Shown in pieces: positions 1-64,000 of a stretch of DNA of 64,000 bases; within the stretch, counting starts at the first letter, position 1; every line of letters starts with the position of its first letter. Position numbers and translations under genes: made by a program. The stretch lies in the NCBI GenBank assembly GCA_000004985.1, contig GG738897.1, one strand, 5' to 3'. The notes under the pieces are model-generated. The model was not told the origin of the DNA, ran no database searches, and was given only the letters and a program-made list of their open reading frames with translations. This DNA comes from Naegleria gruberi. Lineage: Eukaryota.

Positions 1-3
1 CTG

Positions 4-993
4 ATGAATGAATCATCATCATCGTCTTCTTCTACTACTGTACAGTCTACCAGTACTTCTACTCCTACTAGTAATTCCAATACTACTACTACCAACTGTA
101 ACAATACTTCTTCTTGTACATTTACTACTGCCAGTAATAGTCTAAATAACAACCTCACACGTGAACAATTGGAAAGATTTGTTAGTGGGAGACAATTCAT
201 TCAAGATAATCTCCGAGAGAGAAATATTCTCAGAGATTATGAAACAAACCGATTGGGATATCAAGTGAGTCATACACTGAGCTCGACAATTGAGAAAATA
301 CTTTGGAAGAAGAGACAGTCTAGTCTCTCCCAGAAATTAGAAAATAGGCCAAATATTGAACAATTGGAACAGAGAGGAATCATTCCATTCTTACATCACT
401 ATTATGATCAGACGGGTATGGATGCACCCACAGAAAATAGTGAAAAACCATCATCAAATAATTCATCAAAGGAGAATTCTCCAGTATCTTCTCCAAGATT
501 AGATCATCATCAGGATAGTTCGTTACACCTTTCTTCAAGCCATTCACCATCTTCTATACCCTATCTATATGATCATGAACAAACACTTTGTGGAATAGGA
601 ATAGGAAGAGAGGAAAAGGAACGAAAAAAGAGACACATTGAGAGTTTTCTTGTTAGAAGACCATCGAAAAAAGATCTTGTGGACCTTTTTACAAGGAAAG
701 GCAATGCTAGTCCAACAGGTCTTTTAGGAAATCATGATCAAGAAAATCCCACTCTAATCTATGATGTGACAGCTTCCAACAATAATCTTTCAACATTTGA
801 TCCTATGAGTATACTGTTAGAACCTCATGTTCTACAAATTCATAATCAATTAGAAAGTATTTATAACCAACGAGGTGATATATCTTCTAATTCATCTTCT
901 TCTGATAATCTCAATGAACAAGAAGATGAATCCAACAAGATTGAATCCGATGAAACTAATATCACAATACCTGATGAAACACAACAGAATTAA
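4..993 (+). CDS. RPEL-repeat (actin-monomer-binding, Phactr/MRTF-like) low-complexity protein; first ATG is 4 bp from the window edge, so upstream exons cannot be excluded
   Basis: 329-aa ORF with an S/T/N-rich N-terminus. 'LSQKLENRPNIEQLEQRGII' fits the RPEL consensus LxxKLxxRPxxxELxxxxIL. A weaker second copy is 'FLVRRPSKKDLVDLFTRKG'. Confidence 0.45.
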   Translation: MNESSSSSSSTTVQSTSTSTPTSNSNTTTTNCNNTSSCTFTTASNSLNNNLTREQLERFVSGRQFIQDNLRERNILRDYETNRLGYQVSHTLSSTIEKILWKKRQSSLSQKLENRPNIEQLEQRGIIPFLHHYYDQTGMDAPTENSEKPSSNNSSKENSPVSSPRLDHHQDSSLHLSSSHSPSSIPYLYDHEQTLCGIGIGREEKERKKRHIESFLVRRPSKKDLVDLFTRKGNASPTGLLGNHDQENPTLIYDVTASNNNLSTFDPMSILLEPHVLQIHNQLESIYNQRGDISSNSSSSDNLNEQEDESNKIESDETNITIPDETQQN

Positions 994-1331
994 CTTGATT
1001 CAGTACAAGAATGTCAAACCATTCTGTACAATTTTCTCCACTAACCTATATTTCCCATTCCTCTTTCTGCAATCTTTTATTATTACCTTAAATTATTAAC
1101 CTTAATCTGAGTTTCTATCTGTGTTCCAATGTGACACAATATCCGTGCCTCATCCAGATAGCTATCCATAAGCCACATTACAATAAAAAATCATTATCAT
1201 TAATCCAAAAACAATACTTTTTATCATCCCTTTCATCAGAACTTTGAGAATTACTTCATCATCAAAACAAATAAATTCTTCATTGATCGGAAAGTCTTCT
1301 CAAATTATCTTTTAAAAATAACTAAGAAAAA

Positions 1332-2060
1332 ATGCCATCAATTCCAAAAACTGAAATTCATTTAAACGTCTATGATTTAGTGGACAATAATAATTTGTAT
1401 GTTTACGGACTGGGGATATATCACAGTGGTTTGCAAATTGGAGGGACTGAATATACATTCGGAAGAGAAGGAGCTTTTGAACATGAACCAAAGAAGGCTC
1501 CTGCTGTGCCTTTACGTGATAGTATTTTCTTGGCAACAATTGAACTTCCTCGTGATAGAATTGTTTCGATCGTTGATGAAGTATCAAAGGAATTCAATAC
1601 ACAAAAATACCATTTATTGAATAGAAATTGTAATCACTATGCTAAAGCACTTTATGAAAGAATTATTGATAGATGTGGAAGAATTGCAAAGGAAAAGTCA
1701 ACTCCAATACCAGGTTATGTCAATAGAATGGCTTGGTTAGGATCTAAATTCAGATGTTTAATTCCACCTGACATTATAAATACTGCTGTTCCTAGCTCAG
1801 CTGAAGGCACTGAGACTGCAGACGAGGCTTCATCAACTGGAGCAGGAAGTAAGTTTTCTGCTTTCCAAGGATCGGGAAGATCTCTATCTGCAAGAGAAGA
1901 GCCAAAGAAGAGCAGTAGTGGAGGGTTGTTCAATTCCATGTTTTCAAAAGATCAAAGCCAGGATATTGAAATTCCAGCATACTATGAAGATTCTGCAGAA
2001 AGTAGAAGAGAAAGAATGTTGAAAGCTGCTGAAAAGAGAATGTCTTCCAAGACTGACTAA
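1332..2060 (+). CDS. PPPDE/DeSI-1 family (DUF862) cysteine isopeptidase
   Basis: ATG at 1332. The N-terminal 'IHLNVYDL...GLGIYHSGLQIGGTEYTFG...FEHEP...LLNRNCNHYA' block has the His/Cys dyad spacing of PPPDE peptidases. The C-terminus is Ser-rich. Confidence 0.75.
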   Translation: MPSIPKTEIHLNVYDLVDNNNLYVYGLGIYHSGLQIGGTEYTFGREGAFEHEPKKAPAVPLRDSIFLATIELPRDRIVSIVDEVSKEFNTQKYHLLNRNCNHYAKALYERIIDRCGRIAKEKSTPIPGYVNRMAWLGSKFRCLIPPDIINTAVPSSAEGTETADEASSTGAGSKFSAFQGSGRSLSAREEPKKSSSGGLFNSMFSKDQSQDIEIPAYYEDSAESRRERMLKAAEKRMSSKTD

Positions 2061-2100
2061 TATTGAAATAATTGTAAATTTTTGTAAATAATTAAATGAT

Positions 2101-3462
2101 TTAATGTTGCGTATGAATTACAATGTCAAGAATTAGTCTGTTATTTTCACTGGAATAATCCGATGCCTTCAAGAGGTGAGCAAACATTTTGGAAGACAAA
2201 CCTCCTCCATAATCACAAATACAAAATATTCCTTTAGGTTGCAGAACAACTTTGACCATATTCTTGTAAAAGTCTGATTTTCTATACTGAGGATAAAGTC
2301 CCTTATTAAATTCACTGAATGGCATCAATGTTTCTAGAGATAGTTCAGTATTATCAAATGGATTACTACCATAATAACTGGAACCATCAAGATAAATCTT
2401 CTCTGGATTTTCTTCGTATCTATGTAGGAAGAAATCTCTTGTAAATTGTTGTTCAAATACTTTTTCATCTTTGTGATGTCTTATAGCCTTCTTTTTTTTG
2501 TCTTCTTTTGTTGCAACAAAATCAAAGGTTTTAGCTCCAAAAAAATAGTATCTGAGCTTTCCTTCGAATCCTACCTTGGACTGATAAAGTACACTGTTGC
2601 TTCCAGAGAAGATATTGCTGATATTTGAGAATAGAACACCAAAAGGTTGATTGTAAGTGTGTGTGGCATCAGAAGTTAATTGATTTGAAGAGTTACTTCC
2701 TCCGACAGCAACTGTACCATCTTTGAGGAGAGCTAGCACATGAAAATCTCCACATTCAAGTTTTGTAACTGGTTTTTTTAAATCTTGAATTAGTGTTGGC
2801 CATTGGAAATAACCATCAACATGTGTTTGACCTCCTGAAAGCCAATTTTGACCAGTAAAATGTAAGAGTGTATCATTAATTACACAACAACTAAATGAAT
2901 AACAACATCCAATATGATTAATCACGTAAGGAAATCCGACATTTGGCATTTCTCTTCTTGGTTCAAACATTAACTCAATGGTGTTGCAAGAATAATCATT
3001 GGTTTTATCGTGTGTCATACGAAAGTATCCATTATGACCTCTTCCATAAATAAAACTTTCACCAGATATCTTGTCTCTCACAAGGAAAAGCACAGCTTCA
3101 GTATAACTGGAAATTTGCAATACTTCCAAATCTTCATTATCATCGATAATCAATCTTTTTGGTGTATCACTACCATTCACAATTTCAAATAATTTTCCAT
3201 CTCCACTAACAATATATAAACAATCCATGTTGGAGTAAGCATGCACCAGTCTAATATTATCAATTTTTTCATCACTATTTAATTTAATTCTTATCGGAGC
3301 TTTACTTGAATGATTACCATATACCGATTGAAATACAATTTCTGTTCCGCAATTAATAGATGGTAAATATGGCAAATCAGTCGAGTCATAACCACAAGGA
3401 TTATTAGAACCAACGAGAGGGAGTGTATAGTGAGAAGACATTTTTTTTGCTTTGATCATCAT
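2101..3462 (-). CDS. RCC1-like beta-propeller repeat protein (hypothetical)
   Basis: 453-aa uninterrupted ORF. 'CGDFHVLALLKDGTVAVGGSNSSNQL' matches the RCC1 repeat core (H..AL..DG.V...G.N..GQL). There are further Gly/aromatic-rich propeller-like segments. The start could instead be the second Met at 3441. Confidence 0.35.
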   Translation of the reverse strand: MMIKAKKMSSHYTLPLVGSNNPCGYDSTDLPYLPSINCGTEIVFQSVYGNHSSKAPIRIKLNSDEKIDNIRLVHAYSNMDCLYIVSGDGKLFEIVNGSDTPKRLIIDDNEDLEVLQISSYTEAVLFLVRDKISGESFIYGRGHNGYFRMTHDKTNDYSCNTIELMFEPRREMPNVGFPYVINHIGCCYSFSCCVINDTLLHFTGQNWLSGGQTHVDGYFQWPTLIQDLKKPVTKLECGDFHVLALLKDGTVAVGGSNSSNQLTSDATHTYNQPFGVLFSNISNIFSGSNSVLYQSKVGFEGKLRYYFFGAKTFDFVATKEDKKKKAIRHHKDEKVFEQQFTRDFFLHRYEENPEKIYLDGSSYYGSNPFDNTELSLETLMPFSEFNKGLYPQYRKSDFYKNMVKVVLQPKGIFCICDYGGGLSSKMFAHLLKASDYSSENNRLILDIVIHTQH

Positions 3463-3628
3463 AATAAAAATAGATTGTAAAACAAGTTCATCTTTCGAAT
3501 ACGAGTGAAAAACATTGGGAAATTGAGGAAGTGAATAATTATTTATTCTGATTGTAATATTCCCTATGTTTCTTCAGAAAAACCCTATTGAAATTTTGAT
3601 TATATAATACTCTATTAAATGATGATGA

Positions 3629-5087
3629 TTATTGACTGACAAGGTCGATGATTCTGTCCATTGTTTTCTTAATGCAAGGTGAATAGCTGTGGAATAATGG
3701 ATAACCATGAACATGACCATCCTCAGCAATGACAGTAACATTTGGATGTTGAGATTGTAAGAGAGAGGCAAATTGCTTATTTTCAAAAGTTACTTCTTCA
3801 TGATTACTGTAGACGATAAGCATCTTGGTGTCTTTGAAGGTTGAAATGACAGATGAATCAAAACGAATTGGAACCAATGAATCTGGAATATTTGGATATA
3901 ATTCTTCCATGATGTCAATATTATTTGGAGCTGCAATGACAGAATTTTCAATATCAAAGTGTTCTCTAAAACTCTTGACAGTAGTATCGAAGAATCCTGA
4001 TAATGTGACAGCCATGTAAGGTTGCTTTTCAATGCCGAGCTCAGCACCAATCTTGGCTAATAAATTTGCAACAACAGCTCCACCAAATGAATCACCCATG
4101 AAAACAATATCCTTTGGATCATACTTTTCAATAAGCCACTTGTAAGCATCCATACAATCTTGTAATTGTTCCTCAAAGCTTGAAGCAAATTTGGACTTAT
4201 TCTTTCTTTCTTCCTCATCCAATCCCATCAAACGATAGGCAACAGAGAAGATTGTGTGAATTGAATGATCATCTCTACCATTCAAATACTCAACCATTGA
4301 ACTAACTTGAAGACCATCACAACAATTACCAAAACCACCTCCACCATGAATATAGAACTAATCAAAGAAGGTTGTTAACAAATCAACGTTTACACATAAA
4401 AACAACATACCAAAACTTTCTTCTTATCAGGTGAATCTTTCAATTTAGCCAAAACTGAATTTCTCAAAGATGGAATTCTCTCCAATTTCAAAGTATTTCT
4501 ACTAGAAATTGGTGGGAATAGAATTTGATGTTGCATAGCCTTTCTCAATCCATACTTATCCAACAAGTGTTGTCCACTCTTGGCACTTGAAAAGGCAACA
4601 AGACTTGAAAGGGTTTGAGCCTCAATATCCAAATTAACATGAGAAGGACGAATGTAAGATCCCACATACAATAAACTTTCATTAATCTTTTTCTTTTCCT
4701 CTGCTGTACAGACTGTCATTCCAATCAACTTGTTTTTCCATACAAAGCATTGAAGAACAGATCGGAATATCATGGTAGGTGTTGATAACTTTCTAATCAT
4801 ATTGAAACAATCTTATTCTAGATGAAAACTTACCTACTATAATACAATGTTACTAAGAACAAAGATAATGATGATCCGATAAGGGAGAGTTTCAATGGTG
4901 AGGAATTCTTGAGTTGACTCTCAATCAAATCTACCAAATATTGATAACAATTCTCAGCACCACTTCCGATTGCTGATAAAGTAGTACAAGCAGCAGAAGA
5001 TGCTGATGACCATGACGCACAACCACTTGACAATTCTGCTGCAGAAGCAGTTGGTGATGAGCTATTACTAACAACTTGTTGAGACAT
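3629..5087 (-). CDS. Alpha/beta-hydrolase fold-3 esterase/lipase (AADAC-like). Exons: complement 3629..4357, 4411..4792, and a possible in-frame 5' exon 4834..5087; alternatively translation starts at ATG 4800
   Basis: A 53-bp intron (4358..4410, GTATGT...TTAG) splices '...DSPDKKKVL' onto 'FYIHGGGGFGNCCDG', the HGGG oxyanion motif. A GDSFGG nucleophile-elbow variant lies downstream. The upstream ORF 4830..5087 ends exactly at a GTAAGT donor (4833..4828). It joins in frame through a 41-bp intron (4793..4833) and adds an S/A-rich N-terminus with a hydrophobic anchor 'LSLIGSSLSLFLVTLYY'. Confidence 0.7.
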
Positions 5088-5263
5088 TTTTTTTTGGGTT
5101 TGAAAATCGCCATTGCGAAAGCACCATTTTTATTTTATTTTGTGCTATCCAATTCAAATATCAGATTTATTAATGGTGCGTTTTCGATTCAATCAATTTA
5201 TGATTCTGAAGAATTGATTGGAATAAGGTTAATCATGATTGACCGTTGTAAAATGTGAGTGGA

Positions 5264-7447
5264 TTATTGTAAGAAACAATAACTTTTGGAATTCGTTTCA
5301 TAGCCAATGTTAGGGTTTTCAATTTTGTAAACAATGTCTTTCTTTGAATGAGGGAGAATGAGTTTTGGAGCTGATTTTCCTTGTGATCTAATGTTTAGTT
5401 TTGCAAGTTCAATTTCTTCCTTGATGAATTCTCCACTATCCAAAAACAATAGTATCATACTAGGCATGGATTCTACAAACTGTTTCAATACAAAATTTTC
5501 AAAATGTTCTATTGGTTTCTCAGGTTTTCCTGAAAGATAAATCATTTCCAAGTTTTTGAAATATTGCACTTTTTTAAACGTCTCAATTGTTGGACCACTA
5601 TTTCCCAAGTTAACTTGAATCTTTTTTAACAGTTGTGGGTTAAGTAAGTCCAGTAATTTGATAAAATCATCGTTAGGTATTGTGCAATCTGGTAGTGATA
5701 AAGTGGTTATTTTGCTCAAGTATGGTTGTTGTAACAGGAATGAGCTAGTAATATTCTTTCCATTGAAAGAAAAATCAATACCATATTCTAAAGAAACAGG
5801 ACTGAAAGAGTTGAAAAACTTTACAATAATATCATCAGTGAATTCTGCTCCTGTGACTTTAAACACTGAAAGTGATGAAGCCTTACTAAAAAGTGAGAGA
5901 AGACTATTCTGACCAATTGAGTAAGTATTTTCTAAAATTACAGAATGTAAATAAGGTAAATTTTTCTTAAGAATGTTTGAAAATACTATTGGATACCTTT
6001 CGCTACAAGTACTGATATGAATATATCGTAGTTGTGAGTCTATCTCCTGATTCTCAAATTCTAACATTGAATCGTCTAGTGTTCCTCTCACCTTAACATT
6101 ATCCATCGTAAGGATCTTTAGATTAGGAGAATTATCAATTATATGATTAAGTAAATAGACTGATATTCTGGATTTTTTGATATCCAACTGTTCTATTGAC
6201 GTGTGAATATTTTTAAAATCATATCTCATGTTGTTAGTTTCAACATTAAACAAATGCAAATCTTTCAAAGAGGTACAAGCTGCCAAATTTTCATAAAACC
6301 CATTTAGATTGATCTGTGATCTTGAGATTGTATATTTGGATGTATCAACAATTGGTAAATTAGTAATATCTTGCGAACAGTTGAAGAAACTTTGACATTT
6401 AGGTACATCAATTTTGTTAAGGGCAGTGGTCATATTCATTGAAACAGTTTGAAGAGGATGATTCGGCAAAAAAACTAAATTCATATCTGGACTCATGAGA
6501 TGGTTAGAATATATTTTCAATTTAGGGAATACAGGTCTTGTCTTGTTTTCTGTTAATTGATTGATAACCCTGAAATTATCAAAATTAAATGATGTATCAA
6601 ATCGAAGAATTTCCAAATTACTGTTGCATATTATTTCCATTAACTCATCAGTGATTTCAAAGTCGTCTTCTCTCATAGTTGAATAGGAACGATAATTTTC
6701 GTTGGAAAATCCATTGATGAACAAGTTAAATTCTCGAAGTGATGGGCAGTTTTTCAATATTTCTTTAAATGAATATCCCAACACTGAGGTATAGACACAC
6801 AACGTCAATACCTTCAATCCGCTACAGAGCTGGGTATTGCCAATAATATTTTTAACATCCATAGCATTCTTTGCACATAGTCCATTACAAACAATTAATG
6901 GTTTCTGAATGAGCGTTTGGAAATAATTACCATCCCCAACATCCAATTCTTTACCAAATGATAATCTAGATATTGACTTGAGAGATGAATTAATTTCGTT
7001 TTTAACCCAATTATAATGTTTAGGAGAAACTATCAGCTCTGGGATGTTGAATTTTGAAATGAATTTTGATAGCTTTACAAACTCCTTAGAACCAAGAGTT
7101 GTAAAATTAATTAAATTAATTCTATCCATTTCAACTTCTTGTTCCGTCATCAAGGAATCAATATAATTGCCCAATAAATTTGCAGGATAAATTTCCTTTC
7201 TATCTTCTGAATTACTAGAATACCAATTAGCGCCAGGAGTTCCCTCAATAATAATTTCATCATATCTAAATCCCATCAATAAAATCTGCATGGTAATTGT
7301 TCTCAAATTCTTACTACAACAAATAACATTTACCAACGATCTCGGATCACAATAACTCATTATACAAAATAACATCTCTCTCGGAAGATCATCCAATGAT
7401 TGGCAAAGTAGTGCATCATCCTCTCTATCGTTCTCATTTTGCGCCAT
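5264..7447 (-). CDS. F-box / leucine-rich-repeat (RNI-like) protein
   Basis: 727-aa ORF with ATG at 7447. The N-terminal 'LPREMLFCIMSYCDPRSLVNVICCSKNLR' is an F-box. The body shows LRR-like L/N/I periodicity. Confidence 0.65.
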   Translation of the reverse strand: MAQNENDREDDALLCQSLDDLPREMLFCIMSYCDPRSLVNVICCSKNLRTITMQILLMGFRYDEIIIEGTPGANWYSSNSEDRKEIYPANLLGNYIDSLMTEQEVEMDRINLINFTTLGSKEFVKLSKFISKFNIPELIVSPKHYNWVKNEINSSLKSISRLSFGKELDVGDGNYFQTLIQKPLIVCNGLCAKNAMDVKNIIGNTQLCSGLKVLTLCVYTSVLGYSFKEILKNCPSLREFNLFINGFSNENYRSYSTMREDDFEITDELMEIICNSNLEILRFDTSFNFDNFRVINQLTENKTRPVFPKLKIYSNHLMSPDMNLVFLPNHPLQTVSMNMTTALNKIDVPKCQSFFNCSQDITNLPIVDTSKYTISRSQINLNGFYENLAACTSLKDLHLFNVETNNMRYDFKNIHTSIEQLDIKKSRISVYLLNHIIDNSPNLKILTMDNVKVRGTLDDSMLEFENQEIDSQLRYIHISTCSERYPIVFSNILKKNLPYLHSVILENTYSIGQNSLLSLFSKASSLSVFKVTGAEFTDDIIVKFFNSFSPVSLEYGIDFSFNGKNITSSFLLQQPYLSKITTLSLPDCTIPNDDFIKLLDLLNPQLLKKIQVNLGNSGPTIETFKKVQYFKNLEMIYLSGKPEKPIEHFENFVLKQFVESMPSMILLFLDSGEFIKEEIELAKLNIRSQGKSAPKLILPHSKKDIVYKIENPNIGYETNSKSYCFLQ

Positions 7448-7593
7448 TTTTTTTTGTTTTAATTTTACAAGTTCATTTCAAACGAACACTTGGAAGTAAA
7501 TTGGAAATCTTAAATCAGTGGTAGATGCATTATTAAGGTTTCGTCTATACTGAAATAGATCATTGTGTATTTTTCTAGAGTTTAAAACAAAGT

Positions 7594-9543
7594 TTAATGG
7601 AAATAATTGAAAATGCACTTGATGGATTCCTCTCTTAGCATTCTTCTTAAATTGTATTCCTTACTCAATTCCTCATTTGCATGTTCCTCACTTTCGTCTT
7701 TAGATTCCAATAATTGAAGTGAATCTTTTCCAAAATATTCCAAGTCTTCTTTTCTGTTTAATTCCAACAGTTCTGATTCACTCAAAGTTTGATAATCAAT
7801 TTCATTTTCTTTCCATTCATTTGTTTGAGAAATATTCGAATGTGTATGATTGAAGAATAATGAGCCATGCCCATACCAATTCTTTAAATAGAGTTTCTCT
7901 GAGAGCGTTCGTTCCTCTCCATAAAGTTCTGAATGAACTCTAATGGAAACCTTTAATAATTCATCCTCTAGGGAACCTTCCAATATTTTGCTTTCGTCCA
8001 AAGTTTCAATTTCTGAATCGTCAATAAAATCTTCATCCTTTTTTGCACCATCTTTCTCCTCAGCGATATTAGATTCCTTATTGATAATAATAAATTCATC
8101 ATTCTCCTCATCTGAATTTTCATTTTCTGTATATTCTAATAGGAATTCCATTTCATTATCAGAAACTTCCTCATCGTCCACATCACTAGGGACATCTGAT
8201 TCAGGTCTTGATCTTTTATTCTCAATGACATAATAAAATTTAGAATTATCCAACGCATCCATAATTTCTATATCCGAAACTTTCAATTCTTCATCCTCTT
8301 CCAAGTCTCCTCCAATTTCTGCATTACTTCTTAAAAAATGCTCATAATCCATTGGGTGTTCAGTGTATGGAATAGGAACATCCTTATTGTCTCCATACTT
8401 GTTCTCCACAACTATTTTCAATAAATTTCGAAGATATTCCTGTAAGAGAAAGAGTGCATTTTCAATCATAATTGGTTCAAAATAAATGATTCCTCTTTTT
8501 CTAAATAGATTCTTGATACCATCTCGAATAGAATGATACATAAAAGTGTCATCTAAATGAACGCAAATTTCAAACTTTCGAAATTCACTGCATTGATAAG
8601 TTTCTAATAAAATTGAAGTCTGCTCGTCATTGGAAACTGCCGATTTCTGTACATCATTAATATATGAATCAATTTGTCTTTGATCATTCTTAATTTTATC
8701 ATAGAAAAGTAAGAAATCTTCATCTAATTTCAAATTATGCACTTGTTCATCTGTCAACTTTAAATATTTCTGAACTAGTCCTTTATATTCTTCAGAATAA
8801 ATAGTATCTTGTGAAAGATAGAATTGCTCATCAATTGAACCTTCACAAAGTGGAATACCAAATGGAATTCTCTTGTCAATAATCTCATTTTCATCTTCCA
8901 TTTCAATTGTCTCATCATTTTCTATAATTTCATCTTCTTCTACTGTCGCTTCAACTTCATTCTCTTCATCATCTTCATCTTTGTGAAAATAAATTGGTTT
9001 AACTCCAAAACGAAAATTTCCAGATTTGAATTCTTCTAGATTAGTGGCGTAGGTATCAAAATCTACATGAGATACTTGCTCCCAATCAGTTTCATTTAAA
9101 AATATGGTTGGCTTCCAAGTAGAAAGATCAGTAAATAGATCTGGATGCCTTGTGTGAATAGTTTCGAATTTTCTAATCTTATCAAATATCCCATGCATGT
9201 GTAAATTGGTTTCGTAAATATATTTGGTTGCATCACGAAATATGGAAAGCAGCATGGATGTTAAATCTTTACAGAGGAATAACAATTCGAAACTTTCGTC
9301 CACTTCTAGAAACCTCATAACATGAAACCAACAATCGGAAATTTTAACAAGATCACACGATTTGTTTTTGATATTCGAATGTTGAATAGTTGAGTTGAAA
9401 TCAAATTGTCGTTCAACATTTTCTATTTCTTCATCACAAGATGATTGTGAATCATCCGATTCGTTATCTAAAGTAGCCGAAACAATCAGAAACTTGCTTG
9501 GGCGCAAATATTCACTATTTAGCAGCGGAAGTGTTCTCTTCAT
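7594..9543 (-). CDS. Acidic (D/E-rich) protein with an N-terminal F-box-like motif
   Basis: 649-aa ORF. 'ISDCWFHVMRFLEVDESFELLFLCKDL' resembles an F-box. Long D/E-rich stretches cause spurious antisense ORFs. Confidence 0.4.
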   Translation of the reverse strand: MKRTLPLLNSEYLRPSKFLIVSATLDNESDDSQSSCDEEIENVERQFDFNSTIQHSNIKNKSCDLVKISDCWFHVMRFLEVDESFELLFLCKDLTSMLLSIFRDATKYIYETNLHMHGIFDKIRKFETIHTRHPDLFTDLSTWKPTIFLNETDWEQVSHVDFDTYATNLEEFKSGNFRFGVKPIYFHKDEDDEENEVEATVEEDEIIENDETIEMEDENEIIDKRIPFGIPLCEGSIDEQFYLSQDTIYSEEYKGLVQKYLKLTDEQVHNLKLDEDFLLFYDKIKNDQRQIDSYINDVQKSAVSNDEQTSILLETYQCSEFRKFEICVHLDDTFMYHSIRDGIKNLFRKRGIIYFEPIMIENALFLLQEYLRNLLKIVVENKYGDNKDVPIPYTEHPMDYEHFLRSNAEIGGDLEEDEELKVSDIEIMDALDNSKFYYVIENKRSRPESDVPSDVDDEEVSDNEMEFLLEYTENENSDEENDEFIIINKESNIAEEKDGAKKDEDFIDDSEIETLDESKILEGSLEDELLKVSIRVHSELYGEERTLSEKLYLKNWYGHGSLFFNHTHSNISQTNEWKENEIDYQTLSESELLELNRKEDLEYFGKDSLQLLESKDESEEHANEELSKEYNLRRMLREESIKCIFNYFH

Positions 9544-9890
9544 TTTTTCTGAAAAAGTAATTGTAAATCTTCCCTATTTTACTGGAAAAACTGAGGTAAA
9601 CAGTGTTTCATACTTTTGTAACTGTTGCATCGTGTTCAATATTGTAAATAAATTTTATGATAAATTAAGGTTGGCAGTTTCCGTAGAGCTCCATTGCCAA
9701 AATATCCACTGCCTCTTTCATATTTGCACAAGATAGGCAAATTTAAAGAAGCGTAATTTGTCAATGATGGTTAAGGATTTGAATTGGTGAATTTCCAAAT
9801 TTCTCCTTAATTATTGGAGAGGGTCTCAAGTTTTGACATTTTTTAAATTAAATATTTTAATTGTTTTAATTCAAAATTATTAATTAAAAA

Positions 9891-11210
9891 ATGCAACCAC
9901 TAGATCATACCCTCTCACTCACAGGCTTTGCAATTTTAATTGTATTATTGGTGATTGTGTGGATTTTGGTGAGAAAAAGGGTTCGGAATTATTGCAATAA
10001 TCATCCAAGTAGAAAGGAATTTAAAGTTTATTTGCCATTTTGTAGTGATGAATTGGCATTAATTATTTCATTTCTTGAAAAATCAGACATCGGAAATCTT
10101 TCTCTTGTTTGTAGAGAGGCTAAACAAGCTACTTATTCAAGTACAGTTTGGAATGAGTTATGTGGAACTGTTTCTCTTCGGAGAGTTGAAGGATTGTTGA
10201 ATTTGGAGAGATATGAAGGGAAAATTAAAAATTTGAAATTAATTACTGATCAAGATGAGTATTTTGATGATGATTTTATTTGTAGGATATTCGAAAGATT
10301 GAATGAAAGGTTTCAAATAAGAAAGATGACTATCGAAGTTTCTACATTGGAATTATTCAAGTTTAATTTATTGAATCATTTGGATTGCTTAGAATGTTTG
10401 GAACATTTGAAAATATTGGATAATTCTACAATTTCTATTTTGTTTAATAATTCTTTGATGCCAATTAGATTACCCAAGAAATTGGAATCTATCAAAGTAA
10501 GAGGATTTAGTAGAGTTGCAAATAGAAGTTATGTGTTTGACACTATTTTTATACAAACAGAAAATATCAAAATTGTAAAATTTGAGAACAATCAAGGTTT
10601 TAATGAAATCAAGTTTCAATCACCAAAGGTTGATTTGAAACACTTGACCTCTATTTCACTCTCTTGGACAAGCAATATTTCAACTGAGTATTTCAATAAT
10701 TTAATGGGGAAGTGTAAAAATCTCAAAAAATTGGATCTATCAGGATCTACTTTTGTGGCAAATAATTTGAATATCCCAACCACTATTGAAGTATTGGACA
10801 TTTCCTCCTGCTTGTTTGATGACACAACTCTAACAATGATAGCGTGCCTACCATATTTGAAATTTGTTAACCTTTCATCAACACTCATACCTTTAGATAT
10901 CTTGATACTTTATTGCCAAGTTGGACGATGTGTTATTTGTCAAATTGGAAGTAAGGAAGAGTTGCAAATTCTAAAATCCAACAAACATATTCGTTTATCA
11001 CGCATTTCTCCTCTAGATTTTGATTCCAAAATCAAAGAAATTAAGAAGTCCACCTCAGTAGAATCCAACATTTGTAAAATGTACTATCAACAAGTATTTA
11101 CCGATCCTATTGAGCCTCCAAAGCTAACTCTAAAACCAACAAAACTCTACAAGGCAAAACTAGTCAAATTTTCAGCCTCCAAAGACATTGAAATTGATAA
11201 TGGAAATTAA
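9891..11210 (+). CDS. Membrane-anchored F-box / LRR protein
   Basis: ATG at 9891. N-terminal hydrophobic segment 'FAILIVLLVIVWILV'. F-box 'LPFCSDELALIISFLEKSDIGNLSLVCREAKQ'. LRR-like repeats follow. Codon usage shifts in the 3' third. Confidence 0.6.
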   Translation: MQPLDHTLSLTGFAILIVLLVIVWILVRKRVRNYCNNHPSRKEFKVYLPFCSDELALIISFLEKSDIGNLSLVCREAKQATYSSTVWNELCGTVSLRRVEGLLNLERYEGKIKNLKLITDQDEYFDDDFICRIFERLNERFQIRKMTIEVSTLELFKFNLLNHLDCLECLEHLKILDNSTISILFNNSLMPIRLPKKLESIKVRGFSRVANRSYVFDTIFIQTENIKIVKFENNQGFNEIKFQSPKVDLKHLTSISLSWTSNISTEYFNNLMGKCKNLKKLDLSGSTFVANNLNIPTTIEVLDISSCLFDDTTLTMIACLPYLKFVNLSSTLIPLDILILYCQVGRCVICQIGSKEELQILKSNKHIRLSRISPLDFDSKIKEIKKSTSVESNICKMYYQQVFTDPIEPPKLTLKPTKLYKAKLVKFSASKDIEIDNGN

Positions 11211-11250
11211 GGCAGAAGAGATTTAATTACTTCGGATTGAGGTGGTAAAT

Positions 11251-11370
11251 GGCTACGGCCATATCACGATGAATGCACCTCATCCCGTCCGATTTGAGAA
11301 GTTAAGCATCGTCGAGCCACATCAGTACTGAGGTTGGAGACAACTTGGGAACCTGTGGTGCTGTAGTCTT
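11251..11370 (+). rRNA. 5S ribosomal RNA
   Basis: GGCTACGGCCATATCAC...GAAGTTAAGCATCG...AGTACTGAGGTTGGAGACAAC...GGTGCTGTAGTCT is about 120 nt. 5' and 3' ends form a 9-bp helix I by hand pairing. The RGTTAAGC loop-C box and the GGGA/AGAC elements are present. Confidence 0.9.
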
Positions 11371-11375
11371 TTTAT
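11369..11375 (+). terminator. RNA polymerase III terminator (T-run) for the 5S gene
   Basis: 'tcttttta' lies immediately after the last paired nucleotides of 5S. Confidence 0.6.
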
Positions 11376-11735
11376 TCATATCAATAACAATGAAAACTAA
11401 TAAGTAATTAAGAAGTAAGACTGCCTTTCAAATAATTCCCCGGCCAGAAGAACTCGCGTTTTTTCCAACTCCACCCAATGTACTAATATGGAGAATTTTC
11501 TACGCTTCCAACACCCACAATAGCAGAGAAGAAAATAAGCGAGAGTAGAAGGAATTTCCCAAGTTTCTAGGGACAATTATTCATCAAAACAACAAAAAAA
11601 TCACCTAAGTAATAGGTAAGTGTTGCTGCACGCTTTAGAGAAGATTTATCGGAGTGGTGTTGATATTATTACTTGTTTGCTTGTTTTGGTGTGATGATGT
11701 TTGTTCGGAATGAATGCATACTCTTACTATGCTGA

Positions 11736-13212
11736 ATGATATCAAATCTATGCACACAAATAATAGGAATGGAACGTGTTTTTCCAAAGTTTGCAAATGC
11801 AACCAAGTTGCACAAAACTCTCCTTCTCTCCCTTCCACATAAAGTCACTTCATTAACAAGTTCTTTGGCTGTGTTTTCAAAGCACAATGTTAATTTGATA
11901 AAGATTGAATCACGTCCTAATCGATTTGATAAGAAGGTTATTGATTTTGTTGTCAATGTTGATGAAGGAGTGAGTAAGGATATTGTTGATAGAGCCATCA
12001 AGGAAATGGTTCAAGAAAAGATTTGTGATCATGTACAATATTTGGGATTTGAAAATAAGATTCCTTGGTTCCCAACAAAGATTGCAGATATTGACCATTT
12101 CGCAAGAGAATGTCTTGAAGCTGGTGCTGTTTTGCAAGCTGATCATCCAGGTTTCCATGATCAAGGTAAGGAATTGATTTATTGACATTGTTTCTAATGT
12201 TTATCAAATCAATAGAATACAGAGATCGTAGAAAGATGATCGCAGACATTGCTTTGAATTACAAACATGGAAGTCCAATTCCACGTATTGATTACACTGA
12301 AACTGAAAATAAGACTTGGAGTATTATTTACAAGAAATTGACAGCTCTCTATCCTAAATATGCTTGCGAACAATATAACAACTTGTTCCCATTATTTGAA
12401 CAAAACTGTGGTTTCAAGGAAGATAAAATCCCACAATTACAAGATGTCAGTGACTTTTTGTTGAGCTCAACAGGTTTCAGAATTAGACCTGTCTCTGGTT
12501 TGCTCACTTCAAGAGAGTAAGTTTTCAATTTTGAAATTTTTCATCATTTAACCCAAATAGTTTCCTTAATGCTCTTGCTTTTAGAGTTTTCCACAGTACC
12601 CAATATATTAGACATCACAGTAAGCCATACTATACACCAGAACCTGATGTTGTTCACGAAATGCTTGGTCACATGCCATTATTGGCTGATTCTGATTTTG
12701 CTGAATTCTCTCAACAAATTGGTCTTGCATCTCTCGGAGCTTCCGATGAAGAAATTGACAGACTTGTTAGACTCTACTGGTACTGTCTCGAATTTGGTAT
12801 CCTCAAGGAAAACGGTTCCTTGAAGGCTTATGGTGCTGGTTTGTTAAGCTCGTTTGGTGAACTAGAATATGGTTGTTCAGGCATTGATGCAGAAACTGGA
12901 AAGAAACCAGAATATTTACCATTCGTTCCAGAAGATGCTGCTAATAGAGTTTATCCAATCACTCACTACCAACCAATCTATTATGTTGTTGAAAGCTTGG
13001 AATCATGCAAAGATTTAATTAGAAGATACGTCAACAATTCTCTCGATAGACCATTCCAACTCAAATATAATCCATACACAAGTACTGTAGATGTTTTGGA
13101 TTCTCAAGAAAAATTAATAAGCTTGACAAAAACCATTCAAAACAACATGGATCTGTTAAAGTCTTCCCTTTCAAAGATTGGTCGTTCCTATGAAATTAAC
13201 AATAAAAAATAA
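11736..13212 (+). CDS. PAH: Phenylalanine-4-hydroxylase (aromatic amino-acid hydroxylase). Exons 11736..12165, 12216..12516, 12561..13212
   Basis: The ACT regulatory domain '[15 protein letters not shown]' is followed by '[14 protein letters not shown]...ADHPGFHDQ'. A 50-bp intron (GTAAGG..AATAG) and a 44-bp intron (GTAAGT..AAATAG) restore the PAH sequences '[23 protein letters not shown]' and '[44 protein letters not shown]'. These carry the 2-His Fe-binding motif. '[10 protein letters not shown]' is also present. The start Met is uncertain; an alternative is the ATG at 11769. Confidence 0.9.
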
Positions 13213-15288
13213 AAATTTAGCTATGGAAATTAGTATACTAATTTGAATTAATTAGAGCTTTTGGCAACCAACTATAACTCAGGGTCATACGTGTTAATTT
13301 TGATGTTGTGAATTAGGCAAGCTTAACTTGCCGCCAAAAATCAACGTGTTAAGCTTTGCCGGTTGACTGTGGCCAAAAAAATTTTGGTATTACAACGGTA
13401 TTTAAAAATATTATAAAATATTAAAAAACAAAATGTCCCTACATCCAACATGATGTTGTCTACTTGAACATATTTTTCAATGGATGCTGCTGATGTTGAA
13501 CACATCCTGTCTTCAAGCTATAACATTGTTACATGTACATCTCCCATACAACATCCTAAATGTATTAATGTTGTTGTTGCTCTTGTTATAATAGACTACA
13601 ATATATATTATGAATAATACAACAATAACAGCTATAACAGTACCATAATATATTACATCATCTTTTCAAACAGGCACAACTAATGCTAGGAACATGATGT
13701 GGAGCAAACAACAACAATAGAAGATGTTTCTTGTTGTTCTTGGTTGTGATTTATCCTGTTGTTTGTTGTTCTTCCCGCCAAATATCAGGGAATTACACAT
13801 GTTGAATTCTTGAAACATTCAACGAGGAGGCAATTACATGTCATTTGTATACATATACATGTGCGGATCATATGATGATGGATAACACACATGATAACAT
13901 GCAAATTGTTTACATAACATGTTGTTGATATGTTTTGCACAACTTATTGTGGATGTGTGAAGATTTCAAAATTTGTGGATGTAATCTGACGGTTGGAAAA
14001 TGTGGAATGTTTTCAAGATGGACATTATCTAACGCATTATCATTACCACATTTATTTTTTCTTTGGATGAATAGGAAAATGTTTTTGGAATGTTGTTGAA
14101 TGTGATGAAACTAAACTAATAGTACATTCTATACAACTTTACCATGCATTGAAAACATGCATTTTCTTTTATTCTAATGCACATGCATCAATTCATAGAT
14201 TCAATTTCATTCAACCCAATTAATATCGAATCTACATCATGTACCATTCGATTCTTTCCAAACTTTCGAATAATAGTGTAAATTAAAAGTGCATTCCAAT
14301 ACAACTAGTCAGAATCCAACAAATTAGTTAGTAGCCCATCTATTCGATCTATACTTGCTGTATTAGTATATGCACATTTACAGTAACATTGCAAAACATG
14401 TACATTTGGAGTAATAAGTGGATATAAAGAATTTGTGAATTTCATGGCAAAATAAATTGGAGAAATTCAAAACATAATCACCACAACCAGAAACTGGAAA
14501 ATTCAATTGTATACAGTAACACATTATTATGATTGTTTGCTCAGTCGATATTATTCGAAATCTTTCCAATAATTAAAGAACTTAATGGTTATCCACATAC
14601 ACAACAACAACATGTATTATCGAAACATTCCCAAACACTGACACATTCCAAACAAACACCCATGACCAATAATACTTGTCCACTCAATTCTGAATATTGA
14701 GAATTTCACAACATGAAATTGTCTCTTTTAATCATGTACCAACACTTCATGGTTTTTAAAATTAAAGAAATTGCGAAAAATGTTGAAAAAATCCGCATCA
14801 ACTAAAAAGCCCCTACTTTACCAATTCACTACAATTCATCATGAATCATTACCTTGTTTAGAGTTGACCAAACCTCGTAAAGGAATGAGAACGGAAGAAA
14901 GGTCCACAACGACCAAGAAATTAGTCAAACAGGCAAGACCTCGATCAATACGTGTAGATCCCTCGTTTCGAATAAACAATCTAATAGTTTGTGTTGATTC
15001 ACAGAGTTGACTAAAGTGGCAATTGACTAGAGCAGTGGGTAAAGCTAGTGGTGGTCGCAACAGTTAATAGTTTCATCAGCATTATGTTTATTCCGCCACA
15101 AGAAGAAGTATTTTTCAAAAAAGTGTCTTTACAATAACTATTAAATATATTGCAATTGCTTGGTATTATATTATTTAATATTTCTAAACAAAAAAAACAA
15201 CACTAATCACTGCACATTAGGTAAAGGCAGTAAACAATCGCAATTTTACCATCTAAGTTTCGAATAATTGTCATCATTGGACAATAAG
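13213..15288. promoter_or_regulatory. 2.1-kb ORF-free, AT-rich intergenic block upstream of the AT-hook gene, rich in CATG-core palindromes with a 220-bp G+C-richer island (about 14840..15060)
   Basis: No ORF of at least 60 aa in the correct context. Palindromes include CAACATGATGTTG, TACATGTACAT, GCACATGCATC, ACATGTCA. There are three TGTGGA(A)TGT copies at about 13955..14030. The island carries AGAGTTGAC(C/T)AAA direct repeats. Confidence 0.3.
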
Positions 15289-17070
15289 ATGATACCCTTC
15301 TCTTCACGACCAACAACACAAACAACAACTCACATAACAACAACAACAACAACATTATCCGATCATCAGCAACATCAGCAACAGCAGCAGAATTATCCAC
15401 TGTTCTACATGTCGCAAAATATCACACCTTCTGATAATTTTCTTTCGTATAATTCCAATAATATTTCAAATATTAATATTGCTAATACTAATCAAACTAT
15501 TGCTAATACTGTTACAGCAACAGCAACAGCAACAGCAACAGTGGACAGTAACTCAAATTCTTCACCAATTCCATGCTATTACATCTTACGAGAGGAATGT
15601 GTTGGAGATTTAGAGGAAGAATTACGAAGAAGAGCAAGAGCTGTGAAAGATGTTGGACTTTCGAATAGTAATCAGTTAAGGAGAAACCTACCGCAGCAAA
15701 ATTCTATAATCAAACCTGTTATTGTTGAGAGACATGGCATCTTACCACTTTCAAATCAGGATTCTAATACTACTTTAGGTAAACTTAAAAATTATACTAA
15801 TTCCAATATAGGAATAATGATTACGACTCAAACAACATCTGAACCACTGAGTAAATCTCCTCATTATCCAATTACTCAACATGACCAGTCCGCCGTGCAA
15901 AAAGTAAATCTCCAATTGAGTAACAATCAGATTTTCCAACAACCAAACCAACAACCTTTCCAAACGCATGTTTCGAATAATACAACAATTACTAATACAA
16001 CTAGTACAACAATAGGCCCATCTCTAACTAATTTCTCACATGTTATTAATAATAATACTAATAGTACTAATACGAATCAACATGTTCTTGGAGGCATGAA
16101 TGTTTCGAATAATTCTAACGGTCAAATGCAACAAACTTCGAATGCACTTTTAGTACATACTACTAGCAGTCCTCAACAAGATGCTATTCTAAATCAAATA
16201 TTTGATGAGGAACAAGATGTGATTAAAAATAGTGAACTTGATGAGCTATTGGCAGTTGGCATGGATGACAATTCATTTCTGCAAAGTCCAACAATTAATA
16301 CCAATAATATTGGAAACATGTTTTATAGTGGAAGTAATGTAGGTGGTGCTGCCTCATCTTCTCCCTTATCACCACCAACTGTTCAAACTAATCTATTCGA
16401 AAGTAAGGTAAAGAAGGAAAAGAAGAGAGGCAAATCAGCAATGATACATGTTGAGATACCACCTCCTCTACTAGCACCCAATCAACCCACTCTTAACTCG
16501 CCCCAAAACAACTCAATTGGTGGAACACCATCCTACTCGACAACCAATAAGAAAGTCGCAAAAACATCAAAAAAGAAGAGAAAGCAATCAGCTGCTAGCT
16601 CCTCATCAATGCCATCAAGTAGCACGAGTACAAACACCAACGATCAACACTTCTTTTTTGGAAGTGGTAGTTCAACAGGTGGTAATTTACATGTTCTTCC
16701 AATGTTTCCTCCAAGCATCATGAATGGTGAAGAGGGAGGAGGACCAGATGAAGAAAGTAATGCACCACCAAGGAGAAAAAGAGGAAGACCACCAACTGTG
16801 TAAGTATTGACATTCAGTTTCTTTTCTAAATATTTTAATTTTTACAAACATGTAATATGAACAATATGCAAACATGTGATATTATTGTTTATAAACAGAC
16901 ATACGTGGAGTTTTGGTATTGGAGAGAACACCTATAATACCTTCACACGTTTCAGTAATCCATTAGAACAGGCAAATACTGTCAATTCGTATAATTCTTC
17001 TTCTTCCTCGAATTCTGATTCTGAATCTTCCAAGAAGAAAAAGAAGGAAAGTAAGAAGAAATCAAAATAA
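15289..17070 (+). CDS. Low-complexity (N/Q/T/S-rich) nuclear protein with a C-terminal AT-hook; a possible 3' exon 16899..17070 is joined by a 99-bp intron
   Basis: The true ATG is at 15289; the ORF-track start at 15268 is TTG. 'PPRRKRGRPPTV' is an AT-hook (RGRP core). The ORF stop overlaps a GTAAGT donor at 16800. An AAACAG acceptor at 16898 continues in frame into the Ser/Lys-rich ORF 16876..17070. Confidence 0.5.
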
Positions 17071-17081
17071 ATAATTATTTA

Positions 17082-18097
17082 TTATTCAATTTGAACTGAA
17101 TCACCCTTCTTTAAGAGAATGTACTCAATAATTGGAGCTGGCATCCAAGGTCTGAAATATTGAATCAAGAAACGTTCAGTATAAGGTACAATAAATAAAA
17201 AGTCTCCATTCTTTCCTTCTACATTGGTAACCATTCTGGAAACACATTCGTCAACTTCCATGAATTGTGATAAATCTCTTTTAACATTGGAGGCTGACTT
17301 GTTTTCAGTTCCAAGAGCATTGAAGTGAATTTGAGTTTTAACAAAGCCAGGACAAACAATTGAAATAGTGACCTTCTTTCCATAAATTCCCTCCTTCAAT
17401 AATTCCAATTTCAAAGCTTCATAAAATCCATGAAGAGCAAATTTGCTACTAGAATAGGCAGTTCTATAACTTGATGAAATAGTTAGAATGATTAGAATCA
17501 TCATAAAACATACCAAACACCTGATAATCCAGCAAGACTTGAAACAACACAAATAGAGCAATGAGATTCTTGCTTTTCTCTCAAATGTTTCATCAAGTAG
17601 AATGTTGGTGTGACACATCCAAAGAAATTAGTCTCCATCAAGCTTCTATGACCATCTAAATTTGTAGCTTGAGCAAACATTTGCACTGCTGATCTTCCAG
17701 CATTCAAATAAATTACATCAATTCTCTCATTTAAATATTTAGCACTCAACTCGATCAAATTTTTACATTCCTCATCAACGGAAACATCTGTCTTGACACA
17801 GAAAATCTCGTGACCCTTTCCACTATATTCCTTCAACATGATTTCCTTCAATTCTTGCAATTTCTCAACATTTCTAGCAGTTATGACAATTTTATTTCTC
17901 TTTCCGATGGTACAATAGTGTCGCAATAATTGTTCTCCAATGCCAGAGCTTGCTCCGGTGATGATAATATGTCTATTGGAGAGGCACTCTTCAGAATTGA
18001 CTCTCTTTCTCTCCTTCTCAAATTCTAAATATCTAAACACATTCAAGCCAATTACTCCAATTAAAAGCAACAAGACTCCCGCCAAATATTCGATCAT
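17082..18097 (-). CDS. Short-chain dehydrogenase/reductase (11-beta-HSD/DHRS7-like). Exons complement 17514..18097, 17082..17469
   Basis: N-terminal TM segment. Rossmann motif 'ITGASSGIGEQL', 'NAG', and catalytic 'SSLAG...YRTAYSSSK'. A 44-bp intron (GTATGT..CAAG) restores the Ser-to-Tyr spacing of 13 residues. Confidence 0.8.
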
Positions 18098-18673
18098 TTT
18101 TTTTAATAAATTGAAAAAAATGAAAAACCAATCGAACCATAATTTTCATCCGAGTGAGGATGGAGAATTTACCTAGCACATTAAATCTTGTCCGATTTGA
18201 TTGTTAAATTGAATGATGATACAATCATGACGGTCTTCTGAGGAAATAGTGAAGAGGAAACATGTTTAAACCCAATTTATTGGCTGACCAAATAGTGTAT
18301 TATACTAAATATGATTTTATGTATTTTATATTGATTTGGTTGAAAGATAATATTAAAGGATTATTTGAGAAAATTAAATTTGATTTTATAATTAAGTGAA
18401 TTTAATAATAATCAGATATCCAACTTTAATTAAATGTTAATCCGTTTCCATAAATCAATTTTTGATTTCAATTTCTAATATTCACCATTTTCCAATTAAC
18501 TAATTAATTTGACCTTCCATTGAAAATTATCAGGAAATTGTAATGAATTGTGAAAAGAGATCCCTCAACATTTCGATTTGTCAAGGTTCTTCCTATCCTT
18601 GACTAAGAAATATCAAAATTTCCAATTATCCAATACCTTAATGAACCAGCATATGAAAGTTAAATAAGGAGTT

Positions 18674-19096
18674 TCAGTCATACTTGTCAAGAAGAGCCTG
18701 TCTTTTCTTTCTTTCCTCATCAGAAATATCATTCAATTCCTCATGTGAATAATATTCTTGTTGAGGGATGTTTCCCTTCTTTTTGGTATTCAATGGTTTC
18801 ATCATCATTGGAATTACTAATTGAAAAGGTAAATGAGCAGAGTTTGTTATTTCTCCCTCTGTTAGAATTGACTTGATATACATATCCCGATCATGTTCAA
18901 TGGAAGTTGATTTAGGTACTTTAGGAATACCATTCGGAAAGAACAATGAATCAGGTGTATCATCAAACAGTGTACTAGAATTGTTAAATGACAAATCATT
19001 GATTGGTTCAAGATTATCATCATTAGAAAGAAGATTCGTTCCATTTGTTAGTGCAAGAGCAGCCTTCATAACATTCGACAGTAGAAATGATGACAT
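18674..19096 (-). CDS. Hypothetical small acidic protein
   Basis: 140-aa ORF with ATG at 19096. No recognisable domain. Confidence 0.3.
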   Translation of the reverse strand: MSSFLLSNVMKAALALTNGTNLLSNDDNLEPINDLSFNNSSTLFDDTPDSLFFPNGIPKVPKSTSIEHDRDMYIKSILTEGEITNSAHLPFQLVIPMMMKPLNTKKKGNIPQQEYYSHEELNDISDEERKKRQALLDKYD

Positions 19097-19171
19097 TTTT
19101 AATTTGTTGGTTTTTAATTATTAATTATTGATATTTTCGATTTAAATTATTAATATTTACAAAATGTACAA

Positions 19172-20367
19172 TTAGTGCCTCATTCGTGCAAATAAAGCTG
19201 GTAAATGTGGCAATATTTCATGATAACTAATGTTACCGTCACCATCAACATCACAATCATGCAGCATTTCATCAACTAAATCTGAAATGTCTTCCTCCGA
19301 AATATCTTCATCACCATTCTTTGAGAGAGCTTCCTGCACGTCTTGCATGAAGCTTAATAGTTCATCTCTTTCAATTACACCAGATCCATCTCCATCATAA
19401 TATTCAAATATATAACGAAGTAACCTGGATTGAAGCTTCTTTTGCAGTTTGCTAACCTCTTTGGAATCAAATATTGGTGATGGAGTTTCAAAATCTTCAT
19501 CTGCTAATATCTTCATGAACAGATTGATATCTCGAAGTAAATTACCAGTAGGCCGATAATCAAAGAACCTAAAGAACAAGTCAAATTCCTTTTTCAATTC
19601 TCTTGATGTGAGATTTTCAAGAAATTGTATTTGTTCTGTCGATAAGCTTGGATTAAACACTATATAAGACTCGTCTAACTGGCCACATGAATCAATCATT
19701 TCACCTCTCATTATATTAGAACTCCAAAATAATTCAAAACTCAGTCTGTCAAACTTTTGAGCCTTAATTACATTTTGCAAGCTCTCCACCAGTGTTGTTA
19801 TACTCTCTATAGGAAAAATAGCAACAAGTATTAGTTTTAGTAACAACAATAACAAAACTTACTTTCTGTTACTTTGGTTTGACCACACATGTATAATAAA
19901 TCTCTACAAAACTTTCTCAACTCTGATGAATCTAAAAATCCACTCTTATCCCTATCATATGAATCAAATACTATCTTTGAAAGCTTCATTGATACTTCTT
20001 CCTTTGATTCATTCTGATCAAAATATGTAATGATTGAATTTACATTCTCGAATAAGTTCGTATGAACTGGCAGATCAAAAAACTTTAATATATTCTCAAA
20101 TTGCTTATTCATTTCCGCCATCTTAGTGTTCCTCCTCCTCCTTTTAATATTAAGATAACCTTTCAGTGATTCCTTTGATGTATTGAGAAGGTTTTTCTTG
20201 GCCTTATTTATATTTACATAAGGCGTTGTACTCGATTTTATAGGAGAGACCGTTGTTGAATTGTCGCTAACTTTTGTTGATGATGAGAAGAATGTCCTCA
20301 CTGATGATGAATTCGAAGAGGAGGACACGGAATTTCCACAAGATATAGATGAGCAAATTCCCCCCAT
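19172..20367 (-). CDS. N-myristoylated EF-hand calcium-binding protein (calcineurin-B/NCS-like). Exons complement 19863..20367, 19172..19806
   Basis: 'MGGICSS' is a myristoylation/palmitoylation start. EF-hand loops: 'DRDKSGFLDSSE', 'DGDGSGVIERDE', 'DVDGDGNISYHE'. A 56-bp intron (GTAAGT..CTATAG) joins the two ORFs in frame. Confidence 0.7.
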
Positions 20368-21039
20368 TTTTTATGTTGTGTGTTGGGGCTGGCAACGAAT
20401 AATTGCTTCTTTTTCCCTCAATAAATTTTTAATGGAAATAGAGCACATTTAGGGCTATTTTGTTGGCTCCTTCATTAAGGTGGACCTTATGAAATGTCCA
20501 CAAACAAGCCATACCAGTCCATGGAGGCAATCACTAATTAAGGTAAAATCACCCTTATTAATCGAGATGTATTGTGATATTAATTCCAGTCCATTAAGAT
20601 TTATTATCTTAACGTAGAGGACTTGATAGTCAGTCGATGTGAAAATAAGACAAATGTTTGTTTGTGAATATATTCTTTGGGGATTATGTCTCCTCCATTA
20701 TACAGTTGTTTACTGATTGAAAATGTGTTACCTCTTCCTCAATAGTAGAAACAAAAGCTTCAGACTTTTTCTCACATCGGTTTTGGAATGGAGATAAGGT
20801 TCGAATTGAATATATTTTGGTGCTAAAGTCCATTTTAATTTTCCATATTAATATTACTTTCAATACCAATGTATTATCCACAAGAAAGCTTTGTTTCAAT
20901 CAGTTAATATTATTGACGTTAACCAGCTATCTAATTTTAAAAATTCATCATCATATAAATAGCAAATTGTAAAATATTAGCCAATTTGAAATACAAAAAC
21001 AAATTATTATTAAATAATTTATAAAAATAGATTTAAAAA

Positions 21040-22080
21040 ATGACGACGAATAACCAATCGATGGCAATGTATTCCTCTGCTACTCAGCAACAGGATACAA
21101 ATGGCCAACAACAACAAGATGGTAAAAACGGTGCAAATTATAATACAAACCGATTAAACGCTAGACAACAGATGAATATTGGAGTTTTAAAGAGAAAAGA
21201 TAAATTTATTACGACAATACACTCGACCTTTGATCATGTAGTATTTTACAAGTTTCAAGATGATTCATGGGATAAATTGGAAGTAGAAGGAGCCATGTTT
21301 ATTGTAGAGAGAAACGAACCAAAATTTCCCAAGTATCGTATTGTAGTGATGAATAGAAAGAGTAGTGATGATTTTCGTCAAGATATTACAAAGGATTTAG
21401 AATTGGAAGTCCATCACCCATATGTATTCTATAGAACCAAAGGTCGTATTATCAAGGGAATTTGGTTCTACAAATCTTTGCAATGTATTGAATTTAATGA
21501 CCTCATCGTTTCGTTGAAAGAAAAGGCCTATGGAAAGACGGAACCAGAAAGCAAACAATCAAATACTTTTGTACAACCACCAACTACTTTGCAACCATCT
21601 CCTCTAATTAATTACCATCCAAACCATGCTGATTCAATTTATCATCCATCATCACAATCCCATCAAATTAATCATCATCAAAACGATTCACAACCATCAT
21701 CAGATGCTTCATCTTTACTTAAGAATATGCTAGGAATTGGAGGTGTAACAGGATTACCACCAGTTGAAAATGGTTCCTTTAATCCATCATCTGCAATGGA
21801 CGGAAATAATTATCTAGATGAAGAATCACTTATCAGAGAACACTTTTTCAACTCTAGTGCCAATCAACAAGTTTCTACTGTGGTTGAACCAGAATATTCA
21901 TCTGTGTTATCTCAAGAGTGTGTTCAACAATTCGGAAAGAGGAAGTTTGTCACTAAGGAAATGTTCATCAATCAGCTCATGTTCACACTAGAATCTAACA
22001 AGGACTTTTCCGATGCTTGCTACAATCAATATTGCCAATTTCTAGCTGATGAAAATAAACAATCAGGAAATAGGTGCTAG
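21040..22080 (+). CDS. DCP1: mRNA-decapping enzyme subunit DCP1 (EVH1 domain)
   Basis: 'WDKLEVEGAMFIVERNEPKFPKYRIVVMNRKSSDDFRQDITKDLELEVHHPYVFYRTKGRIIKGIWFY' aligns with the DCP1 EVH1 core (EGTLFV..R..P..F.IVNR....DLE..L..PFLLYR...IYGIWFY). Confidence 0.75.
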   Translation: MTTNNQSMAMYSSATQQQDTNGQQQQDGKNGANYNTNRLNARQQMNIGVLKRKDKFITTIHSTFDHVVFYKFQDDSWDKLEVEGAMFIVERNEPKFPKYRIVVMNRKSSDDFRQDITKDLELEVHHPYVFYRTKGRIIKGIWFYKSLQCIEFNDLIVSLKEKAYGKTEPESKQSNTFVQPPTTLQPSPLINYHPNHADSIYHPSSQSHQINHHQNDSQPSSDASSLLKNMLGIGGVTGLPPVENGSFNPSSAMDGNNYLDEESLIREHFFNSSANQQVSTVVEPEYSSVLSQECVQQFGKRKFVTKEMFINQLMFTLESNKDFSDACYNQYCQFLADENKQSGNRC

Positions 22081-22260
22081 ATATATAGGTAAAATAATTT
22101 ACAATTTCTTCTTCTCCAATAATGATGATTATTATCTTATCCTATTCATCATTATTAATTCAACAACTTCTAACACCAAGATAACCAACAGTTCTCTGCA
22201 AATCTCAAAGTCCTCCTCCATCGAAGTGCGATCCTGATGAAAAAAGGCTTGTGAAAAAAA

Positions 22261-24120
22261 ATGTCATTCAAAACAACAACAGCTTCATCATCATCGTGTT
22301 CATCATCTGATGGTGGTGTGGTATCATCATTGATGAATATGAGTGTTTTTACTTTTGGACAATATGCCATCTATACCGTGATTGGTTATATGGTTATTAA
22401 ATTTATTTATAAATTAATATTTGGAAGAAGTTACATGTGGAAGCAAGTTAAACCATTCGATACTAAGAAACGTCTTTCAACACCACTTCAAGAATGGGTT
22501 GCTACAACAAGAAAGAATCCACAAGGAAGACAAATGATTCCTTGTACTAATCCAGGAACAGGTGAAGAATTATGTGATCCTGTACCAGCAATGAATACTC
22601 AAGATGTTGAAGAAAGAATTTCCTCTGCTAAGAAGGCTTTTGAAGGTTGGTCCAAGACATCATTTGAGGATAGAAAGAGAGTACTCTTGCATTTGTTGGA
22701 CAATATCTTGAAACACAAACATGAAATTGTTGCCAAGAGTTGTAAAGATACTGGTAAGACAATGTTTGAAGCTCATTTGGGTGAAGTTGTCATGACTTGT
22801 GAAAAGATTAGATGGTTAACTACTAGAGGTGAACAATTCCTTTCACCTGAAACTAGACATGTTCCATTAATGATGATTTACAAAGTTGCCACAGTTCAAT
22901 ATTTACCATTGGGTGTTATTGGTATGATTGTTCCATGGAATTATCCTTTCCAAAATGCTATCAATGCTATTATTGCTGCTCTATTTGCTGGTAACTCTGT
23001 TGTTATTAAGGTTAGTGAATGGGCTACTTGGTCAAGTGTTGAATTATATGAACATTTAGTTCAAGATGCTTTAATTAAGGCTGGTTTCTCTCCAGATACT
23101 GTTCAATTCATTGTTGGTTTTGGTGAAGCTGGTAATGCTCTTGCTAAATCAAAGAATACTAGTCACGTTTTCTTTATTGGTTCTCCTGAAATCGGAAAGA
23201 AGGTCATGATGGCTGCCACTGAAAATTTGACACCTGTTACATTGGAATTGGGAGGCAAGGATCCATTCATTGTTTGTGAAGATGCTAACGTTGATATTGC
23301 TGTTGATGTTGCTATTAGAGCTTCTCTTTACAATTGTGGCCAAAATTGTATTGCTGCTGAAAGATTGTACGTTCATGAAAAGATTCATGACAAGTTTGTT
23401 GCTAAGGCAGTTGAACTTATGAAATCACTCAGACAAAGACCAACCTGTACTAAGGATTGTGCTCTTGAACCAGAAGAAATTAACGATATTGGTGCCATGA
23501 CCATGTCAACATCTATTGAAAAGATTGAAAAAGTCATTCAAGATGCTGTTAAGGGAGGTGCTAAGCTCGTTCTTGGTGGTAAGAGAAATCCAAATTTGAA
23601 GGGTCAATTCTTGGAACCAACTCTCCTCACTGAAGTTAAGAATGATATGAATGTTGTTCAAGATGAAGTTTTTGGACCAGTTGTCACTATTGTCAAGTGG
23701 AAGGATGAAGAAGAAGTCATTGGAATGGCTAATAGTACTTGTTATGCTCTTGGTTCATATGTATTTGCTGGTGATCAAAAGCGTGCTGAAAGAATTGGTA
23801 ACCGTCTCGTTGCTGGTTTGACCATGGTTAATGACTATGGTTTGAGCTACTTGATTCAAGATTTGCCATTCGGTGGTGTTAAGGTTTCTGGTTTTGGTAG
23901 ATTCAATGGTCCAGAAGGTCTCCGTGCTTTCACTATCCAAAAGAGTTTCGTTACTAACAGATTCCCAATTGATATGCCTCCACCAAAACTTATTAGATAC
24001 CCAACTGAAGGTTATGCTCATATGGTTGTTGCTCACTTGGTTGACTTCTTATATGGTCCATGGACTGGTACTGTTGGTTCTCTCTTCCGTTTAGTTGGAG
24101 CTTTAATGGGAAAGAAATAA
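22261..24120 (+). CDS. Aldehyde dehydrogenase (membrane-anchored, ALDH22/Msc7-like)
   Basis: 619 aa with an N-terminal TM helix. Motifs 'ELGGKDPFIV' and the catalytic Cys in 'NCGQNCIAAERLYVHE'. 'GSPEIGKKV' is the NAD-binding site. Confidence 0.9.
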   Translation: MSFKTTTASSSSCSSSDGGVVSSLMNMSVFTFGQYAIYTVIGYMVIKFIYKLIFGRSYMWKQVKPFDTKKRLSTPLQEWVATTRKNPQGRQMIPCTNPGTGEELCDPVPAMNTQDVEERISSAKKAFEGWSKTSFEDRKRVLLHLLDNILKHKHEIVAKSCKDTGKTMFEAHLGEVVMTCEKIRWLTTRGEQFLSPETRHVPLMMIYKVATVQYLPLGVIGMIVPWNYPFQNAINAIIAALFAGNSVVIKVSEWATWSSVELYEHLVQDALIKAGFSPDTVQFIVGFGEAGNALAKSKNTSHVFFIGSPEIGKKVMMAATENLTPVTLELGGKDPFIVCEDANVDIAVDVAIRASLYNCGQNCIAAERLYVHEKIHDKFVAKAVELMKSLRQRPTCTKDCALEPEEINDIGAMTMSTSIEKIEKVIQDAVKGGAKLVLGGKRNPNLKGQFLEPTLLTEVKNDMNVVQDEVFGPVVTIVKWKDEEEVIGMANSTCYALGSYVFAGDQKRAERIGNRLVAGLTMVNDYGLSYLIQDLPFGGVKVSGFGRFNGPEGLRAFTIQKSFVTNRFPIDMPPPKLIRYPTEGYAHMVVAHLVDFLYGPWTGTVGSLFRLVGALMGKK

Positions 24121-24186
24121 ACTTGTTAATTTATTTGTATTTTAATTTGAATCTAAAGTTTTATTATGATTCAAAGAAAGATGTCA

Positions 24187-27100
24187 TTATTTTGAATTAG
24201 ATGTTGGTTGAGTTGGCAATACAATTTGAACTCCATGATCTTTCAAATATTTCAGACAGTGCTCAGCTATTGTTTGAGTTGCCTTAGAATCAACCTGATT
24301 GCAATAATCGAAAATTAATTTGACATCATCCAAGTTATCACATTTCACAGCAATCAAATAAGCTGCTTTGAATCTATTACACAACAAACAAGCTCTAACC
24401 TTCTTGGAATCGTTTCTCAATTTTGCAATAAATTTTTCTGCATTCTTTTCATCATTCATTTCCTTAATATAAAGTTTGATAATATTATTAATGATTGCAT
24501 CCCAATCTTCATCACTAATTGGAGTTCCTCTAATTTGTTTCAATAAATTTTCTATAATTGCTATTTGCTTCTTTCTCACAAGACTACACAGAGTACGAAT
24601 ATATAGCTTGACCATTGGTAAATGGAACTCAGATGCAATTCTAAATGATAAATCAAATGACTGCAACATTAAAAATTCAGTTATTTCACATTTTCCTTTA
24701 ACTGCATCAAATAGAGTAATCTTAGTGTTAGGAGTTGATGGACTCATGACATTTCCAAACTTTTTTGTGACTTCTGTTTGTAAATTGATAGTTTTGACAT
24801 ATCTTGAAATTTCATCAGGTTTTAACACTTGCTTTTGAACATCATTTTCTGTAGAACTATTTTGAAGCCCAGTCATGAAATGTTTCTTTGCACCTTCCAA
24901 GTGGGAGAGTTGTTGATTTTGATCATCAGTCTTTAAGAATAATCTAATCTTGGTCAAACCAGCTCTGATGTTATCATCCATAAAAACTTGGAAATCATAG
25001 AGCAAGTTGAGTGCTTGTTTTTGATTCAAATATTTACAAGTGGCAGTGAGATATGGATAACACTTTGTAAAGGTAGTGTCATATTGTTTGATTACATTTT
25101 GTAAGAATTTCATCAATCCATATTTAACACAATATGTTACAATTACATCCACAAAAAGAGATTGAGACATTTGTTTCTTGAAAAGATAAAGAATAGCAGC
25201 ATCTAATTTTCCATTTCTAACCAGGAATGAAATGTAAATATCACTCGAACCAAAGTGTTTGATATAGTACTGGGCCTCTCTCATTCTTTCTTCATCGAGA
25301 TGAGTGTGAAGTTGTGACTTTTCAACTTGTTCAATACTTATAGAGGCTCTTTTCTTTGATGGACTGTTACCAGGTGAGTCCAATACAGATTCTTTCAACT
25401 TGTCTCCCATTTTCTGATCAACTGCAACTACAGATGGAGCTCCTTCGAGAATAGCCAATATTCTATTAAGAAGTTGTTGTTTTTGCTGAGGAGTGAGAGT
25501 AAGGCAATATTTGAGTTTGTCTCGGGCTTGTTTGTACTTTCCTAAAGTTAAAAGGGTAATACCCCATTGAGTCCAAATAGGATCAGATTCGATTTGACAT
25601 CTGGTAGCAACATTCAATGCTAAATTCAAATGGTCAAGTTGAATTAGACTGTCACGAATTTGTCTGGCTCTATTTTGTTGACTTAAATCACTTAGAGAAA
25701 TACTTCCAATGGCACAATTATGATAAATAATTTGCTTTAAAATTTCCACATGAGAAAGGATAGTATCACATAAACCTAATCTTTCATGAGATTCCGTATC
25801 CTTACTGAAACAAATTTTAGCATATCTGACAATTTGACCAACCAGACTGATTCTGTTCGTTCTTGAAATATGTTGGGTTTTGCTGATTTCATCACAGAGC
25901 GTCAAGATGGAATCTCCAACCTTTCTATTATTCTTGCAAATATCCAAGATTGACTTGGCTAGCAGAATACTAGGAGCTTGAGGGAAGGAAAAATTGATTC
26001 TAATATTGTTGTTGTGCTCCTCATTATTGAGAGTGAAAACACGAGAAGAGGATTTCTTCTTTGTGGTATCTGTTTGTTCAAAATTCTTTAAGGACAATGC
26101 TTTCATACCATATTCAATCAGCAAGTCGTCGTTTTGAAGTTCTGGTAATTCGTTGAGTATTCTTGAAACTTTCAACATTTCATTATTGATAATTAAATTT
26201 TCAATTATCAGTGATGGTTTCAAAAGTAGGTGATTATACTTTTTCTTATTTTCCTCATCTAAAAGTTTTAAAACTCTCATACCCATCAAGCTAGCAGTAT
26301 ATTGTTCCAATTGATCCTTTTTGAGATGTTCCTTGTATACTGAGAGAATAAATTCACAAACAAATAGCTTATTCTCATAAATTTCCAACTTTTCCAAAAC
26401 ATGTTTGCAAACAGAAAGAGCATTTTCAGGACTGAGTCTGGATAAAGCTTGTGTCACTTTGCTTATAATCTTGTCTGTAATTGCTTTTTCTCCCAAAATA
26501 TAAAGACAATATTCTTGTTCTATGTGTATCATGACAGAATCATAGCCCTCACCAATATTCATTGGGGTGGAGGTAGAAAGAAGATTCTTGGCAGCTCTTC
26601 TAGCAAGATCAAACTCACACACTGTAATCAAATCAGAAATAAATCTGTATGGATTATGATCGCAAATTTCTTTCATCTCAGTCCATGAATCATAGTTATC
26701 TCTTAGCTCACTGCTGAGGACCTCCTTGAAAATGTGTAACCTTTCCAAAACCTTACTGGCTCTTTCGTAGATTTTTTGTTTTGTTTTATCACTTCTAAAA
26801 GTACTGCAACATGATCTGATAAGTTCAATGCAAACTTCAATATCCCATTCATCCATATAAATTTCAATTAAAGAAAATGCAAGCTCCTTATCCTTGATAT
26901 TATAAATGTACTTGTGACATTCAGAGTGGTCAGGCATATTTTCAATATAAAGTTTTAACAGAAAATCAGGTGTAAAGTGAGTAAGACCTTTCTCAGCCAT
27001 TTCCAATGCAAGATTGTAATCGTCAGCATCTATCAAGTTTTGAATGATAGCAAGATACAGTGAGTCTGCTTGATCTGACTCAAAACTTGAAATGGTATAC

Positions 27101-30100
27101 TTTTTGAGGTTTCTTGAGAGGTCAAGTCGTTTAGATAATTGAATGGCATCTTTTACAGGTTCTAGCTTAATAGCCATCCATCTATTCATCACTTCACTAT
27201 TCTGGCATTGACTTTCTATAAACTCTAGGAACTGTGGATTCATCTTGGAGTAATCAGCAAAGTATAAAGAGGACAAAGCTCCCACTAACGAAGATTTTTG
27301 AGATATTATCTTTGCTAAATCTAGTGAAATACTCAAATCATTCGATTTTGATATTTTAGATTGTGAAGCTGACTCTAAGATAAATGATAAAATGTGAATA
27401 CCATTGAGATCAGCTAACTTTGACGCCTTTTCATCTAGAAAAAATTAATAATCATTGGTAAAATAGTCAAATTACGTACAATTTCCTTCTTCAAAGAGAG
27501 TTTCTGATAAAATTTGGGCTAATCCTCTCTTAAATAATGTAAATACTGATGTATTACTCTTCTCATTCAAAATTTCCTTGTTTTTCAAAAGGTTTGATAA
27601 GAGTTGTGAAATATAATCATATCTTTCGTTTCCATGTCTTAACTCTTCTATCAGTTCTGAAATATCCTTACTTTCGAATCCTCTGTTATCATAAATACAT
27701 AAATCTTTTAGAGAGGTTGATTTTGTTTTTTCTACCTCTATGTACTTTCTCAAAATTTCGATATTATCCTCACGATTGTAATTGAATAGTTTGGAATATA
27801 CTCTGAATATTGGTCCTTGATATGGTGAATCCAAATACATTGCAAACAAATCAAGTAGAGGAATACCAGGTTTGAGCTCTTTGATTTTTTCTATGAGTAC
27901 GCCATGTAGTTCCTTGTTTTCAGTCTTTAAAGAAAAGAGCACATCAAAAAGTGTTATAAAATTAGGGAATTTTTGAATAATCTCACCAACACTCTTATCC
28001 TTATGTTCATTATGAATGGTATACATTATTTCAGCATCTATTACTTGATTCTTGAATGATTCACCAAGATTAAATCTTGTAATGACTTCCTTTGCCTGAG
28101 AGAAAAGATTTCTCTTAATGCAAATAACAAAAAGTGTGTTAGGGGAAGCGGTCCACATTTGCACAAATTGGTGTTGCTTGTAGGAACTATTGAGAGAATT
28201 TCTATCAAACTCGGAAATCATTCTTGTCAAACTAAATCTCCACAATGCTTCATCGAGTATTTTGACGAATCTTTCGATTCTAAAAACCATTCTCTCATCT
28301 TTACTCGACTGTTGTAATAGTTCTGTGGCTGTCTTTAAGAAAACCAGCATATCATGTAAATTATTTGGTGAAATGACAAATACAGAATTATTGTCTGTAT
28401 GACCCTTGATATGTGATGATTTTGTTAAAATAATTTGGAAAATATTCTCCAAAGTACTGAGCCTGTAGGATTCACTTGATATATTTACAATGCTGTCTTC
28501 AATGCTCTTCAAGGAGTCTAGAATGGATGTTGATTTGTTTCTTACTATTTGTATTGCTTCGTGAATAGCAAAATAAGCTCTCAACAAAGTCAAATCGATA
28601 TTTCTCTCATTTTCTGTCGTTTCACGCAGCTGAGGTCTTTTCTTTAAAAGAGAAACCAAATCATTTTCTTTCAAATTACCCAGCCATGGCAGAAGTAAAT
28701 TAAGAGTGCTTTGACTTGGAGCCAAATCTATTAATAAATTGGCAATTTCTTTCTTGTTTGTAAACTTAAAGTCATTTTCAGCCAATTTCTTCATCTTGAC
28801 CGACTTGATAAGATCTCTACTATGTTTCTTTTCAATAGTATTCATAGATCTATTGGCCTCTAAAAGAAGTTCAGATGCATCCAAAGAAAAGTCCAAAAAG
28901 AATGCAAGTTCATTACATGTAAACTCTACCCATGGATCAGAAATTGGGGTTCTTTTTTGTTTTCCTTGAATCCAAATATTTTGGATGATATTATGTCGTT
29001 CAGTAATGTCAGACTTGTAATTATCCCAGCTTAATAAAATTATAAGAGGCCTCATGTTTGAAAAGTTTTCTTGATCCAAAAGAATATTCAGTGAGGCATA
29101 GTCTTTCTTAGCAACGAGATCCAGTGCTAAATTGAGCCCAGATTCTAAAATATGATTATTAGTAACTCGAATATATTCCATATAGTGAAACCAAAAACTT
29201 TGAGATGAAGGAGAAGCTTGTATAATATCAATTAATTTTTGTTTTGATAACAACTCCTCATCCAAAGATGTGAAAATTCTAGTTAATTTGAATTGTTCAT
29301 CACTATATTCCTTGTCTGAAATATCAGCAATAAATAATGACTCGTAAATGATATCAATTAATTGATTATTTGGTCTAGACTTTAGAGCTATAGCCTTATT
29401 TTCAATTAATTGTTTAAAAATGTTTTTCAATAAATAAATCGACTCTGAATCCATAGTAATTTGTTTAGATATGAAACGAAGCATATAGGAAGCTTTTTCA
29501 TAATCTCTATCATTACACAAATTTTCTAACTTTTCTATTAAAATACTTTTTCCATTAATAAACTCAAATGCATTCCTCTCTAAATAGAAAGCTAGAAATG
29601 GACATTTTTCATACATTTCTCCAATTAAATCCATGATAGAACTATCCATATTTTGTGAAAATGTTAACCCAGTTGATGATAATGTTGTTATTACAGTCTC
29701 TGTTGTTGACTTCTTTTTTGATAATAACCTAAATGAATAAATATATTTCATATGCCTGACAAGCTCTTTAGAAAATTTATCCGATAATTTAAAAGTATTT
29801 ACACAACAATCCAATAATGTTTCAAAAGATATTACATCAATATTATAACCTTTTAGGCTTGAATTATTGGTCAGTTGTTGTAACTCGGTATATACACAAT
29901 AACAAAACCACTTAAATCTACTAGTGACGTGAGGATTTTTGGGATCCTTCAATTCTTCAATACAGTGATTAAGAATAAACAATGTATCCGACTCTGATAC
30001 AGTTTTAAAGTAATCAATAAAAAGTGCTCTTGCCAATTCATATTCATGAGTAGCAAGAAAGTTTAGTAAACATGTTCTCATCTTGACATTTTCTTTATCA

Positions 30101-30231
30101 GAGAGGAAGGGATACAAATGATGATGTTGTTGCTCTTCCGATGATGTGATGATCGGTTGCTGATGTATCACGGAAAGATTTTTAATTTCACTCATTTTTT
30201 TGTTGTGTGATTTTTTGTCTTGAAAATCCAT
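24187..30231 (-). CDS. Very large (about 2000 aa) alpha-helical-repeat protein of unknown function. Exons complement 27480..30231, 24187..27434
   Basis: ORFs 27472..30237 and 24187..27336 are joined in frame by a 45-bp intron 27435..27479 (GTACGT...TTTCTAG). The real ATG is at 30231; the track start was GTG. There is no recognisable catalytic motif; the sequence is predicted all-helical. Confidence 0.55.
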
Positions 30232-30326
30232 CAACACAGAGAGAAAATCTAATAGCAGTAGATGCTTGAATGTGTTATGAAGGTGTTGGAGTAATTGCTT
30301 TTGTTGAGTAATTCAATGCTCATGGT

Positions 30327-33291
30327 TTATTGATTTGAAGAATTCTGGAGCTTTTGACTATTTTGTCTGGAGAGAACGGCAGGTCTGAAATTTGAGTTGA
30401 CCACTTGATGAACCTCCTTGGTGTGGAATTTTTGTTGTTTTTCTAGAGCTTTTGCCGATATTATTAGCTGTTGTTTAGGTGCAAGTAAATTATTCGTGAG
30501 GTCCACAGCATCTATTGGATGACTTTCCTTGATGAGTGAGGAAAGAGTGTGAAGATATCTTTTCTTTACAATGGATTCCTTTTCTTGGAAGAACATTGGA
30601 TTGTAAATGGTGTTCATGAGCTTTTCTTCACTTTCTCTGACTTTAAGTTGAAAGTTTTTAAAATTCAAATAGTCAAGATTTTGTCTCATATTCACCAACT
30701 CCAATCTGTCAACGTGATCAGTATTAGTTGGAGCTCCTCTTGAAGAAAAAGGGGCCATTCTAGAAGCTCTTCTTTGTGGGCTCTTTGTTGGTAGCTCTCC
30801 TGTATTCTTAATCTTTTCCTCTAGATCCTTTGCATATGTCTCAAAGCTCAAAATATCGTTTTGCATCTTTTCAATAGCTTCTAAGTAAACATTCTCTTCA
30901 CTCATGGCAAGTTCATATTTTTCTCTAAATCCTTCCAAGTCTCTCAACTTTTGAGTAAGTTTCTTGAATTCCTCATCCTTGTCATTTGACTCGGCTAAAC
31001 TCTTTTCCAATTCATCTTTTTGCTCAAGAGTTTTTCTAAGTTTAAGTTCAATTTCTTCAAGGGTTCTTTTCAAAGACTGGTTTTCTTTTTCCACCTTCTC
31101 CATTGAAGGTCTCATGTTCTCGTAAATGGATAAGTCTTTCTTCACAGAGATTAATCTTTCCTCAAATGTGTCCTTTAGAGATTCTCTATTTTTTGGATTC
31201 ATGATCATCTCCTCACAAAAAGAGTTCAACTCCTCGCATAGACCTCCAATAAATTGATTAGGTATGTAGAACGTATCTGAATCATCTCCTATGGAAACTA
31301 ATCTTAGTACTTCCTCGTGAGGCATTCCCAAAGCAGCCACAAATAAATTAGAAGATTGTCTAAATGAAATATCAGCAAACATATGAGACGGTATATAATT
31401 AAATTCAGTTGCCTTTTCACTCATTATGCTTTGAACTCTAATCAATTGGCTTTCATGCAAATCCATGTAGTAAGTATAAACATATCCCATCTTGGTGTTC
31501 TTTGATAAAAGGGCTTCGTAATAAATTAAAGAAATAAAGAATAATTGTTCGCATAAATTATGAAACTTTTCGTTGCATACTATTTGAGGGGTTTCGGTTA
31601 ATAACTTTTGAATTATTCTACAATTTTGGTTCAAGCTTTCAAATTCTGCTTGTGAGGCAATCAAGTTTGAAGAAATCTGCTTTACAACTGGAAGTACTCT
31701 TTCTTTTTCTGGTAAAATCTTCTCAATCAAAACCTGAATTGAGGTAAACAACTCAAGTATTGTTGAAATCATCATTATCATTCCTTCTAAAATACAAGAA
31801 TATCCACTAATAATGTGAGAAATACCAACACAAATAATCAAACACATACCTATTCTGCCTGCTGATCGAATCTATCTCCTGTACAAGGTTTGTCAAAATA
31901 AACGAAATTGTCACAGTATTTTCATTGGAAAAATCTTCTGTTAAATCATCTCTTTTGAGAACCTCTAAAAATCTATCCGCTACGTTATCTAGTTCCATCA
32001 CATCTTTAACCACATTTTCCATTTCCTTGAAATTAGTAATGTAGGAATATCTTTTTCTAAAAGATTCGAGTATGAAAATAGATATCGATAGGAAGAAGCT
32101 TAACTTGTTTTGGAAATCTCTTATTTTAAAATCTCTTATTTCAGAAGAACTTTCTGCAATTCCATTGGGCTTGTCATTAATGTATCTAATCACCTTTTTA
32201 AACTTTTTAGATGATGTTCCAAGAATATGGTAATGCTTTATACATTGAACAAAATCTTCAAAAACTTGAGGTGGAAGAATTGTCTACGTGTGTTATTAAA
32301 ATATATTTAAACTACAAACCTGTAACGATTCAATGTGTGATGATAACTCCTCTATTTCAATATTCATTTTATCCTTCTCAATGGACCATCCTCTTTTGTT
32401 TTTCACCTTCTCCACTAAACTTGTGTAATTTAACAGCAAGTCGTTAGATTTAATTTGGAGACTATTGGATTTACTTTCCTTATCCTTTGATTCCTTCCTT
32501 ATGGAATCCAATTCCAAAGCAAGTTGAAATACTTTTGATTTAAACATTTCTATAGTCCTTTCTTTTTGGTCTACAAGAATTTGAACTTCCTCCAAGTATT
32601 TTTCAAAATCATAAAAATCATTTTCTCTATCTTCAAGCTCCTCTTTCAAAATGGCTATCTCTTCTTTGGCAATTATTTCCATTTCCAAAGATAATTCCTT
32701 GAACAACTCTAAATCCTTAACTTTTGATTCCAAATCATTGATAATTTTTGAGAGATCCTTGTTCTTTTCGATCATTTCATGAAGAATTTGATTCGTTGTT
32801 TCATCATTTTGAGTTTTTACAGTAGAGCTATAATTCTGTATTAAATCACCTGTATATCCAGCATTTGCCAAATCATTCACTATACCATCTAATTGCTCTC
32901 TATATGAATTAACATGCTCCTCTGCCATCTCCTTATCCAACTTCAACTCTTCCAATTGTAATTCGTAATTTACAAGTTTATCTTCAAAATTTTGTTTTAA
33001 ATTTTCCATTTCTGCCTCCAATTGTATCTTTTGATTGATAGCTATTTGAAGTTGCTTCCTATATTCAATAAGCCTTTGTTCAATTTGACTTTCTTCTGGA
33101 TGTTTTCGTTCTCTTTCAATTCTTTTCTGAGCCAATTGCTCCAGTTTTTTCTCCTTATTTTGTTGTTTTTCTAGCATTTCATTTAGATTGATTGAAAGCC
33201 TAGAAGAGATAGAAGAGAATGAATCTGACAAGTCAACACTACTATTTACACTATTATTTCCACCTATTGTTTTTGAATAATACAAATTCAT
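30327..33291 (-). CDS. Coiled-coil protein of about 960 aa. Exons complement 32320..33291, 31850..32283, 30327..31806
   Basis: Three ORFs are joined by a 36-bp intron (32284..32319, GTTTGT..ACGTAG) and a 43-bp intron (31807..31849, GTATGT..ATTAG). Long heptad-rich E/K/L segments lie at both ends. The centre is globular. Confidence 0.5.
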
Positions 33292-33902
33292 TACTAATAA
33301 ACCTACTCCTCATGCTCATCGTCAAAGCGTCCAAATTGTGTCTAATTTTCTCCCTCTTACTCCTTAATTCCTAAACATTTATAGGTATCGAAATTATATC
33401 ATCTTGAATACAACAATAAAAACCTACACTCAAACTTGGTGATCTCGATTCAGATTGTATTGGCCTTCCGAACTCACCACTATCCCCAACATTCACCTCA
33501 TCGTCATCCTCACCAATGAGACTCTTCCCATTTCTTACTGGGATGTTCCTCGTCTCTGAGGGTGAATCTCGTCCCATCATTTTTTTTGATTTTTTATGAT
33601 GGTAAAACCGTTACGCTTAGAAATAACTGGAAACACATTACCATCAACAAGCAGATATCTTGAAGGTTCCTTAAAATAGAATTGAGTATTGTTTGTTGTG
33701 AAATAAGGATATCTTATTGAGGTCTGAATAATATTGTTAATAATAAATATGATAAATAATTTAGGAAATAATTTAATGTAATGTTCTTCTCTCTCGAAAA
33801 TGTTTCAAAATGTAATTGGAATATGTGCTGATGATACATGATTTTAAAACTCAAAGTTCTATACTTTACATCTGTTAACTCGATAATCAGCCATATCTTA
33901 GC

Positions 33903-34704
33903 TCAATAAACGTAGGTTGAGTTATTGAGGACGAATCTAATATTTCTAGGACCATTGTATCCAACAAGATAATTACTGCCATCTTGAGGAGTGACAACTT
34001 GCATGGCAATAAGTACAACATCATAAATCCACTAATCCAAGTTTAAAATTTCAATTCAATAATACATACCAATAATCCAATTCCTCCAAATGTAAACATC
34101 TTGAATAATCCATAACCAACATAACCCAAATAAAATCTATCAAATCCACAGAATCCAAAGAAAATGCTCAATCCAAGAGCTGTTGAAAATGCATATCCAG
34201 TACTATAATAATATTCCAGTAAATTATTCCAGAACTAAATACCTACGTGTAAAAACATGAAATTTCTTTGTAAAATGTCTTGTCACCTGTACAATTTACA
34301 CCTTCTCTTGCATAACATTTGACTGGAACAGTATTATTGGATCTACACCCTTCAAATTCATATGTAGTGGAAGAAATAGGAGGAATGTCACAACTAAATT
34401 GAGTACCAAATAAATTATTACAAGAAGGTAAATCGTCATCATAATGAATATTGTCACTATTGGTGTCAATGACACGGAATGAATTCATATTTGAATTTGG
34501 AGAATACTTGTTGTCTTGTAAATAAACATTTGCTATTGTTGTTGACTGATCTGATGTACTTCTGACAAATGCTGCATGAATAAATTCAATAATGAATAAA
34601 TTGACAAAATACAACAGTATCACTACAGATATCAAATAATAATTTAATTTTTGTTTTGTGGATGATGATGGATGATAGTTTCTCGTGCCAGATGATGAAA
34701 ACAT
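33903..34704 (-). CDS. TM2-domain-containing protein. Exons complement 34247..34704, 34070..34202, 33903..34031
   Basis: Signal/TM N-terminus and a Cys-rich ectodomain. After a 44-bp intron (GTAGGT..TATAG) comes 'GYAFSTALGLSIFFGFCGFDRFYLGYVGYGLFKMFTFGGIGLL', the TM2 signature including DRFYLG. A 38-bp intron precedes the last exon. Confidence 0.8.
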
Positions 34705-34792
34705 TTTTTTATTACAAAAACCCAGTTATTGGTTCGGTGTCGAGAGAAGTTAAAATAGAGAAATTATTGGAGAGTTTAAAACGGAGGGAAAT

Positions 34793-35437
34793 TTAGTGGA
34801 GACCAATTTCAGTCTTAGCAGAACGGACAGCAGCCAAAACTTCTTCATTGGTAACGGTTTGCTTACCACTGAATTCCTTGAACAACTTGCTGGTGTTGTT
34901 GTGCTTAGCCTTGGCCAAAACTTCAGAAACAACCAAATAGAAAGACTTTGGTGTTTCAACGCCCAAGTGAATCATTTCTTCCAAATAGTTAACAGCTCTC
35001 AATGGGTTAGCATCGAAGAGAGTAGATCCAATCAACATGGAGAAAGTTTCAACATCAGGAACAATGTTTTCAGCTCTCATTTCGTCGAACATGTATTTAG
35101 CCTTGTCAGATTGAGCATTTTCAACACACTTCCAAATAATTTCATTGTAGTGATCAACAGTAATTGGCATACCCATATATTTGAGAGAAGCGAACTTTTG
35201 GATAGCAATTTCAGCAGCTTGAGTTCTTACTATTTAAATTTTCATCGTCATCATATTAAAATAATATTATTTTACGATTATTATTTTAATTTTATCATAT
35301 TGTTCTATAAATTCCTCTATTCATCATAAAAACATACCTGTTGGGTTAGCTTCGAATCGGATACTTCTAACTTGGAGTGATGAAGCAGCGAAACACTTGT
35401 TGTTCTTTGAAGCAAATCTGGAGAGTCTGGCGAGCAT
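34793..35437 (-). CDS. Small mitochondrion-targeted helical protein, possibly cytochrome c oxidase subunit 5A/Cox6-like. Exons complement 35338..35437, 34793..35229
   Basis: Presequence-like 'MLARLSRFASKNN'. A 108-bp intron (35230..35337, GTATGT..AAATAG). Strongly biased high-expression codons. Helical-hairpin segments 'AENIVPDVETFSMLI' and 'ANPLRAVNYLEEM' loosely resemble COX5A. Confidence 0.35.
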
Positions 35438-35812
35438 TTTTTTGCGATATTTTTAATGAGTTTTACAAAATTATTCGGGCAGGCTTTTCAGCAGGAAAAA
35501 ACAACTTCAAGCTCTTGAGCATTGAATAATATTTCCATGAGACCACCCTGTCAAATAACATTATCCATGATAAAACTATGAAGCTTATGCCCATTAATCA
35601 TATCATCACAACAATATGTACATTATCTGTGTTGCTGCTCAAGTGAGCAAAATTAGATTGACAGTACAAGTAAAGGATTTTTACTCGTTTAGTTTCCATT
35701 CAATTTGTATCGAGTACTTTTTAAAACCCTTTGATGACTGTATGGCTTGGGAAGGAACGGAAACAAATTAAAAAAATTTGGCTTAACACCTACAACAATA
35801 ACCATCATCAAA

Positions 35813-37033
35813 ATGAATAAGAAGAGTATTGAAGATGTTGACTTTTCTGGTAAGAGAGTTCTTGCTAGAGTAGATTATAACGTCCCTCTCAAGAATGGAA
35901 TTATCAAAGATAATACCAGAATCAAGGAAACACTTCCAACTTTGAAATATATTTTAGATCATGGTGCTTCTCAAGTTGTTTTGATGAGTCACCTCGGAAG
36001 ACCTGATGGTAAAGTTGTTCCAGAAGCTACTTTGGAACCTGTTGCCAAGGAACTTGAAAAGTTGTTGGGAGAACCAGTTAGATTTGCTAAAGATTGTGTT
36101 GGTCCTGATTCTGAAAAGGCTGTTCTTGAAGAAAAGGCCAAGATTGTCTTGTTGGAAAATCTTAGATATCATCCAGAAGAAGAAGTCTTGAAGGGTACTC
36201 CAGAAGAAGATGTTGAAAAATTCAGAACCCAATTAGCTAAATATGGTGATGTTTATGTCAATGATGCTTTTGGTACTGCTCACAGAGCTCACTCTTCAAT
36301 GGTTGGTTTGAAGAGATTGGGTTGTTGTGTTTCTGGTTATCTTTTGAAGAAGGAATTGGATTACTTCCGTAAGGCTTTGGTTGAACCATCAAAGCCATTC
36401 GTTGCTATTTTAGGTGGTGCTAAAGTTAAGGATAAGATCAAATTGATTGAAAACATGTTGGATAAGGTTGATGAAATGATCATTGTTGGTGGTATGGCTT
36501 TCACTTTCAAGAAGGTCTGTTTCGGAGTTTCAATTGGTAAATCATTGTTCGATGAAGATGGTGCCAAGATTGTTGAAAAGTTGCTCGAAAAGGCCAAGAA
36601 GAATGGTGTTAAGCTCCATTTCCCAATTGACCACGTTTGTGCTGATGCTCTCACTGAAACTGCTCAAAAGTCTGTTTACACTGATGAACAAGGTATTCCA
36701 GATAATTTGATGGGTTTGGATATTGGTCCAAAGTCTGTTGAACTCTTCAGAGAAGTCATTCTCAATGCCAAGACTTTGGTTTGGAATGGTCCTGCTGGTG
36801 TCTTTGAAATTAAGCAATTTTCTGCTGGTTCTATTGGTTTGTTAGATGCTGTTGCTACTGCTACTGAACAAGGTTTGGTTTCAATTATTGGTGGTGGTGA
36901 CACTGTCAGTTTGGTTCAAAACAATAATGCTCAAAATAAGGTTTCACACATCAGTACTGGTGGTGGTGCTTCTTTGGAATTGTTGGAAGGCCGTAAACTC
37001 CCAGGTGTTGAAGCACTCGATGATAGACAATGA
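35813..37033 (+). CDS. PGK: Phosphoglycerate kinase
   Basis: '[13 protein letters not shown]', '[11 protein letters not shown]', '[10 protein letters not shown]', 'GGGDT' and '[10 protein letters not shown]' are all present. The start is the ATG at 35813; the ORF-track 5' extension from 35747 is probably 5' UTR. Codon bias is strong. Confidence 0.95.
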   Translation: [406 protein letters not shown]

Positions 37034-37150
37034 AGGCCACTGTATAGTAATTTGTAAATAAATTGATTTTACCACACAATATCTGAATTATTTCATTCTT
37101 GTATGAGCTAGTTTTATAGATCTAATTCAATTTTCAAAAAATTAAAAAAA

Positions 37151-37450
37151 ATGAAAAAAGAAGAAAGAGAAGTTTGTTGGGCATCTAAAGAAGTTCTCTT
37201 TGCTTGTTTAGATCAATCAAAGGATGATGTAAAAAAATGTGAAGCGGAATTTATGAAATTAAAAGAATTATGTCCTGATTCTTGGGTGAAAAGATTTATC
37301 GGAAAGAGAAAATTTGACAAGGAAAAGGATGGAATTGTTAAAGCTTGGGGTGATAAATATGTTGAGGAACGTAGAAACAAAATTGAAACACTTAAACAGA
37401 AAAGAGCTGAAAAGAAAAATCAACAACAACAACAAGATGATGAAATTTAA
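37151..37450 (+). CDS. COA6: Cytochrome c oxidase assembly factor 6 (twin Cx9C/Cx10C CHCH protein)
   Basis: 'CWASKEVLFAC' is Cx9C and 'CEAEFMKLKELC' is Cx10C, then 'PDSWVKRFIGKRKFDKEK'. This matches COA6 'CWGARDEYWKC...CKKLRSSFESSCPQQWIKYFDKRRDYLKFKEK'. Confidence 0.75.
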   Translation: MKKEEREVCWASKEVLFACLDQSKDDVKKCEAEFMKLKELCPDSWVKRFIGKRKFDKEKDGIVKAWGDKYVEERRNKIETLKQKRAEKKNQQQQQDDEI

Positions 37451-38061
37451 AGCACGGAAAATAATGATGGTTACCTTTGAATATTGAAGTTAGGATCTTT
37501 GATAAATTATCGGAAATCATTTAATAATTTAATAATTTAATAATTGATTTTAAAGTTACATGTGGATATCCGACAAATAAAATTCAAGGGATTTAATGAG
37601 ATATGGATTGTGGATTAATAGTATTGTCTAAGATAGGTTTTGTTCATTTCATCATCTTTATCAACTTGGCCCTCAACTGATACAATATCATTACAACCAC
37701 CACCATCATTGAAATAGCTTTTAACAACATTATTTCTGAAAATACTCTCTTCCAAAACACTTGATCACAATGGCTTCTCTCCACATTTAATCACTCTTAA
37801 TATTTTGGTCATCTCATCCAAGTAAGGTAACAGGAAATAGATGTGATCGTATCGCAGCTGACGACACTCATTTTGTTGTGATGTATTATTCACTGTAAAC
37901 TGAAGAGACAATGTTATCACTCTGAATCAAAAGGGTTCAACTTATAAACATCAATGACCAAAGTCTCACACAAATTGATGTTGTGGCATTTAGGAATGAT
38001 GTGTCCAATAATTAACTTAATATAAATTCGACCAATAGGTTTGTATCCAAACACAAAAAAA

Positions 38062-39900
38062 ATGAAAAGAAAGCAAGGCTTTGTGGCTGATGGCGCGAAT
38101 TCGGAGAAGAGAAGAAAACAAACATCATCAAAAAAGGAATTAAATACTGATGGTGATCAAGTTTTGATGAAAACATTATTAAAGGCTAATTTGAATGAGG
38201 ATGTATTGGGAGTTATTTTCGACTTTTTAGATTATTCATTCTTGTCCAGAAAATGTAGATTTGTCTGTTTGCAATGGAATGAAGCCTTTTGCAATATGCC
38301 TGTTCTTTCATCTCATATTTCTGCTCCATTGACAGATTTTTTCGCAAGGAAAGCAAATGAAGGTGAATTGTATATGATTAGAGATTTGAGTTTGGAAGGA
38401 ATCTCAAAAGATTTTGATTTTTCATTGTTATATAATCTTGAAAAGTTGTCTCTTCGATCCCAAGGGCATACTATGGTGCCTGACTCTATTCAATGTTTGC
38501 CTAAATTGAAAAGTCTACAATTGTTCAAATTTATTATAACAGCTACACATATTGAATCTTGGACTAAACTACCTAAATTAGAGGAGCTCTCAGTTAAACA
38601 CAATCCAGAATTCTTTGAATTTTCAGCTTACCATGATTTTTCGAATGTAAAAAAATTGGAATTATGCATCAAGAACGAGGATTATCTTGATTATTCTGTG
38701 ATTATTAATGGAAAGATTTCAAAGAATTTAACTCATTTCACTTTATTACTTTCACATGGTTCTATTTCCATTGTTGAACCATTACCTAAATTAACTTTTT
38801 TGAAATTGTCGTATTGTGACATAAAGAAGGTTGATGCAATTTGTATTCCATTACTTTCAGAGATTACATTCGACGCAGCATTTACAGATGATGACTCTGC
38901 AATTTGTATTTTAAAAGCCCCTTTACTAAAGAAGGCAGCACTGAAATCAGACTATTTGGACGAAAAATGTGCAATGATGAGTTCTACCCATATAGAGGAT
39001 CTGGAATTGGATGATTTGGATAATGACCCAGTATTTAGCATATTCAATCCAAAGTTTAGTGCTTTGAAGAGATTATCTGTTCCAAATTCATTTATTGGGA
39101 ACAGAAATGATTTTTCTATGTTCAAAAACCTTACAGAGTTGAATGTTAATGAAACCAAAATAGGAAATAAGGTTCTATTGGCTATTTCAAAAATGACACA
39201 ATTAACTTCTCTTAATATTGGAAAAAACGATATTACAAAGAATGTTTTCAAACATTTGAAAAAATTAGATAATTTAACAGCTCTTGATTTAGAGGATTGT
39301 GGAGTAAAAGATATCACTCCACTGGCAAAATTAACCAAAATTACAAAGTTGAATTTGAAAAATAACTATTTGAAAGGAGAATGGTTGCAAAAATTAGTAT
39401 CATATTTACCAAATTTAAGGAAGCTGAATTCGGAAGGAAACGAGCTGACTTCTTTGGCTCCATTATCACTATTAACAAATATTCAAAAATTGAAGTTGAA
39501 AAGTCTTAAGTTTAGTGATATCAAAGAAATGCAGCTACAACATCTCTTGAAATTAGAATATTTGGATAAACTTTCAATCACATCAATGGATATTGGAGAG
39601 GAAGGAGCTAAGATATTAGGTAGAGGAAGATTTAAACATCTCAAACTTAATATTTGTGAGCTACACGATAGAGCATTACCATTCATCCTAACAAATACCT
39701 CCCTCAGAACTCTTGATCTTCAGAAAAATAATCTTACCGAAAAAGGAGTTAATATAATTTCAAAATCATATTTGCCATTCATGCAAAAAGTTAACGTTTC
39801 TGAAAACAAATACTATGCATCAATTGAGGAAGATGATTCAAAATTCCAAATTGTAAACAAGAATGCAAGACCATTACCATTTAGAGTTATCTTTTTTTAA
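38062..39900 (+). CDS. F-box / leucine-rich-repeat protein
   Basis: The ATG is at 38062; the track start at 38041 is TTG. F-box 'LGVIFDFLDYSFLSRKCRFVCLQWNEAF'. Many LxxLxLxxN LRRs run through the C-terminal half. Confidence 0.65.
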   Translation: MKRKQGFVADGANSEKRRKQTSSKKELNTDGDQVLMKTLLKANLNEDVLGVIFDFLDYSFLSRKCRFVCLQWNEAFCNMPVLSSHISAPLTDFFARKANEGELYMIRDLSLEGISKDFDFSLLYNLEKLSLRSQGHTMVPDSIQCLPKLKSLQLFKFIITATHIESWTKLPKLEELSVKHNPEFFEFSAYHDFSNVKKLELCIKNEDYLDYSVIINGKISKNLTHFTLLLSHGSISIVEPLPKLTFLKLSYCDIKKVDAICIPLLSEITFDAAFTDDDSAICILKAPLLKKAALKSDYLDEKCAMMSSTHIEDLELDDLDNDPVFSIFNPKFSALKRLSVPNSFIGNRNDFSMFKNLTELNVNETKIGNKVLLAISKMTQLTSLNIGKNDITKNVFKHLKKLDNLTALDLEDCGVKDITPLAKLTKITKLNLKNNYLKGEWLQKLVSYLPNLRKLNSEGNELTSLAPLSLLTNIQKLKLKSLKFSDIKEMQLQHLLKLEYLDKLSITSMDIGEEGAKILGRGRFKHLKLNICELHDRALPFILTNTSLRTLDLQKNNLTEKGVNIISKSYLPFMQKVNVSENKYYASIEEDDSKFQIVNKNARPLPFRVIFF

Positions 39901-40023
39901 ACACCTACTCTGTCAACCATAATGTAAATAAATCCTGGAAATGTAAGTAAAATAATTGAGCGCTTTTTTGGAAACTACAAGTTGATTATTTCATTCTGAT
40001 TGACTCTTTCCAAAATCAAAAAA

Positions 40024-41331
40024 ATGCAAAATTTGTGGAAAGGCTTATTTGCCAAGCCTTCACAGAAACCCTCTGCTGCTGATCAACAAGAATCGGCACT
40101 TGTAAAATCAACAGCCAATAATCAAGTAGTAGAAAATTCAAACTTGTCATCAACTTCGGGAAAATACAAAAAAGATGAACACATATTAATGAAAGTTGTT
40201 AGATATTACTACAATTATTATAAACCAACACCACAGACTATGGCTGGATATAAGAGTGGTGCCTTCAAGTATATTGTAAAGCCAGCTGGTTTTTTGGGGT
40301 TGGGTGCTTTGGGAGTTGTCTTGCTGGATGTAGGATATCGGAAATTTCATGTTAATGAGGATGCTCCTTCAATTTTCACAACAAATAAGAAGATTACACC
40401 TCATCAATTATTAAGAAATTCAGATTGGCTTGAAATTAATATACCAGAGGAAAAGAAGGAAAGAACTCCGAATAGAATTCGTGAATACTTTATAAATAGG
40501 AGAAATAAGAAACTGGCTCTTGAAGAAACAAAGCCAGCAGAGGAGCAAGTTCCAATTGAGCACGATTTTAAAAAGTTTTATGCAAAATTAGATTACAAAC
40601 CTCCTGTGGATGATTTTAATGAAGAATCGATTATTACACATATTCATGTGGAGAAATTTCATCCTTTTATGAAGGAAGGTCAAGGATATTGGTCAACCTT
40701 AATTGAATACGCAATGATTAGGGATAAAGTTGGAGATAGTGATTTGGCATTACACTTAATTAAGGAGCAAAATGAAGCTTTTGGATCGAAAATATGGAGA
40801 AAAATTTTCACCAACAAGGAATTTGAAAAATACAAGGAATCAAATATTTGGTTAGAAAAGCCATGGATTTTAAATGAATTGAATATAGATTTGAATATGG
40901 AAAAGGAATATAATGTCAAATCGCTCAAAGACTATGTTGAAAATCATGAAGCAAATCCAGGAATTCAACAGGTATTGAAAAACACATTGAACAAGCATGA
41001 TAGTCTATTAACATCGGATGATTTACTTCAACAAAATTACTATCTCTATGTGAGTGAAGAGGCCTTTGATGAATTTAAATCTACCAGAAATTCCAATATT
41101 CGAGTTGTACAAAAATCTGCCAAACAAGGTGACATGTTCTTTGTAGTTGGAAGTAAGAAGCCACAAATCAAGGATGATATTTCATCACTCACTTTCTTGA
41201 CACATAAGAAAGAGGATGACTATATACAAGAATCAAAGGAGCAAGAAAAGAAAAATCATTCACCTCTCTGGATGAGATCTGCTGTAATTGCAGGAGCTCT
41301 TGGCTTGGCTGTTTCATCCATTATTTTGTAA
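40024..41331 (+). CDS. Hypothetical membrane protein (two predicted TM helices)
   Basis: The ATG is at 40024; the track start at 40000 is TTG. Hydrophobic segments 'GFLGLGALGVVLLDV' and a C-terminal 'SAVIAGALGLAVSSIIL'. No known domain. Confidence 0.35.
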   Translation: MQNLWKGLFAKPSQKPSAADQQESALVKSTANNQVVENSNLSSTSGKYKKDEHILMKVVRYYYNYYKPTPQTMAGYKSGAFKYIVKPAGFLGLGALGVVLLDVGYRKFHVNEDAPSIFTTNKKITPHQLLRNSDWLEINIPEEKKERTPNRIREYFINRRNKKLALEETKPAEEQVPIEHDFKKFYAKLDYKPPVDDFNEESIITHIHVEKFHPFMKEGQGYWSTLIEYAMIRDKVGDSDLALHLIKEQNEAFGSKIWRKIFTNKEFEKYKESNIWLEKPWILNELNIDLNMEKEYNVKSLKDYVENHEANPGIQQVLKNTLNKHDSLLTSDDLLQQNYYLYVSEEAFDEFKSTRNSNIRVVQKSAKQGDMFFVVGSKKPQIKDDISSLTFLTHKKEDDYIQESKEQEKKNHSPLWMRSAVIAGALGLAVSSIIL

Positions 41332-41378
41332 AATATTTTGTAATCAAGATCTGTTCTTGAAAGGTAATAAAAGGAAAA

Positions 41379-42549
41379 TTAAACCAATGACAGCCTATCT
41401 CTCCTACAAATATTAGGTCCATATTCTTGGTATGACTCTTTTGTAATCCAACCTGTTGTAATAGTGGATCTGCTTGAATAAATTGAGGCTCCAATAAACG
41501 AAGAAAATTGAGGGGAATCCATGCTAATAAATTTCTTTCTGACATTCTTTGGAAGAAGTAAATCCAACTCTTGTTCAAGTCTCTTGTCTAGTCCATCTAT
41601 TAGGGAATTTCCCCCACATAATACTATATTTCCATAAAGATCTAAGCGAGAATCTATTGGACATTTTGTAAAACTGTTGTGAACCATTTCGTGAAGACCA
41701 TCCACATTCTTATTCAAAATGAATGGATTAAATAAACATTCTGCAGAGAGATTCTGTTCGCCTGACATTTCTATCTTTGTAAGATCTGGAAGGAAGTAAT
41801 CTATTTTTTGAGAATTAATATTCGGTTCACCATTGAAACAAACAACTTTCTCCTTCATTTCTCTGACAATTTCTAGCTCAGAACTTGTATGAAAAGAAAA
41901 TCCTTTCTGATTCAATAATTGTCTCAAGTGGTCTGTCACCATCCTTCCATTCACAATATTGCTCCTCAAAATTGCATTTTCAATCACAAAGCAGTCCCAG
42001 ATTGGGACTATTTGCGTTAAATCCTCACCCATTTCAATAATTATTGCTGAATTTCTTCCACTCGCAAATAAGGACATTATTGGTTGATATCCAAAATCCA
42101 ATCCCAAAATTCCAAACCTCTCAAACAATAAACTTGTCATTCGTTCTCTTTCTGATTTTGGATTTAAAATTGCCTCCGTACAGAAAAAACATTCTTCACT
42201 GGCATACATGTGCAATTCCTCTTTAATCAAATATTCTAACAAATTTTCAAAATTATCCCAATCCACAATTACACCATTCCTAGTCACTTCCGATTCATTA
42301 ACCATTCCTCTCATCCTTTTTAAAGCCTCTCCGATATATCCCAATTTTTGTGATTCAACAAGAGGCATTGCAATTGGATATTTCGGATAACCAACAACTG
42401 AACGAATGATACATGCTGGCTCACTCCTTGAATTAATTCCTGGGATTCAAAATTAATCATCATCAAAAACAACAATAAAATTCCAATTTTTCAATCCTTT
42501 ACCTACCAGCCTTGATAGAGTGAGAGCCTAAATCCAACACGATTGTCAT
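41379..42549 (-). CDS. Divergent actin-related protein (Arp; possibly Arp10/Arp11-like). Exons complement 42507..42549, 41379..42439
   Basis: A 67-bp intron (42440..42506, GTAGGT..CCCAG) yields 'MTIVLDLGSHSIKAGINSRSEPACIIRSVVGYPKY'. This aligns with actin '[32 protein letters not shown]'. The length is actin-like, with no large insertions and low identity. Confidence 0.7.
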
Positions 42550-42877
42550 TTTTTTTTATTGTAATTAATAATCTGATAAGATTTAATTGGGAGGGTGATG
42601 AACTTGGATGTTTTTTTCTTTCTTAACGAAATTGTAATTCCTCAGACGAAATGTTCCCTCCAAGAAAACCATCTTTGCGAGTTAAAAACAATCTTGTTTA
42701 TTCAAATGTTCAGCCCATCTCCATTGTAAAACTTCTTCACAGTTCTTTCTCACACTGGATCCTATAATCTATTTTTAAAATTTGAATTTCAAACTCATCA
42801 CACAAAAATTTTTAAGTGAGTTGAACTCGTTTTGTAAAAGAGACAACAATACATTTCGAAAAAAATATTCCAAAACC

Positions 42878-43114
42878 ATGCAAATTAACATCAAGACATT
42901 GTCAGGTGGTATTACCAAGTTGGACGTCGAAGATACTGACAAGGTTACCTATCTTAAACAACTCATCCAAGAAAAAGTTGGTATTGCTGTTCCGCAACAA
43001 AGACTTGTCATGAACGGTAAGATTTTGCCTGATGATAAGACTTGTGTGGATGCTGGTCTTAAGGCTGGTGATACCGTCCAATTGATTTTGCAATTGAAGG
43101 GAGGTTGTTTGTAA
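42878..43114 (+). CDS. Ubiquitin-like modifier (NEDD8/Rub1-like) with a C-terminal Gly-Gly followed by two extra residues
   Basis: ATG at 42878. 'MQINIKTLSGGITKLDVEDTDKVTYLKQLIQEKVGIAVPQQRLVMNGKILPDDKTCVDAGLKAGDTVQLILQLKGGCL' has the beta-grasp pattern. The LKGG motif precedes a CL tail. Confidence 0.7.
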   Translation: MQINIKTLSGGITKLDVEDTDKVTYLKQLIQEKVGIAVPQQRLVMNGKILPDDKTCVDAGLKAGDTVQLILQLKGGCL

Positions 43115-43481
43115 ATTCATCACGATCTTGTAATTTATGTAATAAATAATTTAAAAATTGTACAATTTAATATTGTTATTATTATTAATTGATGTGATGA
43201 TGATCAAAATTTTGTATTTATGTTCAACATGATCGTCATCAGCAGCACAACAATAATTATCCACACACGGTGAACTTGTTTTAGCTAGAGAACTTTATGA
43301 TCAGCAGCTGCCATACAATGTGTATTCACTCTCTACAGCACAGAAGAGAGACAATCCAAGAATGATTAATTTCCTTTTCCCTTCCTTCATAATAGAGAGT
43401 CTCTCCTGTGTAAAGCAACAAACAAAAGGAACATCATCATACGACTGCCATTTGGTGATAAAGTAAAAATAGTACAAAAAA

Positions 43482-44974
43482 ATGGCCAAAGTGAACATGA
43501 TAGCCTACACCTTGCTGAGGTGGTTCTTTGAGTAGGTTTTTAAAAAAGTGATGAGGATTAATAACTTCTTTTAATATGGTGACTTTAGATTTTGTATTCA
43601 CATGTTCTATGGTAATGTGAGTGCAAGAGGAACAGAAAATATTCCAAAAGATCGTCCTGTCATATTGTAAGTGATCAATCATTTAGAAATGATCAATAAT
43701 GAGGATAAAGTGTTGTCAATCATTATAATGGATTAGTGGATGCATTGTTTCTCTATTCAGAAGTGAGCAATAGACTTATTAGAGGTGTTGCTAAACAAGA
43801 ATTATTTAATTTACCTGTTGTTGGATTCTTTATGAAATTACTCGGAATTATTCCAATCATTAGACCATGTGATGTGAATGGAAAGGATTTGGAAGAACAA
43901 AGAAAATTATCGAATCTAGCTGCTATTAATGCTATGGCCGAAGTGTTGATTGATGGACATTGTATAGTCATATTCCCTGAAGGAACAAGTCACAATAATA
44001 GTGACATTCTAACAATCAAGACAGGTTTTGCCAGAGCAGCTTTTACTTGTTTGGAGAAGTGTGAAAATTTGGATAAGATTTATCTAGTACCAGTTGGATT
44101 AAACTATGATAGTAAGAATGAATTTAGATCAGATGTTTATGTTCAATTTGGAAAGGAAATTCCTATTGATAGAAATGATTTACAAGAATACCAACAAGAT
44201 AGTGGAAAGACTTTGCATAGACTTGCTGATGTTGTAAAGGATGCTTTGAGAAATGTCACAGTTGTTGCCAAGGAACCAGATACAATTTTGGCTGCTCAAG
44301 TCGCTAGATCACTTGTTAGAAATAGATCCTTCCCATTAACTCAAGAAGAATACTTGCTCATTACTCAAAGATTTATTGATTTATTTGAAAATGAGCCAGA
44401 GGCAAAACCTGTTTACGAGACTCTCAAACAATTCAATGCCCATATCAGATTATTGAATATGAAGTATTATGAAATTTCTATGAAATATTCATTTGTCAGA
44501 AAGATTATTACCCTATTGTTCACTTTACCAATTTGTTTACCTGGTTCTTTGTATCATGGTCCTATTGGTCTACTTTGTTCTCATCTTGGAAAAAAGCTTG
44601 CTGCTGGATATAAAGATCAAGAGGCTCACTACAAGCTTATGATTGTTATCAGCTTACTTCCAATTTATTATTTGATAACCATTGGAATATTGACCTATTT
44701 ATTTAGTTTCTACTTTGCCTTGTACTGTGCACTTTTATTGGCAATTTCAGGAATTTTAGCTGTTAGAATTAGACCAGTTGCCGTCTCATTGCAAATTATG
44801 AAATCTCTAGGAAAATTGCTAGTTATTAATAGAGAAGAAATCTTGAAGGTCCAAAGACAAATTAGAAATGATTTGGCACCACTAGTTGGAAAGCACTGTC
44901 AAGATCTTATCAAACTTAATTTATTCGATACTGAAATTGTTGCCAAGAGTGAAAGCTCTATTAAACAAAATTAA
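43482..44974 (+). CDS. PlsC/LPLAT-family membrane acyltransferase (glycerol-3-phosphate/lysophospholipid acyltransferase-like). Exons 43482..43531, 43589..43666, 43711..44974
   Basis: A 57-bp intron (GTAGGT..TTTAG) and a 44-bp intron (GTAAGT..TAAAG) give 'MAKVNMIAYTLLRWFFEFCIHMFYGNVSARGTENIPKDRPVIFVVNHYNGLVDALFL' (motif I). Motif III 'FPEGTSHN' and C-terminal TM helices follow. Motif I is H-x5-D rather than the usual H-x4-D. Confidence 0.65.
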
Positions 44975-45011
44975 TTCACTACCATTATTACTCACACAAT
45001 AACATTTAATA

Positions 45012-47146
45012 TTACAATGATTTTTGCATCTTGTTAAGAGTTTCGTCCAATTTACAAGCAGCAGAAATAAGAGAAATGAAAGTGAACGCTTGTGGGAAAT
45101 TTCCAAGTGCAGAACCATTGAAACTCATTTCCTCCGAGTATAAATTCAAGTGATTTCCATAGGTAATCATTTGTTCAAGCATCATTCTACCTTCCTGAAG
45201 GAGATCCTTCGATTCACCATAACTACATGCTCTAGCAATTGATTCAATCAACCAGAAAGTACACAAATTGAAGGTTCCCTCCTCTCCTCCACTAAACCCA
45301 TCATCAGTTTTTTCAACCAGATATCTGTAGACAAGACTAGAGCTCACTAATCCATTTTCTTCGGGCGGCTTATTGATTGCCTTAATGGTATTGACTACGA
45401 GAGTATCGGATGGACTCAGGAAGGAAACTAATGGAATAATCAAAGTGGAAGCATCAAGTGTATCAGATCCGTAGAAACTTGTGAAGGATTCAAGTTCTCT
45501 ATTGTAACCCTTTTCGATTACTTGTTCGAATATTTGATTTCTGACTTTAATCCATTTGTCAACATCCGCTGGGAAAGATCTGGATTGTGCAATTTTTATA
45601 GCTCTATCCAAACAAACCCATGTCATGATTCTACTGTAAACAAAATGTTGTCTTCCACCTCTAACTTCCCAAACACCCTCTGCCAAATGTCATTTCTATT
45701 GAAATTCACAAAAAACTTACCATCTTTTTCATCCCAATTATTACAAACCCAATTTGTAATAAATCTCAAATGCTTCCAAAAGTCATAAGAAATTGAATTC
45801 CCATACTTGTCATAAATATACATTGAATCCATCAATTCACCATAAATATCCAATTGCAATTGATCATAGGCTCCATTTCCAATTCTAACAGGTTTAGAAT
45901 TCATATAACCAGACAAGTGATCAATAGTTCTCTCAATCAACTCATGTTCTCCATCAATACTGTACATGACCTGAAGTGGGGGTGGAGAACCCTTCTCATC
46001 TGATTGTTTGTACTTTAAATTCATTTCTGATATTCTAGCTTCCAGATATTTCACAAATTTAGTTGCTTCCTCCATGAAACCAATGCTCATGAAACTGTAG
46101 AGTGTGAAGGAGGCATCTCTAATCCAAGTGAATCTGTAATCCCAATTTCTCACCCCACCAATGCCTTCAGGAAGTGATGTGGAGGCAGCTGCTAGAATGG
46201 CACCTGTCTTTTCATAGGTTAAAAGCTTGAGAGCTAGTGCACTTCTTTTCACTTGTTCTCTCCATCTGCCTTTATAGGTACATTTTTGAAGCCAATCATG
46301 CCAATAATCGAGAGTTTCATTGAGCATTTCTTCACCATATTGAGTAATTGTCTTGGAACCAAAGATGGATGATAGTTCTTGCTCTGGACAAGTCAAAGCA
46401 TCGTCGAATGTACCAAATACGAAAGTTACACTTTCATCTTCCTCAATGGTAAATTCGCATTCAACACAATTACCAGTCATTGAATCAACGTATGGATCCA
46501 TCATACACATGGATTGTCTTCTGACAGTTGGGGATAGAGTATTCGATTGAGTATTTACACCATTCACAATTGGAATGATTGGTAAAACTGGAATAATCTT
46601 GAGAATTGGCTTACTACAATACAATGTAGCGTGTTCACAATTGATACTACTCTCTGGAATGTTCAATGGATTCATTGGATTATAAAATGGTTTAAAGAAT
46701 GCTTTTTTACCATGAGCTCCAATTTTACATTCATGCAAATCACTTGCATAATTAAAGGATGGACAGCAACTAACCTTAAATGTCATGGATCCATGGATAC
46801 AGTTAACTTTTCTAATAAGAAAGTTTGTACAAGGCCTCTTTTCAGAAACTGGCATAAAATCAATCAATTCACCAATTCCATGCTTGGACATGAATCTTGT
46901 AATGAGAATATTTGTATCAGGCCAATAATGTTGTTTAGTTTTTGTGTAATTCATAGCACGAATTGAGAAACTTCCACCCTTTCTACAATCGAGAATTCGT
47001 CCAAAAACACTTGAAGAATTGAATTGTGGATAACACATCCAGTCAATTGTGCCTTCGGTTCCAACCAATGCACAAGTTTCCATATTTCCAATCATTCCAT
47101 GAGAATCTATTGGAAGATAATCGATTCGTTGTGCTGGAGAGGACAT
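45012..47146 (-). CDS. Glycoside hydrolase family 15 (glucoamylase/trehalase-like), intracellular. Exons complement 45721..47146, 45012..45679
   Basis: 'DYLPIDSHGMIGNMETCALVGTEGTIDWMCYPQFNSSSVFGRILD' (GH15 N-domain). 'GGVRNWDYRFTWIRDASFTLYSF' (catalytic region). A 41-bp intron (45680..45720, GTAAGT..GGCAG) joins to 'EGVWEVRGGRQHFVYSRIMTWVCLDRA'. There is no signal peptide. Confidence 0.8.
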
Positions 47147-47396
47147 GTTAGAGAGTTTTTTTTAATGATTGAATAAGTAAGTTGCAAAATTGTACTCCTC
47201 AAGCAATTCTAATAAAAAAATTAATTTGGAAAGTTTCCATATTTATTTTGGATGAATAATGTAATGTTTAGAAACTGTTTCAAATACTAAAGATAATTAC
47301 ATTTCCAATTTCAGGAAAAGGTAACCAGAATGTACTGCTTGCCTTAGAAGAGTATTTGAGATTCTTTTGTTAATATTTAATCTTAAATGCTCAAAT

Positions 47397-48119
47397 TCAA
47401 TCCATGAGTTTATAAACTTCTAAGTCTTCAATAAGGAAACCAATTCTTGGAAAGTACTGATTCTCCAACAATTCACCATATTCATTGACTTGATTACCAC
47501 CCTCTTTCTTTAGTAATTTACACTCTGGAAAAATGTGATCCTCCATTTCATCATGTGATCCAGACGTGGCAGATGTGTTTGCATTGGTACCAATCCAAAA
47601 GCAATATCCAAACGCAAATAAATGAAATGAGCTATATCTATACAATGCATAGATCCTATCTTCAGGTAATAATCTGAAAATACACAATCGATTGTTATCA
47701 AATCGAAACGTAAACATTTCTTCATCCTTGACATACATTCCTCTCTCATCAAGTTTCATACTTTCACTCGTATATCCTCCAAATAAATCTCCACATTTAG
47801 ATTTTAAAATAATTACAATCTTTCCTTGATCATCACAATGTTTATGAAAATCTGAATCTGAAAATCCATCCCTACTCGCTCTGAATATTAATTTTGGAGT
47901 TTGATGAGTTCTCAATTCCTTTCTAAATAATTGATGATATTGAGTAGAGTTAATCAGTGCACGGGAAAGCTTGGCTTCTTTCCGATATAAATGAGTGAGT
48001 GTAGGTGATCCGATGTGTTGATCGAGCTTGATTGTGATACACTCTCCGATTGGTTCTTCAAAGTTTTCCATTTTTTTGTAATTATTTAATAAATACTTAT
48101 TCATCAGAAATATATCCAT
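47397..48119 (-). CDS. TLDc-domain protein (Oxr1/NCOA7/TBC1D24-type)
   Basis: 'LIFRASRDGFSDSDFHKHCDDQGKIVIILKSKCGDLFGGYTSESM' matches the TLDc core. The start is ATG 48119, or the in-frame ATG 48071. Confidence 0.6.
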   Translation of the reverse strand: MDIFLMNKYLLNNYKKMENFEEPIGECITIKLDQHIGSPTLTHLYRKEAKLSRALINSTQYHQLFRKELRTHQTPKLIFRASRDGFSDSDFHKHCDDQGKIVIILKSKCGDLFGGYTSESMKLDERGMYVKDEEMFTFRFDNNRLCIFRLLPEDRIYALYRYSSFHLFAFGYCFWIGTNANTSATSGSHDEMEDHIFPECKLLKKEGGNQVNEYGELLENQYFPRIGFLIEDLEVYKLMD

Positions 48120-48305
48120 TATTTAAAGGTCAAACGGTGAAATAATAAGGCTGTTATCTAACGAAAACCTGTCGCAATTTAGTAAGCTATGGGTATGTTA
48201 TTAATCAACTCATTTCAATTAATTTTCATCAAACCAAAATTTCAATCACCACTAAAGTCAAATATTTTTTATAAATAAATTTAAAAAAAGTTAGCGCTAA
48301 AAAAA

Positions 48306-50550
48306 ATGAGTGACTCTGAATCAACGGCTTCGTCATCCAATATGATGGTGGATGAACAAACATCATCATCAACACGAAACGGAGATGAACAATCTGATAA
48401 GATGAAAGAGTTGGTCATTAAATATTTACAACAACAAGGATATCACCGATCATTGAAAGCCTTGGAGGAAGAAGCTATTGTCGGATCATCTTCACTGCCA
48501 GAATATGCAGCAGTTTTGGAAAGGGAAAGAATGATACGATCATCAGGTAGGTTTTGTAGTACAATAGTAATATAATGTTGTTATTAGGAGATTCTTTGAA
48601 TAGTTTTCTAAGTGAAGCACCAAGTGGAAAGGGATTTCTTCAAGCCTATCAATCTCTCACAGATTGGGTATTCTCCTCTCTGGAAATCTATAAGGTATGT
48701 GTTGTATTATGGACAGTCAATAATATTGAATATCATAATAATATTAGAATGAATTGATTCAAGTATTGTATCCTGTCTTTGTCCATTGTTATTTGGAATT
48801 AGTAAGCAAAAATCATTCTGAGGAAGCTAGAAAATTCTTGAACAAGTACAAGACACAACATTCACATTTTCACTATGATGACATTTTAACACTTCAAAGT
48901 TTACAAACTCCTGAAATTGTAAATCAAAATGAATTTTCTAAAAGATTATTGTCACACAAATTTATAATCAGATTAAGTGAAGCTAGTTTTCACTTATTAA
49001 TGAAGTTCTTACAAGACTCTAGTGAACTAAGACTTTTATCTATTCTCAATAGATTTGTTAATTTTAAAACATACAAAGGACAACCTAGCTTACAAGCACC
49101 AGCAATGATTGATGGAATTCTTCTAATGGATCATGATATTAAAAGCCAACAACAAAAAAAGAAAAGAAAATCTGAGGATGTGGAAGGATCGGATGATGAT
49201 GACTCTGAGGATGATGACGACGAATTTGAAGCTATTTTCGGAAGAAATAAGAAAATTTCATGGGAAGTTGAAAACAGAGAAAAGGAGGAAGCATTAGCTG
49301 CCACTGCTGTTGTTCAACCTACTGCACCAACAGCACCTCAACCTAGTAGAAGAGGAAGAAAGAAAAAAGGAGCAGCCACAGCTCAACAAGAAATTAAGAA
49401 ATTGATTGATGTTGCTAAGGAACAGGTTCCACCTTGTCCTTCTGCATGTTTCTATACACTTTTCAATTGTAATAATAATTTAAATGCTGTGGAAATCGGA
49501 ACAAACTTTGAACACAAACCATCCAACTATTTTGTTGATGATGGCGATTTTGCTCCTCAATATAACCTAAGAAATGGTCCTGTTATTGCAGCAGGTTTTG
49601 CTGATTCTACTATTAAATGTTGGAATTGGAGAACTCTTAATGGTACCATCCCTAATACTAAATCATATCAGAGAAATTATGAAAGTATTAATCTTGAAGA
49701 TAATGAAAATAGAGAATGTCAATATGATACATTAATTGGTCACTCAGGACCAGTTTACTCCCTATCATTCAATTCTGATCAACAATGGCTTTTATCCTCC
49801 AGTGAAGATTGTACAGTACGTTTGTGGAATGTCAATAATGCAGAATCTGTTGTTGTGTATAAGGGACATCAATATGCTGTTTGGAATGTTAGTTTCAGCC
49901 CAACAGATTACATGTTTGCAACAGCATCACATGATCGTACAGCAAGACTTTGGGTTACTGATAGAGTTACTCCTGTCAGAGTTTTTGCTGGACATTTAGC
50001 TGATGTTGAATGTGTCAAATTCCATCCAAACTGTAATTATGTTGCAACTGGTTCTAGTGATAAGACTGTTCGTTTGTGGGATGTACAAACTGGAGAATGT
50101 ATGAGAATGTTCATAGGTCATCATGGGTCTATTAACACCTTAGCATTTTCACATGATGGTAGATATTGTGCCTCTGCAGGTGATGATGGTCAAGTTCTAG
50201 TTTGGGATATTGGATCTGGAAAGATTGCTTACAAATTTATTGGACATACCAAACCAGTGTGGTCTCTTGACTTTAATAGAAATGACACTTTCCTTGCTTC
50301 AGCTTCATTAGATTCAACTGTTAGAGTTTGGTCAATGTTTGACACTATTGATACAGGTTCTGTTGAGGGAAGTCAATCTGCTGCTCAAATCCTCAAAGAA
50401 AAGAAACTTGAATTGGACAAGCACAAGATTATTTCAAAAGAACCATACAAGACTTACTATTCGAAACAAACACCAGTTTATTCACTCAAGTTCACACAAC
50501 AAGACTTTATGGTGGCAGGTGGTGTTTTCACTCCAAATTTAACTTTGTAA
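48306..50550 (+). CDS. TAF5: TFIID subunit TAF5 (LisH + NTD2 + WD40). Exons 48306..48546, 48588..48694, 48748..50550
   Basis: LisH-like 'MKELVIKYLQQQGYHRSLKALEEE'. Two introns (41 bp GTAGGT..TATTAG; 53 bp GTATGT..ATTAG). The NTD2 block 'LYPVFVHCYLELV' and six or more WD40 repeats ('VRLWNVNN', 'TARLWVTD', 'TVRLWDVQTGEC', 'QVLVWDIGSGK', 'TVRVWSM') follow. Confidence 0.8.
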
Positions 50551-50864
50551 AAGCAAAACTATTATAAATTATTATTATTAAATTTAATTTATTTAAAAAG
50601 TGGAATACTGTGAAAAAAGGGAAGGAAATTTGATTTCAAAAAGAAGGAGGGAATATTGTGTGGTAGTCTAATCTCCTATAAATTGTTTGTTGTTGTTATT
50701 ATTACTCTAATAAATAGGAGAGAGAAAATAGTGAAATGAGAAAGAATGGAAGAGAAAGTGTGTGTGGAAAAAGAAAGTGAACAAAGATGAGCACTTCGGG
50801 GAGAGAGAAGGTTATGTAGTGTTGTTGATAGATGGTTTCATATGATTATTGAAGCCATCACAAA

Positions 50865-51260
50865 TTATTGATTCTTACAACCACCAGCATTTGCTTTTCC
50901 TTCTTCCTTTGGTGCTGTCCTAGAGAGTTTCTTTCCTTCAATAACATCCTGAGCAGTACAAACAATTCCATCAAATTGACCAACAGCTACACCATGTCGA
51001 GCCAATTCAATAGCTTTTTCAGCTCCCTTTTCCTTGTTAAATTGTATCACAGCAGAGCTGAAAACGAGGGCATTAGCTTTGATCACATCAATAGAACTAA
51101 TTCCTCCACTAACTTTCTCAAAGAATTCTCGAATTTGTTTTTCTTCAGCAACGAAAGGCAGTTCAAATACTACAATTGTTCGTTTCAAAAGTTTTTCACC
51201 TTCCTTATCGTTGAGCATTTCTTCAAGTTTTTGTTTTATAAGATTTCTTGATGTAGACAT
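50865..51260 (-). CDS. Hypothetical small protein with an RRM-like beta-alpha-beta segment
   Basis: 131 aa. 'IVVFELPF...ALVFSSAVIQF' resembles RNP2/RNP1 placement. This is weak. Confidence 0.3.
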   Translation of the reverse strand: MSTSRNLIKQKLEEMLNDKEGEKLLKRTIVVFELPFVAEEKQIREFFEKVSGGISSIDVIKANALVFSSAVIQFNKEKGAEKAIELARHGVAVGQFDGIVCTAQDVIEGKKLSRTAPKEEGKANAGGCKNQ

Positions 51261-51531
51261 TTTCTATATATTTGTTTTAATTATTTGATGATGAAATCCT
51301 TGTCCAAGCTGTTTATCGTTGTGTGTGTTCTTCTCGGGTTGATGATGGCAGCTTGACAGCAATTATTTTTTTTAAATTGTGATGGATGCTTGACAAGTGA
51401 AAAAAGCAGCAGCGATGTTAACCAAAGGTGAGAAGACGGAATAACGTTTCTCATATTCACAAAATATGTAAATAATAGTTATTATTCAGTTAGTATTCTT
51501 TAAAATTGGATAATTATTCTATTGTACTAGT

Positions 51532-51984
51532 TTACCACTTTTCATTGAGTAATTTGTAATATTCTTTCAGTTCCTCGTCATCCTCTGAAATATTATCATT
51601 TGATGATTTAAAATTCAGACTCTTCAAAGTTCTTGAAGGCAAAGAAGGCTTTTGAATAGTTGTAGATGATACAGTATATTGAGTCGATTCCCACTGAAAC
51701 CCTTCTCCTTTCTTTATGGTTGATGTTGAAGGAGGAAGCCTTTCATTATCAAATGAATCATTCCTTGATAGAGAAGGTTCTTGTTTTGAAGGCTTAGTTG
51801 ATTTGAATTCATTATCCTTGATCGTTGTTTTGTTTTGTTTTTTCCTCTCCTTTCGTGAGTTGATTTGATTTCTTTGTTTACGAGTCGATGAAGGAACACC
51901 TAATGTAGGACTCTTTGGAGCCTTCTTCTTCAAGACGATCATCTTTGATTGAGGTGAAACTCTTACTGTATGAGTGGTGGTCAT
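51532..51984 (-). CDS. Hypothetical basic Ser/Lys-rich protein
   Basis: 150-aa ORF with ATG at 51984. Low complexity, no known domain. Confidence 0.3.
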   Translation of the reverse strand: MTTTHTVRVSPQSKMIVLKKKAPKSPTLGVPSSTRKQRNQINSRKERKKQNKTTIKDNEFKSTKPSKQEPSLSRNDSFDNERLPPSTSTIKKGEGFQWESTQYTVSSTTIQKPSLPSRTLKSLNFKSSNDNISEDDEELKEYYKLLNEKW

Positions 51985-52219
51985 AGTGAGTTGTTTTTTT
52001 TAAATTTTATTTGTAGACTTAATCATTCAATTTGGCGCCTAATTTCTTTCCACAAGAATAAGAGTTCCCAATGCTGATGATGTAATAATTATCTTCCTAT
52101 TGCATCAATATTCAAAAGGAATTACTTGTTAGAAGAAACAAATATGATTTCTTGGAAGGCTTGTGAAGTTATATCCCCGTAAGCTAGCCGTTACATTTTA
52201 AAATTTAAAAAAAAGGCAA

Positions 52220-55066
52220 ATGTTCAGATCATCACCAAGTAGTCCCTCCGAAACTCAAACTCTTGTCGCTTGTTCTTCTCCTCTCTCATTGATGGGCTTT
52301 TCTGATGATGAAGAGGATGAACAGCCAAAACATGAACTTAACATCCACACACCAATTACACCTCAAATTAAAAACATTCCTTCTCATAATAATTTAATGA
52401 ATTCTCCACTAAAGTCTCCTCCGAATACTAATACATCAAATGGTAAATTATTACTCAATCTTCAACAAGGTAGTACTTCCATCACTAATAAGAATCCATT
52501 CAATATGAGCAATACAATGGATAGTAGTGATGATGATTTATTGGTTGATATTGATTCTCCACTATTAGAATTTGGACAAGACAATGTATTTAATAACAAC
52601 ACCACCACCTCTACAGCAATTAATAGAAACAACAATTCAGGAAAGTCTTCAAGTGATTCATCATCTTCGGAGAAGACTTCCCAAGGAGGCTCCTCTGATA
52701 CATCATCAAGTTCTTCAAGTAGTAGTAAGAAATCTTCATCACTTAAAGGCAGCAATAGCAGTAATAGTATTGCAAGTACGAGTAATACTAATAATAATGG
52801 AGGATCAACTCTTACTATTAAGCCAAAGGCTAAATCCACAAAAGAAAAGAAAGAAAAGAAAGAAAAGAAAGAAACTAAATCTCCAAAGAAAAAGAAGGAA
52901 ACTCCAAAAAAGAAAGTCGAATTCAAGAAGGTGGAAAGTAGTTTCAGTGACAGTAGTCCATCACCCCAAAGAGAATCAGAAAGTTCTAAGAAGAGAAAGA
53001 AATCCACTCCTGAAGAGGTTCCTAAAAAGTGGAAAAAGAAGAAAGTGGAAGAAGTTCCTCCTCTAGCTCAACCACCTCCATCAGTTGGAGGAAAGAAAAG
53101 TCTCTGTCGACAATTTACTGACATGATTACAGAAATTAAAAAGACAGCAAAGAAAAAGAAGTATCATGATGATTTGGATGTGAGTGAGGATGATTCAGAT
53201 GATTTGATGGATATTTCATCAAGTGAGGAGTTGCTATCTTCTGATTCAGAGGATGAAGTGGTTGTGAGAAAGAGAAAGAAATTAACTCCAAAGAAAAAGA
53301 AGCTCTTTGCAAATATGCGTTTTGTAATTTCAAATTCTCTTATTGAAAGTGATAAAGAAAAACTGGAAAAGAAAATTAAGGAAGAAAATGGAACAATTAT
53401 AAGACAATTATCATCTAGTAATTTGGATAGTTGTGAAATTGGTAAAACTGTACTCATTTCAGAAAAGACATCAACAAAACCAACCTATTTAATTGCACTA
53501 TTACTCGATATTCCAATACTGAAGAAGGATTGGATATTCGATTCAATTACCGAGAAGAAACTCATAACAGATGAGAAGACTATACAGAAGTATCTATTAG
53601 ATAGAGGTACAACTAGTTCTAGATTGGATCCATCTACTCTTCATGTTGAAAAACAAACATTCAATTCATCAATGATGTGCTGTAAAAAGGAAAATAGAAT
53701 TTTCTATGGTTGTCGAGTGAAGATTTTGGGAAATGAAAAAGAATTGTCCAGTTGGATCAGTATATTGGTTGCTGGTGGAGCCATCATAGATAATGAATTG
53801 ACTACACAAACAAGTGAAGGATCGAATTTCATTTTTGTAAAAGATTCGAATAAGCTTACTGAAGAAGATGTGGAGAAGGCAACATCTATGAAGCTTCCAA
53901 TACTTGATGGAGAAAGTTTGCTTCAAATTGTAATTACACTAGAAAGAAAATTCTCAGAAGAGCAAGTTTTAAACTATGCAGAGCTTTCGCAGATAACTAG
54001 AAAGATGCAACCACTTCCTTCGATCAATCTATTGGAAATGTCAATGCCACTAATTGAATTGCCAGATGAAACTGATGTTATCAACAATATGGATCTCATA
54101 GATAAGATTGAGTTTGGTAACTTTTTTAATATTAATGAGAAAGATTCCATTCAAAAAACCTCATTCACAAGAGTTACAACTTGTAGTGGTGATACTATAT
54201 GTGAAAAGTATTACATTCATGATATGGTTGTTTTGGATTATTTGAATGAGGAGTTAATTTGTAGAATAGATAGTTTATACTATTGTGGAAATATTCCAAC
54301 ACTAAGGGCTACCCAATATTATTCGAATCCAAAACGAAAGCTTCAAAAAACTGAAAGAGTAGTCAATTGTTCCGTAGAGCATATCAAGTACAAGCTTAAT
54401 ATTTGTGGACCTACCCGTCACAAATCCCAACACTTTTATTCGAATCAACGTTTCAACACCAAGACACAGGTCATTTCTGATATTTTGGAAGATATCAAAA
54501 CAGTTGGAGAAACTTGTCTTGGCTTGGAACAATGTAAAGAGCACAAATTCAAATGGCTACCACCTTTCAAAACCAATATTTTCAATGACCACATTATGGT
54601 TAGCACACTCAAATGGAGGAAGCAATTATTCCAACAGGGAGACTTTGTTCTCATCAAACAAAAACAATCTGATTTACAAATTGTTGGATGCATAACAGAG
54701 ATGAGGGAGAATGATACCAATATTTTCGCCATTCCATCTTCCAGAAAGTTTCCAATTTCACAGGGATCACTCTTTGTGGAAATATTCGAAAAGCTCGACC
54801 AAGATTTTTGTGTACTCTCCAAAAACTCCAACGTGATAACAACAACAACTGATAACCACCAACAAGGAAACACTGTTGTCAGTCAATTGTGTGTGAATAA
54901 CAGTAATAATCAACAGTACAAGACAACTCACCAAGTTTCAAGATTGGATGTTGAATCTATTCAGCACATCCAATCATTTGTAGCCATTAATGGTCAATTA
55001 ATTGGAGACAATTCAATTAACACGCTAGTCCAACAATACTCTAACAATCTGATCATCATCCACTAG
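52220..55066 (+). CDS. Nuclear low-complexity protein with tandem BRCT-like domains and a C-terminal BAH-like region
   Basis: 948 aa. The N-terminus has S/K/E-rich tracts with KKKEKKEKKE runs. 'LFANMRFVISNSL...KTVLISEKTSTKPTYLIALLLDIPILKKDWIFDSI' and 'RVKILGNEKELSSWISILVAGGAIIDN...FIFV' look like BRCT repeats. Confidence 0.45.
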   Translation: MFRSSPSSPSETQTLVACSSPLSLMGFSDDEEDEQPKHELNIHTPITPQIKNIPSHNNLMNSPLKSPPNTNTSNGKLLLNLQQGSTSITNKNPFNMSNTMDSSDDDLLVDIDSPLLEFGQDNVFNNNTTTSTAINRNNNSGKSSSDSSSSEKTSQGGSSDTSSSSSSSSKKSSSLKGSNSSNSIASTSNTNNNGGSTLTIKPKAKSTKEKKEKKEKKETKSPKKKKETPKKKVEFKKVESSFSDSSPSPQRESESSKKRKKSTPEEVPKKWKKKKVEEVPPLAQPPPSVGGKKSLCRQFTDMITEIKKTAKKKKYHDDLDVSEDDSDDLMDISSSEELLSSDSEDEVVVRKRKKLTPKKKKLFANMRFVISNSLIESDKEKLEKKIKEENGTIIRQLSSSNLDSCEIGKTVLISEKTSTKPTYLIALLLDIPILKKDWIFDSITEKKLITDEKTIQKYLLDRGTTSSRLDPSTLHVEKQTFNSSMMCCKKENRIFYGCRVKILGNEKELSSWISILVAGGAIIDNELTTQTSEGSNFIFVKDSNKLTEEDVEKATSMKLPILDGESLLQIVITLERKFSEEQVLNYAELSQITRKMQPLPSINLLEMSMPLIELPDETDVINNMDLIDKIEFGNFFNINEKDSIQKTSFTRVTTCSGDTICEKYYIHDMVVLDYLNEELICRIDSLYYCGNIPTLRATQYYSNPKRKLQKTERVVNCSVEHIKYKLNICGPTRHKSQHFYSNQRFNTKTQVISDILEDIKTVGETCLGLEQCKEHKFKWLPPFKTNIFNDHIMVSTLKWRKQLFQQGDFVLIKQKQSDLQIVGCITEMRENDTNIFAIPSSRKFPISQGSLFVEIFEKLDQDFCVLSKNSNVITTTTDNHQQGNTVVSQLCVNNSNNQQYKTTHQVSRLDVESIQHIQSFVAINGQLIGDNSINTLVQQYSNNLIIIH

Positions 55067-55126
55067 TGATGAATTTGCAATGCCACATGTCACTACTAAT
55101 TATTATAATGAAACACCAATAAAAAA

Positions 55127-58100
55127 ATGAGCAATTCCAACCCGAGAGGAGGAGGATATGGTGAGTCAGCATCATCATCTCTGGGTGGTGGTGGTCAAGT
55201 AAAGGAATCTAAACGATATACGATGGATTTTAAAAAACTTGGTCTCAATCCCATGAATTTGAATAAATCATCAAATAATAGCAAGACAAATAATTTAGGA
55301 GGAGCTAACAGTTTATTACAACAAATAATTAATGATGATAAGAATTATCATTTGCAACAAGTGGGTGAAGTGATTGAAGGACAAACTACGGAGGGAATTA
55401 ATGATGTGTTTTTTAATGTACCTCCAGGTAAATTTAAAGTACAAGTTTCGAATACGACTGGAACTGGATTGAGAATATTTTCATCTGTAGTGTTGAGAGC
55501 TGATGTTTCATGTCAATCATCAGTGACATCAACTATTCAAAATGATAATGATCAATTACATAATTCAGAAAATATAGAAAAAGGTAATTCATGGAGTACT
55601 CTTGTTACAACACCAATGGATTCACAACAATCTACAATTAGAATTACTTTATTTTGTGAACCACCTGATGCTAAATGTAGTTACAAAATTCAAGTTCATC
55701 AAATTTTTAATATTGTACATACTAAAGGTTTCGAATTGGGAAAAGGTGAGGAAAATGATTACAAATTTGATTTGAGTCCTGGTCAATATCACATATTTGT
55801 TCAATCATTGAATTCTCAACCATTTGCTTGTAGTTATCAATTAGCCAATTCTACAAGTTATTCAGAGGATAATATCAAAGATTTAAAGATTCTTCCACAT
55901 CCAATTGTGGTCATCATTGAAGATGATCAACAACAGAGTACCAATTTACTTGATGTGAAAGTTGCATCAAAAACACAAAAAGCAGTCAAGGCAAAATTAT
56001 TAATTTTACAATCTATTAGTGAATTTGAATTGAAAAGAACTCTGGATAGTGAACAGAGAGTTACAATTAATGAGTTTAAATCATTAATTGATGATAGTTA
56101 CAGAGAAAGAAATGTAGAAACAATGCAAGGATTGGAATTAATGTTGACAGATTTATATGAAAAGAAGGGGTCAAGATTTCAACCTATTCATGCCTATGGG
56201 AAGGCAATGAAAACTCATTTGGAAGAATCTTTGGAATTGGAAAAACAGTTAAAAGAAATCACTCATGTTGATAATAATTTGTTAAAATCAAATTTGTTGG
56301 ACAATTTGATTAAACAATTTAAGAATTTGAAATACTTGACAGAGAAAAACAAACTTGACACTAAGGTTTTGATCAATCTTTCTGAATCAGAGCAAAAAGT
56401 AATCAAATTCAAGGAAATTGTAAAGAAAATCAATGAATGGAAACCAAAATTGAAGGAAGTCCTGCACAATCCAGACAGCAAAGTTCTCCAGGAAACACTT
56501 GATCAAATTAGTGACGATACACTTTTACAAGATGATTCGTGCTCTGAAATTATCAATAACATGCTTGAAGAACCGTCAATTTTGCTGAAACGACTTCAAG
56601 CAGTTGACAAGACCAAAAAGAAAATCAAAAAGTTCGTTGCTGAGGAAAATGAAACTGCTCTTCAATCACTTAAACCTGTCATTGAAGATTATGACAAGGT
56701 AGAGAGAAAATACATTGAAAAGGAGTATAATCTCATTCTCCAAACATTGGAAAAGATTAGTTTGAGAAAGAATGCAGAAAAGAAATTGAGAGAAGCCATT
56801 TTAACAAAACAAACTCACAGAATTGGTGCTGATATCAAAGCTTTTGAACCATATCTGAAAGGAACTGATCTACTCAGAGATGCCAAGCAAATATTGGAAG
56901 ATTTACTTGACAATGGTGATGCCGACGTTTCTAAATATTTACATGGAGCAGATGAGGTGATTGTTGCTTCTCCACCAATTCAAAAATCAACACCCAAACA
57001 ACCAGAACCTAAAAATCCATCGAGTCCAGTAGTGAAAATTCCACTCACCAACAAGGAAGATTTACTGAATAGTTTACTTGCTGAGGATGATGGCTTACCG
57101 AGTGCCAGAGGAGAAAATACAGAACCACTGAAAGCAACAACAATTAATTCGCCAACCACTTCAACAAGTGCTGTTGAACCATCTACTGCCTCCTCTGTTA
57201 AATCGCCACAGGAGGAACAAGTTCAAACTGAAAGGGAAAAGAAGGATGCCTTGTTGAATTCCATTCTTGCAGATGATGATGGATATGAAGAACAAGTGAC
57301 CAATATTCAACAACCATCAGCAGCTGTTGTTGCAACAAAAACGGTCAAGAAGATTCCAACCAAGATTTCAATTCCAAAAACTAAAAAGATTACAAAAAAT
57401 AGTGATTCTGGTAAGATAATCAACTCTATCAGATCTCCAATGACAGATAAACAAAAGACTGGAAGTACAGATACTCAATCTGATATTAGTGAGCTTTCTG
57501 ATAGTGATTACGAAATGTCAGATGATGAAGATGAAATTCCAAAACCAAAAGCTTCACTTTTAGAATCACTTGGATCAATATATAGTGATGTGTTAACAGA
57601 GGATGACAAGAAGAGTTCTGAAAATATTGCATCATCACCAATACCACTTGATATTCTTTTGAGAAAACCATCTTCAACTCCAACTGAAATACCAAAGAAG
57701 GATCAAGACTTTACTCCAAAGAATAGCAGTCCAATCGTCAGTTCCATGTCTCCAAAGGAACAACAACCATTGCCAACCATTAAAACAAGTATTGAGAAGA
57801 AAGCAGAACAAACAGTTACCTTCTCTCCTCAATTTCCAACTCCAAAACCTAAAAAGACAGTCTTCTCTCAAGCATCTGTTCTCCAAAATAAGAAGCAATG
57901 GCAAGATGAGTTGAAGCAGAAAGAAAACTCACTCTTGGAGAGATTTGAAAGGATGATTTCCAAACCAGTGAGTAATACATTGGATATTAACAATAAGGAA
58001 ATGGTAAAACTCATGATGAGACAACACAAAATATCAAACCATCCTCTGCTTAATCAACTTCACCAGGAAATACTCATTCTCATTAATAGCAATGGAGGCG

Positions 58101-59326
58101 ATCCTAGAAATAATGGTGTGATAACAGTCACCAAATTTGATCATTTTGTGGAACATGATATTGTGTATAGTCCAATTAATACTCAAAATGGAACACTTTC
58201 ACAATATACAGCTCAATACTATGATCACTTTATCAAAATATTGGCAAGTGTTTGTTTGAATAGAACTAAAAAGAAGTTCTTTGGAATGTCAGAAAGAACA
58301 TTCTACAGTATTCTATACGATTGTGTTTCTGATAACAGTTTGGTAATGATTAATGATCCATCACTGAGATATATGAATACTCATAGAATTCACTTGTTAT
58401 TGGAATATTTTGATTCAAAGAAATATGCCCAGAAATATCAACAACAATATCAACAATCCAAGGATATTAGTTTAATGGAATTCTTGTTGGATATTGGTGA
58501 ATTGGTTGATATTTTCAATTTTATTTGTAAATATTGTAATAATTACTTATCAACAGTTTATGATCCAACATCAATCATGGTAGATAGTACTCATAGAGAT
58601 GAATTCCTCTCAATTGTTGAATTATTGAATCAGATGAACTTTTGTTTAGGATACACTCCAAAAAAACTTGATGTTTATGCAATTAATATTCATTTGAAAG
58701 GAAGTGTTGAAAATGTACTTCAACTCACAAGAGCAACAGAGGATATTGCTAAATTTGTTGGATCTAAGAAGAATCTCAAAGTTGATGATCTAGTTCACAT
58801 ATCAAAGTTTGCCAGATGTACTCTGTGTCCAATTCTTGAACGAATTTTCAAGCAGGGAATTAAATTCCAATCAGTAATGAAAGGATACTATCACATATGG
58901 AGTGTAATTCTTGAAATGTTTTATTATTTACAATATCAATTGCCTGATTATGTAAAGAGTGGGTTGTCGACTGCCATTGCCCAACAGGAATTAATTGACA
59001 CTTCAGGTTTGAGTAATGAACAATTACACTACTTTGATTTTGTTCATTACACACTCCTTATTTCTAAATCCATTACTAGAAACGAGCTGCTTTTCGATAG
59101 GCATTTACATTTTAGAACTTGGTTGTGTTTGGCATTGAATCATCACAGATTATTCAATTTTATTAATTTAATATTCAAGAATCAAGCTATACTGAAGAGA
59201 TATTACAATATTGAAGCATCTATATTAGATCCTCACGTTCAAGAATTAATATTATCATGTGTGAACACACTGTGTGAAATTGATTTCCAAATCAAATTGG
59301 ACCATCCTGAAATGTATAATTTTTAA
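55127..59326 (+). CDS. Large RUN-domain-containing protein (C-terminal RUN domain)
   Basis: 1399-aa uninterrupted ORF. The C-terminal 'HFRTWLCLALNHHRLFNFINLIFKNQAILKRYYNIEASILDPHVQELILSCVNTLCEIDFQIKL' matches the end of the RUN-domain consensus. The centre has coiled-coil segments and two copies of an 'LLNS(L/I)LA(E/D)DDG' motif. Confidence 0.5.
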   Translation: MSNSNPRGGGYGESASSSLGGGGQVKESKRYTMDFKKLGLNPMNLNKSSNNSKTNNLGGANSLLQQIINDDKNYHLQQVGEVIEGQTTEGINDVFFNVPPGKFKVQVSNTTGTGLRIFSSVVLRADVSCQSSVTSTIQNDNDQLHNSENIEKGNSWSTLVTTPMDSQQSTIRITLFCEPPDAKCSYKIQVHQIFNIVHTKGFELGKGEENDYKFDLSPGQYHIFVQSLNSQPFACSYQLANSTSYSEDNIKDLKILPHPIVVIIEDDQQQSTNLLDVKVASKTQKAVKAKLLILQSISEFELKRTLDSEQRVTINEFKSLIDDSYRERNVETMQGLELMLTDLYEKKGSRFQPIHAYGKAMKTHLEESLELEKQLKEITHVDNNLLKSNLLDNLIKQFKNLKYLTEKNKLDTKVLINLSESEQKVIKFKEIVKKINEWKPKLKEVLHNPDSKVLQETLDQISDDTLLQDDSCSEIINNMLEEPSILLKRLQAVDKTKKKIKKFVAEENETALQSLKPVIEDYDKVERKYIEKEYNLILQTLEKISLRKNAEKKLREAILTKQTHRIGADIKAFEPYLKGTDLLRDAKQILEDLLDNGDADVSKYLHGADEVIVASPPIQKSTPKQPEPKNPSSPVVKIPLTNKEDLLNSLLAEDDGLPSARGENTEPLKATTINSPTTSTSAVEPSTASSVKSPQEEQVQTEREKKDALLNSILADDDGYEEQVTNIQQPSAAVVATKTVKKIPTKISIPKTKKITKNSDSGKIINSIRSPMTDKQKTGSTDTQSDISELSDSDYEMSDDEDEIPKPKASLLESLGSIYSDVLTEDDKKSSENIASSPIPLDILLRKPSSTPTEIPKKDQDFTPKNSSPIVSSMSPKEQQPLPTIKTSIEKKAEQTVTFSPQFPTPKPKKTVFSQASVLQNKKQWQDELKQKENSLLERFERMISKPVSNTLDINNKEMVKLMMRQHKISNHPLLNQLHQEILILINSNGGDPRNNGVITVTKFDHFVEHDIVYSPINTQNGTLSQYTAQYYDHFIKILASVCLNRTKKKFFGMSERTFYSILYDCVSDNSLVMINDPSLRYMNTHRIHLLLEYFDSKKYAQKYQQQYQQSKDISLMEFLLDIGELVDIFNFICKYCNNYLSTVYDPTSIMVDSTHRDEFLSIVELLNQMNFCLGYTPKKLDVYAINIHLKGSVENVLQLTRATEDIAKFVGSKKNLKVDDLVHISKFARCTLCPILERIFKQGIKFQSVMKGYYHIWSVILEMFYYLQYQLPDYVKSGLSTAIAQQELIDTSGLSNEQLHYFDFVHYTLLISKSITRNELLFDRHLHFRTWLCLALNHHRLFNFINLIFKNQAILKRYYNIEASILDPHVQELILSCVNTLCEIDFQIKLDHPEMYNF

Positions 59327-59327
59327 T

Positions 59328-60554
59328 TTATTTAACAATATTAAATTTTGAAATTTTCTTAGCTAGATATGTTGATAAAAAGTTTAATCCCTTCACTGTA
59401 ATGATTATCTCAATTTCGAATTTTCTTAATTTCATACTTTGCAATTCATCTCTGACATGATCTAGTTCTTTTCTTTTGATGGAATCCTTGATATGACGAT
59501 CAATAAGATTAATTTCTCTTTGAGATATTGGCTGATTGTAATAATGTGGAATGTCCTTAACATCTTCGTAATTCATTCCAAGCCATTGAAGTCTATCTTT
59601 GAGTGCTGACTCTTGTTGAACTTTGTGTCTACTCATTTCAACACTTCCATACTTGTATGTACTCATAATTTGATATCCAAAAATATTGAAATCACATAAA
59701 GCATATAATCTAGCATTTGGAAATCTAGTAGAAACATGTTTCACAACATAACGAGTCACAATCGATGGATATCCACATCCAGTAATCAACAAACAATTCC
59801 TAACAAGTTTGAAAATCTTATCTTCCACAAGTCTTCTAAATATTGCATCTTTCTCAATAATTAACACAGTGTCCACATTTCCAAAATAATCAATTGAGGG
59901 AAAATCTCCTGGAATGCTTTCCACTGAGGCCTGTTTGTTTCCATTAAGCGATAACAAGCTATTTCCTCTTCCATCATTGCTGTAAATAAATCCCTTACTC
60001 ATGCAAATGATATTCAATAAGGATCTGTCAACCTTCAACACATCACCAACAGTTGACAAACATCTATTACATTGAATTTGATCCCTGAATGTAGTAACAT
60101 TCATATAAAACAATTCTCTCTGAGTAATCTTCTTCCTACAATTCAACAGTAAATGAACATCCTTCATCAACAGCCAAACAAGATGATTCTTCTTAAGATG
60201 ATTATTTTTCAAACTCTTCTTCTCAAATGTTCCACTTTTTGATTTAATTATTTGATGAAGCCTTTCTCCATTAGACTGATTCGAATCCCTTGTTCCGAAT
60301 GAATAATTTAAAATCAAATCTTGTCCATTCTTTTCATCATTCTCAATCAATTTAAATAGAAACTCCAAAACATATGATTCAATCAATGATATAATCTCCT
60401 CATTCGGTAGTAAATAGTGAATCTCACACATCTTTTCAATATCAAACAAGTTTAATTCATCTTCCATATCATCTTCATTCTCCTCCAAAACAAGCCTTGT
60501 TGCATTTTCAGACAAGCCTTGTTCCTCATCCTCAGCATCGTTCTCATGATTCAT
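59328..60554 (-). CDS. SPO11: SPO11 / topoisomerase VI subunit A homologue (meiotic DSB transesterase)
   Basis: 5Y-CAP motif 'TQRELFYMNVTTFRDQ' carries the catalytic Tyr (compare yeast 'TVRDIFYSNVELFQRQ'). Toprim 'VLIIEKDAIFRRL' supplies the Glu, and 'ITGCGYPSIVTRYVV' is present. The Toprim acidic motif reads 'CDFNIFG', D-x-N instead of D-x-D-P. Confidence 0.8.
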   Translation of the reverse strand: MNHENDAEDEEQGLSENATRLVLEENEDDMEDELNLFDIEKMCEIHYLLPNEEIISLIESYVLEFLFKLIENDEKNGQDLILNYSFGTRDSNQSNGERLHQIIKSKSGTFEKKSLKNNHLKKNHLVWLLMKDVHLLLNCRKKITQRELFYMNVTTFRDQIQCNRCLSTVGDVLKVDRSLLNIICMSKGFIYSNDGRGNSLLSLNGNKQASVESIPGDFPSIDYFGNVDTVLIIEKDAIFRRLVEDKIFKLVRNCLLITGCGYPSIVTRYVVKHVSTRFPNARLYALCDFNIFGYQIMSTYKYGSVEMSRHKVQQESALKDRLQWLGMNYEDVKDIPHYYNQPISQREINLIDRHIKDSIKRKELDHVRDELQSMKLRKFEIEIIITVKGLNFLSTYLAKKISKFNIVK

Positions 60555-60723
60555 TGTAATACAATTTACTCTAAATCTCTTTCAATGTTGTTTTATTTTT
60601 TTTAAAGCCTAAAATTAATCAATTAATAATGAATTTGAATGAATTAATCGATAAATTAATGAGTGGTGCATTGTTTTTGTACATTAAGAGTAATCTAACT
60701 TCTCCTATTGGCAGCTTTAATAT

Positions 60724-61392
60724 TTACATTAATTTTGTTGTTTGTAGACTACAATTTGAGTTAATAAGATGTTGGAATATATTAGTTTCATAATACTTAC
60801 AATGAGGATTAAGTCTTAGTTTGTTTAAAAACTTTTGTAACCATGTATCTAGAATATTGGTTGGCAAAACGAGCATTTCTCTCATAGTACCTGATTCATT
60901 AACTTGATATGGCTTAGTAAAGCTTGACATGAAATTGAATAAATCATTGGCAATAGCCTTGACTAATTGTTGAACTTGAGATTGTTCCATTTGTTGTTTT
61001 CCGACAGCATTACAAGTCAAATTATTAATTGTATCAATTGGTTCTAAGGAAATACCAACAAATAATTGATCAACATTATTATTATAATTAATTCCTTGGA
61101 AAGCAGATTGAACACTTGATGATGAATCAAAGGATAAAGGAACGTGAATATGTGTACTTGGTTTATCAATTGTCAAGAAATCCAAAAATTCCCAATTATT
61201 TGAATCTTTAGAAATATAAATTGTAAATCCGTGGCTTAATGGAGGCATTCCAACATTTGGCAATGCAAAAATCGTCAACTCCGATATCGATTGTCCATTC
61301 ACTTTATCAGGTATTTGTATAAACCAACGATTTTCACCCACTTGATTAAAATTTGCATAACAAGGTCTTCCAGGACTAACCAATCCAAACAT
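60724..61392 (-). CDS. Hikeshi (DUF775/OPI10) Hsp70 nuclear import carrier
   Basis: 'MFGLVSPGRPCYANFNQVGENRWFIQIPD...' matches the MFGxLVxGR Hikeshi N-terminal signature and fold length. Confidence 0.75.
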   Translation of the reverse strand: MFGLVSPGRPCYANFNQVGENRWFIQIPDKVNGQSISELTIFALPNVGMPPLSHGFTIYISKDSNNWEFLDFLTIDKPSTHIHVPLSFDSSSSVQSAFQGINYNNNVDQLFVGISLEPIDTINNLTCNAVGKQQMEQSQVQQLVKAIANDLFNFMSSFTKPYQVNESGTMREMLVLPTNILDTWLQKFLNKLRLNPHCKYYETNIFQHLINSNCSLQTTKLM

Positions 61393-61486
61393 TTTTTTGA
61401 TTTTGTTTTCTAAAAATAAATTTTCATCAATTTTTTGATATTCTTTTTAGGACCTTCTTCGGAATTGGTTTTCGGAATCAGAAAAA
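61393..61486. promoter_or_regulatory. 94-bp divergent (bidirectional) promoter between the Hikeshi and Vma22-like genes
   Basis: The two start codons are at 61392 (minus) and 61487 (plus) with only 94 bp between them. Confidence 0.3.
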
Positions 61487-62146
61487 ATGCCAAAAAAACA
61501 AAAATCTTCTCCACCAGCAACACAAACTTCCGAAGTTATTGAAGAAAAGGAAGTAACATTAACTGCTGATGAGTCAAAAGTAACAAAGGAGGATAAAGAA
61601 AATTTGGAAATAACAGAAGAATATACAATTAATTATTTATCACTTGTTGATCGATATATGAATATTTATAAAAATGATTTGATACCAAATATTAAAAGTG
61701 GATTTTTTGGTTTGTCTACAACCAGATTGAATATGGGTGCTGAATATTTAGGAATCGAGCATATTCCTAATGAAGATATATTAAAATCAAAAATTCATTT
61801 GGATTCACAATCATTGGAAATTATAGATTTTGATAATGTTGCCAGCCATTTTGATAAATCATTAAAAGAAGAGGATGAAGAAGAAAATGGAAAATCCAAA
61901 CTCAGGAATAGAAAATCGAAAAAAGAAACAGAGGAAACTGAGGAATCAAATGGCTCCAAATTGGAAGCTGACTATGAAGAAAATTTAAAAAAGAAGAATC
62001 CTATTTATTGGTATGGAACCATTCAACTTTCAGAAGATTTAGTTCAAGCTCAATCATATTTTGTAAATGCTCTCAAATCTGCTCTAGAATTAGGGAAAAT
62101 TGTAAAGGAGTTGAATGAATTGGAAGCAAAGAAAACTACCATGTAA
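61487..62146 (+). CDS. Vma22/CCDC115-like V-ATPase assembly factor
   Basis: N-terminal coiled coil. The C-terminal 'NPIYWYGTIQLSEDLVQAQSYFVNALKSALELGKIVKEL' aligns with CCDC115 '[38 protein letters not shown]'. Confidence 0.55.
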   Translation: MPKKQKSSPPATQTSEVIEEKEVTLTADESKVTKEDKENLEITEEYTINYLSLVDRYMNIYKNDLIPNIKSGFFGLSTTRLNMGAEYLGIEHIPNEDILKSKIHLDSQSLEIIDFDNVASHFDKSLKEEDEEENGKSKLRNRKSKKETEETEESNGSKLEADYEENLKKKNPIYWYGTIQLSEDLVQAQSYFVNALKSALELGKIVKELNELEAKKTTM

Positions 62147-62216
62147 ATTCTCATTCCCATCAATTAACTAAAGCCATACTTCCATCATTACTGCCACCAA
62201 GTAGATGTTGTGTTCA

Positions 62217-62696
62217 TTAAGGGCACAATTTCACAAGAGTCTCATTTCCATATTTATCTTTCATAACCTCATAAAATTCATTTGCAATATCACCATCATC
62301 ATCCATATAATAAGGTTGAGCTCCAATTTTATATTCTTTAATATCTTGCAGTGTGAGAATATTTCCTCTTTCATTCATTAATTTTTCTATATTTTCCACT
62401 ATTTTGAAAGATGGATCTATTTGTTTCCTATTGCTACGTTTCAATCCAATATATTTTGATTGTGATGATAGATGAGAAATTGATAAATCACTTTCCATTG
62501 CTTTTGAGGGAAATAAATGTCGGATCAAGGAAGAAAGTCTAGTCACATGTTTAGAAGTCATGTAATGACCACTACATGAATTTTCCGATATTAATAATCC
62601 ATCACCTCGATGACCTATTGTATCTGTTAAATTCCATTCATTCAATTTGATTTCATTTAGTCTTGCCCTGCTGGATATGAAACTCTCCTCTATCAT
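62217..62696 (-). CDS. Hypothetical protein
   Basis: 159-aa ORF with ATG at 62696. No recognisable domain. Confidence 0.3.
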   Translation of the reverse strand: MIEESFISSRARLNEIKLNEWNLTDTIGHRGDGLLISENSCSGHYMTSKHVTRLSSLIRHLFPSKAMESDLSISHLSSQSKYIGLKRSNRKQIDPSFKIVENIEKLMNERGNILTLQDIKEYKIGAQPYYMDDDGDIANEFYEVMKDKYGNETLVKLCP

Positions 62697-62783
62697 GTTG
62701 TTTAATATTTTTTTATTCTTATTTAATTATTGGAATTAATAGATATTAAAACAATAATTAATAAATCATTGTAAAAGGAAAAT

Positions 62784-63194
62784 TTATTCAGTAGGATTGA
62801 AAATGGTTCTATAAATCTTTCCATCTTGTTCATTACGTTCAGCTTGAACAACCATTGAACACTTGAATAATTCCTCATCCTTTTGATCAACTAAAGCTAC
62901 AACAATAACAGCTACATTATTCAACAACATTGGCGATACTCCATCCAAATTAATTCTATCAATTTGATATTTAAATGTTGTTTCTTCCGAAGGTGAATAA
63001 TTCATCACTTCACTCTGTCCCAAAACTACCGACTGTTTAGTATTAGCCATATCCACCACATAGGTTATCTTCCAGTGTACATTTTCCAAATTTTCCAATA
63101 CATTCAGAGAGAAATCCACAACAAAACCATCTTCCAACAAGCCAGCCTTGTTTTCCAAGGTCACTCTCTTCAGGAGAACATTTTTGTTTTGCAT
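62784..63194 (-). CDS. Divergent ASF1-like histone-chaperone-fold protein
   Basis: The true ATG is at 63194; the track start at 63212 is TTG. 'MQNKNVLLKRVTLENKAGLLEDGFVVDFSLNVLENLENVHWKITYVVD...NVAVIVVALVDQKDEELFKCSMVV' lines up with ASF1 'MAKVQVNNVVVLDNPSPFYNPFQFEITFECIEDLSEDLEWKIIYVGS...AVGVTVVLITCTYRGQEFIRVGYYV'. Identity is only about 25%, far below canonical ASF1. Confidence 0.4.
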   Translation of the reverse strand: MQNKNVLLKRVTLENKAGLLEDGFVVDFSLNVLENLENVHWKITYVVDMANTKQSVVLGQSEVMNYSPSEETTFKYQIDRINLDGVSPMLLNNVAVIVVALVDQKDEELFKCSMVVQAERNEQDGKIYRTIFNPTE

Positions 63195-63296
63195 TTTTGT
63201 TGTTGGCTGCAATTTTTAGATTTCTAGCCGTTACATTTAATTTCATCATCAAATAAAACAAGTAAAAAATTACCTTGATTTTTGTACATACAAAAG

Positions 63297-64000
63297 ATGA
63301 CCAAAGTTGTTCGAACAACTCCTATTGATAGATCCAAGAGAACAGCTGTTAAAGGAGATGTTGTATCAGAAGTGAATATTATTCACGGAAAGAGAAAACG
63401 TCGATTGAGTAATAACTCGTTTACTGATGATTATATTGTTTCAAGTCCTAAAACACCAAAGAAGAATAAGAAAAAGACTAAAAAGACACAGCAGAAAAAG
63501 AAGGAATTATCGGAATCCTCAGAGGATGATGATGAACAAGCTGAAGAATCAGAATCAGGAGATGAAATTATTATTCCTCTCTCTGGTAATAGAAATAAGT
63601 ATAAAATTGTGGATGAAGATGATGAGGAAGAGGAAATGGAATTAAAACAAGAACCTGAGGAAGAAATGTATTCATTATTTAGTCAGGAATTGAAAAGAAC
63701 TGAAAGAAAGAAGAAACAATCTTCTTCATCTGCTCCTAAAGAATTATCAACCAAAGTTAAGACTGAAGAACCAGCTATTGCTGTTTGTGATTGTAGTGAA
63801 TTTGGACCTATTCCTGTGGATCCATATAAATTCTTTTCGAAAAAGATTGTAGATAATGTAAAACGTTTGGGTGGTGAATTTCCAGAATTTTACGATTCCA
63901 GAATTCCAATTGTTTATAATGATGTCAAGTTTTTCTCACCTGATTCTTTGAGATTATTTACCCTAATTAAGTGGGGAGGAAAGCAATGTACGTTTTATTC
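63297..64000 (+). CDS. Partial CDS (5' end; runs off the window): basic/acidic nuclear protein with a C-terminal Cys-containing globular region
   Basis: Hand translation from ATG 63297 is open to 64000: 'MTKVVRTTPIDRSKRTAVKGD...KKNKKKTKKTQQKKK...EDDDEQAEESESGDE...CDCSEFGPIPVDPYKFFSKKIVDNVKRLGGEFPEFYDSRIPIVYNDVKFFSPDSLRLFTLIKWGGKQCTFY'. It is absent from the ORF track because no stop falls within the window. Confidence 0.4.
   Translation, partial: MTKVVRTTPIDRSKRTAVKGDVVSEVNIIHGKRKRRLSNNSFTDDYIVSSPKTPKKNKKKTKKTQQKKKELSESSEDDDEQAEESESGDEIIIPLSGNRNKYKIVDEDDEEEEMELKQEPEEEMYSLFSQELKRTERKKKQSSSSAPKELSTKVKTEEPAIAVCDCSEFGPIPVDPYKFFSKKIVDNVKRLGGEFPEFYDSRIPIVYNDVKFFSPDSLRLFTLIKWGGKQCTFY

Follow-up and report, generated by a model that had tools for sequence, protein, structure and literature searches.

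Three contiguous F-box genes ending at a solitary 5S rRNA gene, with a fourth F-box gene 27 kb away, raise the question of whether such a neighborhood records local gene duplication, reflects a functional arrangement, or is simply what this genome looks like. We examined the locus within a 64,000-nucleotide stretch of Naegleria gruberi nuclear DNA (hereafter, the window). Our conclusion, to which we assign a probability of about 0.7, is that the region is ordinary gene-dense N. gruberi DNA, in which the F-box adjacency results from chance or very old history, the genome being rich in F-box genes, and the 5S gene is a normal scattered unit.

Gene content of the locus

The first three genes are uninterrupted open reading frames of 727, 649, and 439 aa, whose products matched annotated N. 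gruberi proteins with 100% identity over their full length, all on one 326,913-bp contig. They are gene 1 (NAEGRDRAFT_52226; 5264..7447, minus strand), gene 2 (annotated as 'predicted protein'; 7594..9543, minus strand), and gene 3 (NAEGRDRAFT_72470; 9891..11210, plus strand), the last being transcribed divergently from gene 2 with 347 bp between them. Downstream of the 5S gene lies a phenylalanine/aromatic amino-acid hydroxylase gene with several exons (PAH; 11736..13212, plus strand), whose exon reading frames 11736..12185, 12182..12520, and 12661..13212 matched Pfam Biopterin_H with E values of 9e-8, 6e-46, and 1e-63, respectively; a weak ACT domain match was also present. The predicted order of three contiguous F-box genes, 5S, and PAH was thus confirmed by the annotated genes, Rfam, and Pfam. 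The remaining content of the window was housekeeping genes, which are unrelated to the F-box trio.

F-box domains and architectures of the four genes

As evidence for an F-box, we took a score above the curated cut-off of the Pfam profiles PF00646 or PF12937. Gene 1 passed with 28.5 bits for PF00646 (cut-off 20.5) and 24.3 bits for PF12937 (cut-off 24.3), whereas gene 3 fell just below both cut-offs (23.8 bits against 24.3, E 4e-5; 19.8 against 20.5), although it is named F-box domain-containing protein in UniRef. The match of gene 4 was weak (14.6 bits, E 0.033), and gene 2 itself did not reach the cut-off, with no Pfam match at E≤1. We therefore also used a custom F-box HMM built solely from homologues of gene 2 in heteroloboseans (11 sequences), with the four genes of the window left out. 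In a search of all 203 ORF segments from the six frames of the window, exactly these four genes ranked first (gene 4, E 2.4e-5; gene 2, 8.7e-5; gene 3, 1.1e-4; gene 1, 0.016), and no F-box was found in any other of the segments, the next match having an E value of 0.065. The original prediction that all four genes open with an F-box therefore stands, by Pfam for gene 1, by a borderline Pfam score for gene 3, by its homologues for gene 2, and by the custom HMM for gene 4.

In gene 1, the F-box (residues 18-55) is followed by irregular leucine-rich repeats (LRRs), in which the core motif occurs seven times, compared with 2.7±1.6 in shuffled sequences, with a spacing of 21-25 residues; Pfam gave a weak LRR_At5g56370 match. 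Gene 3 encodes an N-terminal hydrophobic helix (residues ~10-27), an F-box-like region (residues 52-91; DNA 10044..10163) detected by Pfam and the custom HMM, and weak LRRs (four motifs compared with 1.8±1.3 in shuffled sequences). The only confident segment of its AF2 model was a helix at residues 7-37. Gene 4 (612 aa; 38062..39900, plus strand) encodes a weak F-box at residues ~43-81 and then LRRs of the internalin/Roco type, which matched Pfam LRR_4 (9.8e-14) as well as the LRRs of internalin A and Roco in the PDB (5e-20). LRRs are thus strong in gene 4, moderate in gene 1, weak in gene 3, and absent from gene 2, which is instead rich in acidic residues (24% Asp + Glu), in agreement with the predicted set of LRR carriers and one acidic variant. 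No F-box/LRR orthologues were found among 5.8 billion proteins by a word-index search, which also missed the real homologues of gene 2.

F-box proteins are adaptors of ubiquitin ligases, docking on Skp1 in the SCF complex. By analogy with this family, genes 1-4 would encode substrate receptors that bind Skp1 in SCF ubiquitin ligases, and their targets may be recognized via differing C-terminal modules, with genes 1, 3, and 4 using LRRs and gene 2 a histone-H4-like fold plus acidic tracts.

Gene 2 belongs to a family in which an F-box is joined to a probable histone-H4-like fold

Homologues and domain profiles resolved the gene 2 product into a degenerate F-box, a histone-H4-like fold, acidic tracts, and a conserved C-terminal block. 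We collected 20 homologues from N. fowleri, N. lovaniensis, Willaertia magna, N. gruberi, and metagenomes; the family has paralogues on other scaffolds and is conserved across Naegleria and Willaertia. The F-box-like motif lies at residues ~67-105 (9229..9345, minus strand), begins with ISDCWFHVMRFLEVDESFELLFLCKDL, and aligns with the F-boxes of those family members that matched Pfam F-box (six of 16, best E 1.3e-11). The family profile also matched the KDM2A/B F-box in the PDB (E 4e-4), and the AF2 model of gene 2 has three helices at residues 69-111 with a pLDDT of 68-79. From the custom HMM ranking and the Pfam matches of the family, we regard this motif, which has no LP and no W, as a degenerate F-box.

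An H4-type fold was defined as profile similarity to α1-L1-α2-L2-α3 of H4 that is specific against the other core histones. In hhalign, the family aligned with human H4 with probabilities of 85-95% and E values of 6e-6 to 3e-8, whereas the controls (H3, H2A, H2B, and shuffled H4) gave E values of at least 0.065; for the specificity test itself, the H4 values were 93-95% and 2.5e-7 to 3e-8. The best hmmsearch matches of the family in the PDB were all H4 (E 1e-4), and the family segment aligns with H4 from α1 to α3, including the RL.RR.GVK signature. In gene 2, this segment (residues ~338-433; 8245..8532, minus strand) comprises α1, L1, α2, an insertion of ~40 residues, and α3. The top six Foldseek matches were H4 chains with TM scores of 0.66-0.74 (target-normalized) but E values >4, and the local pLDDT of the model was 60-78, so that the structural support is weak. 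Taken together, gene 2 probably carries a histone-H4-like fold. No description of an F-box combined with such a fold was found in the literature.

What would this combination do? One tentative reading, which we consider more likely wrong than right by a wide measure, is that gene 2 stands for a heterolobosean family of SCF adaptors not described before, whose H4-like fold pairs with an H3-type histone (H3/CenH3) and delivers it for ubiquitylation. Chaperone-like acidic tracts would flank the F-box/H4-like fusion, and the paired H3-type histone would be handed to Skp1-Cul1. As a circumstantial pointer to Skp1 binding, a Skp1 gene adjoins the gene 2 homologue of N. fowleri. Regarding precedents, the Drosophila F-box protein Ppa targets CID. 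In yeast, SCF-Met30/Cdc4 targets Cse4, an H3-type histone (PMC7032732). If true, the gene 2 family would represent a route to histone turnover by substrate mimicry, unlike the WD40 or LRR F-box proteins that target CENP-A.

The 5S rRNA gene is intact and solitary

For the 5S gene (11251..11369, plus strand), we asked for a covariance-model score above the gathering threshold, full length, and formation of helices I-V. It scored 105.4 bits against Rfam RF00001 (gathering score 38) over model positions 1-120, with no non-canonical pairs flagged. The stop codon of gene 3 ends at 11210, leaving 40 nt to the 5S gene, which begins 41 bp after the stop exactly as predicted. Box A (gene positions 50-64; 11300..11314, plus strand) is exact, and a box C-like element (gene positions 80-97; 11330..11347, plus strand) has two mismatches when scored against a vertebrate-derived consensus; this is an intact copy rather than a pseudogene with degraded boxes A and C, a possibility that had been raised. 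By direct reading, an AT-rich TATA-like element, ATTTAATTA, is located at -30..-22 within the spacer (11221..11229, plus strand), and a T-run, TTTTT, at the 3′ end corresponds to a Pol III terminator (11369..11373, plus strand).

Other loci share these features. The copy is identical at 118 of 119 positions to that of a metagenome Naegleria, the T-run occurs in the same place in metagenome locus L098 and W. magna locus L123, and two further 5S loci of heteroloboseans have an AT-rich box at a comparable distance. When independent 5S loci are compared, sequence identity ends at the gene boundaries, and in the W. magna copy both strands of helices III and V carry changes, as read from the alignment. 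At the sequence level, the gene has the internal boxes A and C and the T-run of a type-1 Pol III unit. It would accordingly be read as self-contained, with the AT-rich box at about -30 contributing to its promoter. A TATA box has been reported for N. gruberi 5S genes, and the same study reported no TFIIIA homologue in this species (PMC3369914).

5S genes are dispersed throughout the genome

A published table lists 279 putative 5S copies on 117 scaffolds of N. gruberi (PMC3369914 Table S1, 2012). From its coordinates, we computed a median gap of 34 kb, with a single gap of <1 kb, and 200 of the 279 copies have no second copy within 10 kb. At that density, the chance of finding at least one copy in a 64-kb window is P ~0.35. 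Solitary 5S genes were also found in W. magna L123 and in metagenome loci L098 and L126. A tandem array (head-to-tail copies at a constant spacing in the sub-kb to kb range, or copies linked to 18S/28S) is rejected by the median gap and by the lone copy in the window, where Rfam detected no second 5S or other rRNA. The prediction of a dispersed, individually terminated 5S gene among Pol II genes thus held, given its own T-run and the lack of an array, but this is the rule of the genome, not an exception. It also corrects the literature: the summary table of PMC3369914 marks N. gruberi 5S as 'tandem arrangement', against which the coordinates given there show ~280 mostly solitary copies.

No paralogy signal among the F-box genes

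Pairwise BLASTP among the four proteins gave nothing below E 0.2, and no similarity was detected outside the F-box. Identity within the F-box core (~40 residues) was 14-32%, and the four F-boxes resemble one another no more than they resemble those of other loci and species. Three architectures are represented: F-box plus LRRs; F-box, H4-like fold, and acidic tracts; and a TM helix, F-box, and weak LRRs. A local tandem-duplicate family, in which neighbors are each other's closest detectable relatives, is rejected by the BLASTP result for all pairs and the unraised F-box identity, and the four genes were rightly described beforehand as not being close copies. All four are members of a large F-box superfamily of old origin, and its diversification in N. 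gruberi was already on record in 2014 (PMC4327156 supplement). Of the predicted old expansion without recent tandem duplication, the absence of recent duplicates was upheld and an old expansion of the superfamily fits that report, but nothing shows local descent.

Clustered F-box arrays shaped by birth-and-death evolution are found in plant and nematode genomes. The trio could likewise be what is left of a local tandem duplication in the distant past, after which birth-and-death and domain replacement erased everything but the F-box; the low F-box identity is compatible with this. Three F-box genes in a row, here with a fourth 27 kb off, would rarely arise by chance, such a run being expected <0.1 times per genome under random placement unless there are more than ~300 F-box genes. 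Comparable small groups occur elsewhere: three F-box genes lie within 13 kb in W. magna L123, metagenome L126 has a second F-box gene 3.4 kb from the gene 2 homologue, and an F-box-like fragment and Skp1 lie near the homologue in N. fowleri L121. Some true clustering of heterolobosean F-box genes may therefore exist, although the sample is biased, as these loci were picked through an F-box gene. On the other hand, the proteins have no likeness beyond the F-box, adjoining F-boxes are not mutually closest, the architectures differ, and the gene 2 family is older than the Naegleria-Willaertia split. Moreover, W. magna L124 shares GH15, Aldedh, DCP1, and EF-hand with the window in synteny (56-80% aa identity); this segment contains a gene 2 homologue but lacks any further F-box gene, a PAH gene, and a 5S gene, so that the adjacency of the trio is not ancestral there. 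We consider a common local origin of the trio unlikely.

The 5S/F-box neighborhood has no demonstrated meaning

A functional arrangement, with the 5S gene as a boundary or terminator for the F-box gene or the F-box genes as a co-regulated ubiquitin-system neighborhood, appears highly improbable. The promoter box of the 5S gene lies inside the 40-nt spacer, so that the 3′ end of gene 3 and 5S initiation must overlap. The 5S gene of W. magna L123 is also near an F-box gene, 190 bp upstream of it, and ubiquitin-system genes occur near gene 2 homologues (Skp1 and a weak OTU match in L121, UBR4 in L123, and a U-box gene in L124). However, the near-identical 5S gene in L098 adjoins an unrelated gene, hydrolase-like by eye, and L122 and L125 show nothing of the kind. 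A 5S gene lies within ±10 kb of a gene 2 family member in three of seven loci compared with ~1 expected (P ~0.08, a Poisson estimate from the 279-copy density on a biased sample of loci). Spacers are short throughout the genome (0.1-0.5 kb), and every 5S copy must therefore abut Pol II genes. Nothing here ties the 5S gene functionally to its F-box neighbor, and we infer that the two are unconnected.

Discussion

Our preferred reading of the locus as ordinary gene-dense DNA makes the finding real but unremarkable, since the genes had been annotated, the scattered 5S copies tabulated (PMC3369914), and the F-box diversification noted (PMC4327156). As stated, the neighborhood matters little. If confirmed, the F-box/H4-like family would be a new adaptor architecture by which a deep-branching eukaryote couples SCF ligases to the handling of histones.

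Dispersed 5S genes are known from the compact genomes of Schizosaccharomyces pombe, Neurospora crassa, and Acanthamoeba castellanii. Like these, the N. gruberi genes are single Pol III units of ~120 bp that have an internal control region, an AT-rich element ahead of the gene, and a T-run, and they are located among Pol II genes, unlinked to the 18S-5.8S-28S unit. There is no essential difference from the other dispersed systems, although the copy in the window follows a coding region at an unusually short distance (40 nt).

Genes 1, 3, and 4 resemble known F-box/LRR proteins (FBXL type such as Skp2; plant FBD/LRR) in having an N-terminal F-box followed by LRRs. Unlike them, gene 3 bears an N-terminal hydrophobic helix, and the repeats of gene 4 are of the internalin/Roco type, whereas FBXL repeats contain cysteine. 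Known histone-targeting F-box proteins have WD40 or LRR domains, whereas the gene 2 family has a probable histone fold. Compared with histone H4 itself, this fold is extended by the ~40-residue insertion before α3 and is embedded in an acidic protein of 550-800 aa.

Four F-box genes in the window

The 727-aa product of gene 1 (5264..7447, −) was 100% identical to NAEGRDRAFT_52226 of Naegleria gruberi, that of gene 2 (7594..9543, −) was identical to an N. gruberi 'predicted protein', and that of gene 3 (9891..11210, +) was identical to NAEGRDRAFT_72470; one 326,913-bp contig carries all three. The window is gene-dense, with a G+C content of 30–36% and ORFs mostly without introns. Its other genes encode PPPDE peptidase, RCC1-like, hydrolase, PAH, short-chain dehydrogenase, EF-hand, DCP1, aldehyde dehydrogenase, PGK, actin-like, GH15, TAF5-like, BRCT, RUN, Spo11, Hikeshi, and Vma22 proteins, and the non-F-box genes are unrelated housekeeping genes. 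A tRNA scan of the 64-kb window returned zero tRNAs. The Spo11/Top6A homologue (TP6A_N plus Toprim; 59328..60554, −) is a meiosis-associated gene that is reportedly already known from the N. gruberi genome paper. To our knowledge, a sexual cycle has never been observed in this species.

In Pfam searches, the F-box of gene 1 scored over the threshold, that of gene 3 slightly under it (E 4e-5), and that of gene 4 (38062..39900, +) was a weak match (E 0.033); gene 2 itself gave no match to the Pfam F-box. A custom F-box HMM, trained on 11 homologues of gene 2 from heteroloboseans and on none of the four window genes, was searched against all 203 six-frame ORF segments from the whole window. Genes 1–4 were the top four (2.4e-5 to 0.016), and the fifth-best segment had a value of 0.065. 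Because the custom HMM ranks these four genes best, the F-box gene list of the original prediction is complete and correct within the window. The arrangement it described, namely the contiguous trio, the fourth gene 27 kb away, and a solitary 5S rRNA gene with PAH next to it, was confirmed.

The C-terminal parts of the four proteins differ from each other: gene 4 has regular LRRs of the internalin/Roco type, gene 1 irregular LRRs, and gene 3 a weak LRR signal, while LRRs are absent from gene 2, of which 24% of residues are acidic. PDB sequence searches gave no match for genes 1 and 2 and marginal LRR matches only for gene 3. Word-index homologue searches with genes 1, 2, and 3 returned the query alone; because the same search missed the 20 homologues of gene 2 that were later found by full HMMER, we do not claim genes 1 and 3 as orphans. 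The single-sequence AlphaFold model of gene 3 (mean pLDDT 42) is informative for the N-terminal helix only. This sole confident segment is a hydrophobic helix at residues ~7–37 (window 9891..9990), LSLTGFAILIVLLVIVWILV, ahead of the F-box, and the prediction suggests that gene 3 encodes a membrane-anchored F-box protein. From what is established for the F-box family, the window proteins are putative SCF substrate receptors that would bind Skp1.

Relationship of the F-box genes and their clustering

The original prediction had interpreted the four genes as an old family expansion. BLASTP between every pair among genes 1–4 was non-significant (E>0.2), and the F-box core (~36 residues) showed 14–32% identity, no closer mutually than to F-boxes of other loci and species. 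Thus the expansion holds only if it is taken to mean an old superfamily, and the original interpretation is supported in part: fully for the 5S gene (see below) and in this restricted sense for the F-box genes. No F-box census of N. gruberi was found in a literature search.

At a Willaertia magna locus (L123; JBEGDK010000152.1, 1..22037), three F-box genes, all over the Pfam cut-offs, lie within 13 kb (8478..9773, −; 10001..12196, +; 20334..21728, −) and adjoin a UBR4-like giant E3 gene. There, the gene 2 homologue is paired divergently with a divergent 431-aa F-box gene, like gene 2 with the 439-aa gene 3. The 431-aa neighbor was rejected as an orthologue of gene 3, since the F-box alone aligns (E 0.08). 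On the metagenome contig L126, a second F-box gene lies 3.4 kb from a member of the gene 2 family. At the Naegleria fowleri locus (L121; VFQX01000001.1, 7488..13479), the gene 2 homologue (10001..12437) is followed immediately downstream by Skp1 (12714..13479, −). Two features lie upstream of the homologue: a gene of 575 aa that weakly matches OTU deubiquitinase, and an F-box-like ORF fragment not called as a gene (7488..7772, −), RDVLFEIFSFSLAPSVLFKYSLVCKSWNDQF. The loci of Naegleria lovaniensis (L122) and of another W. magna homologue (L125) contained no further credible F-box gene, with weak HMM matches only at L125 (E 0.002–0.007).

Under random placement, the expected number of runs of three F-box genes is 0.03 per genome at 200 F-box genes and 0.5 at 500. 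Some clustering of F-box genes in the heterolobosean clade is possible, and its extent cannot be measured from these loci, because every one of them was ascertained via an F-box gene.

Synteny around gene 2

The W. magna locus L124 (JBEGDK010000140.1), around the gene 2 homologue P0006, is syntenic with the window, with amino acid identities of 74–80% for GH15, 75% for aldehyde dehydrogenase, 70% for DCP1, and 56–60% for EF-hand. Homologues of gene 1, gene 3, and PAH, other F-box matches, and 5S were all absent from L124. From this synteny, gene 2 looks like an old resident of its chromosomal block, and its present neighbors are not conserved. Compared with window 19172..24120, 45012..47146, and 63279..63998, the microsynteny is rearranged, with five ORFs in common at 56–80% identity, including one beyond the four named. 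The gene 2 homologue lies between the GH15 and aldehyde dehydrogenase genes in W. magna, and gene 2 of N. gruberi lies 13 kb to the other side. The gene 2 homologue loci of N. fowleri and N. lovaniensis were not syntenic with the window and lacked homologues of gene 1 and gene 3.

A dispersed 5S rRNA gene

The single non-coding RNA that Rfam detected in the 64-kb window was a full-length 5S rRNA (11251..11369, +; 105.4 bits versus a threshold of 38), with the PAH exons beginning 3′ of it at 11736. The stop codon of gene 3 ends at 11210, which leaves a 40-nt spacer, and within this spacer ATTTAATTA is present at −30..−22 of the 5S gene. A T-run follows directly 3′ of the gene. Box A (positions 50–64) matches the consensus exactly, and box C (positions 80–97) has two mismatches to a consensus that is vertebrate-derived. 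The gene is structurally intact and has its internal control elements, an AT-rich box upstream, and a terminator, from which we infer that it is a putative functional Pol III unit. Its promoter box falls in the 40 nt after the gene 3 stop, so the 3′ end of gene 3 mRNA must be formed inside the 5S unit or across it. This overlap results from genome compaction and is not evidence for coupling.

For the JGI assembly of N. gruberi, a 2012 paper (PMC3369914) tabulates 279 putative 5S genes; it also reports that N. gruberi has TFIIIB and TFIIIC and lacks a recognisable TFIIIA. We parsed its Table S1: 117 scaffolds carry one copy or more; successive copies on the same scaffold are a median of 34 kb apart, with one gap <1 kb and nine <2 kb; and 200 of the 279 copies have no listed neighbor inside 10 kb. 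Table 1 of the paper ticks 'tandem arrangement' for N. gruberi 5S, a mark at odds with these coordinates. With 279 copies per ~41 Mb, the probability of at least one 5S gene in a 64-kb window is ~0.35. The 5S part of the original prediction, an intact dispersed gene with its own terminator, is fully borne out.

In metagenomes, an exact 29-mer of the window 5S gave no match, and a degenerate 5S pattern gave 120 loci, of which L098 alone, a 1,964-bp contig, was Naegleria-like. Its solitary 5S gene is identical to the window copy at 118/119 positions and adjoins an unrelated gene that is hydrolase-like by eye. W. magna L123 also has a solitary 5S gene, at 21919..22037 (+), which lies upstream of the third F-box gene at a distance of 190 bp; in this 5S copy, both strands of helices III and V carry changes. 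L126 has one 5S gene amid unrelated genes. When the window, L098, and L123 copies were aligned, identity ended at the gene ends; outside the gene, the three loci had in common only the T-run and, near −30, an AT-rich box. Therefore, the repeated unit is the gene itself and no larger element.

A 5S gene occurred within ±10 kb of a gene 2 family member at three of seven loci versus ~1 expected. Because P is ~0.08 (Poisson estimate) and the sample is biased, we treat the 5S/F-box adjacency as an unproven coincidence. Small RNA genes other than 5S are likewise scattered amid protein genes in Naegleria; N. lovaniensis has an inverted tRNA gene pair with identical scores, 320 bp apart (L122, 17947..18412), and N. 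fowleri carries a U4 snRNA gene (L121, 20320..20459).

The gene 2 family combines an F-box with a predicted histone H4-like fold

Full HMMER over 1.84 billion representatives yielded 20 homologues of gene 2 at 30–35% identity, from N. fowleri, N. lovaniensis, W. magna (three), metagenomes, and N. gruberi itself (two paralogues on other scaffolds, making three family members with gene 2). The N-terminal motif of gene 2 aligns with clear F-boxes of other members, and six of 16 members matched the Pfam F-box (best E 1.3e-11). At the W. magna locus L125 (JBEGDK010000066.1, 9373..11701), the deposited gene model of the homologue P0010 is probably split, because its F-box exon falls in a separately called 147-aa gene just upstream (9454..9897).

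Against the PDB, the family profile matched histone H4 at E 1e-4; the F-box of KDM2A/B was matched as well, at E 4e-4. In hhalign against human H4, the whole family alignment gave 85% probability, residues 330–445 gave 93% (E 2.5e-7), and the same comparison with the α2–α3 insertion taken out gave 95% (E 3e-8), covering H4 residues 29–99; the controls H3, H2A, H2B, and shuffled H4 gave E≥0.065. In gene 2, the H4-like part lies at 8245..8532 (−), with the insertion before α3. An AlphaFold model from 16 sequences (mean pLDDT 49.5, usable locally only) placed helices with local confidence in three regions: the F-box, the H4-like segment, and a conserved C-terminal block. The six best PDB matches of this model in Foldseek were H4 chains (target-normalised TM 0.66–0.74), with non-significant E-values. 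Family members combine the F-box, the predicted H4-like fold, acidic tracts, and the C-terminal block, DFIDDSEL...LLKVSIRVHEEVYGKERTH.EKLYLKNWYG, which had no Pfam match.

In the literature searched, we found no account of a protein that joins an F-box to an H4-like fold. The arrangement of the window is an ordinary finding that has been documented before. The sole new item is the predicted architecture of the gene 2 family, F-box plus H4-like fold, which is supported by consistent profile evidence.

Follow-up and report, generated by a model that had tools for sequence, protein, structure and literature searches.

An AT-hook gene preceded by a long ORF-free spacer

Multi-kilobase upstream control regions are known from Candida albicans WOR1 and EFG1 and from developmental genes of Dictyostelium. 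Cryptically simple sequence, slippage-derived DNA with a biased use of short words, is known from animal regulatory and non-coding DNA. The locus described here, an intergenic spacer of Naegleria gruberi NEG-M, resembles the fungal and Dictyostelium regions in being an unusually long gene-free 5' region in a dense genome. It occupies positions 13213..15288 of a 64-kb window (the whole stretch of DNA analysed), is single-copy in that window, holds no credible ORF, and lies between a PAH-like gene upstream and NAEGRDRAFT_81214 downstream. We read it as a putative extended promoter or upstream control region of NAEGRDRAFT_81214, composed of cryptically simple DNA and small motif clusters, a reading that we rate at about an even chance. 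The spacer is most likely ordinary in kind, and we see no hint that it hides a gene, an RNA or a mobile element.

The last exon and stop codon of the PAH-like gene lie at 12561..13212 on the + strand, with intron boundaries taken from the sequence. Pfam (Biopterin_H, E=1.3e-63) and PDB matches to PAH and TH identify its product as a biopterin-dependent aromatic amino-acid hydroxylase. A search with this exon returned no close orthologue on record in other Naegleria species, and its matches in metagenomes were solely distant or on very short contigs. A perfect 18-bp palindrome, AAATTAGTATACTAATTT (13227..13244), is found 15 bp past the stop codon and probably sits in the 3' flank of this gene; since about 0.7 palindromes of this length are expected per 64 kb by our own estimate, it is not significant when taken alone.

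NAEGRDRAFT_81214, on the + strand, consists of exon 1 (15289..16799), an intron with GTAAGT...ACAG boundaries (16800..16898) that carries two copies of CAAACATGT(A/G)ATAT, and exon 2 with the stop codon (16899..17070). After splicing, the model matches XP_002672483.1 with 100% identity, and the published start is the ATG at 15289, with the spacer directly upstream on the same strand. The gene encodes an uncharacterised, low-complexity “predicted protein” of 560 aa with one AT-hook, RKRGRPP, close to its C-terminus, as expected from a previous reading of the sequence without database searches (the sequence-only reading). Two protein searches matched only the protein's own cluster, with no detectable homologue, and a literature search with the gene ID gave nothing usable.

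We defined an ORF-free gap as a stretch outside any stop-free frame of at least 110 codons. By this measure, the gap at 13210-15267 (2058 bp) is the longest in the 64-kb window, the next being 936 bp, which bears out the “ORF desert” of the sequence-only reading. Its estimate that genes elsewhere are 50-600 bp apart was slightly too narrow, as the 21 remaining gaps span 102-936 bp. The N. gruberi genome paper reportedly gives each gene an average of roughly 1 kb of non-coding sequence, and the 2-kb spacer may thus be only a mild outlier genome-wide.

In ORF length, codon bias, + strand splice donors and homology, the spacer resembles neither a protein-coding gene nor a pseudogene. Its longest ORF encodes 79 aa, and none of its ten longest ORFs was present by exact look-up in a 15-billion-protein collection that does contain the N. 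gruberi protein neighbouring the spacer. A six-frame Pfam scan at E<=1 found no domain (the lone match, E=0.87, was irrelevant). The best window in a coding-potential scan based on codon bias scored 7.5, in the low tail of real coding sequence (mean 13.7), and the + strand contains zero GTAAG or GTATG donors and no exon chain.

A distal block of alternating purines and pyrimidines

The spacer contains 21 CATG words in 2076 bp, or 10.1/kb, where the window as a whole has 3.4/kb and its remaining non-coding DNA about 2/kb. This roughly fivefold excess over other non-coding DNA agrees with the CATG enrichment that had been claimed, and 20 of the 21 words fall in one distal block (13440..14750) of ACATG-rich, cryptically simple DNA in which purines and pyrimidines alternate. 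The most enriched 5-mer in the spacer is ACATG/CATGT (23 observed vs 4.4 expected, p=3e-10). ACATG itself occurs 14 times against 5.8 in dinucleotide-preserving shuffles, a count reached by 1 of 1000 shuffles.

The description of these words as CATG-core palindromes stood up less well. Palindromes with arms of at least 4 are mildly more frequent than elsewhere (34 vs 24.2 +/- 4.9 per tile), but from an arm length of 5 upwards they are no more frequent than background. Among the examples given, CAACATGATGTTG is no CATG-core palindrome but an inverted repeat of 6 nt with a G at its centre, and GCACATGCATC is non-palindromic. Alternating words such as ACATG, TGTATACA and CACAT are abundant throughout 13.44-14.75 kb, and the fraction of purine/pyrimidine alternation reaches 0.597 per 500 bp in the distal block, where the window averages 0.447 +/- 0.023. 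In the whole spacer, 14 alternating runs are 8 nt or longer, vs 2.7 +/- 2.2 per equal-sized tile, the longest perfect alternation being TGTATACATATACATGTGCG (13846..13865, 20 nt). The framing as CATG palindromes is thus better replaced by alternating purine/pyrimidine cryptic simplicity, of which the palindromes are a symptom. Motifs in such regions should therefore be judged against a background that takes composition into account.

Word clusters and composition towards the start codon

Within the distal block, three copies of TGTGGA(A)TGT on the + strand (13948..14010), already counted in the sequence-only reading, begin at 13948, 13974 and 14001 and form a candidate homotypic binding-site cluster. 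They are spaced by 26 and 27 bp, the spacers between them are mutually unrelated, and Tandem Repeats Finder did not report them as a tandem array. The expected count of such triples is 1.7e-4; across the 64 kb, both strands yield seven matches, three in the triple and four elsewhere. The exact word TTTCGAATAA occurs four times in the spacer, at 14264-14273 (+), 14551-14560 (-), 14966-14975 (+) and 15258-15267 (+), and the window's two remaining copies both fall within the coding sequence downstream and are translated there as VSNN. Markov models generated a 10-mer of multiplicity 4 in 2 of 300 runs at first order and in 14 of 300 at third order. Clustering beyond chance, as in homotypic clusters, was therefore found for ACATG, the TGTGGA(A)TGT triple and TTTCGAATAA. 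In addition, the spacer holds six CATTCC/GGAATG words, three in each orientation, mostly as ACATTCC(A/C)AA or TGGAATGTT.

Should these clusters be functional, the candidate words, ACATGT, TGTGGA(A)TGT, the ACATTCC type and TTTCGAATAAT, would offer entry points to transcriptional control in Naegleria. We know of no Naegleria factor that binds any of them, and a literature search for Naegleria promoter motifs found no cis-regulatory element for this genome.

Closer to the start codon, a G+C-richer block at 14840..15060 has a GC content of 0.412, compared with 0.306 in the rest of the spacer. The island noticed from the sequence alone is thus real, but it is modest: elsewhere in the non-coding DNA, about 2% of windows of 221 bp have a GC content of 0.40 or more. 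The AGAGTTGAC(C/T)AAA direct repeats described within it exist as two copies, AGAGTTGACCAAA at 14860 and AGAGTTGACTAAA at 15003, but they carry no weight, since by our own estimate chance alone should give about five such pairs (13-mers, one mismatch) per 2 kb. The block is probably a proximal promoter module. It is followed on the + strand by a very A+T-rich tract (15100..15200, GC 0.18), 90-190 bp upstream of the ATG, which we infer from its composition to be the probable core-promoter zone.

Comparison with a second strain

We compared the locus with a single close environmental strain, L001, which is 98% identical. The proximal 599 bp of the spacer carry one substitution, whereas 1550 bp of intergenic DNA from elsewhere carry 20 (Fisher p=0.009, or p=0.085 once clustered substitutions are merged), and the G+C island is nearly invariant. 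In the distal 452 bp compared, part of the CATG-rich DNA, there are eight substitutions, an ordinary intergenic rate (p=0.49), and there is therefore no sign of constraint there.

Slippage-type indels separate L001 from the reference in the neighbouring coding sequence and intron. For example, a 17-bp deletion in the NAEGRDRAFT_81214 intron drops one of the two ACATGT-bearing CAAACATGT(A/G)ATAT units, which shows that such units are gained or lost through local duplication or slippage. In a more distant strain (86% nucleotide identity), just 62 bp past the PAH stop codon were available, and these were unalignable.

An extended promoter as the best reading

That the spacer is an extended promoter is suggested by elimination, by position and by a weak signal of conservation over the 600 bp nearest the gene. 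No other ORF-free gap in the window is as long, and the spacer lies directly upstream of a published ATG on the same strand and contains three words that cluster beyond chance. Its proximal 599 bp carry the single substitution described above, and the alternatives have left no trace. The reading is also supported by the organisation of transcription in Heterolobosea, including Naegleria, in which each gene reportedly keeps its own intergenic promoter and transcription factors are present in a normal complement (bioRxiv 10.64898/2026.07.29.740908). The proposal of a long promoter or enhancer for the AT-hook gene thus survives as the best account, while the label “developmental” found no support. 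A scan for bacterial promoters and terminators, irrelevant for a eukaryote, returned shuffle-level results in the spacer.

Under this reading, approximately the first 200 bp of the spacer would be the 3' flank of the PAH gene. The block at 13.44-14.75 kb would be cryptically simple alternating DNA that slippage and minor local duplications probably produced, an origin that would explain its many ACATG and CATG words. The TGTGGA(A)TGT triple, the ACATTCC-type words and TTTCGAATAA, which lie in or just past this block, could be factor-binding sites. The G+C-richer DNA at 14.84-15.10 kb would serve as a proximal module and the A+T-rich tract at 15.10-15.20 kb as the probable core promoter, followed by a presumptive short 5' UTR that would extend to the ATG at 15289.

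As it stands, the finding matters little beyond placing a long uncharacterised upstream region on record. Transcriptional control in Heterolobosea is nevertheless of interest because these organisms are gene-by-gene-regulated relatives of the polycistronic trypanosomatids.

Alternative explanations

The most serious rival, which we consider possible but rather unlikely, is that the spacer is functionless: the distal 1.3 kb would be neutral DNA produced by slippage and duplication, the promoter would be confined to the last 150-450 bp, and the word clusters would be by-products of composition. Consistent with this, the distal part diverges from L001 at the ordinary intergenic rate, and the strains differ by slippage-type indels in the adjoining coding sequence and intron. 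Moreover, the over-represented words in the spacer are almost all of the alternating purine/pyrimidine or CAA/TTG type, which points to composition rather than to one specific site, and by our own estimate of expectation its short dispersed repeats are mostly at chance level. However, the regular spacing of the TGTGGA(A)TGT triple across unrelated spacers is hard to obtain from composition alone, ACATG exceeds its frequency in shuffles that preserve dinucleotides, and useless DNA tends to vanish from compact genomes.

We regard as improbable that the spacer encodes an unannotated non-coding RNA, such as a lncRNA, a lineage-specific snoRNA or another small RNA, for instance in the G+C island, where the sequence-only reading had placed a possible Pol II or Pol III transcript. 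The near-invariance between strains of the proximal 600 bp, island included, would fit such an RNA, and Rfam would miss lineage-specific families. However, the searches lent the idea no support. At gathering score, Rfam 15 found nothing in the spacer, its sole match in the 64-kb window being 5S rRNA at 11251-11369. When the threshold was relaxed to E<=10 over 13000-15500, only sub-threshold matches appeared, the best being Afu_335 (25.6 bits vs a gathering score of 50), with none inside 14840-15060. ARAGORN detected no tRNA anywhere in the window. Compared with dinucleotide-preserving shuffles, the island (14835-15085) showed no extra folding stability on either strand (z = +0.78, +1.03), nor did a G+C patch at 13262-13392 give a signal (z = -1.34, -1.47). 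A simple scan for C/D snoRNAs, whose C box (RUGAUGA) and D box (CUGA) should lie 55-110 nt apart and be closed by a terminal stem, offered one weak C/D-box-like arrangement at 13872-13989, which is unconvincing, with an over-long 118 nt between the boxes and a stem of just 4 bp.

The spacer has neither the cloverleaf nor the ordered A and B boxes of a tRNA gene or tRNA-derived SINE. By eye, TAGAGCAGTGG at 15029 resembles an A box and GTTTCGAAT at 14965 a B box, but on the + strand their order is wrong.

A bolder version of the regulatory reading, to which we give little credence, holds that the 1.3-kb ACATG(T)-dense alternating block and the TGTGGA(A)TGT triplet form a genuine distal regulatory element for a lineage-specific AT-hook regulator, acting like an enhancer or organising chromatin. 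Such an element might be read by a putative dimeric factor that recognises a palindromic ACATGT core, or marked by CATG adenine methylation. It would then be among the first defined heterolobosean cis-regulatory modules.

Less probable still is a relic, whether of a gene that has decayed, of exons no longer in use, of a tandem duplicate of the AT-hook gene or of a mobile element. The AT-hook coding sequence does share more short words with the spacer than any other tile does, both 10-mers (50 vs 25.3 +/- 7.9 per 1.5-kb tile) and 11-mers (23 vs 8.0 +/- 4.1), and the window has no TTTCGAATAA copy outside the spacer and that coding sequence, which together hold all six. An ORF at 14533-14700 would also encode a Q/T/H/N-rich peptide similar in flavour to the AT-hook protein. 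However, a tblastn search of the spacer with this protein gave a best E of about 2, and blastn recovered shared short words only. The empty Pfam scan, the low coding score and the lack of + strand GTAAG or GTATG donors also argue against a relic.

The decayed mobile element suggested by the sequence-only reading likewise proved unsupported. A repeat search of the spacer found no long terminal or inverted repeats, the longest inverted arms being 24-31 nt with 71-92% complementarity, which is chance level by our own estimate. BLASTN against the 64-kb window revealed no second copy, and Tandem Repeats Finder reported small arrays only. The six-frame Pfam scan of the spacer showed no transposase or reverse-transcriptase remnant.

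Finally, we considered an epigenetic target, in which dense palindromic CATG would be the preferred substrate of the ApT-specific adenine methyltransferase AMT1. In species that encode AMT1, methylation is highest at C/G-AT-C/G sites, of which CATG is one, and N. gruberi has 6mA at ApT sites, detectable in only about 644 genes (PMC12695648). Although CATG is enriched in spacer, intron and coding sequence alike, we find this explanation barely credible and rejected it because CATG alone among the C/G-AT-C/G words is enriched (GATC 1.9 vs 2.8/kb, CATC 6.7 vs 6.3, GATG 6.3 vs 5.5, all at or near background, with the C/G-AT-C/G total within about 2 sd of window tiles). NAEGRDRAFT_81214 is absent from the stored supplementary files of the 6mA study, and 6mA in the species studied marks expressed genes near their starts rather than upstream spacers (PMC12695648).

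Comparison with known systems

The spacer can be set against four kinds of described DNA. Its 14 alternating runs of 8 nt and longer, up to 20 nt, recall Z-DNA-prone tracts; however, A/T steps abound in these runs in place of (CG)n or long (CA)n, and alternating runs of this kind are poor Z-DNA formers. The spacer also resembles the MCAT/GTIIC elements bound by TEA/ATTS (TEAD) factors in holding six CATTCC/GGAATG words, a likeness already pointed out in the sequence-only reading. This is a match of words only, and the CATTCC words here also belong to a generally enriched ACAT family; a literature search for a TEA-domain protein in Naegleria found nothing.

Similar to the control regions of WOR1/EFG1 and of Dictyostelium genes, the spacer has repeated words in clusters and precedes a gene whose product probably acts in the nucleus or binds DNA, although it is much shorter (2.1 kb), its gene is an orphan, and it is known from sequence alone. 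In comparison with cryptically simple DNA, the bias in the spacer takes the form of purine/pyrimidine alternation, with no long pure microsatellite, but as in such DNA a family of short words (ACAT, CATG, CACA, TACA and ACAACA) is over-represented, and the two Naegleria strains differ by short-unit indel polymorphism.

An ORF-free spacer between two genes on the same strand

Position, elimination and a weak constraint signal point to the spacer at 13213-15288 as the extended promoter or upstream region of the AT-hook gene NAEGRDRAFT_81214, the likeliest reading, to which we give an even chance. Upstream, a biopterin-dependent aromatic amino-acid hydroxylase gene (PAH-like, 11736-13212, + strand, identified by homology) ends at base 13212. 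Since both flanking genes are on the + strand, the spacer must hold the 3′ end of the PAH-like gene and the promoter of the AT-hook gene. The sequence-only reading had called this region an ORF desert, and indeed 13210-15267 (2058 bp) is the window's longest stretch not spanned by any stop-free frame of 110 codons or more, the remaining 21 such gaps measuring 102-936 bp. In the second-longest of these gaps, 33310-34245 (936 bp), lies the one other patch of G+C-rich non-coding DNA in the window, with GC 0.416 near 33450. The longest ORF in the spacer is 79 aa, and none of the ten longest was found in a 15-billion-protein collection in which a neighbouring N. gruberi protein is present. Six-frame translations of the spacer matched no Pfam family, its best codon-bias windows scored 5-7.5 where coding sequence averages 13.7, and its + strand carries zero GTAAG or GTATG donors; the window, eukaryotic in character, has 32% G+C and short introns of the GTAAGT...AG type.

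N. fowleri, N. lovaniensis and Willaertia have no close orthologue of the PAH-like gene in the protein database, where the next best matches were ~60% identical; copies with 86% nucleotide identity occur on two metagenome contigs (L006 and L007). The phosphoglycerate kinase (PGK) gene at 35.8-37.0 kb, 20 kb from the spacer, shows 90% identity to Naegleria fowleri and N. lovaniensis and 85% to Willaertia magna. That the PAH-like gene has no close Naegleria or Willaertia orthologue while PGK has such 85-90% ones suggests lineage-specific retention or acquisition. A dispersed, full-length 5S rRNA gene (11251-11369, +, Rfam 105 bits), followed by a T run, is a solitary copy flanked by an F-box gene and the PAH-like gene. 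A Spo11/Top6A-type gene with TP6A_N and Toprim domains lies at 59328-60554 (-); its presence helped to exclude a dictyostelid source, Spo11 not being known from that group. An 18-bp perfect palindrome, AAATTAGTATACTAATTT (13227-13244), begins 15 bp past the PAH stop codon; after it, 13250-13400 is richer in G+C (GC about 0.40) and contains a GGCAAG/CTTGCC hairpin, though folding z-scores there are not significant.

The downstream gene comprises exon 1 (15289-16799, +), a 99-nt intron (16800-16898, from splice boundaries) and exon 2 (16899-17070). The 560-aa spliced product is 100% identical to XP_002672483.1, an N. gruberi "predicted protein", and the public gene model likewise starts at the ATG at 15289. 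This match identifies the window as N. gruberi NEG-M. This N/Q/T/S-rich, low-complexity protein has a single canonical AT-hook (PPRRKRGRPP), a basic stretch resembling a nuclear localisation signal and no Pfam domain. Neither a word-indexed search nor a complete phmmer scan over 1.84 billion representative proteins returned anything beyond its own cluster; by homology, it is a true orphan.

The distal spacer is cryptically simple DNA

CATG is enriched in the spacer, as the sequence-only reading had noticed, with 21 occurrences (10.1/kb) against 3.4/kb in the window and ~2/kb in other non-coding segments. Palindromes in general are denser than in the window by just ~2 s.d., and two of the three "perfect palindromes" quoted in that reading are no perfect palindromes. 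The only other local CATG peak besides the AT-hook locus, ten in 1 kb at 46001-47000, falls in a glycoside hydrolase family 15/trehalase-like coding sequence. An unbiased count ranked ACATG/CATGT as the top 5-mer (23 observed, 4.4 expected; p=3e-10), and ACATG exceeded dinucleotide-preserving shuffles (14 vs 5.8), 1 in 1000 of which matched it. Among the ten 4-mers with the strongest enrichment, six (ACAT, CATG, CACA, TATA, TACA and CGCA) strictly alternate purine and pyrimidine. Alternating steps make up 0.529 of the region, peaking at 0.597 in 13500-13999, against 0.447 ± 0.023 in equal-sized tiles, and 14 alternating runs reach 8 nt or more, where a tile has 2.7 ± 2.2; the longest is TGTATACATATACATGTGCG (13846-13865). 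Both measures equal or approach the highest values in the window, themselves set by tiles overlapping the spacer. Together with a second enriched word family, ACAACA/TGTTGT, the alternating words mark 13.44-14.75 kb as cryptically simple DNA, of which the CATG "palindromes" are one symptom. The original observation is mostly right, but a better description is cryptic simplicity of the purine/pyrimidine-alternating kind, together with a few motif clusters.

One such cluster, TGTGGA(A)TGT, was correctly reported in three copies (13948, 13974 and 14001), with just four more matches on both strands of the 64 kb and a chance expectation of ~2e-4 for the triple. The sequences between the copies are unrelated, so the triple is not a recent tandem duplication. 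The direct-repeat pair AGAGTTGACYAAA that had been singled out in the G+C island is, by our own estimate, at chance level. Word sharing extends into the AT-hook gene: 15 of the 34 ACATGT copies in the window lie within 13531-16877, two of them in the intron and six in coding sequence, where they spell recurrent His-Val dipeptides as CAT-GTx codons. The window's six exact copies of TTTCGAATAA are all confined to 14264-16112, four of them in the spacer and two encoding VSNN. The AT-hook coding tile has the most 10- and 11-mers in common with the spacer of any window tile (z about 3-3.7); the protein and the spacer have no alignable similarity.

Strain comparison

The sole informative relative came from environmental metagenome contigs (ENA ERZ929261, run ERR1078381, project PRJEB11402), 98-99% identical to the window. 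These contigs, L001 (covering 14238-18061) and L008 (34261-40469), represent a second strain alongside N. gruberi NEG-M, usable for polymorphism analysis. L001 differs by 8 substitutions in 452 bp of distal spacer (14238-14689) and 1 in 599 bp of proximal spacer (14690-15288), with a 5-bp deletion in the former and a 3-bp insertion in the latter; other intergenic DNA has 20 in 1550 bp across the contigs, and coding DNA in L008 has 23 in 4639 bp. The proximal spacer, which includes the G+C island and an A+T-rich tract, has accumulated fewer changes than the other intergenic segments (Fisher p=0.009; p=0.085 when clustered changes are merged). In a more distant relative, 86% identical in nucleotides in the PAH exon, just 62 bp follow the stop, and they did not align.

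The CATG-rich distal spacer, compared with L001 only, shows no deficit of changes relative to the other intergenic segments (p=0.49). The main rival explanation, which we regard as rather unlikely, treats the distal block as slippage-derived spacer with no function and confines function to the last few hundred bases. In the AT-hook gene's intron, L001 lacks one of two CAAACATGT(A/G)ATAT units through a 17-bp deletion, direct evidence that units of this kind come and go by local duplication or slippage; the intron has 4 more substitutions in its 99 nt. The gene itself is evolving fast, since 4 non-synonymous against 4 synonymous changes and three in-frame indels separate it from its counterpart in the 98%-identical strain.

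Alternatives and proposed organization

Three further readings gained no positive support. The G+C island (14840-15060) is real but modest: its GC is 0.412, that of the remaining region 0.306, and GC 0.40 is reached by 2% of windows of its size elsewhere in the non-coding DNA. The sequence-only reading had offered it as a possible non-coding RNA, and an unannotated transcript in the spacer is improbable: no Rfam family reached threshold in the region, the weak matches at E<=10 all fell outside the island, no tRNA was found in the window, and a box C/D scan of the region gave one unconvincing candidate. The island and a second G+C patch (13262-13392) folded no better than shuffles on either strand. 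A decayed gene or element is more improbable still, and the mobile-element relic also proposed found no backing from Pfam, from terminal repeats of note in the spacer or from a second copy within the 64-kb window. Least probable is a CATG-directed adenine-methylation target, considered because, in species encoding the ApT-specific adenine methyltransferase AMT1, C/G-AT-C/G sites are reported to be the best methylated, with 6mA on only about 644 genes in N. gruberi (PMC12695648), and weakened by the lack of GATC, CATC or GATG enrichment in the spacer.

The promoter option is the one of the original three that survives. As an extended promoter, the spacer would begin with the 3′ flank of the PAH gene, followed by the 1.3-kb cryptically simple distal block, whose small word clusters may be binding sites. 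Next would come a proximal module richer in G+C, then an A+T-rich core zone (GC 0.18 at 15100-15199) and, last, a short leader up to the ATG of NAEGRDRAFT_81214. Heterolobosea are reported to retain intergenic promoters specific to each gene, as well as some 100 genes for transcription factors (bioRxiv 10.64898/2026.07.29.740908), so a long upstream region is plausible in kind. The spacer is ordinary in kind: an uncharacterised long upstream region.

What the first reader, a model, noticed from the sequence alone, without database searches (positions are those of the whole stretch)
59300..60554. SPO11 with a variant Toprim metal-binding motif, stopping 1 bp from the stop codon of a convergent 1399-aa gene
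The SPO11 homologue keeps the catalytic Tyr ('RELFY') and the Toprim Glu ('IIEKD'). The conserved Toprim D-x-D-P-x-G is replaced by 'CDFNIFG' (D-x-N, with Ile for Pro). In yeast Spo11 the two Asp residues contribute to Mg2+ binding. The RUN-domain gene's TAA (59324..59326) and SPO11's TAA (complement 59328..59330) are separated by a single nucleotide. Any 3' UTR therefore runs antisense through the partner's coding region. That architecture could impose antisense or transcriptional-interference control on a meiosis-specific gene. SPO11's promoter is also confined to 170 bp (60555..60723).
Basis: partly seen in the sequence, partly recalled or inferred. Interest (0 to 1): 0.6.

Follow-up and report, generated by a model that had tools for sequence, protein, structure and literature searches.

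The report
Naegleria SPO11-2 gene, ordinary D-x-N motif
This is the already catalogued SPO11-2 gene of the amoeba Naegleria gruberi: its "odd" metal-binding motif is the normal, functionally tolerated signature of the SPO11-2 branch, and its back-to-back position against the neighbouring gene reflects how tightly this genome is packed.

Summary
A 408-aa SPO11/Top6A ORF lies at 59328..60554 (-). It has Tyr150 in RELFY, Glu234 in IIEKD and D288-F-N290-I-F-G293. Its TAA is 1 nt from the TAA of a convergent 1399-aa RUN-domain gene.

The window is Naegleria gruberi and the gene is NAEGRDRAFT_81222, already listed as one of two Naegleria Spo11 genes. Its motif is not an anomaly:
- 119 of 120 plant SPO11-2 proteins carry D-W-N-P.
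- 55 of about 150 nearest family representatives carry D-x-N-P.
- A tree built without the motif columns puts the heterolobosean proteins inside the D-x-N/SPO11-2 clade (47 of 51 bootstraps).

Published work already describes D-x-N as the SPO11-2 signature. It also reports that yeast D290N is nearly wild type, because that residue only touches the non-catalytic metal B. Only Pro→Ile is lineage-specific, and it is minor. dN/dS of 0.12 shows a maintained gene.

The tail-to-tail abutment is conserved: N. fowleri and N. lovaniensis have a 6-bp CDS overlap. However, convergent gaps of 9-70 nt are the norm in these genomes, and synonymous sites at the overlap show no extra constraint. Antisense control is therefore unsupported, though untested without RNA data. 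Interest is low.

The parts
59328..60554 (-). SPO11-2 coding sequence (408 aa, uninterrupted ORF including the TAA stop) = NAEGRDRAFT_81222
   Evidence: ORF list; Pfam TP6A_N plus Toprim. The protein is identical to P0001/XP_002672555.1 except for a 34-aa segment that the reference model splices out.
60009..60188 (-). 5Y-CAP / winged-helix domain (aa 123-182); the catalytic Tyr150 codon TAT is at 60105..60107, in R146-E-L-F-Y150
   Evidence: Pfam PF04406, 1.8e-14. Aligned to yeast Spo11 R131...Y135. R146 and Y150 are invariant in 40 homologues.
59352..59867 (-). Toprim domain (aa 230-401); the Glu234 codon is at 59853..59855
   Evidence: Pfam PF21180, 1.9e-30. AlphaFold pLDDT is about 90 or higher over most of the domain (two 10-residue blocks, aa 301-320, score 62 and 69). 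Foldseek top hits are Top6A (9o0g 8.6e-14, 1d3y) and yeast Spo11 (8urq 2.3e-11).
59676..59693 (-). Metal-binding motif D288-F-N290-I291-F-G293 (GAT TTC AAT ATT TTT GGA); the Asn290 codon is at 59685..59687
   Evidence: Read directly from the sequence; column assignment. D-F-N-I-[FHY]-G is shared by all five heterolobosean proteins.
59396..59497 (-). In-frame 102-nt stretch treated as an intron in the reference gene model; most likely coding
   Evidence: Removing it reproduces P0001 exactly. The 34 aa it encodes include K378, E380, I381 and E382, which are invariant in Heterolobosea and align with K-A-E-I-E/Q of other SPO11 proteins.
59327..59327 (.). The single nucleotide between the two convergent stop codons
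   Evidence: The homologous junction in N. fowleri and N. lovaniensis is a 6-bp CDS overlap.
55127..59326 (+). Convergent 1399-aa gene with a C-terminal RUN domain (aa 1232-1392, nt 58820..59302)
   Evidence: ORF list; Pfam RUN 3.7e-20. The C-terminus is conserved to the last residues in two other Naegleria species.
60555..60728 (-). Spacer between the Hikeshi stop and the SPO11 ATG (169 nt to the unspliced ORF stop, 174 nt to the spliced stop)
   Evidence: The same spacer is 26 nt in N. fowleri and 48 nt in N. lovaniensis.
60729..61392 (-). Upstream same-strand Hikeshi gene, with a conserved 52-nt 3' intron at 60749..60800
   Evidence: Pfam Hikeshi N and C domains. Spliced C-termini are conserved across three species.

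Best explanation
The gene is the Naegleria gruberi orthologue of SPO11-2 (NAEGRDRAFT_81222). SPO11-2 is one of two ancient eukaryotic paralogues of the topoisomerase VI A subunit that cut DNA to start meiotic recombination.

Shown: it has the full catalytic kit, with Arg146/Tyr150 on the winged helix and Glu234 and Asp288 in the Toprim fold. It has the SPO11-2-typical Asn at the second 'Asp' position.

Inferred from yeast and type II topoisomerase work: Glu234 and Asp288 hold the catalytic metal A. Position 290 only helps hold the structural metal B, where an Asn carbonyl can substitute for Asp. The D-x-N protein is therefore expected to be an active cleaving subunit. It most likely acts in a dimer with itself or with the second Naegleria paralogue (50278), together with a TOPOVIB-like partner. 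Pro291→Ile sits at the start of the following helix and is a heterolobosean-specific neutral variant.

The 1-nt stop-to-stop spacing and the short upstream spacer are products of genome compaction within a conserved gene block (BRCT, RUN → ← SPO11 ← Hikeshi, Vma22 →). They are not a dedicated regulatory device.
For: Identity: best hit is N. gruberi XP_002672555.1 / NAEGRDRAFT_81222, listed as Spo11 in Herman 2021 Table S2.

SPO11-2 membership: 10 of the 11 best non-heterolobosean hits of a full HMMER search carry D-x-N. These hits include plants, Chara, Mesostigma, Gefionella and Paulinella. The best named relative, P0006, is plant SPO11-2. 119 of 120 plant SPO11-2 proteins have DWNP[AS]G and 106 of 120 have RELFY. 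An NJ tree on 272 columns, excluding the motif, nests the heteroloboseans in a clade of 55 tips whose other members are about 90% D-x-N. 47 of 51 bootstraps support this.

Tolerance of Asn: PMC11302465 states that D-x-N is always found in plant SPO11-2 and sometimes in protist SPO11-2, and that Mamiellales have only a D-x-N SPO11-2. PMC11746154 reports that D290 coordinates only site B, that D290N has little effect in yeast, and that E233 and D288 are essential.

Fold and geometry: AlphaFold model and Foldseek hits to Top6A/Spo11.

Maintained function: dN/dS of 0.12 (core 0.07) between N. fowleri and N. lovaniensis, similar to housekeeping neighbours.

Compaction: convergent gaps are 1-70 nt in 6 of 8 pairs in this window, and 9-42 nt in L001 and L002. 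The gene order is conserved.
Against: No transcript, protein or genetic data for Naegleria were available, and meiosis has never been observed in this genus, so the meiotic role is inferred from orthology. The second paralogue (50278) could not be retrieved, so the partner is unknown. The tree is a simple NJ on saturated distances and has no named Top6A anchors. The SPO11/RUN junction is the tightest convergent pair in the window, and it stays at 1 nt to -6 nt across species that are only 54% identical in SPO11 protein. That persistence could reflect selection rather than inertia.
Confidence: 0.82

Rival explanations
1. The convergent abutment is a regulatory device. Read-through or 3' UTR transcription of the RUN gene runs antisense through SPO11 (and the reverse). 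This silences the meiotic gene in vegetative cells by transcriptional interference or double-stranded RNA.
For: The geometry forces overlap of any 3' UTR with the partner's CDS. The abutment is conserved in three species: a 1-nt gap in N. gruberi and a 6-bp CDS overlap in N. fowleri and N. lovaniensis. It is the tightest of 8 convergent pairs in the window. From general knowledge, antisense control of meiotic genes is known in yeasts.
Against: Convergent gaps of 9-70 nt are routine in these genomes, so 3'-end overlap is a general property rather than a SPO11 property. The identical-codon fraction in the last 50 codons is 0.79 for SPO11 and 0.67 for RUN, against 0.72-0.83 anywhere in five neighbouring genes, so there is no extra constraint. 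Willaertia and a metagenomic Naegleria-like contig keep SPO11 without the RUN neighbour.
Confidence: 0.08
2. The D-x-N protein is a catalytically weakened or non-cleaving subunit that only works as the structural half of a heterodimer with the second Naegleria paralogue (50278).
For: Naegleria has two Spo11 genes. In plants, SPO11-1 (D-x-D) and SPO11-2 (D-x-N) are both indispensable (PMC8430568 abstract). E. coli topo I loses DNA binding when the second Asp is mutated (cited in PMC11302465).
Against: Tyr150, Arg146, Glu234, Asp288 and Arg268 are all retained. Yeast D290N is nearly wild type. Mamiellales have only a D-x-N SPO11-2. From general knowledge, the catalytic Tyr of Arabidopsis SPO11-2 is itself required (Hartung et al. 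2007). Strong purifying selection acts on the core, with dN/dS of 0.07.
Confidence: 0.07
3. The gene has a non-meiotic job in an organism with no observed sex, for example in encystment or differentiation, or in vegetative DNA metabolism.
For: Plasmodium SPO11-2 is reported as essential in asexual stages (PMC11302465). A Giardia Spo11 homologue is reported to act in cyst differentiation (PMC8584520 title and abstract). Meiosis is unobserved in Naegleria (PMC9928731).
Against: Naegleria keeps an almost complete meiotic toolkit, including DMC1, HOP2, MND1 and MSH4/5, which argues for cryptic meiosis. Nothing in the sequence departs from meiotic SPO11-2.
Confidence: 0.1
4. It is the A subunit of a true topoisomerase VI (SPO11-3/TOP6A) rather than a meiotic SPO11.
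For: UniRef names it 'DNA topoisomerase (ATP-hydrolyzing)'. The best structural hits are archaeal Top6A.
Against: D-x-N is reported to be absent from paralogues other than SPO11-2. The tree places it with plant SPO11-2. Topo VI accessory proteins were reported as not found in excavates (PMC9665070). The UniRef name is an automatic family label.
Confidence: 0.03

Closest known systems
Plant SPO11-2 (e.g. Arabidopsis AtSPO11-2 and its orthologues)
   Same: Same domain order and the same RELFY tyrosine motif. Same D-x-N replacement of the second Toprim Asp. It is the closest named relative by HMMER score and by tree.
   Different: Plants have D-W-N-P-[AS]-G, whereas Naegleria has D-F-N-I-F-G (Ile for Pro). 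Identity is only about 30%. The partner in Naegleria is not identified, and the meiotic role is untested.
S. cerevisiae Spo11 (structures 8urq/8uru) and its D290N allele
   Same: Equivalent catalytic residues: R131/Y135/E233/D288 in yeast correspond to R146/Y150/E234/D288 here. The yeast D290N mutant mimics the natural Naegleria state and is nearly wild type.
   Different: Yeast belongs to the SPO11-1 lineage with D-F-D-P-Y-G, and it works with Rec102, Rec104 and Ski8.
Archaeal topoisomerase VI A subunit (M. jannaschii 1d3y, S. shibatae 2zbk, M. mazei 9o0g)
   Same: Same fold, with 5Y-CAP and Toprim domains. Same metal-site architecture.
   Different: Archaeal enzymes are strictly D-x-D-P-Y-G. 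They are stable A2B2 ATP-dependent strand-passage enzymes rather than break-makers.
Antisense or read-through control of meiotic genes at convergent gene pairs in yeasts (e.g. IME4/RME2 in S. cerevisiae; convergent meiotic genes in S. pombe). Recalled from general knowledge and not checked here
   Same: A meiotic gene lying tail-to-tail with another gene, so that read-through gives antisense RNA.
   Different: There are no transcript data here. The arrangement is the genome-wide norm in Naegleria, and no sequence constraint was detected at the overlap.

Membership tests
Spo11 / topoisomerase VI subunit A family | 5Y-CAP (winged-helix) domain with the catalytic tyrosine in an R-x-x-[FY]-Y context | tested here: met
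   Pfam PF04406, 1.8e-14 at aa 123-182. R146-E-L-F-Y150 aligns to yeast R131..Y135. R146 and Y150 are invariant in 40 homologues.
Spo11 / topoisomerase VI subunit A family | Toprim domain with the conserved Glu and the first Asp of D-x-D (metal site A) | tested here: met
   Pfam PF21180, 1.9e-30. E234 and D288 fall in the conserved columns and at canonical strand ends in the AlphaFold model.
Spo11 / topoisomerase VI subunit A family | Second Asp of D-x-D-x-x-G (metal site B) | tested here: not met
   The position is Asn290. The literature treats this as an allowed exception confined to SPO11-2 (PMC11302465). It does not exclude membership of the family.
Spo11 / topoisomerase VI subunit A family | Overall fold matches solved Top6A and Spo11 structures | tested here: met
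   Foldseek against PDB: 9o0g_C 8.6e-14, 1d3y_B 3.6e-12, 8urq_A 2.3e-11, with TM-scores of 0.42-0.58. The next unrelated hit has E of about 0.2.
SPO11-2 paralogue | D-x-N in place of D-x-D | tested here: met
   D288-F-N290 here. 119 of 120 plant SPO11-2 proteins carry DWNP[AS]G.
SPO11-2 paralogue | Phylogenetic grouping with plant SPO11-2, apart from animal and fungal SPO11 | tested here: met
   NJ tree without the motif columns; supported in 47 of 51 bootstrap replicates. Caveat: simple distance method with saturated distances.
SPO11-2 paralogue | Acts with a TOPOVIB-like subunit, and in plants with SPO11-1, to make meiotic double-strand breaks | not testable with these tools
   A second Naegleria Spo11 (50278) and an N. 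gruberi TOPOVIBL are reported in the literature. Neither sequence could be fetched, and there are no functional data.
Topoisomerase VI proper (SPO11-3/TOP6A) | Groups with TOP6A and co-occurs with TOP6B, RHL1 and BIN4 | tested here: inconclusive
   The tree places it with SPO11-2, but no curated TOP6A anchors were included. The literature reports no RHL1 or BIN4 homolog found in excavates.
Antisense-regulated convergent gene pair | Overlapping, anticorrelated transcripts from the two strands | not testable with these tools
   Only the geometry and an indirect test could be done. The indirect test found no excess synonymous conservation at the overlapping ends.

The most novel reading that the evidence does not exclude
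In Naegleria the SPO11-2 gene is pinned between two neighbours. The Hikeshi stop lies only 26-174 nt upstream of the SPO11 ATG, and the RUN-gene CDS abuts or overlaps it by 6 bp downstream. This arrangement has been kept across species that are only 54% identical in SPO11 protein. Its expression could therefore be governed entirely by read-through from the neighbours, with sense transcripts coming from Hikeshi and antisense transcripts from RUN. That would be a switch keeping the meiotic nuclease off in vegetative amoebae, and it could help explain why Naegleria sex has never been seen in culture.
Probability: 0.06. Interest if true: 0.5.

Novelty: already known. Interest (0 to 1): 0.15.

Why it matters
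It matters little beyond housekeeping. The finding confirms that Naegleria keeps an intact, selectively maintained SPO11-2, which adds to the case for cryptic meiosis in this genus. It adds one more lineage in which D-x-N is fixed, here with Ile instead of Pro. The work also exposes a probable false intron in the reference gene model, which deletes 34 conserved Toprim residues and would mislead structural or phylogenetic studies. If the neighbour-entanglement idea were true, it would offer a handle on how a meiotic nuclease is kept silent in an organism whose sexual cycle is unknown. Nothing found here favours that idea.

Tried and rejected
1. Alternative Mg2+ ligands. I looked for a different acidic pair at the Mg2+ site. 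HMM and phmmer alignments and the AlphaFold model all keep D288/N290 at the canonical position, so this was rejected.

2. Profile search with a mixed alignment. It returned mostly Penicillium and Aspergillus SPO11 and added little. The word-indexed search is biased towards close relatives of each row.

3. Synonymous constraint. At first, SPO11's two ends looked more conserved than its middle (0.82 and 0.79 against 0.61; p = 0.011 and 0.024). Five neighbouring genes and the RUN gene then showed that 0.67-0.83 is simply the local background and that it is SPO11's middle that is low. I rejected this as evidence for overlap-imposed constraint.

4. The exact-sequence look-up of the 408-aa ORF and of P0001 in the contig collection found nothing, so no transcript-derived contigs could be examined.

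5. The second paralogue (NAEGRDRAFT_50278) could not be retrieved.

6. Malik et al. 2007 (MBE) is not held in the library.

7. A literature search for Naegleria UTR lengths and poly(A) signals gave nothing usable.

8. The Rfam scan of 52-64 kb gave no hits. tblastn found no second SPO11 copy in the window.
Full report
**What is there.**
- The window is AT-rich (about 33% GC) and densely packed with ORFs.
- The ORF at 59328..60554 (-) encodes 408 aa. The ORF at 55127..59326 (+) encodes 1399 aa.
- Read directly, the + strand runs TAA (59324-26), T (59327), TTA (59328-30), so the two stop codons are one nucleotide apart.
- Pfam finds the two Spo11/Top6A domains in the 408-aa protein: TP6A_N at aa 123-182 (1.8e-14) and Toprim at aa 230-401 (1.9e-30). 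It also finds a C-terminal RUN domain in the 1399-aa protein (3.7e-20).
- The next gene upstream of SPO11, on the same strand, is Hikeshi. Beyond the RUN gene lies a BRCT-domain gene.

**Organism and gene.** The best database hit is 'predicted protein [Naegleria gruberi]'. This is XP_002672555.1 / EFC39811.1 / NAEGRDRAFT_81222 / UniProt D2VU03.
- It is identical to the window ORF except that the reference model lacks 34 residues near the C-terminus. Removing an in-frame 102-nt GT...AG stretch at 59396..59497 reproduces the reference protein exactly.
- The deleted residues include K378, E380, I381 and E382. These are invariant in Heterolobosea and align with the K-A-E-I-E/Q block of all other SPO11 proteins. 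The uninterrupted ORF is therefore the better model.
- Herman et al. 2021 (PMC8296547, Table S2) list two N. gruberi Spo11 genes, 50278 and 81222, with N. fowleri counterparts g437 and g1227. The Naegleria pangenome paper likewise has two SPO11 orthogroups.
- Brinkmeier et al. 2022 include N. gruberi SPO11 and TOPOVIBL in their alignments.

It is not in this window.

**The motif.** The column assignment is secure.
- phmmer aligns the query's D-F-N-I-F-G without gaps to T-D-A-D-P-Y-G of S. shibatae Top6A and to T-D-G-D-P-Y-G of M. jannaschii Top6A.
- D288 and G293 are invariant in a 40-sequence alignment.
- An AlphaFold model (mean pLDDT 77.7, above 90 around the motif) puts D288/N290 between strand 282-286 and helix 291-302. 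It puts Glu234 just after strand 229-233, which is the classic Toprim layout.
- The model's best PDB matches are Top6A of M. mazei and M. jannaschii and yeast Spo11.

No alternative acidic pair needs to be invoked.

**D-x-N is not unusual for this branch of the family.**
- All five heterolobosean proteins carry D-F-N-I-[FHY]-G. These are N. gruberi, N. fowleri, N. lovaniensis, a metagenomic Naegleria-like protein and Willaertia magna.
- A full HMMER search of 1.84 billion representatives with the heterolobosean profile gave 2304 hits. Among the aligned rows from the best 150 hits plus ten reference sequences, 80 have D-x-D-P and 55 have D-x-N-P. The remaining rows have other residues at the Pro position (V, A, I, L or S).
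- Ten of the eleven best non-heterolobosean hits are D-x-N. These hits come from plants, Chara, Mesostigma, the malawimonad Gefionella, Paulinella and marine protists.
- The best named relative, P0006, is plant SPO11-2. Of 120 plant SPO11-2 proteins retrieved, 119 carry D-W-N-P-[AS]-G and 106 carry RELFY, the same tyrosine motif as Naegleria.
- A neighbour-joining tree on 272 columns, with the six motif columns removed, nests the heteroloboseans in a clade of about 55 sequences. Roughly 90% of its other members are D-x-N, and it contains plant SPO11-2. This grouping recurs in 47 of 51 bootstrap replicates.

**The literature says the same.**
[quoted passage not shown] They also state that it is absent from other paralogues, and that Mamiellales make do with a D-x-N SPO11-2 alone (PMC11302465).
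- Yu et al. 2024 show that in yeast Spo11, D288 and D290 hold a metal in site B, while E233 and D288 are inferred to hold the catalytic metal A. [quoted passage not shown]

The Asn is therefore a known, tolerated, clade-typical state. Only Ile for Pro is specific to Heterolobosea. Non-Pro residues occur at that position in about 13% of the sampled family, and the position begins the next helix in the model. I regard it as a minor neutral variant.

**Is the gene maintained?** Between N. fowleri and N. lovaniensis, SPO11 has dN 0.115 and dS 0.946, giving dN/dS of 0.12. For the catalytic core it is 0.07. The housekeeping neighbours give 0.07-0.19. This is purifying selection on a working protein, not decay.

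**The gene arrangement.**
- The order BRCT, RUN → ← SPO11 ← Hikeshi, Vma22 → is conserved in N. fowleri and N. lovaniensis. It is not conserved in Willaertia.
- In both of those species the uninterrupted RUN reading frame ends at locus position 9195 while SPO11 ends at 9200. The two coding sequences therefore overlap by 6 bp (TTATAA / TTATAG), and each stop codon is the antisense of the other gene's last Leu codon.
- The RUN C-terminus is conserved to the end.
- N. gruberi has 11 fewer nucleotides at the junction, which gives its 1-nt gap.

The abutment is therefore old and real. It is also ordinary for these genomes.
- With a simple longest-ORF heuristic, the eight convergent pairs in the window have gaps of 1, 37, 40, 47, 66, 70, 314 and 697 nt.
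- Called genes in the other two species have convergent gaps of 9, 10, 11, 41 and 42 nt.

Overlap of 3' ends with the neighbour must therefore be common genome-wide.

**Test for extra sequence constraint at the overlap.** I measured the fraction of identical codons among conserved residues between N. fowleri and N. lovaniensis.
- SPO11's first and last 50 codons (0.82 and 0.79) exceed its middle (0.61).
- Five neighbouring genes show 0.65-0.83 throughout. RUN's last 50 codons (0.67) are no higher than its middle (0.74).

The ends are at background level and the SPO11 middle is low, as might be expected for a weakly expressed gene. There is no sign of an embedded functional element.

**The upstream side.**
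- Hikeshi has a small conserved 3' intron: window 60749..60800 in N. gruberi, L001 7881..7929 in N. lovaniensis, and L002 7901..7951 in N. fowleri.
- Removing this intron gives conserved C-termini (NPHFYKQQN*, NPHFYKYQTE*, NPHFYKFQNE*), whereas the unspliced tails are unrelated.
- The real Hikeshi stop in the window is therefore 60729..60731, which is 174 nt from the SPO11 ATG. The same spacer is 48 nt in N. lovaniensis and only 26 nt in N. fowleri.

A promoter 'confined' to the spacer is therefore not a safe inference. In N. fowleri the promoter elements must lie inside Hikeshi, or SPO11 is reached by read-through.

**Mechanism.**
- Shown: a complete Spo11/Top6A catalytic kit, the SPO11-2 signature, the fold, and purifying selection.
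- Inferred from yeast, plant and topoisomerase work: Tyr150 of one subunit attacks the DNA backbone at a hybrid active site. That site is formed with the Glu234/Asp288 metal A site of the partner subunit. Asn290 contributes to the structural metal B site through its carbonyl oxygen. The partner is either a second copy or the other Naegleria paralogue, together with a TOPOVIB-like subunit.
- Not shown: that Naegleria undergoes meiosis, when the gene is expressed, or who its partner is.

**Verdict.** The motif is the known SPO11-2 state, and the gene is already catalogued. The tail-to-tail geometry is the extreme end of a genome-wide habit, with no detectable extra constraint. Interest is low. 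The one useful by-product is the probable false intron in the reference model.

Noticed in passing
window 59396..59497 (-): The reference gene model NAEGRDRAFT_81222 (374 aa) splices out an in-frame 102-nt GT...AG stretch with a weak GTCATA donor. The 34 aa lost include residues invariant across Heterolobosea, and they align with the K-A-E-I-E/Q block of all SPO11 proteins. This is probably a false intron.
   Followed up: yes
window 60749..60800 (-); L001 7881..7929; L002 7901..7951: The Hikeshi gene has a conserved 49-52-nt 3' intron (GTAAGT...AG). Spliced C-termini are conserved across three Naegleria species, whereas the unspliced ORF tails are not. The last exon is only about 20 nt long and ends 26-174 nt before the SPO11 start codon.
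   Followed up: yes
L001 9195..9200 and L002 9195..9200: In N. lovaniensis and N. fowleri the SPO11 and RUN-gene coding sequences overlap tail-to-tail by 6 bp (TTATAG / TTATAA). Each stop codon is the antisense of the other gene's final Leu codon.
   Followed up: yes
L001 9195..9327: The N. lovaniensis annotation ends the RUN gene at 9328 (1425 aa). However, the uninterrupted 1510-aa ORF continues to 9195, and its last 44 residues align with N. gruberi and N. fowleri. The annotated 3' end is probably wrong.
   Followed up: partly
L002 9585..9650 (-): The N. fowleri RUN gene is split into two ORFs (1372 aa and 129 aa) by about 66 nt. The split falls at a point where N. lovaniensis and N. gruberi read straight through (…YYYLQ[FY]QLPD…). 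This is either a species-specific small intron or an assembly error in the Logan contig.
   Followed up: no
L001/L002 8001..9200: The middle of SPO11 has lower synonymous conservation (identical-codon fraction 0.61, dS 0.95) than all neighbouring genes (0.72-0.82, dS 0.44-0.67). This is consistent with weak codon-usage constraint on a rarely expressed gene.
   Followed up: partly
L005 3329..4786 (+): In a metagenomic Naegleria-like contig, the gene downstream of SPO11 is a same-strand 485-aa ORF with no Pfam match instead of the convergent RUN gene. The abutment is therefore not universal in the group.
   Followed up: partly
window 52220..55066 (+): A 948-aa protein with a tandem BRCT pair (Pfam BRCT, BRCT_2 and BRCT_3) and long Ser/Lys-rich low-complexity N-terminal regions lies 60 nt upstream of the RUN gene. 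It is syntenic in N. fowleri.
   Followed up: no
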